Shown here: one piece after another, positions 1 through 24,304 of the stretch
Layout of the letters: each line of letters begins with the position of its first letter
How positions within the stretch are numbered: the first letter of the stretch is position 1
Made by a program: the position numbers and the translations under genes
The notes under the pieces: generated by a model
The model's database searches: none
Told to the model about the DNA's origin: nothing
Seen by the model: the letters and a program-made list of their open reading frames with translations, nothing else
Source: an uncultured Candidatus Saccharibacteria bacterium
GTDB lineage: Bacteria > Patescibacteriota > Saccharimonadia > Saccharimonadales > AWTP1-31
Direction of reading: 5' to 3'
Assembly: GCA_964442995.1 (NCBI GenBank)
Contig: CAYUBG010000001.1
Coordinates: forward strand, 1 to 24,304
Length of the DNA stretch: 24,304 nucleotides

Positions 1-758
1 GTCTTTTTTGTGTCACGGATACCAACGATTTCAACTTCGTCGTTAATGTTAACAACACCAGTTTCAATACGTCCAGTAGCAACCGTACCACGACCCTTGA
101 TTGAGAACACGTCTTCAATAGGCATAAGGAATGGCTTGTCGAGGTCACGAGTAGGTTCTTCAACCCATTCGTCCATAGCTTTAACAAGTTCCATAACAGC
201 ATCTTCGTTAGCAGCGTCGCCTTCAAGAGCCTTGGTTGCAGAACCTTTAACAATAGGACAGTTACGATCAAAACCGTTCTTTTCAAGAAGGTCACGTACG
301 TCTTCTTCAATTAGTTCAACAAGCTCTGCGTCTGCAAGATCCATCTTGTTTAGGTAAACAAGAATCTTAGGTACACCAACCTGCTTAGCAAGTAGAACGT
401 GCTCACGAGTTTGTGGCATTGGACCGTCAGCAGCAGATACAACAAGAATTGCACCGTCAACCTGAGCGGCACCGGTAATCATGTTCTTTACGTAGTCTGC
501 GTGACCTGGCATATCAACGTGAGCGTAATGACGCTTTTCGCTTTCATACTCTTGGTGAGAAGTAGCAATGGTGATACCACGTTGCTTTTCTTCAGGTGCG
601 TTGTCAATTTCGTCGTAGTTTTTAGGCTTGTTAACATCACTTGGAAGCTTCTTAGCCAAAACGTGCGTAATTGCAGCAGTTAGAGTTGTTTTACCGTGGT
701 CAACGTGGCCCATAGTACCAACGTTCACATGCGGCTTAGTTCGGTCAAAATCTGCCAT
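1..758 (-). CDS. tuf: Elongation factor Tu, partial (3' end beyond window)
   Basis: Not in the ORF track because it runs off the edge. Manual translation from ATG at 758 gives [31 protein letters not shown]...YLNKMD...[17 protein letters not shown] Shine-Dalgarno at 768-772. Confidence 0.99.
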
Positions 759-891
759 CGAGATTTTCTCCTATTATTCTGAGCCTGTCGAAGGGTTTAA
801 CCCCGAGGCTCGTTATTTAATATTCAATTTGTCACGCGGTCCTTATTGCGAGTTTCCACTCAAGCAAAACCCTCACGCGAGATACCGTAGT

Positions 892-920
892 AGTATATCG
901 CATCTTTCATCTTGTCGCAA
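892..920 (-). promoter_or_regulatory. Sigma70-type promoter for tuf
   Basis: TTGCGA (915-920), 17-nt spacer, TATACT (892-897); about 127 nt upstream of the tuf ATG. Confidence 0.75.
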
Positions 921-924
921 GCAT

Positions 925-1260
925 TTATATTCTGCGTTTTTTGTTAAACGTGTCGGCTATATCCCTGTGGTCTACTAGTCCATTGTCACGATACGTAACG
1001 CAAGAAGCATCTATGTTGCACACTTGTACCAGTTTCTTAAGTATTCTACCAGTTTCTTGTAACGAACGGCCTGGGCATGCAATTTTACCAACATAAGTCA
1101 GATCTGAATCAGGGTCTATCTCAACTACTGAATTGACCATCGCGATTATACCAAATTCATGTGGATCAGAAATACATTTGTGTGCCGTAGGGCAATTGTC
1201 AATACAGTCAGCAGGCAACTCAATACTAATCAGTAGTGGCTTCTTTTCTGGTTGTGCCAT
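925..1260 (-). CDS. Hypothetical Cys-rich protein (111 aa)
   Basis: Open frame. The start at 1260 (MAQPEKK) is preferred because it lies 4 nt after the stop of the upstream ORF. Six Cys, no recognised family. Confidence 0.6.
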   Translation of the reverse strand: MAQPEKKPLLISIELPADCIDNCPTAHKCISDPHEFGIIAMVNSVVEIDPDSDLTYVGKIACPGRSLQETGRILKKLVQVCNIDASCVTYRDNGLVDHRDIADTFNKKRRI

Positions 1261-1264
1261 GATC

Positions 1265-1474
1265 TTACATTCTGCCGGTTGCACGATCAAACTGATCAAT
1301 AATATGCAGTGCTTTATTGTGAGCACGCTTCGGAGTCTGAGCAACACGTTTTACAAAACTACCTGTAGCTCGTGCAACTTTTACGATTTGCACATAACGC
1401 TCAGACTCCATAGACGAAGGATCACCGTCTTCCATTTGATTATCAATAAATACACCGTCTTCATATATAGCCAT
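1265..1474 (-). CDS. Hypothetical protein (69 aa)
   Basis: GGAG Shine-Dalgarno 7 nt before ATG 1474 (MAIYEDG...). Fills the intergenic gap in tandem with the next ORF. Confidence 0.6.
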   Translation of the reverse strand: MAIYEDGVFIDNQMEDGDPSSMESERYVQIVKVARATGSFVKRVAQTPKRAHNKALHIIDQFDRATGRM

Positions 1475-1531
1475 CTTTTTACTCCGTAGATTATTCTGAA
1501 TATATTTATACACTATTCCTGTAAGCCACGC

Positions 1532-1557
1532 TATACACGGTATGCATACACTGTATA
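1532..1557. promoter_or_regulatory. 26-bp imperfect palindrome, candidate operator
   Basis: TATACACGGTATG|CATACACTGTATA, 11 of 13 positions symmetric. It lies upstream of a TATAAA -10-like hexamer (1505-1510, minus strand). Confidence 0.45.
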
Positions 1558-1594
1558 TTGTGTGCCGGTAAGCCGATTAATTACTCGAACTATT

Positions 1595-1620
1595 AGATCC
1601 TGAATCGAGTTCGGGATTAC
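1595..1620. repeat. Short palindromic REP-like element
   Basis: ATCCTGAA-TCGAG-TTCGGGAT hairpin (1597-1617) within AGATCCTGAATCGAGTTCGGGATTAC. Resembles a recalled small intergenic repeat family; unverified. Confidence 0.4.
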
Positions 1621-1649
1621 AAAAAAGAGGCGTTTTGTTGCCTCTTTTT
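1621..1649 (-). terminator. Rho-independent (bidirectional) terminator after fusA
   Basis: AAAAAGAGGC-GTTTTGTT-GCCTCTTTTT with T-tracts on both strands, 28 nt past the fusA stop. Confidence 0.85.
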
Positions 1650-1677
1650 CATCTGAGACCTTAGCACTAAGAACTAT

Positions 1678-3765
1678 TTACTTCGCTCTGTTAGCTATAA
1701 CTGCTTCGGCTACGTTTGGTGGTACTTCGGCGTAGTGTGCAAGTTCCATTGTGCTTGAAGCGCGACCTTGGGTCATTGAACGGATGTCAGTTGTGTAGCC
1801 GAACATCTCTGCAAGTGGTACAAAGGCAAGAATAACTTTTGCCTGGCTACGATCTTCCATAGATTCTACACGGCCACGGCGAGAGTTGAGATCGCCAATT
1901 ACGTCGCCCATGAAGTCTTCAGGGGTAACAACTTCTACCTTCATGACAGGTTCTAGAAGAGTTGGCGAGCCGTTCTTTACACCTTCTTGAAGTGCCATTG
2001 AACCGGCAATTTTAAAGGCCATTTCATTTGAGTCCACGTCATGGTAACTTCCATCGTAGAGTTCAGCAGACATGTCTACTACAGGGTATCCAGCAATAAC
2101 ACCGTTGCCCATAGCTTCGACGATACCGTTTTCTACAGGTTTAATATATTCACTTGGAACTACACCACCCTTAATAGAGTTGATGAATTCGAAGCCCTTG
2201 CCCGGTTCTTGTGGCTTAAGTCGAAGCCAAACATCACCATATTGTCCACGTCCACCAGATTGTTTGATGAACTTACCCTGAATCTCAACTTCTTTACGAA
2301 TAGTTTCGCGGTAAGCCACCTGTGGCTGGCCAATATTGGCTTCAACTGAGAATTCGCGCTTCATGCGATCAACAAGAATTTCAAGATGAAGTTCACCCAT
2401 TCCAGAAATAATTGTCTGGCCAGTTTCTTCGTCGGTATGAACGCGGAAGGTTGGATCTTCTTCAGCTAGTCGTTGCAGAGCAAGACCCATTTTTTCCTGG
2501 TCGGCCTTAGTCTTAGGTTCGATTGCAATTGAAACAGGTGGCTCTGGGAAATCAATGCTTTCTAGAATTATTGGTTTATCTAGATCACACAGAGTATTAC
2601 CAGTAGTAACCTTCTTCAGACCAACAATAGCTGCAATATCACCAGCTTCTACCTCTGTTACATCTTCACGCTTGTCGGCGTGCATACGCACTAAACGTCC
2701 AACTCGTTCTTTTTCGCCAGTCGTACTGTTTAGAATGTATGAACCAGCTGAGATTTTACCTGAATAAACACGGAAGAAACACAGTTTACCCATAAACGGA
2801 TCTGTTGCAATCTTAAATGCCAGTGCTGCAAAAGGTTCATCATTTGAAGGTTTTCGTTCAATTTCATCACCAGTTTTAGGGTGAGTACCCCATACAGAGC
2901 CACGATCAATTGGACTAGGTAAGAACTCGGTCATAAGGTCGAGGACTTTTTCTACAATAACACCACGGCCATCACCACCAGTTACTAAGAATAGCTCGCC
3001 TGAAAGAACACCCTTGCGCAGTGCGGCGCGGAACTCTTCGTTAGAAATAGCTTCTTCGCCTTCTTCCAAGAACTTCATCATGAGATCGTCGTCGTGTTCA
3101 ACGGCGGCTTCAATAAGAAGTGAACGGGCATTCTTGGCTTTTTCTTTCATGTCTTCAGGAATTTCGCCTTCAGCAAGTGCCTTGTCGTGATACTCAGTGT
3201 ACGTGTAGGCCTTCATCTCTAGAAGATCAACAACACCATTGATTGACTGTTCATAGCCGATTGGAATGTGTACCGCGTAAGCTTTCTTAGTTAGTCGAGC
3301 ATGAATAGTTTCGAGAGATTTCCAGAAATCACCACCGGTTTGGTTGATCTTGTTGATGAAACATACACGAGGTACACCGTATTTATCAGCTTGACGCCAT
3401 ACGGTTTCGCTTTGTGATTCCACACCCATTTTACCGTCGAATACAGTTACAGCACCGTCGAGTACTCGAAGTGAACGCTCAACTTCAACCGTAAAGTCAA
3501 TATGGCCCGGTGTATCTATAATGTTTACTTGGTGACCCTTCCAGAAACATGTGACAGCTGCAGAGGTAATTGTGATACCACGCTCTTTTTCTTGTTCCAT
3601 CCAGTCAGTAGTTGCGCCGTCGCCTTCACCACGAACAACACCAATTTTATGGTTAATACCCGTTCGGTACAAAATACCTTCAGTTGTAGTAGTTTTACCG
3701 GCATCAATGTGCGCGATAATACCAACGTTACGTAACTTGACTAGATCTAATTGTTTCGTCGCCAT
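1678..3765 (-). CDS. fusA: Elongation factor G
   Basis: [58 protein letters not shown]; 695 aa; position in the str operon. Confidence 0.99.
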
Positions 3766-4016
3766 TAATTCCCTCTTTCTAAATCTTCTATGGTTTCAAC
3801 TATACTGCTAAATGGAGTTCTAAACTTCTGCATAGATGCAATTTTTACTGCCGCTGATTCAACTCGGTTTTGCCTAAACCTCACAATTGCAGCGTCAATC
3901 GGTTCAAAAATAGGTTGTCTTGCCACCCTACCTAGTGTTGCACCAAGTTTATCTTCGGCACTACGTAGTCTTCTTTCTAGAAACGGCCCAACCCATTCAC
4001 TGTCAGAAGCTTTCAT
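3765..4016 (-). CDS. Hypothetical protein (83 aa) between rpsG and fusA
   Basis: ATG 4 nt after the rpsG stop; its TAA overlaps the fusA ATG (TAATG), so it fills the gap exactly. Confidence 0.65.
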
Positions 4017-4020
4017 AATA

Positions 4021-4500
4021 CTAGAACCTTGCGAAGTGAGCGAAGGCACGGTTGGCTTCTGCCATCTTGTGTGTGTCTTCCTTCTTCTTTACGGCTGCAC
4101 CAGCTTGATTATGAGCATCTACAATTTCGTTCATTAAACGCTGCCAGTAAGGCATACCCTTGCGAGCGCGCGCTGCGCCAACAAACCACATCATACCAAG
4201 GTGGGTTTTGCGGTGACCTTCAACAGGGAACGGCACTTGGTAGTTTGCGCCACCAACACGTCGAGATTTTACTTCTACACCTGGGAATACGTTACCCATA
4301 GCCTCTTCGAGTGCCATAAGTGGATCTTCAACCTTAAGCTTCTTGGCAGCTTCTTCCATAGCCATGTAAACAGCGGCTTCGGCTGAAGCTTTTTTTCCGT
4401 CTCTCATGCTACGGTTGATAAGTCGCTGTACAAGTACAGAGTTGTATTTGCGATCTGGCTGAATATTTCTAATAAGAGATTTGGTCTTTTTTCGCGGCAT
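4021..4500 (-). CDS. rpsG: 30S ribosomal protein S7
   Basis: VEVKSRRVGGANYQVP, KKKEDTHKMAEANRAFAHF; TAATG overlap with rpsL. Confidence 0.99.
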   Translation of the reverse strand: MPRKKTKSLIRNIQPDRKYNSVLVQRLINRSMRDGKKASAEAAVYMAMEEAAKKLKVEDPLMALEEAMGNVFPGVEVKSRRVGGANYQVPFPVEGHRKTHLGMMWFVGAARARKGMPYWQRLMNEIVDAHNQAGAAVKKKEDTHKMAEANRAFAHFARF

Positions 4501-4913
4501 TATTTACTCTCTTTCTTGGCACCGTACTTAGAACGGCCCTGTTTTCGATCTGAAACACCCTGAAGATCAAGATGTCCACGAACAATATGGTACCTAACAC
4601 CTGGAAGATCCGGAACACGTCCACCGCGTATTAGTACTACTGCATGCTCCTGCAGGGTATGACCTTCACCACCACTGTAAGCCCATACTTCGTGACCGTT
4701 GGTTAGGCGAACACGAGCAACCTTACGAAGTGCTGAGTTCGGTTTACGTGGGGTCTTTGTGGTTACTTTAATACAGACACCTCGTTTGAATGGAGATGGC
4801 TTTTCGTAGCTCTTCGTCTTTAAAGAGTTGGTAACCTTACGAAGCGCAGCAGTCTTAACTTTGTTAGACTTGCTCAAACGTGGTTTTCGAACTAGTTGAT
4901 TAATTGTTGGCAT
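4500..4913 (-). CDS. rpsL: 30S ribosomal protein S12
   Basis: [41 protein letters not shown]. Confidence 0.99.
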
Positions 4914-4940
4914 GTATAAAAATTTTCCTAAATTTTTACT

Positions 4941-5012
4941 AGTGTTCTGCGATTGGTGGTTGATGATTAGAACTCAGCACGGACTAATCACTCACACCAT
5001 TCGCGTATCACT
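4941..5012 (-). promoter_or_regulatory. Long stem-loop in the rpsL 5' leader (candidate ribosomal-protein leader)
   Basis: Nested pairings AGTG/CACT, GCGA/TCGC, TGGTG/CACCA, TGA/TCA, TGATTAG/CTAATCA; 23 bp in 72 nt. Confidence 0.6.
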
Positions 5013-5039
5013 CGTTAATATGTGAAACTCTTGAACTAG

Positions 5040-5068
5040 ATTGTAACAGATTTACAGTTGATCCGCAA
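5040..5068 (-). promoter_or_regulatory. Sigma70-type promoter for the str operon, overlapping the end of rpoC
   Basis: TTGCGG (5063-5068), 17 nt, TACAAT (5040-5045), with extended -10 TG. Confidence 0.65.
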
Positions 5069-8000
5069 CATCGTAGTCAGCAATAACACCTGTTCCAACA
5101 GGAATCTTGCGACCGATAATTACGTTTTCTTTCAATCCATACAGGTTATCTACACGACCACTTGTTGCTGCATTAATCAGAACACGTGTTGTGTCTTGGA
5201 ATGAAGCAGCTGAAAGGAAGCTATCTGACCAAGTTGAAACTTTAGCGATACCAAGAAGTAACTGCGTGAATTCGGCAGGAGTTTTACCATCCGCAACCAA
5301 TTTTGCGTTTTCTTCAACAACAGATGCTTTACTGACTATGTCGCCAGTAACAAACAAGCTGTCACCACTATCTTCAATCTGAACACGGCTAAACATCTGG
5401 CGAACAATAATCTCAAGATGTTGGTCGGCAAGATCTACACCTTGCTGTGCGAACATTCCTAAGATCTCGTTAATAATGTAGCGCTGTGTAGCTTCAATGC
5501 CCTGTAGGCGCATCAAGTCGTGTAGGTTAAGTGAACCGTTAGTAAGACGATCACCTGCAGTAACACTGTCACCATCGGCTACCGTAAGAACCTTGAAGCC
5601 TGGCACTTCGTACTTAACTGGAGCCATGCCGTGAGCAGTTAATACTGCCTTGCCATCATGGAAGTCAACCGTTGCATCAAATGGTGCGGTCAATGGGCGA
5701 CTAGCGTCTTTATCGGCGGCAATAACGTCACCAGCAAGAACTTGTTGACCATTCTTCATTTGTGGTTTGCGTTTTTCTAGGGCAATTTCTTCAACTTTTG
5801 CATCGGTTGGAGTTACCTGAACAATGTAGTTGTTTCCTTCTTCCCAAACAGCAACTGAACCTGTAATTTCACTTAGGAACGCCTGGCTCTTTGGTGCACG
5901 GGCTTCAAGAAGCTCTTCTACACGTGGGAGACCCTGCGTCACGTCGTCAGAAAGTGCGGCACCAGCTGTATGCTTTGTACGCATAGTAAGCTGTGTACCT
6001 GGCTCACCAACAGATTGGGCAGCAATAACACCAACTGGCTGGAATGGTTTAACAACCTTACCTGTTGCCATGTCGATACCATAACTCTTCGGGCTAATGC
6101 CACGTAGGTTAGTAGCCGAAAGCACGCTTCGAATTCGTACTTCGTTTAGATCACTTGTGTCAATTGCTTCAGCAATAGCTTCAGTGATCAGTTCGTTTGC
6201 TTTAACTATTGTCTTACCACCAACTTTGACATCTTCAGCAGCAAAACGACCGCTTAAACGTACGCCGTAGTTCATACCAAGTTCTTCGGTTTCAGCACGA
6301 TTCATGGCAAGACCAGTGTCAGCACCGTCTTCTTCAATAGTAAAGACATCTTGAGCGACATCTACCATACGTCGAGTTAGATAGCCTGAGTCTGCGGTAC
6401 GAAGTGCTGTATCAATCAAACCTTTTCGTGAACCACGGGTATCTACGAAGTATTCAATTGGTGTAAGACCCTTCTTATAGTTGTTTCTAATTGGTAGCTC
6501 AACTTCACGACCAACCGCATCCACAACCATACCCTTCATACCAGACACTTGCTTGATCTGAGAAATACTACCACGAGCACCAGAGATCATGGCAATACTA
6601 ATACCAGTGTCGACCCCTTGGTAGGCAACAACAAGCTTTGCCTGTGCAGCTTCATCTACATCACGCCATGTGTTAACAGTGAGGCGATACCGTTCTTCTT
6701 CAGTAATCAGACCTTGTTCAAACTGATCAGCAATTTTAGATGCTTTTTCTTCACCAGTTTCAATTAATGTATCTAGGCCGTCTAGGTCAATATAGTCATC
6801 CATACCGGTAGAGATACCAGCAAAAGTTGCATAGCTGAAACCATCAGCAATTTCAGCAGTGACGTCTGAACCATACTGGGCAAATACGCGACCCATAACG
6901 GCAGTCAACTTCTTCTTAGTCATAGTATCGTTTTGGAATTCAAAGTCTTCTGGGAAGATGCTATTGAATAACAAACGACCAGCTGTTGTTTCAAGACGCT
7001 GTCCACGGAATGTGGTTCTAATTCTGGTCTGAAGTTTAATCTTTTCAGCATCTAGCGCAATGATTGCTTCGTCGATGGTAGAGATTGGCACAACCTTGTC
7101 AGTTGTAACACCGGGCTTTTCATATGTTAAGTAGTAACAACCAAGTACAATATCTTGTTCAATATGTAGAATTGGTGATCCATCAGCAGGTTTCAGCAAG
7201 TTCTTGCTTGCAGTCATAAGCTCACGAGCTTCTTTTTGTGCAGCTGAAGAAAGCGGCAAGTGAACCGCCATTTGGTCACCATCAAAGTCGGCATTAAAGC
7301 CTTTACATACAAGTGGGTGAAGCTGAATGGCCTTACCTTCAATCAGTTTCGGCTGGAAAGCTAAAATTGAAAGACGGTGAAGTGTTGGCGCTCGGTTAAG
7401 AAGAACGTATTTGTCCTTAATAACTTCATCTAGTGCATCCCAAATGATATTTTCATTAGCCTCAATCAATCGAGTTGCGCTCTTAATGTTATGAGCGTAT
7501 TCATGTTGCATTAACCAGCCAATCACAAATGGCTTAAACAGCTCTAGTGCCATTAGTTTTGGCAAACCACATTGATCAATGGTGAGTTCAGGACCAGATA
7601 CGATTACTGAACGACCAGAATCAACACGCTTACCAAGAAGGTTCTGACGGAAGCGACCCTGCTTACCCTTAAGCATATCTGAAAGTGATTTCAGGCGACG
7701 TCGGCCACCAGTTGCACTTACTGCACGTCCTGAACGAGCGGCAGAGTTGTCGATTAAAGCATCGACTGCTTCTTGTAGCATGCGCTGTTCGTTACGACGA
7801 ATTACCTCAGGAGCGTTAAGATCCATCAGCTTCTTCAAGCGGTTGTTTCGGTTGATAACACGGCGGTAAAGATCGTTCATGTCAGATGTTGCAAAACGTC
7901 CACCAGTAAGCTGTACCATAGGGCGTAGATCTGGAGGAATAACTGGAAGAACACTCACGCAGAGGCTACCTGGTTCAATACCAGCGTTCAACATGCTCTC

Positions 8001-8840
8001 AAGCATTTTGAGTCGCTTCATAAGCTTCTTTTTGCGTTGGCCCTTAGTGCCTTCAACTTCTTCAGCTAAATCTTGAATCAGTTTTGCAAGATCAATTTCA
8101 TCAAGTAGTTTCTGAATAGCTACGCCACCCATAGCAGCTTCAGCAATATCTTGATACTCGTCTGGTAGGTTACGGTAGTCAGTTTCTGAAATCAAACCAC
8201 ACTTAACTAAGCTTTCAAGCTGCTGCTTCTTGTGAAGGAAGTCTTCTGTTACTTCGTCAATTTCTTTACTCTGGGCTTCAGCCAAGGCTTTAACATCAGC
8301 GTTTTCTTCGGTAGCCCGGTCTTCAAAGCGCTTTTTAATTGCAGCTTTTGCAGCATCAAGCTCAGCTTCAGCATCTTTAAGGAACTGCTCTTTTTTCTCA
8401 ACGTCAACAGATGTAATAACGTATGAAGCGAAGTAAACAATGCGCTCAAGATTCTTAACTGTGATGTTAAGAAGCAAACCAATAGGGCTTGGAGTACCAC
8501 GCAGGAACCAAATATGTGCAACTGGGGCAGCAAGGTTGATGTGACCCATTCGTTCACGCCGTACAATAGAATTGGTAACAAGTTCACCATTCTTATCAAC
8601 AGCAGCTTCACGAGAGCGTACGCCCTTGTACTTAGCGTCGTGTGGGTTGATGTTCTTTACAGGACCAAAAATACGTTCACAAAACAGACCATCACGTTCA
8701 GGTTTCTGAGTTCGGTAGTTAATGGTTTCTGGTTTAGTAACTTCACCGTAGCTCCAGTCAATGATGTCGCTTGGGCTAGCAACAACCAGTCGAACGGCGT
8801 CGAAGTCAGTAATATTTGTGCTAAATGGGGTAGGTTTCAT
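5052..8840 (-). CDS. rpoC: RNA polymerase beta' subunit
   Basis: [12 protein letters not shown] catalytic motif, [37 protein letters not shown]; AGGAGG Shine-Dalgarno in the rpoB 3' end. Confidence 0.99.
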
Positions 8841-11800
8841 TTACGCCTCCTCCTTTACTTCGGGTTCAGCCGAATCGTTTTCGTTATCATCATTTGTATC
8901 ATCAAGTGCTATGGCGTCATCTGTAGAAACATCGGAAATTCCGGTGTCGTCCAAGATTTCGAATTCACTAGCAACCATTTCTTCAGTTACATCCATAGGA
9001 ACACTCTGTTCAGGGTGAACTTCTGGCATATGCTCAGCTTCGTCAGCTACCACTGCTTCTAGTACTTCTTCTGCATCGAATTCTTTACCTTCGTTAATTA
9101 GATCAACGCGAAGACTAAGACCTTGAAGTTCTTTTACAAGCACGTTAAAGCTTTCTGGAATCTTCGGACCAACAATTGGTTCTTGCTTAATGATTGATTC
9201 GTAGGCCTTAGAACGACCGTAAACGTCATCAGACTTAAGTGTCAGCATTTCTTGCAGGGTATTTGCAGCACCATATGCTTCTAGTGCCCATACTTCCATC
9301 TCTCCAAATCGCTGACCACCATTTTGCGCCTTACCACCAAGTGGCTGTTGAGTCACCATAGTGTACGGGCCAATACTTCGGGCGTGGATCTTATCTGCAA
9401 CCATGTGGTGCAATTTAATAATGTGCATGATGCCGACCGTTACTCGTTCTTTAAAGTATTCTCCGGTTCGTCCATCAATAAGTTCCTGCTTACCATCATC
9501 TGGCAAACCGGCTTTCTTGAGTTCAGCCTTAATAGTACTGACTGGAACACCGTTAAACGCAGGTGTTGCCGTAGTGTAACCAAGTACGGTTGCAGCTATA
9601 CCAAGATGTGTTTCGAACAACTGGCCAATGTTCATACGAGAAGGCACACCAAGTGGGTTAAGTACAATATCGACAGGAGTTCCATCTTCAGTGAATGGCA
9701 TATCTTCTTCTGGCATGATTCGAGCAACTACACCCTTGTTACCGTGACGTCCAGCAAGCTTATCGCCAACTGCGATCTTACGCATCTGAGCGACAAAGAC
9801 CTGTACCTGCATAAGCACACCGGCTTTAAGATCATGACCGTTTTCACGACTAAAGATCTTAACACCAACAACTTTTCCGTGCTTACCGTTGTTCATTCGT
9901 TGTGAAGTATCACGAACATCTTTAGCTTTTTCACCAAAGATCGCACGCAGCAGTCGTTCTTCAGAACTTAGCTCTTGTTCGCCCTTTGGTGTAATTTTAC
10001 CAACCAAAATGTCGCCAGCTTTTACTTCGGCGCCAATGCGTACAATACCGTTTTCGTCTAGGTGACGAAGGCTTTCTTCTGAAACATTCGGAATATCGCG
10101 TGTAACAATTTCAGGGCCAAGCTTAGTTTCACGAACTTCTACCATGTAATCACTAATATGAATACTAGTTAGTTCGTCGTCTTCTACGATGCGCCGTGAA
10201 ATAACAATTGAATCTTCGAAGTTATAACCACCCCACGGCATGAAGGCAACAGTTAAGTCTTTACCGAGTGCAAGTTCACCGCCATCAGTGCTCATGCCGT
10301 CAACTAGAACGTCGCCAGCTTTTACAGAATCACCGGTGTTAACAACAACTTTTTGGTTCATTGAAGAACCTTCATTTGTACGGACAAAATGCTGTAATTT
10401 GTAGGTTGTTGAGTTCTTAGCGTACTTAACAACCACTTCGCTTGCATCAGATTTTGTAACTGTACCGTCTGCTTCGGCATAAACTACCAGGCCGCTGTTC
10501 TTTGCAACAACTTCTTCCATACCAGTTCCAACCACAGGAGCCTTAGTCTTAATAAGTGGAACAGCTTGTTTCTGTTGGTTAGAGGCAATAAGAGCACGTC
10601 CTACAGCATCTTTTTCAGCGAAAGGAATCAGTGATGCTGTTGAACCAAGAATCTGGTTACGAGTTGCATCCATGTGGGTTACAAGTTCGGCGTCAACTTC
10701 TTCTGGCTGCAATTTAACACGTGCTGAAACACGTTCATCGGCGAATGAACCGTCTTTATTAAGTTCCATACCTGCTGATGCAATCACGGCCTTCTTTTCT
10801 TCGTCAGCATCTAGATAAACTACTTCTTTGGTTACTTTGCCGTTCTTAACAACTCGGTATGGTGATTCAATGAAGCCATATTCATTTACGCGGGCATATG
10901 AACCAAGGTTAAGCACCAAGCCAATGTTGGCACCTTCAGGCGTTTCTACAGTACATAAACGTCCATAGTGTGTTGGATGTGCATCACGCACTTCAAAGCC
11001 AGCGCGTTCTCTAGAAAGACCACCAGGACCCATAGAACTCAGGCGTCGCTTGTGGGCTAGTTCTGAAAGTGGGTTGGTCTGATCCATAAACTGTGAAAGT
11101 TGTGAACTTGCAAAGAATTCGCGAACAGCCGCGACAATTGGTCGGGCATTAATAAGCTGTGCAGGAGTAACAGTTTCAATCTCTGACATGCTCATGCGAT
11201 CTTTGGCATTTCGTTCCATTCGAAGCAAACCAATGCGGAATTGACGTTGTACTAGCTCACCAACCATTTTTACACGGCGGTTTGCAAGGCTATCAATATC
11301 ATCTGGAGCATCTTGCGTGTTATTTAGACGAATGATTTCCTTTACAATTGCTACAAGATCATCTAGTCGCATAACACGGTTTTCAGCTGTGTTGGCAACG
11401 TCAATTTCAAGACGTTTATTCATTTTATAGCGTCCAACACGTGAAAGATCAAAACGTTTGAAGTTGAAGAATACGTTTTCAATAAGACTTCGGGCGTTAT
11501 CTACAGTTGCAAGATCACCCGGACGAATACGTCGGTAAACTTCGATCAAAGCGTCGCTGTTACCTTTGCTTGGATCTTTAGCAATAGTTGCATCTAGGTA
11601 GTTAACTTCACCAGTATCAACATCTTTAAAGATATCTTTTAGCTGATTAGTCTGTGCGTAACCAAGGGCTCTTAGTAGTGTAGTAACGGCGATTTTACGT
11701 CGGCGATCAATTTTTACGTAAATTGCACCGTTAGCAGCTGTTTCGAATTCCAACCATGCGCCACGGCCGGGGATAAGCTTGGCGCCGTATAGGTTTCTTC

Positions 11801-12254
11801 CACCGCTTTTTTCGGCAGTAAAGAAGATACCAGGACTTCGAATAAGTTGACTTACAACAACACGTTCAGCACCATTAATTACAAAAGTACCACGTGATGT
11901 CATCCACGGGTAGTCACCAAGGTAGATTTCTTGTTCTTTAACTTCGCCAGTTACTTTATTAGTAAGTTCAACGTTCGCATATAATGGAGCGTCGAAACTA
12001 ACATTGTTTTCGCGAGCTTCAAGTTCGCTGATTTTTGGATCAGCAAAACGATAATCTTTGAAACGAAGTTCAAGTTTAGTGCCAGTATAGTCTTCTATTG
12101 GGTTAACCTCTGCGAAAATTTCGCCGAGGCCTTCCTGTACGAAGTTCGTAAACGACGTAGTTTGATGTTCAATTAAGTTTGGTAGCGCTAGCGCGTCATC
12201 GACCTGTGTAAAGTAGACTCGCTTGTTGCGCTTTTTCAGATCTGTCTTAGCCAT
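8841..12254 (-). CDS. rpoB: RNA polymerase beta subunit
   Basis: SQLSQFMDQ, ETPEG, GYNFEDS, GDKLAGRHGNKG, GGQRFGEME. Start moved to ATG 12254, preceded by AAGGAG. Confidence 0.99.
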   Translation of the reverse strand: MAKTDLKKRNKRVYFTQVDDALALPNLIEHQTTSFTNFVQEGLGEIFAEVNPIEDYTGTKLELRFKDYRFADPKISELEARENNVSFDAPLYANVELTNKVTGEVKEQEIYLGDYPWMTSRGTFVINGAERVVVSQLIRSPGIFFTAEKSGGRNLYGAKLIPGRGAWLEFETAANGAIYVKIDRRRKIAVTTLLRALGYAQTNQLKDIFKDVDTGEVNYLDATIAKDPSKGNSDALIEVYRRIRPGDLATVDNARSLIENVFFNFKRFDLSRVGRYKMNKRLEIDVANTAENRVMRLDDLVAIVKEIIRLNNTQDAPDDIDSLANRRVKMVGELVQRQFRIGLLRMERNAKDRMSMSEIETVTPAQLINARPIVAAVREFFASSQLSQFMDQTNPLSELAHKRRLSSMGPGGLSRERAGFEVRDAHPTHYGRLCTVETPEGANIGLVLNLGSYARVNEYGFIESPYRVVKNGKVTKEVVYLDADEEKKAVIASAGMELNKDGSFADERVSARVKLQPEEVDAELVTHMDATRNQILGSTASLIPFAEKDAVGRALIASNQQKQAVPLIKTKAPVVGTGMEEVVAKNSGLVVYAEADGTVTKSDASEVVVKYAKNSTTYKLQHFVRTNEGSSMNQKVVVNTGDSVKAGDVLVDGMSTDGGELALGKDLTVAFMPWGGYNFEDSIVISRRIVEDDELTSIHISDYMVEVRETKLGPEIVTRDIPNVSEESLRHLDENGIVRIGAEVKAGDILVGKITPKGEQELSSEERLLRAIFGEKAKDVRDTSQRMNNGKHGKVVGVKIFSRENGHDLKAGVLMQVQVFVAQMRKIAVGDKLAGRHGNKGVVARIMPEEDMPFTEDGTPVDIVLNPLGVPSRMNIGQLFETHLGIAATVLGYTTATPAFNGVPVSTIKAELKKAGLPDDGKQELIDGRTGEYFKERVTVGIMHIIKLHHMVADKIHARSIGPYTMVTQQPLGGKAQNGGQRFGEMEVWALEAYGAANTLQEMLTLKSDDVYGRSKAYESIIKQEPIVGPKIPESFNVLVKELQGLSLRVDLINEGKEFDAEEVLEAVVADEAEHMPEVHPEQSVPMDVTEEMVASEFEILDDTGISDVSTDDAIALDDTNDDNENDSAEPEVKEEA

Positions 12255-12414
12255 AGGCAGAATAAAGCTCCTTGGATTTAAGTGCTTCGTAAGCAACAGC
12301 TTAGAATGCGCATAAATACGTTAATTAAAATTGATCACCGAAGTTCCCTTAAGTCGTCTGTTTTGCTAGCGTGCACCAAAAGCAAAACGTCACTTACACT
12401 ACCTCTTGTACTCA

Positions 12415-12443
12415 ATTCTGCGCTATCAGATCAAAATTGTCAA
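12415..12443 (-). promoter_or_regulatory. Sigma70-type promoter for rpoBC
   Basis: Perfect TTGACA (12438-12443), 17 nt, CAGAAT (12415-12420). Confidence 0.7.
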
Positions 12444-12454
12444 CAATAAAGCTG

Positions 12455-13165
12455 TTAGTCCCTAACTTTTTCAATTGGATGACCACTTGTTGAAGCGTGG
12501 ATCCATAGTGCTCGAGGTTGCTGCGCACCATCACCGAGAGTAGCAATGCGTTGCCTCAGCGAAGAAATTGGCGGAATTAATCGTGAATCCCATCGTAAAG
12601 CACGCTTCATTCCGGCATTCGTGGCAGTATCTATTGCTGCAGTATTTTCTGGTCGTATCAGAGTTACCGAAAGGGCAACTTCGCTAGCTCCTAGAGCTAC
12701 CGAAGGATTTCGTAGAATATGTTTTAGGGTTTGTTCTGGCAATCCTTCCGGGTGACTATTAGCCACCCACCCAGATACAGACGAAACATCAACAAGCGAA
12801 TGAACACCAAGCACCCCTCCATACTGTGTGCCATGCCACGCCTGTATCACACGTAGAATACGTTGTTGTCTAGGAGTCAAGCGATCTTTTGCTGTAAAGC
12901 CGTATGCAACAATGTTATCTGGGTCTGTTGCAATCCAGGCATTAAAACCAGATCCAGAATCCAAAGTTGCCACGGCTGCACGAGCCGTAGACCGCCTTGC
13001 AGTTTCATTATGCATGTATAGCCTGGTGGCACTAGGAAATTCGGTATCTAGTCGCATTCGGTTATCTATAACAGCACACTGAAGTTTATATGCGTCATCT
13101 GGTTCTATTGGTCGGATAGTAAATTGTTCGGTTTCTAAAGCGCTCATTGCATTGTTATAACTCAT
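12455..13165 (-). CDS. Divergent GNAT (RimJ/RimL-like) fold protein, paralog A
   Basis: FTIRPIEPDDA N-terminus, VSGWV strand and IRPENTAAI...AGM motif-B-like segment; no canonical Q/RxxGxG loop. Confidence 0.55.
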   Translation of the reverse strand: MSYNNAMSALETEQFTIRPIEPDDAYKLQCAVIDNRMRLDTEFPSATRLYMHNETARRSTARAAVATLDSGSGFNAWIATDPDNIVAYGFTAKDRLTPRQQRILRVIQAWHGTQYGGVLGVHSLVDVSSVSGWVANSHPEGLPEQTLKHILRNPSVALGASEVALSVTLIRPENTAAIDTATNAGMKRALRWDSRLIPPISSLRQRIATLGDGAQQPRALWIHASTSGHPIEKVRD

Positions 13166-13206
13166 CTGATCAGATATTACCAGATGTTCCAGTAGTTTTT
13201 ATAAGG

Positions 13207-13884
13207 CTAGCTAGCAAGTTGCATGACATATTTGACGCCTGGATATGTTCTACCCTCTACCTTTACTGAATCTCTACCGCCAGATTCAAAGCCGTATGAA
13301 GGAAGTTCAAGCATATTTTCAGGCACGACTAATCTGTTTTGGTTGCCAGATTCAAACGGTACAACAGTCTGGATGGTGTCAACACCCGCTGCACGACATA
13401 CCGCTATGCCTCCCGCCAAAACCCCACTAGCAACTACCGAGTCTTCAAGTTTGTACGCCCTGGTTCGCTCACTGTCAAACCACGAAGATAAATGACGAGT
13501 CCGCTGTTTGGGAGAACGTATTTTTTGTACAATCCTATTAGAGAACTTTTCTGAATCTTGTGGAACACCCGCTACCATCGTGCCGATCGCTTGCAGATTA
13601 GCGGTCTCGTCTTCTAGACTTACAAGATACGCTCCGACAGATTTAGATCTTTCCAAAGCTTCAATTCTTTGTCGCGACGATTCTACTGTTTTATAACGTG
13701 CCGGCAAAGAAGGGTCAAGAAGCGCCGAACGAAAATCCTCTTCAGTAAATTGTGCATAAAGTTCAGTTACTGCTTCTGGGTGATCACCATCGGAACACAA
13801 ACGTTCAAAGTGGATATTAAATAAACCTATCGGCAAAGCATTGGTTGCTTGATCTGGAAAATTAAGCTCACGGTTTTTTGTCAT
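13207..13884 (-). CDS. Hypothetical protein, probable divergent GNAT fold, paralog B (225 aa)
   Basis: Start at ATG 13884, directly after TGGTATAAT. The longer track ORF overlaps the neighbouring gene. LSSWFD motif shared with its neighbours. Confidence 0.6.
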   Translation of the reverse strand: MTKNRELNFPDQATNALPIGLFNIHFERLCSDGDHPEAVTELYAQFTEEDFRSALLDPSLPARYKTVESSRQRIEALERSKSVGAYLVSLEDETANLQAIGTMVAGVPQDSEKFSNRIVQKIRSPKQRTRHLSSWFDSERTRAYKLEDSVVASGVLAGGIAVCRAAGVDTIQTVVPFESGNQNRLVVPENMLELPSYGFESGGRDSVKVEGRTYPGVKYVMQLAS

Positions 13885-13890
13885 ATGTAT

Positions 13891-13899
13891 ATTATACCA
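13891..13899 (-). promoter_or_regulatory. Extended -10 promoter, predicted leaderless mRNA
   Basis: TGGTATAAT followed 6 nt later by the ATG at 13884; no Shine-Dalgarno. Confidence 0.7.
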
Positions 13900-13939
13900 T
13901 TTTTTGTCAACTATTCGTAATTTCGCAATAACAAATAGT

Positions 13940-14584
13940 TTAAAGATTTTTAGTCCATAGCTCAGAAACATAGAATTTACCATCAGAAACAACACCCTTG
14001 ATACCTTTCGATTTGAATTCAAGTATGTCCGGATCGGCAATCAGACGATCGAGCGCAACGAGACGGCCAGCATAATCAGAACCACTCGAACGATCGATCA
14101 TGCAGACAGCATCAGCACCTTTGTGCCTCGCTAAATCTACTGCTGTAGATACAACATTGTAAGCAAACCCAGAAAACGTAAGTCTTCCGCGGTAAGGTTC
14201 AAGCGCATCTGTATCAACCCAGGCGCTGATTAATCTGTTATCCCGTTTTTTATGCAGAACTGAACGTTGCTCTATAACTGGGCTTACTGCAACCATTCCA
14301 ATAGGTTTAACACAGTTGCGTTCAAGCTTGTCTGATTCTACTATCACAAACGAATCTCTTGCCCGCACTTTTGTACCTGAACTTGGAAAATCTTCGGCTA
14401 CAACACCAGGATCTGCACCAACCGCTAGTAATTGTTCTGAGGTGTGTTGCGCTAGAAACTCTCCAAGAGCATCACGGTTGCTTCGGTAGTATAGATACTC
14501 ACCAAGAGGTCTAAGTATTGTAGGTTGCTTACGAACTTCACAGCCTCGTTCGTGTAAATGTGGGGATGTTGTTACATATGTCAC
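13940..14584 (-). CDS. Hypothetical protein, probable divergent GNAT fold, paralog C (214 aa)
   Basis: GTG start (uncertain); PIGMV and ISAWVD motifs, YRGR remnant loop, ARHKGADAV helix. Confidence 0.55.
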   Translation of the reverse strand: MTYVTTSPHLHERGCEVRKQPTILRPLGEYLYYRSNRDALGEFLAQHTSEQLLAVGADPGVVAEDFPSSGTKVRARDSFVIVESDKLERNCVKPIGMVAVSPVIEQRSVLHKKRDNRLISAWVDTDALEPYRGRLTFSGFAYNVVSTAVDLARHKGADAVCMIDRSSGSDYAGRLVALDRLIADPDILEFKSKGIKGVVSDGKFYVSELWTKNL

Positions 14585-14607
14585 TTTGGCTGCTCTATAT
14601 TCCTTGG

Positions 14608-15192
14608 TTATTTTGGAGGTTGGGTAATGATTTTGTCAATTAGACCGTACTTTAGTGATTCCTCGGAATTCATCCAGAAATCTCGTTCCATGTCTTCGTG
14701 GATTCTTGCACGTTTTTGCCCAGTATTCTTGGTCATAATCTCTTCCAGAAGTCCTTTTATGCGAAGGCTTTCTTTTAGATCAATCTCTTGATCGGTTACT
14801 TTGCCTCTGGTACCGCTTGACGGTTGATGAATCATAACAGTTGAATTAGGAAGTAAGAATCGTTTACCCTTTGTACCGGATGAAAGTAAAAATGCAGCCG
14901 CGGAAGCTTGCATACCTATACCAACAGTTTGGACGTCGTTTTGAATATACTTCATGGTATCGTAGATGGCTAAGGCATCGTATGCGCTTCCACCAGGGCT
15001 ATTAATATACATGTAGACATCTTTTTTGGCATCTTCAGATTGCAAGAACAGAAGCTGTGCGACAATAATACCAGCAGTATGTTCATTCACCTCATCGTGA
15101 AGAAAGATTATACGATCTCTTAACAAACGACTGTAGATGTCGAAAGCTCGTTCGCCCTGGCCAGATGGTTCTATAACAGTAGGTATCAACAT
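14608..15192 (-). CDS. clpP: ATP-dependent Clp protease proteolytic subunit
   Basis: DIYSRLLRDRIIFL, YINSPGG, catalytic ASAA (Ser), IHQP (His), ERD (Asp). Confidence 0.98.
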   Translation of the reverse strand: MLIPTVIEPSGQGERAFDIYSRLLRDRIIFLHDEVNEHTAGIIVAQLLFLQSEDAKKDVYMYINSPGGSAYDALAIYDTMKYIQNDVQTVGIGMQASAAAFLLSSGTKGKRFLLPNSTVMIHQPSSGTRGKVTDQEIDLKESLRIKGLLEEIMTKNTGQKRARIHEDMERDFWMNSEESLKYGLIDKIITQPPK

Positions 15193-15201
15193 AATACCCT
15201 G

Positions 15202-15230
15202 ATTGTAGAGTTTCTAGCACTCGCTGTCAA
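15202..15230 (-). promoter_or_regulatory. Sigma70-type promoter for clpP
   Basis: TTGACA (15225-15230), 17 nt, TACAAT (15202-15207), 9 nt, ATG. Confidence 0.85.
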
Positions 15231-15240
15231 CGACTGCTAA
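15214..15240. promoter_or_regulatory. CIRCE element (HrcA operator)
   Basis: Minus strand TTAGCAGTC-N9-GAGTGCTAG versus consensus TTAGCACTC-N9-GAGTGCTAA: 8/9 in each arm with exact spacing; the -35 box lies in the spacer. Confidence 0.85.
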
Positions 15241-15528
15241 TTATTCTGAGTTTTCTACTTCACTTTGCAATAAAGGCTCTCGACGGACAGCCACGCCCTT
15301 AACGATGCTCGCCAATCCGCCGAATGCTAAAGCACTGACACAAATCATACGCTCCACACCCCGGCCCTGGAACGCCTGGTCGTACTGAGCTCCAATAGAG
15401 GCAATTAGCCATGAACTGCCGTACAATATTCCTTCAGCTGGTGTTTCGGGCTTTAGTTCTTTCAATCCATCCAGTAGATCTGATTCTGCCTTATTAACGA
15501 CGGATTTAAGAACATTATGTAGTGACAT
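15241..15528 (-). CDS. Hypothetical protein with hydrophobic segments (95 aa)
   Basis: ATG 2 nt after the tig stop; fills the gap up to the CIRCE element. Confidence 0.55.
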   Translation of the reverse strand: MSLHNVLKSVVNKAESDLLDGLKELKPETPAEGILYGSSWLIASIGAQYDQAFQGRGVERMICVSALAFGGLASIVKGVAVRREPLLQSEVENSE

Positions 15529-15530
15529 CG

Positions 15531-16814
15531 CTACTTCTTAGTGGCAATTTCAACTAATCGATCAACTGTTTTTTCAGTCAGAAGCCTTGAGGCGACTTCG
15601 CGTTGCATTTCTGGCTGATCAAACTGGTCGGCATTTTGCTTGTATTGAACTTTATAAAGTTGTGTACGTTCAGCAATCTCTTCATTTGTTACTGTAATCG
15701 CTTCTTGTTCCGCAACCTCGGCAAGCACCATTCCCACTGAAACTCTTCGTTCAGCCTGTGGTTGCAGTTCTTTCTTCTTCCATTCTTCTTCGTCTTTAAA
15801 CCCGGCTTGCTTTAAGTATTCAGCTTTTGTCATGCCTCTGTACACAAGGTTTTGACTGAAATCCTGTTCGAGCATAGCAACTTGATCGTTCACCAAAACT
15901 TCAGGTAGCTTAAATTCAGATTTCTTAACTAGTTCTTCAACTAGTTCATCTTTCATACGATTCAACGCTTCTTGCTGTTTCTGTTCTTCTAGCTGATTTT
16001 TGATATCGGCGATTAGTTCTTTAGCTGTCTTGAATGGGCCGATCTTAGCAGCCAACTCATCATTAACTTCTGGTAGTGTAACTGCTTGAACATTTTTAAC
16101 AGTTACATTGAAGGTTATTGCTGTACCGGCAAGTGTTTGGGCGTGGTAATCCTTAGGAAATGATAGTTTGAGTTCTTTTGTATCACCTTTTTTAACACCG
16201 ATAAGTCCATCTTCAAAGCCAGGTATGAACGAGTTACTTCCAAGATTCAATGAATAATCTGTACCACTCGCGCCAGATACAGACTTTCCATCTTTATCAG
16301 TACCAGTGAAGTCGATTATCACATCGTCACCCTTTTTTGCTGGCTTTTCTGAATCTATTTTCTCGGCCATTTGTGAACGAAGATTACTCAGCACATCTTC
16401 AACATCTTTTTCACTTACCGTAACTTTTGCTACAGCCTTTTTGATCTTTTTGTAATCACCAAGCTTAACTTTGGGCATTATTTCAACTTCAGCTACAAAT
16501 TCGAGTTCAGTATATGGTACAAATTTTCCAATAGTCACATCTGGTTGATTCAGTGTGCGCAATTTCTGTTCTTCAACAGCTTTACCGTAAAAATCATTGA
16601 TAGCGTGGTTGATTACGCTTACCTGAAGCTGATTCTCGTCAAGTTGTTTTTCTACAACCGTAAGGGGTGCCTTACCTTTTCTAAAACCGGCAACTTTTAC
16701 CGTTTTAGCCTGCTCTTGAAGCTCGTGCTGTTTGGCGTGGACCAACTCTTCAAGCCCAAGAGTAATGGTTAATTTAACTTTAGTGTCTGAAATGTCTTTA
16801 CGTGTTACTTGCAT
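15531..16814 (-). CDS. tig: Trigger factor
   Basis: GFRKGKAP ribosome-binding motif, FKBP-type domain (FIPGFED, FPKDYHA); 427 aa. Confidence 0.97.
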   Translation of the reverse strand: MQVTRKDISDTKVKLTITLGLEELVHAKQHELQEQAKTVKVAGFRKGKAPLTVVEKQLDENQLQVSVINHAINDFYGKAVEEQKLRTLNQPDVTIGKFVPYTELEFVAEVEIMPKVKLGDYKKIKKAVAKVTVSEKDVEDVLSNLRSQMAEKIDSEKPAKKGDDVIIDFTGTDKDGKSVSGASGTDYSLNLGSNSFIPGFEDGLIGVKKGDTKELKLSFPKDYHAQTLAGTAITFNVTVKNVQAVTLPEVNDELAAKIGPFKTAKELIADIKNQLEEQKQQEALNRMKDELVEELVKKSEFKLPEVLVNDQVAMLEQDFSQNLVYRGMTKAEYLKQAGFKDEEEWKKKELQPQAERRVSVGMVLAEVAEQEAITVTNEEIAERTQLYKVQYKQNADQFDQPEMQREVASRLLTEKTVDRLVEIATKK

Positions 16815-16941
16815 AAGTGGCCATTATGCCACATCAGATGAAAAATTGCGAATCTTGGCCTATGAACTGGCTTTTTTGTACATATAGGTGCATACTAGTT
16901 AGTAATAAATGGTGTGTAAGGTACGGAAGGTTACGAAAACA

Positions 16942-17001
16942 ATGTCAAAAGACAAAGGCCGTAAAGAAAAGAAAAAACCTAAGCAAAGCAAGGAAGTGTA
17001 A
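16942..17001 (+). CDS. Small basic peptide MSKDKGRKEKKKPKQSKEV (19 aa)
   Basis: Not in the ORF track. GGAAGG upstream; the TAA lies 1 nt before the next ATG. Confidence 0.45.
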   Translation: MSKDKGRKEKKKPKQSKEV

Positions 17002-17002
17002 C

Positions 17003-17227
17003 ATGGCGACCGTTGCCTATTCACTCGACGAAGCAGCAGTACAACTGCGAGTCTTAGAAAAAGATCCTACTATGAACACGGTTGGCGCCTACAGCCCAAC
17101 TGCAACGGATTTTCCAGATCAGATCCGACCATTCAGCGAAGTACACCTTGAATACTTACGCAAGAATAAACACGTTAATCCGGATCATTACATCTCAAAT
17201 CTTCGTATAATGCTCAAAAAACGTTAG
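17003..17227 (+). CDS. Hypothetical protein (74 aa)
   Basis: AGGAAG upstream of ATG 17003 (MATVAYS...HYISNLRIMLKKR). The longer track ORF runs through the tig promoter region and is unlikely. Confidence 0.7.
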   Translation: MATVAYSLDEAAVQLRVLEKDPTMNTVGAYSPTATDFPDQIRPFSEVHLEYLRKNKHVNPDHYISNLRIMLKKR

Positions 17228-17231
17228 TAAC

Positions 17232-17244
17232 AGCCCTTCGGGTT
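17232..17244 (+). terminator. Weak hairpin between convergent genes
   Basis: AGCCC-TTC-GGGTT followed by TTATT; short stem containing a G-U pair. Confidence 0.35.
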
Positions 17245-18537
17245 TTATTGCAGTACTTTTACTATGGCGTCGATTGTAAGGGTGTCTTCTTGTTGCGATT
17301 CTACATTTCTGAGAATGAATGAAGAGTTAGTAAGTTCTTGTTCACCAACGAAAAGCAGGTATGGTACGCCCAGCTTAAGAGCAGCTTTGATCTGTTTTTC
17401 TGGTTTTCTATCTGTTAGATCAACAGCTACATTTATGCCTTTGGAACGCAATTCCCGCGCAACTTCGTGCGCTTCAGCAAGCACGTCTCCAATGGTTACA
17501 ACGTAAACCTGTGTTGAAGATACTAGCTTTGGCTCCAGCTTGTGGCTTGCAAGGAAGTTTTCTATCGGAGCGTCACCCATACCAAAACCTACGGTAGCAA
17601 TTGGTTCAACGCCGAAAGCACCCACTAGGCCATCATAGCGACCGCCACCAAACATGGCACGATTATTTTCCGGGTCAAGGTCGAATACTTCAAACACAAT
17701 GTCAGTGTAGTATTCGAAACCACGCATTAAAGTGATATCAAAAGTTGCTGCTGTAATACCATGATCGGCTAGAAGTGTGAATAGAATCTGAATTTCTTTC
17801 ACCGCTTGAGTATCTCTTAGACTCTCTGGGAGATCAGCTAGTGTTTTAGCTTTAATTAGAAGATACAATCTTTCAAGTCCAGATTCGACTTGCTCAGGTT
17901 TAAAGATCTGGCGGGCCTCAGCTACAAACACATCTGCAGCCATTTTATCTTTCTTATCAAACAACTGAACCATCCGTTTTGCCTGCATTGCATCAAGTTC
18001 TAAGTAACGGCTCATAATTAAGTTAATTAATTTGCGACTGTTCACTTTAATTTGATACATGCTTTCATTGGCGCCGAATTCCTTCATAATTGCATCTGCC
18101 ATTGAAATGATCTCAAGATCAGCATCAACGGTTGCTACGCCAAAAATATCAACGTTTAGTTGCCAAAATTGCCGGTTCCTGCCACGTTGAGGTCGTTCAT
18201 ATCGCCAACAATCAGGAATTGAGTACCATCTAAGCGGATACGGTAATTCCTGACGTCGCGCAGCTACCATACGTGAAACACTAGGTGTCATTTCGGGGCG
18301 CATAACCACGGTCCGTCCACCACGATCTGTGAAGCTATAAGTCTGTTCGTTAACAATTTCATCTGAGGTCTTAGATGTATATAGTTCAATAGGCTCAAGA
18401 ACTGGAGCTGTATATTCTTCGTAGCCGTAGCGTTCGCACACCTTCTTCCAGGTATTAAAAATATAGCTTTGCAGTCGCTTGTCTTCAGGGTAAAAGTCCC
18501 GTGCACCCTTATAGCTTTGTGTACTTAGTTTTGCCAT
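17245..18537 (-). CDS. hisS: Histidine--tRNA ligase
   Basis: KGARDFYP, RPEMT, RYERPQRGR.RQF.Q, RGFEYY, GGGRYDGL and an anticodon-binding C-terminal domain. Start set at MAKLSTQ. Confidence 0.97.
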   Translation of the reverse strand: MAKLSTQSYKGARDFYPEDKRLQSYIFNTWKKVCERYGYEEYTAPVLEPIELYTSKTSDEIVNEQTYSFTDRGGRTVVMRPEMTPSVSRMVAARRQELPYPLRWYSIPDCWRYERPQRGRNRQFWQLNVDIFGVATVDADLEIISMADAIMKEFGANESMYQIKVNSRKLINLIMSRYLELDAMQAKRMVQLFDKKDKMAADVFVAEARQIFKPEQVESGLERLYLLIKAKTLADLPESLRDTQAVKEIQILFTLLADHGITAATFDITLMRGFEYYTDIVFEVFDLDPENNRAMFGGGRYDGLVGAFGVEPIATVGFGMGDAPIENFLASHKLEPKLVSSTQVYVVTIGDVLAEAHEVARELRSKGINVAVDLTDRKPEKQIKAALKLGVPYLLFVGEQELTNSSFILRNVESQQEDTLTIDAIVKVLQ

Positions 18538-18634
18538 GATTACATCTATTCTATAGTCTTTATGCTCAAAAAGAAAATATCTCTCGTTCGCAATACTCAC
18601 TCAATGAGGTTCTGCATCCTCGCTTTTGTTAGCA

Positions 18635-18669
18635 AAAGAAAATACCCCGATTGCTCGGGGTACTTTCTT
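18635..18669 (-). terminator. Rho-independent terminator after tRNA-Leu
   Basis: GTACCCCGA-GCAA-TCGGGGTAT followed by TTTCTTTT; A/T tracts on both sides. Confidence 0.85.
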
Positions 18670-18754
18670 TGGTACGGATGAGAGGACTTGAACCTCCACG
18701 CCTTGCGGCACTAGCTCCTAAGGCTAGCGTGTCTACCAATTCCACCACTCGCGC
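18670..18754 (-). tRNA. tRNA-Leu(TAG), encoded CCA, mispaired acceptor stem
   Basis: D arm GTGGAATTGGTAGACAC, anticodon stem CTAGC/GCTAG with TAG, long variable arm, GGAGG-TTCAAGT-CCTCT, A73, CCA; 85 nt. Confidence 0.9.
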
Positions 18755-18777
18755 GTAAGTGCTGGCACCGGAGTATT

Positions 18778-19311
18778 TTACTGGATTTTCTTGTAAAACA
18801 CCAGCTGTGCGTCTCCATAATGTTTTTGCTGCACAATCTCTAGGCCTTCAAAAGGATAAGTATCGGCTTTGCCGGGCCAAGAAAGAACTAATGTACCGTT
18901 GTCTGACAAATGGCGAGGCATAACCTTGAGATCACGAAATGGCAAGTTGTCATATGGTGGATCTAACAGTACTAGGTCAAACTGCTGGTTCTGATGACGT
19001 GTGGACCAAGCATTAGCAAAAGCTCTAATTGATTTAATTTTGTCAACAATACCGAGCGACTCAATGTTACGTGCAATAACTTCACTGGCCCCTTTATCCG
19101 CCTCGATGCATACAACATTAGACGCCCCACGACTTATAGCTTCAAATGATAGCGCTCCGCTTCCGGCGAAAGCATCTAGAACCGTTAGTCCACTTATGTC
19201 GCCTAGTACCCCGAACAGGCCACCTCGGACTTTATCGCTCATGGGGTGGGTTCGATGACCATGAGGCGATTCAAAGATACGACCACCCAAGTTACCGGCA
19301 ATAATTCTCAT
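18778..19311 (-). CDS. rsmD: 16S rRNA (guanine966-N2)-methyltransferase RsmD family
   Basis: MRIIAG, PMSDKVR, LDAFAGSGALSFEAISRGA, DPPY. Confidence 0.9.
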   Translation of the reverse strand: MRIIAGNLGGRIFESPHGHRTHPMSDKVRGGLFGVLGDISGLTVLDAFAGSGALSFEAISRGASNVVCIEADKGASEVIARNIESLGIVDKIKSIRAFANAWSTRHQNQQFDLVLLDPPYDNLPFRDLKVMPRHLSDNGTLVLSWPGKADTYPFEGLEIVQQKHYGDAQLVFYKKIQ

Positions 19312-20135
19312 CGCTTGGCGGGTTTAACTTTGCCTGAATCCAATAATGCACTATACCAGGCCAAAGTGACGGTGTTAATTATGGTAGGCGCCATCTTAGT
19401 CCGTACTTCCAGAGCTAATTTAGTAGTCCAACCTCGTTTGTAATAGCGGTCGTACATATCTAGAATTGCTATTTCTCGGGCGCGACGCGTAAACCAAGCG
19501 CCAATTCCGATTTCACAAATTTCGTCAATCATCTTTTGGTTTGGCACGTTATCGCTGAAGGTAAGGGGCAGTATTAGTGTGGCAATACCTAGCTCGAACA
19601 TTCCGTGTGTGCTTATTAAGCCCTTGGGACCCCACATTTTCCAGTTATTTTTAACCTGCTCGCGACGTGTTTCGCCCGGAATGACCAGCTTTTCTTTTAT
19701 TGTGGTACGTGTTTCGATGCCTTCACCACCACGCAACTCTATAAGCTTTTCTTCGTAGGGATAGTGATGTGCAGGGGTTAATCCATCTACCAACGCATGT
19801 GCCAGCCAGGCTGCTTCGAAGGCGGTGCGTTCTTTGTTGCCCTCTTTTAAATGACTGACTAGCAAATTGTAGTGCGTGTTAATTAAGTCAATTAGCTGCG
19901 AATCTTGATTGTCGAATGGGCTGTAGTAATGCCACGGTTCATCTTTGGCTGGGCTTTTTCGTTTGATGCCATCAGGGCCATTTTTACCCTCAAAATGGAG
20001 TATTTTGTTACTTGTTGGAAAGACGCTGTTGTCACTTAGAAGTTTAGCCAGATGATTACGGGCAACCCTATCAATTTTTTGATGAGCTCCCAAAATTCGA
20101 CCTGAAGCTGCGGTTAGAGTTGTGCCTGAATACAC
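19308..20135 (-). CDS. Putative Zn-dependent phospholipase C / P1-nuclease-fold hydrolase (275 aa)
   Basis: H18, D55, H69, H113-x3-D117-x5-H123 and H177-x3-E181 reproduce the Bacillus cereus PLC ligand spacing. GTG start with GAGG Shine-Dalgarno; ATGA overlap with rsmD. Confidence 0.7.
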   Translation of the reverse strand: MYSGTTLTAASGRILGAHQKIDRVARNHLAKLLSDNSVFPTSNKILHFEGKNGPDGIKRKSPAKDEPWHYYSPFDNQDSQLIDLINTHYNLLVSHLKEGNKERTAFEAAWLAHALVDGLTPAHHYPYEEKLIELRGGEGIETRTTIKEKLVIPGETRREQVKNNWKMWGPKGLISTHGMFELGIATLILPLTFSDNVPNQKMIDEICEIGIGAWFTRRAREIAILDMYDRYYKRGWTTKLALEVRTKMAPTIINTVTLAWYSALLDSGKVKPAKR

Positions 20136-20190
20136 TACACCCTCGCTTTAAGCGTGACATCGATAGTAAATAATTGCTGGTAGATATTCA

Positions 20191-22227
20191 TTAGTTTAGA
20201 TTTGTTATAGCTCGCAGTTGCGAAACTCGTTCATAAAGATGCTTATATTTTAGCAGGTCTAGCCCAGACTCGATAGTCTGTTGCGCGCATTGCCTGGCAG
20301 ATGAAATCAAAGCTGTATCTGTTAATTTAGCTATACGTAGATCTAGTGCACCGTGCTGCAAAGTACCGTAAATAGCCCCTGGACCACGTAGCTCTAGATC
20401 TAACTCGGCTAAGCGAAATCCATCGTTGGTAGTTTCTAGTGCTTTTAGCCGTTTAGATGGAGCTTTTGAGTCGCTTAGAACTAAATAGCAAAAGCCCTGA
20501 TGAGCGCTCCGACCGACTCGTCCGCGCAGCTGATGTAATTGAGCTAAACCAAACCTATCGGCATTTTGAATGATCATAACCGTAGCATTAGGCACGTCAA
20601 CCCCCACTTCCACAACAGTCGTCGAAACCAAAACATCAATATCACCCTTAGCAAAATCTTGCATTATTTGGTTTTTTTGAGCCACGGGTAATTGGCCATG
20701 TAGCAGGCCGACACGGCGATGTTTATATGGACCATTGGCAAATTTTCTGTAAGTTTCTTCGGCTGCTGCCGCTGGCAAAACATCGCTTTCACGTACTAGC
20801 GGACAGACTACGAATACTTGGCTGCCAGATTCAATTTGGTCGTCTATTTTTTTGTGAAGGCCTGCTTGACTGTTAGGAGAAATGATCTCAGTCTCTACAG
20901 GCAAACGATTGCTTGGGCGATTATGAATGATTGATATGTCAAGCTCTCCATAAAGTGTAAGCGCAAGGCTACGTGGAATTGGCGTGGCTGTCATTGTCAT
21001 GATGTGCGGTGCATGACCGGCCTTTTTCATAAGTGATTTGCGTTGTTCGACACCGAATCGGTGCTGCTCATCGATTATTACCAAAGCCAACCGATGCATA
21101 TCAACCTTTTCCTGAATTAATGCATGGGTGCCAATTATGAGTTTTGCCGTGCCGTCAGCTATCCGCCGTCTGGCTTCTTGTTTTTGTTTGTTGCTCATTC
21201 CGCCTACTAACAGCACGACACTTTTGTCGTATCCCAAGTGACGTAACATGTCATACACCGTATCGGCATGCTGCCTGGCTAGTAGCTCTGTCGGAGACAT
21301 GATGGCAACCTGAAGCCCTTGCTTGATTACCATTAATGCCGCCATAGTTGCAACGACTGTTTTGCCAGAACCAACGTCGCCCTCAATCAGCCTGTTCATA
21401 GGCTGATTGGCGGACATATCTTGATATATCTGCCAGATAACCCGGCGCTGGTCGTCTGTTAACACGAAAGGTAGCTTAGCTGTAAATTGCCTGGCCAGAC
21501 TAACATCAAACGGTATTGGCAGAGATGATTCTGAGGCATTGGATCGTTTGTTCAGTAGCGCGGCGAGAGAAAGCTCAAAAACTTCCTCGAATCCCAGTCG
21601 CTCTCTTGCCAACTCTAAATGGTGTGCATTATTTGGAAAATGAACTCCACAAATTGCGTCTGCCCGACTTAGCAATTGTTGAGATGTAACGATATCTGCA
21701 GGCAAGGTCTCTGGCAGATTGCGTATAAGATTGACCGTGGCAGCCACAATTTTACGCATCTGATTACTGGTAAGGCCCTTAGATTCTCTGTAAACTGGCA
21801 CTATACGAGCGGTGTTGAGCGGAAAATCGCTTGCTAATTCGCATGTTGGATTAAGAATCGCGAATTTCTGATGACTTAGAGCAAACTCACCGCTTATATA
21901 GTATTTTTGATGTGGCTTTATGGCAGAAGAGCGATACGGCTGATTAAACCAAACAAGTCTTATGCTGCCAGAGCCATCTGTTGCCACGGCTTCAGTAATA
22001 TGCATACCACGTCTGACGTAACGACCCTGGCTACCAGATATTGTTGCTTCAATTGTTACTGCCCCGGGTTTTAGACTGGCAATATTGGTGATTTTGGAGA
22101 AATCGTTATATTTGCGTGGGTAGTAGTCTATAACATCCGCTACGGTATTTAGGCCTAGGCGCTGCAAAGTTGCAGCCATAGCCGGACCTACGCCCTTGAT
22201 CACACTAATCGGGTCAGATAACTCCAT
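20191..22227 (-). CDS. recG: ATP-dependent DNA helicase RecG
   Basis: GDVGSGKT, IIDEQHRFGV, MTATPIPRSL, QLHQLRGRVGR, DLELRGPG. Confidence 0.98.
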   Translation of the reverse strand: MELSDPISVIKGVGPAMAATLQRLGLNTVADVIDYYPRKYNDFSKITNIASLKPGAVTIEATISGSQGRYVRRGMHITEAVATDGSGSIRLVWFNQPYRSSAIKPHQKYYISGEFALSHQKFAILNPTCELASDFPLNTARIVPVYRESKGLTSNQMRKIVAATVNLIRNLPETLPADIVTSQQLLSRADAICGVHFPNNAHHLELARERLGFEEVFELSLAALLNKRSNASESSLPIPFDVSLARQFTAKLPFVLTDDQRRVIWQIYQDMSANQPMNRLIEGDVGSGKTVVATMAALMVIKQGLQVAIMSPTELLARQHADTVYDMLRHLGYDKSVVLLVGGMSNKQKQEARRRIADGTAKLIIGTHALIQEKVDMHRLALVIIDEQHRFGVEQRKSLMKKAGHAPHIMTMTATPIPRSLALTLYGELDISIIHNRPSNRLPVETEIISPNSQAGLHKKIDDQIESGSQVFVVCPLVRESDVLPAAAAEETYRKFANGPYKHRRVGLLHGQLPVAQKNQIMQDFAKGDIDVLVSTTVVEVGVDVPNATVMIIQNADRFGLAQLHQLRGRVGRSAHQGFCYLVLSDSKAPSKRLKALETTNDGFRLAELDLELRGPGAIYGTLQHGALDLRIAKLTDTALISSARQCAQQTIESGLDLLKYKHLYERVSQLRAITNLN

Positions 22228-22234
22228 GCCTTAG

Positions 22235-22240
22235 ATTATA
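22235..22240 (-). promoter_or_regulatory. -10 box, predicted leaderless recG mRNA
   Basis: Perfect TATAAT 7 nt before the ATG. Confidence 0.55.
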
Positions 22241-22259
22241 AGGTAAGAATAAAATCTAC

Positions 22260-23066
22260 TTACTTTGCCTTGCGAACTAAAAAGAAAGTACTTGGCCCGA
22301 AGTAAGTATGTGCTAACAGAGCCTGAAGAGGTTTTTCTATGGCTAGCATTAACGACATAGGCACAATTTTCTTGAGTCCTGGGCTACGCAGATTAGATAC
22401 AGACAAAACCTTTTCGACTTTGAGCCCTGCATGCGCTAATTGTTTGATTACGGTTTTGGGGTTGTGGTTAACAAAAGCAATCGTGTCTTTATTGCGGTTC
22501 TTGCTTGAACGGATATCCACTGGTTCAACCGGCAATTTCTGGCCTTTTATAAAGTGCTTTAGTCGATTGCGGGCATGCGCATAATTCGCCACCTCTAGAA
22601 CTAAGTAGCCGTCGTCTGTTAATACCCGGGCCAGCTCGGCAAATTCTATACTAGGATCTGGCAAATGATGCATTACACGGATCATGGTTATTAGATCGAA
22701 TGACTTATCATCGAAATCTAGCGAGTCAGCCTGGGTACGTACACATTTGATTTCTTTGTGGCCTTTTAAAAAGTCCTTAGCTATATCGAGCTGCTGCTGA
22801 CTAGGTTCCGCTAATGTAACCTTGCTAGCAAATTTTTCTAGGAATATACATAGACGTCCATAGCCGCCACCAATATCAACAGCAGATTTGAACTTACGAC
22901 CACGTAATAGGCGACTAATAGCTAATCGTTCTGACTCGTTTTCGTAGTCGCGACCATCCCAGTAATGCAGATAATTGTAGTCATCGTCATCGTAGTGAGT
23001 GGCCTTTTTTTTCGTGTTAGATTTAGTGGTTGAAGTGGGTTTTGGTGTGGTAGATTGTTTTGTCAT
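22260..23066 (-). CDS. Class I SAM-dependent methyltransferase
   Basis: VDIGGGYGR motif I, FDDKSFDLI, RVMHHLPDP, RVLTDDGYLVL. Substrate unknown. Confidence 0.85.
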   Translation of the reverse strand: MTKQSTTPKPTSTTKSNTKKKATHYDDDDYNYLHYWDGRDYENESERLAISRLLRGRKFKSAVDIGGGYGRLCIFLEKFASKVTLAEPSQQQLDIAKDFLKGHKEIKCVRTQADSLDFDDKSFDLITMIRVMHHLPDPSIEFAELARVLTDDGYLVLEVANYAHARNRLKHFIKGQKLPVEPVDIRSSKNRNKDTIAFVNHNPKTVIKQLAHAGLKVEKVLSVSNLRSPGLKKIVPMSLMLAIEKPLQALLAHTYFGPSTFFLVRKAK

Positions 23067-23075
23067 ATAGCCAGC

Positions 23076-23084
23076 AGTATAGCA
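23076..23084 (-). promoter_or_regulatory. Extended -10 promoter for the methyltransferase
   Basis: TGCTATACT 9 nt before ATG 23066; no Shine-Dalgarno. Confidence 0.55.
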
Positions 23085-23088
23085 CGTA

Positions 23089-24304
23089 CTAGTCGGCGAA
23101 TTGAACTAGTGCCAGGCTATTTTTACCTCGTCGAAGAACAATATAGCCATCAAGTGCATCATCATATGAAATTGTACTTTGAGACAATGGTATTTGTTGG
23201 CCATTGATATAGACTGCGTTGCTTTCCAGGAATCTGCGAGCCTCTGTTTTGGACGTTGCAAGACCAGTAGATACAAGTACGTCAGGTAATGCAACGGCGG
23301 ATTTTGCTGTGTATGTTGGAAGCTCTGACGTGAGAGTCTGAAAATCATCTTGTTGCAAGTTTTTATAATCTGCCGTGACGAAGATTGTCTCACTAATCCT
23401 AGCCACACTATCTGCCTTGGATTTACCGTGTACTAGTTTTGTGACTTCATATGCCAGAACTTTTTGGGCTTTACGTTCGTTACGATTTGCCTGAAATTGT
23501 TCGGCAATCTCATCAATTTGATTTTTGGTAAGCAATGTATATATTTTGAGATAGTCAAGCACACCCTCGTCATCGACGTTCAGCCAGAATTGGTAGAACT
23601 TAAAAGGACTGGTCAACTCGGGATCGAGCCAGACAGCGCCGCCTTCAGTTTTACCAAACTTAATTCCAGTAGCCTTATTAATGATCAGCGGAGTAGACCA
23701 AATGTGTGCAGTCTTTCCTGTAATACGGCGAATGAGTTCAACACCGGCGATGCTATTGCCCCACTGATCGGCCCCGCAAAGTTGCAAAGTGACACCTTTT
23801 TCACGAAAGAGGTGCAAGAAGTCGTAACCCTGAATTAGCGAGTAACTAAACTCTGCATAGCTGATGCCCGCTCCGCCTTCACTTAATCGGGATTGCACAA
23901 ACTCTCTCCCAAGCATCTGTCGCATTGGTACGTGCTTGCCAATGTCACGCAAAAATTGCATATAGCCAATATCTTTAAACCAGTCATAGTTATCAACAAC
24001 TTCAAATTCTAATCCTGCAAAGATTTTTTTGTACTGTTCTACAATAGCTGCTTTGTTTTTTGCAACCTCATCAACCGTCTTGAGATCACGTTCCTGGGCC
24101 TTGCCATCAGGGTCACCAATTAGGCCGGTCGCGCCACCAACCAGCAATACTGCCTTATGTCCATGTGCTATGAAATGACGCACCATCATCGCCGCTGCAA
24201 AATTACCAATCTGCATACTTGAAGCGCTGGGATCGACCCCCCAATAGAACGTTATAGGACCTTTATCTAATTCAGATGGATCATTGAAAGTTGTTTGGTT
24301 TACA
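23089..24304 (-). CDS. tyrS: Tyrosine--tRNA ligase, partial (5' end beyond window)
   Basis: The frame stays open to the window edge (VNQTTF...YWGVDPSASSMQIGN); GGATGLIGDP, FSYSLIQGYDF, GADQWGN, KFGKT, S4-like C-terminus. Confidence 0.97.
   Translation of the reverse strand, partial: VNQTTFNDPSELDKGPITFYWGVDPSASSMQIGNFAAAMMVRHFIAHGHKAVLLVGGATGLIGDPDGKAQERDLKTVDEVAKNKAAIVEQYKKIFAGLEFEVVDNYDWFKDIGYMQFLRDIGKHVPMRQMLGREFVQSRLSEGGAGISYAEFSYSLIQGYDFLHLFREKGVTLQLCGADQWGNSIAGVELIRRITGKTAHIWSTPLIINKATGIKFGKTEGGAVWLDPELTSPFKFYQFWLNVDDEGVLDYLKIYTLLTKNQIDEIAEQFQANRNERKAQKVLAYEVTKLVHGKSKADSVARISETIFVTADYKNLQQDDFQTLTSELPTYTAKSAVALPDVLVSTGLATSKTEARRFLESNAVYINGQQIPLSQSTISYDDALDGYIVLRRGKNSLALVQFAD

Follow-up and report, generated by a model that had tools for sequence, protein, structure and literature searches.

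A variable slot between clpP and rpoB holding three GNAT-like genes that lack the acetyl-CoA loop

We have considered here an array of three genes, A, B and C, that lies between clpP and rpoB on a contig assigned to an uncultured Candidatus Saccharibacteria bacterium. The window, meaning the whole stretch of DNA that was analysed, is 24,304 nucleotides long. The array raises the question of what kind of protein is encoded by three small and very dissimilar reading frames that share a short strand motif and lack the loop with which GNAT acetyltransferases hold acetyl-CoA, and of how such genes came to stand side by side between two essential housekeeping genes. Searches of the literature turned up no account of such genes in Saccharibacteria.

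Three genes in the clpP-rpoB interval

The array and its flanks are arranged as follows; G305 is the closest genome.

8841 to 12296, minus strand: rpoB, the conserved flank downstream
12455 to 13165, minus strand: gene A, 236 aa from an ATG start, predicted GNAT-fold protein and decayed member of the Acetyltransf_3-type slot gene
13207 to 13884, minus strand: gene B, 225 aa from its ATG, predicted GNAT-fold protein of a family that has no Pfam match and consists mostly of a 'B-like' group
13940 to 14584, minus strand: gene C, 214 aa from a GTG start, member of a small 'C-like' subgroup of the family of B
14608 to 15192, minus strand: clpP, the conserved flank upstream, with 98% amino acid identity to G305

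The three intact minus-strand frames of 214–236 aa that the sequence-only reading had picked out are thus confirmed in this interval. The longest frame of B would begin at a TTG at position 14040 and give 277 aa, and the ATG start is backed by the lengths of its homologues and by a metagenomic contig, L047; the start of C is conserved among its homologues. Intact frames for A, B and C are kept across several lineages at 58–97% identity, and dN/dS is 0.15 for B, 0.10–0.14 for A and 0.35 for C, with the reservation that dS values above 1 are unreliable as numbers.

The genes had been placed where the rplK-rplA-rplJ-rplL cluster commonly precedes rpoB, and this part of the reading does not hold. 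Four of the five loci fetched from f1, and every locus reaching rpoB in f46 (the tool label for one family of Patescibacteria), have clpP ahead of rpoB and oriented alike; in the fifth f1 locus (G002, L015) clpP and rpoB stand back to back. Because clpP occupies this position in the relatives, the three genes do not replace rplKAJL.

Each gene had also been credited with a promoter-like signal of its own. For two of them a candidate is present:

13174 to 13182, minus strand: TGGTAATAT, 8 nt ahead of the ATG of A, resembling an extended -10 element at consensus level only
13891 to 13899, minus strand: TGGTATAAT, 6 nt ahead of the ATG of B, resembling an extended -10 element at consensus level only, candidate promoter of a leaderless transcript

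The claim is thus confirmed in part only; for C there is no more than a weak candidate, lying within the end of clpP. The spacer between B and A is about 97% identical in L047, and the clpP promoter, for comparison, reads TTGACA-17-TACAAT-9 nt-ATG. A generic promoter scan returned eight matches against 6.1 +/- 2.4 in shuffled sequence, which is not above expectation.

Fold, ancestry and the missing loop

The proposed GNAT fold was borne out for all three proteins and is of the RimJ/RimL type, for A and B by confident models and for C by profile homology to the B group, so that the fold of C is assigned via a group profile and not via a model of its own. The AlphaFold (AF2) model of A has a pLDDT of 86.8, and in a structure search it matched RimL (1s7l; Z 17.5, rmsd 2.6, 172 of 177 residues aligned), RimJ (3igr; Z 17.3) and MccE (Z 16.6). 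The AF2 model of B (pLDDT 90.3) was built from an input alignment without any canonical GNAT and matched RimJ (3igr; Z 16.8, rmsd 2.7, 173 of 183 residues aligned), RimL (Z 16.7) and a second RimJ structure (6c37; Z 16.5). Both models were read through their secondary structure and alignments. Fem and L/F-transferase structures are missing from the 50 listed matches of either model, an absence that does not exclude those families. Searches with sequence profiles gave little: A, B and C have no GNAT match in Pfam even at E<=1 and none in NCBIfam, and against the PDB only A produced a weak N-terminal match, to YdaF (1nsl, E 0.3), with no match for B or C.

The three proteins are mutually homologous as proposed, and they are so through intermediates only. 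B and C can be joined directly by BLASTP (E 1e-4, 25% identity over 194 aa, nearly the full length), and their groups are joined by hhalign at 98.5% (E 3.9e-15, 173 columns). The B group in turn matches the canonical GNATs found in the same slot of other genomes (96%, E 4.8e-9), as does the A clade (98%, E 2.5e-13), and it is only via these canonical GNATs that A is tied to B and C. Direct BLASTP and shallow hhalign comparisons of A with B and C gave no link, which came only with richer profiles; alignment A8 matched alignment A7 in a profile-profile comparison (90.8%, E 1.2e-6), and the A8 HMM matched the canonical protein of G247 (E 2.8e-5). The evidence for these relationships consists of pairwise and profile scores, since at 15–25% identity the branching of a tree would be unreliable.

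The family of B and C comprises about 36 clusters (36 representatives from an exhaustive HMM search), all of which carry only 'hypothetical protein' names in a cluster look-up and which now have a fold and an ancestry; none of 40 members examined has a GNAT match in Pfam. B and C are each closer to a protein of another lineage (B to P0017 and C to P0018, both at 36% identity) than to one another. Among the slot genes the signal of Pfam Acetyltransf_3 (PF13302) decays, with 51.2 bits in G247, 34.3 in G124 and 26.2 in G231, so that the series runs from passing, through below the cut-off, to nothing for A; the slot homologue of G284 scores 35.2 bits on PF00583. The canonical slot homologues reach 15–36 bits on NCBIfam equivalogs whose cut-offs are 86–460, and orthology to RimJ, RimL or RimI is unsupported. 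Several other Acetyltransf_3 genes are present in these genomes.

The features that bear on the donor site are these:

12644 to 12655, minus strand: RPEN in A, residues 171–174, a retained beta-5/alpha-4 (motif B-like) signature of the Acetyltransf_3 type
12737 to 12754, minus strand: HPEGLP in A, residues 138–143, which in the alignment replaces motif A of the canonical slot homologues
12764 to 12778, minus strand: VSGWV in A, at the end of strand beta-4 in the model
13291 to 13356, minus strand: residues 177–198 of B, an extended segment and two one-turn helices instead of the canonical long alpha-4 (DSSP of the model)
13444 to 13473, minus strand: the beta-4/alpha-3 connection of B, residues 138–147, without a glycine-rich loop
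13477 to 13491, minus strand: LSSWF in B, at the end of strand beta-4 in the model
14168 to 14212, minus strand: the connection in C, residues 125–139 (15 residues), containing YRGR and no motif A
14216 to 14230, minus strand: ISAWV in C, the homologous strand by alignment

The S-x-W strand noticed from the letters is exact by translation, falls in register in profile-profile alignment and forms the C-terminal end of strand beta-4 in the models of both A and B; it is a homologous element, not a chance likeness. The further pairs read as shared by B and C, AIGTM/PIGMV and CRAAGVDTI/ARHKGADAV, likewise occupy the same alignment columns. The absence of an intact Q/RxxGxG/A loop is also upheld, as a motif scan finds [QR]xxGx[GA] nowhere in A, B or C. 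Only the canonical slot proteins have motif A five to eight residues past the W strand (as RNQGIA, QRSGIG, QNQGVG or RNQGVA); it is found at the normal position in none of the 40 members of the B/C family and in none of the A clade.

The three proteins have not lost the same things. In A none of the three signature positions of motif A is preserved, and two prolines and two acidic residues lie in or beside the loop; A keeps RPEN, in which R171 and N174 are invariant throughout the A-type alignment, together with a normal alpha-4 and most of the invariant core residues of its motif-A-positive homologues. Across the B/C family the beta-4/alpha-3 connection varies in both length and sequence, and an E-H pair that is conserved in the B-like group is itself absent from B and C. 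GNATs bind the pyrophosphate of CoA largely through backbone amides, so that loss of the motif is not in itself proof of lost binding. A, B and C are probably not acetyl-CoA-dependent.

A variable slot with signs of recombination

Over 15 f46-type loci the slot holds between zero and three genes, and according to lineage it is empty, as in several relatives, or contains one canonical Acetyltransf_3 GNAT with an intact loop or one to three of the derived versions. B-like or A-like genes stand singly in other genera. Against G305 the flanks are 92–99% identical, including 97.7% over the 87 bp upstream of rpoB (12367–12453), and they enclose a segment of a quite different character:

12455 to 14100: the segment that is variable relative to G305, in which nucleotide identity is 56–69% for A and about 60% for the 3' end of C, G305 having no B

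Between A and its counterpart in G305 dS is saturated (>2, a range in which it is unreliable as a number), and for clpP it is 0.16. The metagenomic contig L047 is window-like over B and the B-A spacer (78–97%) and then switches, at about codon 10 of A, to 97–100% identity with G305. By this comparison of three related sequences (the window, G305 and L047), L047 appears as a clear recombinant with its breakpoint near codon 10 of A, and the presence of B differs among close relatives, G305 being without it and L047 having it. Judged by its flanks, its contents and this mosaic test, the clpP-rpoB slot is a small replacement-type variable locus. The slot of G159 has an extra 363-aa gene with no Pfam match and a negative PADLOC result, and a 95-aa ORF between tig and clpP also has no Pfam match; within the region no Rfam families and no repeats hinting at site-specific insertion were found.

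These results do not support the description of the array as expanded, fast-evolving tandem paralogues. B and C are 25% identical and closer to other lineages, synonymous sites are saturated with dN/dS at 0.10–0.35, and the locus is a recombination mosaic.

Origin and possible roles of the array

We think it probable, taking the explanation as a whole, that the slot is a replacement locus holding recombined and deeply diverged GNAT-fold genes, of which B and C do without acetyl-CoA, and that A, B and C are genuine genes, each conserved in its own right, whose products are cytoplasmic and have a GNAT fold of the RimJ/RimL/MccE structural type. A would descend from the canonical slot gene, having lost the pyrophosphate loop (now HPEGLP) and kept RPEN and most of the invariant core residues. 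B and C would be two old branches of a sister family without a Pfam match, in which no member has kept the loop and, to judge from the model of B, helix alpha-4 has been remodelled besides. Homologous recombination between the conserved flanks would have set these deeply diverged alleles in tandem, with no recent duplication and rapid drift behind the three-gene array. B and C are most likely no longer users of acetyl-CoA, a prediction made because the donor site appears dismantled while the acceptor side and the fold are under purifying selection, and their role is probably that of pseudoenzymes that bind ligands or peptides, or of partners to the several active GNATs encoded alongside them in these genomes. 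In A, weak or altered use of a donor may persist. So diverse a set of alleles suggests that the locus is selected by some variable external agent, for instance an antibiotic-like small molecule, a phage or a host factor.

There are several other explanations to consider. The three could be ordinary N-acyltransferases, active with acetyl- or acyl-CoA and unusual only in their loop sequence, forming a detoxifying or protein-modifying set with different acceptors in the manner of MccE, AAC(6') and RimJ/L. This would account for the full-length GNAT fold with its best matches to RimL, RimJ, MccE and AAC(6'), for the purifying selection on all three genes and for the RPEN and invariant core that A has in common with motif-A-positive homologues; it would draw on the largely backbone mode of CoA binding, and the several other Acetyltransf_3 genes in these genomes suggest a family in active use. 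We nonetheless regard it as unlikely, given the replacement in A of every signature position of motif A, the two prolines and two acidic residues at or beside its loop, the lack of the motif at that position throughout the B/C family with its variable loop length, the remodelled alpha-4 of B, and the absence from B and C of the E-H pair of the B-like group. The same missing motif weighs against a GNAT-type toxin, an injected effector or a defence module (a TacT/AtaT-like pair or an anti-phage system), since the GNAT toxins that are known depend on an acetyl-CoA site that is intact. Conflict genes are frequent at variable, recombining loci, and GNAT toxins and effectors are established, but A, B and C have no PADLOC match, Pfam shows no targeting domain, no small antitoxin-like ORF accompanies them and their neighbours are clpP, one another and rpoB; we consider this reading decidedly improbable.

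Two further accounts deserve very little credence. A tandem triplication in situ, recent and with accelerated protein evolution in its wake, is what three adjacent homologous genes of similar length on a single strand would bring to mind, and B and C do align over nearly their full length, but they are only 25% identical and are each nearer to genes found elsewhere, A is linked to them only through canonical GNATs, synonymous sites are saturated with dN/dS well below 1, single B-like or A-like genes occur in other genera, and B is patchy among close relatives (G305 and L047), of which L047 is recombinant; we hold it to be very hard to sustain. The idea of decaying pseudogenes or spurious intergenic ORFs, to which the lack of Pfam and NCBIfam matches and the empty slot of several relatives might point, can practically be discounted in view of frames that are intact in several lineages at 58–97% identity, dN/dS of 0.10–0.35 and confident fold predictions for A and B. 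We thus return to a replacement locus of diverged GNAT-fold genes as the preferred reading. A bolder form of it, which we put forward as speculative and rather doubt, would make the slot a miniature conflict locus of shuffled alleles of cofactor-less RimJ/L-like GNAT-fold proteins acting without acetyl-CoA. They might, for example, be decoys that sequester antibiotic-like molecules, phage proteins or host factors of a variable kind, or they might be transferases with a different donor, and the B/C family would then form a new functional class of GNAT-fold pseudoenzyme under balancing or diversifying selection in an epibiont.

The closest structural relatives are RimJ/RimL and the C-terminal domain of MccE (PF13302; 3igr, 6c37, 1s7l, 3r95), which have the same fold over about 170–180 of about 180 residues at Z 16–17.5. 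The N-terminal strand motif of A and its RPEN...G[FM] are of the same type, and syntenic slot homologues exceed the PF13302 threshold; A, B and C differ in having no Pfam or NCBIfam match and no motif A, A and B in insertions between beta-3 and beta-4, and B in the remodelled alpha-4 of its model. GNAT-fold domains that are catalytically dead or do without the cofactor are known, among them the N-terminal domain of the mycothiol synthase MshD, FemX and L/F-transferase, which use aminoacyl-tRNA in the last two cases, and TAAT/HlyC, which use acyl-ACP. These too combine the GNAT fold with the lack of a canonical pyrophosphate loop for acetyl-CoA, but they are separate and structurally distinct branches or domains of larger proteins, whereas A, B and C each stand alone as a single RimJ/L-like domain, and one syntenic gene lineage here allows the loss of the loop to be traced. 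The resulting series in one syntenic gene, from canonical motif A through a lost loop to a remodelled donor site, should be useful for questions of how enzymes become pseudoenzymes.

Replacement flexible genomic islands, as described by Lopez-Perez et al. (2014, PMC4033161), carry different genes of similar function at one position between conserved flanks, with homologous recombination implicated. The clpP-rpoB slot shares this pattern of position, flanks and recombination. It differs from those islands in being tiny (0–2.1 kb and 0–3 genes, in a genome of about 0.8–1 Mb) and in its contents, which are not surface-polysaccharide or envelope genes but members of one cytoplasmic protein superfamily between two essential housekeeping genes. 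That Patescibacteria with genomes below 1 Mb still keep a recombining, allele-rich micro-locus in such a place points to some selective pressure.

The sequence-only reading had suggested a genome-wide search for further S-x-W paralogues, and none came to light: there were no extra copies in the closest genomes, and none were found in the genome of the bin or in its 'f1' relatives. The latter result is misleading to some extent, since that organism is not the source of this part of the contig. The assembly is chimeric and the region accordingly foreign to the bin in which it was placed, a practical point in its own right.

Gene content and context of the clpP-rpoB interval

Every gene of the region that holds A, B and C is on the minus strand, in the order tig, 95-aa ORF, clpP, C, B, A, rpoB:

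15531-16814, minus strand: tig
15241-15528, minus strand: 95-aa ORF between tig and clpP
14608-15192, minus strand: clpP
13940-14584, minus strand: C, 214 aa
13207-13884, minus strand: B, 225 aa
12455-13165, minus strand: A, 236 aa
8841-12296, minus strand: rpoB

None of A, B and C has a significant Pfam, NCBIfam or PADLOC match. The conserved strands quoted in the sequence-only reading agree letter for letter with the translation, and the cofactor loop reported there as lost is indeed missing, [QR]xxGx[GA] being absent from all three proteins. The 95-aa ORF, which has no match in Pfam, starts 2 nt past the tig stop; its counterpart in G305, a genome of family f46, is 87% identical, and ORFs of 93-117 aa lie at this position in other relatives.

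Candidate promoter or promoter-like elements were seen for clpP (TTGACA-17-TACAAT, within 15193-15240), B (TGGTATAAT, within 13885-13939) and A (TGGTAATAT, within 13166-13206). These are consensus matches only and end 6-9 nt 5' of the start codon, with no Shine-Dalgarno sequence between element and start codon in any of the three, which suggests that mRNAs of this lineage are leaderless or nearly so.

The bin holding the window (G000, 790 kb in 97 contigs) is placed by tools in family f1. However, the window rpoB is 92% identical to that of G231 and its ClpP 98% identical to that of G305, both f46, whereas the same region reaches only 73-77% against f1 genomes, including G001 of the 'same genus'. 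To the left of the tRNA-Leu, gene identities are 86-98% with f46 genomes and 73-77% with the family in which the bin is placed; the pattern is reversed for the gene at 20191-22227 (96% to G001, 52% to f46), and G000 has a second tig-clpP-rpoB locus (contig C22, 2142-7539) with no slot genes. These comparisons show that the A/B/C region is not from the organism of the bin and that the contig is chimeric, with a putative junction at the tRNA-Leu (near 18670-18756).

The sequence-only reading had placed the genes where an rplK-rplA-rplJ-rplL cluster commonly precedes rpoB, but a survey of f1 and f46 loci gives clpP as the preceding gene in these relatives. rpoB directly follows clpP in four of five f1 loci fetched, the fifth (G002, L015) being arranged differently, and in f46 the content of the interval, or slot, is variable.

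Content of the clpP-rpoB slot
Empty: G315, G210, G187, G335
One canonical GNAT (acetyl-CoA loop intact): G247, G124, G325, G070, G284
One decayed A-type gene: G295
One B-like gene: G261; G159 (plus an unrelated 363-aa ORF)
C-like and A-like: G231, G305
C, B and A: window, metagenomic contig L047

The 363-aa ORF (L028:3485-4576, G159:C1) has no Pfam or PADLOC match and is unlike the A-type and B/C-type profiles. The G284 slot gene (L036:4352-4990, G284:C46) matches Acetyltransf_1 at 35 bits with the motif QRKGIG. Neither BLAST nor hhalign connects it to the A-type or the B/C-type, and the slot may therefore also be used by a third GNAT lineage.

Relationship of A, B and C to GNAT acetyltransferases

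The proposal that these are GNAT-like proteins is borne out by Pfam-positive slot homologs, profile comparisons and AF2 models of A and B. Slot genes of G247 (51 bits), G124 (34), G231 (26) and G284 (35) pass Pfam GNAT thresholds, and the signal declines through P0005, G295 and P0004 to zero in A. Canonical members carry the acetyl-CoA pyrophosphate loop 5-8 residues past the conserved W strand (RNQGIA, QRSGIG, QNQGVG, RNQGVA), where the A clade has H/R-P-E-x-L/V-P/A. As profiles the two groups align at 98%, E 2.5e-13. The model of A (pLDDT 86.8, pTM 0.83) resembles RimL 1s7l (Z 17.5; 172/177 residues, rmsd 2.6), RimJ 3igr (Z 17.3) and MccE (Z 16.6), and A retains R171-P-E-N174 and other residues invariant over the A-type alignment. 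From profiles and predicted structure we conclude that A is a decayed GNAT.

Searched exhaustively by HMM, 1.84 billion representatives yield a B/C family of 36 proteins (180-251 aa), mostly B-like, with a small subgroup comprising C, P0018, G231_C and a few others. None has a Pfam GNAT match, and all ten clusters looked up are unnamed or 'hypothetical protein'. In profile comparisons the C group matches the B group (98.5%, E 3.9e-15), the B group matches canonical slot GNATs (96%, E 4.8e-9), and the family matches A-type proteins (90.8%, E 1.2e-6); its HMM also finds the canonical G247 protein (E 2.8e-5). The model of B (pLDDT 90.3, pTM 0.88), built from an alignment containing zero canonical GNATs, resembles RimJ 3igr (Z 16.8), RimL (Z 16.7) and M. 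smegmatis RimJ (Z 16.5). Language-model neighbours of B, a lead only, are GNAT clusters without exception. We thus assign B (profiles and predicted structure) and C (profiles) to an unnamed GNAT-derived family. No member has the loop at the beta-4/alpha-3 position, where the connection differs in length among members; in the B model the usual long helix alpha-4 gives way to an extended stretch plus two helices of a single turn each. B and C both lack an E-H pair that most B-like proteins conserve.

Origin of the array

The genes had been described as fast-evolving tandem paralogs, a description that the comparisons contradict. B and C share only 25% identity, and each has closer kin in other lineages (B-P0017 36%, B-G159 29%, C-P0018 36%), and A is joined to them solely via canonical GNATs.

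Nucleotide identity of the window to G305, the closest genome
tig and clpP: 93-99%
5' two-thirds of C: 81-94%
3' end of C: about 60%
B: absent from G305
A: 56-69%
87 bp upstream of rpoB: 97.7%

Synonymous divergence is 0.16 for clpP (dN/dS 0.04), 0.53 for C (0.35), 0.62 for B between window and L047 (0.15) and saturated, >2, for A (0.10-0.14); A, B and C are, as judged from these alignments, under purifying selection. In L047, B and the spacer between B and A are like those of the window (78-97%); starting near codon 10 of A, its sequence is 97-100% identical to that of G305, which identifies L047 as a direct recombinant within an argument built on three sequences (window, G305 and L047). The identities, dS, dN/dS and the G305/L047 mosaic contradict recent duplication with fast protein evolution; they point instead to old divergence, which would be carried by alleles swapped between conserved flanks.

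Possible functions

We favour acetyl-CoA-independent roles, as binding pseudoenzymes or partners of active GNATs, because the donor site appears dismantled while the fold and acceptor-side residues are conserved. Ordinary GNAT activity is less likely but conceivable, since GNATs hold CoA chiefly via backbone atoms. Of the three, A is the likeliest to keep some donor use. Neighbouring genes and PADLOC gave no toxin-antitoxin, defence or secretion signal for the locus. The allele diversity hints at variable external pressure. These genomes have 2-7 further Acetyltransf_3 matches each, a notable GNAT load for f46 genomes as small as 0.7-1.1 Mb, and those of G231 include a tandem pair (G231:C19:16630-17623).

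What the first reader, a model, noticed from the sequence alone, without database searches (positions are those of the whole stretch)
18670..18754. tRNA-Leu(TAG) with a chimeric-looking, mispaired acceptor stem
Seen: 5' GCGCGAG against 3' CATCCGT gives G-U, C-G, G-C, C.C, G-U, A.A, G-C, plus a G-U at the T-stem base, while the D, anticodon and variable arms and CCA are intact. The 5' side would match CTCGCGC and the 3' side would match (A/G)CGGATG, as if halves of two different Leu tRNAs were joined near the T loop. Established: T-loop/3' regions are common integrase crossover sites, and acceptor-stem editing is known in organelles and some archaea. Inference: an integration/excision scar, a tRNA needing repair or editing, a pseudogene, or an assembly chimera.
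Basis: partly seen in the sequence, partly recalled or inferred. Interest (0 to 1): 0.65.

Follow-up and report, generated by a model that had tools for sequence, protein, structure and literature searches.

The report
Assembly chimera inside a tRNA-Leu gene
The mispaired leucine tRNA is almost certainly not a real gene: the assembler joined DNA from two different co-occurring bacteria at a 52-base stretch that their tRNA genes share, so the two halves of this contig come from different organisms.

Summary
The mispaired acceptor stem is in the sequence as described. It is best explained as an assembly join between two organisms. Relatives carry two normal alleles of tRNA-Leu(TAG), GCGCGAG/CTCGCGC and GCGGATG/CATCCGT, identical over 52 bp (window 18697-18748). 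The window has the first allele's 5' end and the second's 3' end.

The contig changes organism at that spot. Right of it, RecG is 96% identical to the bin's sister species. Left of it, RpoB is 98% identical to another family and only about 76% to the bin's own. 4-mer composition flips there too.

The bin holds the true 3' half (start of contig C97) and a second, native hisS-tig-clpP-rpoB-rpoC (C22). Two public contigs show the left-hand organism with an intact GCGGATG tRNA, the same terminator and a 99% identical HisS. Four unrelated sequencing runs each cover one side only. All 41 relatives checked have fully paired stems. No Thg1-like editor was found, and no integrase nearby.

The source reads were not available. 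The scan found the same artefact before on other DNA (e1-5316927). Window 1-18696 is not this bin's genome.

The parts
18749..18754 (-). tRNA positions 1-6 (GCGCGA), allele A, from organism Y (the bin's own population, family f1 genus g1)
   Evidence: Same 5' end and upstream flank in sister genome G001. Chimera equals allele A at positions 4, 5, 6.
18697..18748 (-). 52-bp core (tRNA positions 7-58) identical in both alleles; the join lies somewhere in it and cannot be placed more finely
   Evidence: G001 contig C72 stops at 18697. Contigs OEIV010003018.1 and Ga0138256_10125606 stop matching at 18748. Loose ends at 18748 in runs X3 and X4.
18670..18696 (-). T arm, 3' acceptor strand CATCCGT, discriminator A and CCA, allele B, from organism X (family f46)
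   Evidence: Chimera equals allele B at positions 59, 73, 76, 77, 78, 81. Identical in G261, G284, L268, L271.
18634..18669 (-). Terminator-like inverted repeat after the tRNA, from organism X
   Evidence: Seen in the sequence. Near-identical downstream of the intact allele-B tRNA in L268 and L271. Function is inferred.
1..18696 (-). Left segment (hisS, tig, clpP, rpoB, rpoC, rpsL, rpsG, fusA): DNA of organism X, foreign to the bin
   Evidence: 92-95% DNA identity to G305 (f46). RpoB 98% to G305 and 76% to G001; sister to G305 in the tree, 100/88. 4-mer score -24.5 against +7.5 on the right.
18749..24304 (-). Right segment (rsmD, 275-aa ORF, recG, methyltransferase, tyrS): DNA of organism Y, the bin's own population
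   Evidence: 93% DNA identity to G001 over 18697-23091; RsmD, RecG 96%. Only 40-56% protein identity to G305. Covered by runs X2 and X4 only.

Best explanation
An inter-genome misassembly. Two small-genome bacteria of one order but different families share the gene order recG-rsmD-tRNA-Leu(TAG)-hisS-rpoB, and their tRNA-Leu(TAG) genes are identical over 52 bp. That core is a shared node in the assembly graph. The assembler entered it from organism Y and left it into organism X, making a tRNA with Y's 5' strand and X's 3' strand. Y's true continuation was left as contigs C97 and C22 in the same bin. SHOWN: the two sides have different origins; both parental loci exist with normally paired stems; the bin holds Y's 3' half. 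INFERRED: that the join was made by the software rather than in a cell; that thin coverage of Y near the core favoured the wrong exit; that C97 runs directly into C22.
For: (1) Window 5' end plus the start of C97 gives a perfectly paired tRNA found letter for letter in 9 related genomes. (2) C22 is a second hisS-tig-clpP-rpoB-rpoC; its RpoB is 95.5% identical and sister to G001 (100/100), while the window's RpoB is 98.1% identical and sister to G305 of family f46. (3) Public contigs OEIV010003018.1 and Ga0138256_10125606 carry a 99% identical HisS and nearly the same terminator behind an intact GCGGATG...CATCCGT tRNA and a different rsmD (40% to the window's; the OEIV contig is 97% DNA-identical to G305 there). 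(4) Runs X1 and X3 cover only the left side, X2 and X4 essentially only the right; in X3 and X4 contigs leave the window at 18748 into the GCGGAT allele; none of the listed pieces bridges the sides. (5) 4-mer composition switches at the tRNA, and held-out C22 scores like the bin. (6) Other assemblies break in the same core: G001 C72 ends at its last base, G006 C7 begins at its first, G042 C21 starts inside it. (7) All 41 relatives have 0 mismatches; the hybrid pattern is not found among GTDB species genomes.
Against: A 52-bp repeat is short enough that many assembler settings would resolve it, and there is no N gap at the join. X's own 5' half is not in the bin, as expected if it was binned elsewhere, but not shown. 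Logan contigs show presence, not absence, and the run organisms are relatives (about 94-98% identical), not the same strains.
Confidence: 0.96

Rival explanations
1. A real recombinant: a Y cell took up at least 18.7 kb of X's chromosome (hisS to fusA) by homologous recombination with one crossover in the shared tRNA core, and C97/C22 come from non-recombinant Y cells in the same sample.
For: It predicts the same sequence. No N gap at the join. G000 and G001 show 90-97% patches in a roughly 75% background, which could mean recombination within the genus.
Against: The flanks are only 65-74% identical between the families. It would replace RNA polymerase and ribosomal genes and cripple the only tRNA-Leu(TAG) found, while CTA is a common Leu codon (rough count). 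The native copy is in the same bin. No laid run joins the sides.
Confidence: 0.02
2. Integration or excision scar: an integrative element replaced the tRNA's 3' end with its own copy.
For: tRNA 3' ends are common integration sites (own knowledge). An orphan 3' half exists on C97, which is how a displaced attR fragment would look.
Against: What follows the tRNA is core genome of another family, not an island. The 3' half and its terminator are X's native chromosomal sequence. The only PF00589 integrase found is on C67, beside tRNA-Arg(CCT). C97 encodes a GNAT-domain protein and appears to lead into native hisS.
Confidence: 0.01
3. A genuine tRNA repaired by acceptor-stem editing, or a tolerated or decayed gene.
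For: Acceptor-stem editing exists in eukaryotic mitochondria (PMC4284800).
Against: That review restricts 5' editing to pairs 1-3 and reports no such events in bacteria or archaea; here the mismatches are at pairs 4 and 6. No Thg1/TLP (PF04446) was found in the 95%-complete bin. All nine allele-diagnostic positions sort into one switch from A to B, unlike decay. No relative shares the mismatches.
Confidence: 0.01

Closest known systems
Inter-genome chimeric contigs from de Bruijn (k-mer) metagenome assembly (e.g. Lui et al. 2021, PMC8172020)
   Same: A path through the graph that is not real genomic sequence, joined at sequence identical between co-occurring genomes. That paper reports Salmonella/E. 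coli chimeric contigs and a roughly 24-kb misassembled contig portion in a bin.
   Different: Here the shared stretch is only 52 bp inside a tRNA, the partners are different families, the join is mid-contig with conserved gene order hiding it, and the acceptor stem records it.
Bacterial class II tRNA-Leu(TAG), Rfam RF00005
   Same: Both parental alleles are ordinary: long variable arm, discriminator A, encoded CCA, paired stems.
   Different: The hybrid has two mismatches and a central G-U and is not seen in any relative.
tRNA-targeting integrative elements (attL/attR)
   Same: Hybrid tRNA plus an orphan 3' fragment elsewhere.
   Different: No island, no adjacent integrase; the 3' half is another organism's native gene end with its core genes.
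Mitochondrial tRNA 5' editing by Thg1-like proteins (PMC4284800)
   Same: Gene-encoded acceptor-stem mismatches.
   Different: Mismatches here are at pairs 4 and 6, not 1-3; no Thg1-like gene found; not reported in bacteria.

Membership tests
Inter-genome chimeric contig | The two sides belong to different lineages | tested here: met
   Left RpoB 98% to f46 and 76% to f1; right RecG 96% to G001 and 51% to G305
Inter-genome chimeric contig | The switch falls in a stretch identical between the partners | tested here: met
   52-bp core 18697-18748; matches to each parent stop at its edges
Inter-genome chimeric contig | The true continuation exists separately in the same assembly | tested here: met
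   C97 begins with the allele-A 3' half; C22 duplicates hisS, tig, clpP, rpoB, rpoC
Inter-genome chimeric contig | Each parental arrangement occurs intact in independent data | tested here: met
   X locus in L268 and L271; allele A exact in 9 genomes; one-sided cover in 4 runs of 4 studies
Inter-genome chimeric contig | Source reads do not support the junction or show a depth step | not testable with these tools
   Source run not among those served
Integrative-element att scar | Accessory island or integrase beside the tRNA | tested here: not met
   Flanks are rsmD and hisS; the only integrase found is on C67
Integrative-element att scar | Host genome resumes on both sides of the site | tested here: not met
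   The whole 18.7 kb to the contig end is f46-like
5'-edited tRNA (Thg1-like protein pathway) | Mismatches confined to acceptor pairs 1-3 | tested here: not met
   Mismatches at pairs 4 and 6
5'-edited tRNA (Thg1-like protein pathway) | A Thg1/TLP polymerase in the genome | tested here: not met
   PF04446 not found in G000 (95% complete); the control rings in M. acetivorans
5'-edited tRNA (Thg1-like protein pathway) | Mature tRNA differs from the gene | not testable with these tools
   No RNA data for this organism among the runs listed

The most novel reading that the evidence does not exclude
A living interfamily recombinant in which a crossover inside the shared tRNA-Leu core brought in at least 18.7 kb of core genes (RNA polymerase, S12/S7, EF-G) and left a mispaired but tolerated tRNA.
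Probability: 0.02. Interest if true: 0.75.

Novelty: not a real feature. Interest (0 to 1): 0.07.

Why it matters
It has no biological novelty, but it matters for curation. About 18.7 kb of this species-representative bin, including rpoB, rpoC, fusA, rpsL, rpsG, tig and hisS, comes from another family while the bin reports only 3% contamination. Other findings in window 1-18696 (unusual EF-G, beta' without zinc cysteines, S12 changes, clpP operator) describe organism X, not the bin's population. A mispaired tRNA acceptor stem is a cheap flag for such joins, and the scan has now met this at tRNA-Leu(TAG) twice.

Tried and rejected
A relaxed ARAGORN run (-ps80 with introns) gave only noise and was replaced by the default run. 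Exact-protein look-ups for RsmD and HisS found nothing. I first thought the 3' half came from genus g2 (G002, G016), which has the same allele; rejected because the left-hand genes are only 66-73% identical to g2 but 92-95% to f46. I considered that only 18697-23091 is a foreign patch in X; rejected because tyrS and beyond follow the right-hand organism in run cover and composition. The reciprocal hybrid (GCGGATG...CTCGCGC) was not found in 401 genomes of the order and not in the bin. Runs with small word shares that I did not lay were not used. One literature search on tRNA-centred chimeras returned nothing. The five genomes flagged unpublished (G350, G320, G361, G279, G352) enter only the whole-sample tallies; no specific claim rests on them.

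Full report
Observation. The window holds one tRNA, Leu(TAG), on the minus strand at 18670-18754, between rsmD and hisS. The genome is a 790-kb, 97-contig bin, 95% complete with 3% contamination.

Two parental alleles. I extracted tRNA-Leu(TAG) from 41 related genomes, and none has a mismatch in the acceptor stem. Two alleles matter. Allele A is GCGCGAG ... GAAGG/CCTTT ... CTCGCGC. Allele B is GCGGATG ... GGAGG/CCTCT ... CATCCGT. They differ at nine positions. The window equals A at 4, 5, 6 and B at 59, 73, 76, 77, 78, 81, so there is a single switch inside a 52-bp identical core, window 18697-18748. Cloverleaf energies are -20.4 (A), -18.9 (B) and -8.2 kcal/mol (hybrid).

The missing half is in the bin. 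Contig C97 begins inside the core and continues with the allele-A 3' end. Window 5' end plus C97 gives a tRNA found exactly in nine relatives. C97 then encodes a GNAT-domain protein. Its last open frame continues through a 6-bp overlap into the start of C22 and ends there at a stop that overlaps the next start codon; a 6-bp overlap is weak, so this link is inferred. C22 carries a second hisS, tig, clpP, rpoB and most of rpoC, 44-79% identical in protein to the window's copies.

The contig changes organism at the tRNA. Right of the core, DNA is 93% identical to the same-genus genome G001, whose contig ends exactly at 18697; RsmD and RecG are 96% identical. Left of the core, identity to G001 falls to about 70%, but is 92-95% to G305 of family f46 all the way to the contig end. 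In an RpoB tree of 40 rows, the window copy is sister to G305 within a 100/99 f46 clade, and the C22 copy is sister to G001 at 100/100. A 4-mer score (bin against G305) is negative in every 3-kb block up to 18000 and positive from there to 45000; held-out C22 scores +11.3, like the bin. No other G000 contig matched the 371 kb of G305 that I sampled above 72%, so X is not the bin's main population.

Both parental loci exist independently. Public contigs OEIV010003018.1 and Ga0138256_10125606 encode a HisS 99% identical to the window's, behind nearly the same terminator and an intact allele-B tRNA. Their match to the window stops at 18748, and upstream they carry a different rsmD, 40% identical to the window's. 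Of four runs from four studies, X1 and X3 cover 8000 to about 18750 at depth mostly 25-50 (X1 patchy) and almost nothing to the right. X2 and X4 cover the right side at depth 2-8 and show only conserved-gene noise on the left. X3 has a 15,955-nt contig ending at 18709, and loose ends at 18748 in X3 and X4 read as allele B's 5' end. The hybrid pattern was not found among GTDB species genomes (the own record may be left out), nor the reciprocal one in 401 genomes of the order.

Mechanism. Gene order around this tRNA is conserved across the order and the core is nearly invariant, so in a mixed sample the core is a shared node. Several other assemblies break in it (G001, G006, G042), and G305 lacks the tRNA, with a contig ending in rsmD. 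Here the assembler went through it from Y into X. C97 overlaps the core by only 11 bases and C22 has four scaffold gaps, which suggests thin coverage of Y; that is inference. That k-mer assembly can produce paths and chimeric joins that are not real sequence is documented (PMC8172020).

Rivals. An integration scar fails because the downstream DNA is another family's core genome and the only integrase found is on C67. Editing fails because known 5' editing concerns pairs 1-3 in organelles and is not reported in bacteria (PMC4284800), and no Thg1-like gene was found.

Verdict. I had reached this reading before consulting earlier findings; one of them (e1-5316927) reports the same kind of artefact in a tRNA-Leu(UAG) of another genome, which I did not check. 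The practical result is that window 1-18696 should be attributed to the f46 organism.

Noticed in passing
window 1-18696: All genes here belong to organism X (family f46).
   Followed up: partly
G000 C2:13389-21681, C3:2010-4169, C5:6233-9488, C13:1646-3692, C75, C95: Patches 90-97% identical to G001 in a background of about 70-80%. The C5 patch starts at tRNA-Asn and the C2 patch ends near tRNA-Gln. This could be recent exchange within the genus or further mixing in one of the two bins.
   Followed up: no
G000 C67:930-2450 (L265): A tyrosine integrase (PF00589, E 4e-44) lies about 0.9 kb from tRNA-Arg(CCT); possibly an island end.
   Followed up: no
L031:306-1292 (G000 C97, minus strand): ORF with an N-terminal GNAT domain followed by a region that looks to me like diaminopimelate epimerase (GEFCGNA and ACGSG motifs; no Pfam hit), split by a scaffold gap. 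Homologs lie near the same tRNA in G022 and G009.
   Followed up: partly
tRNA-Leu(TAG) in 41 relatives (L003-L236): The acceptor stem varies by fully compensated blocks (GCGCGAG, GCGGATG, GGGGATG, GCCGCGG, GCCGTGG) while the core stays almost fixed; the same alleles recur in different families.
   Followed up: no
G000 C3, C27, C57, C81, C92, C97 contig ends: Six contigs begin or end inside or at a tRNA gene, showing that tRNAs are the usual break points of this assembly.
   Followed up: no
G000 whole bin: No tRNA-Leu(TAA) among the 21 tRNAs called; several other tRNAs are also missing, so this is probably incompleteness.
   Followed up: no
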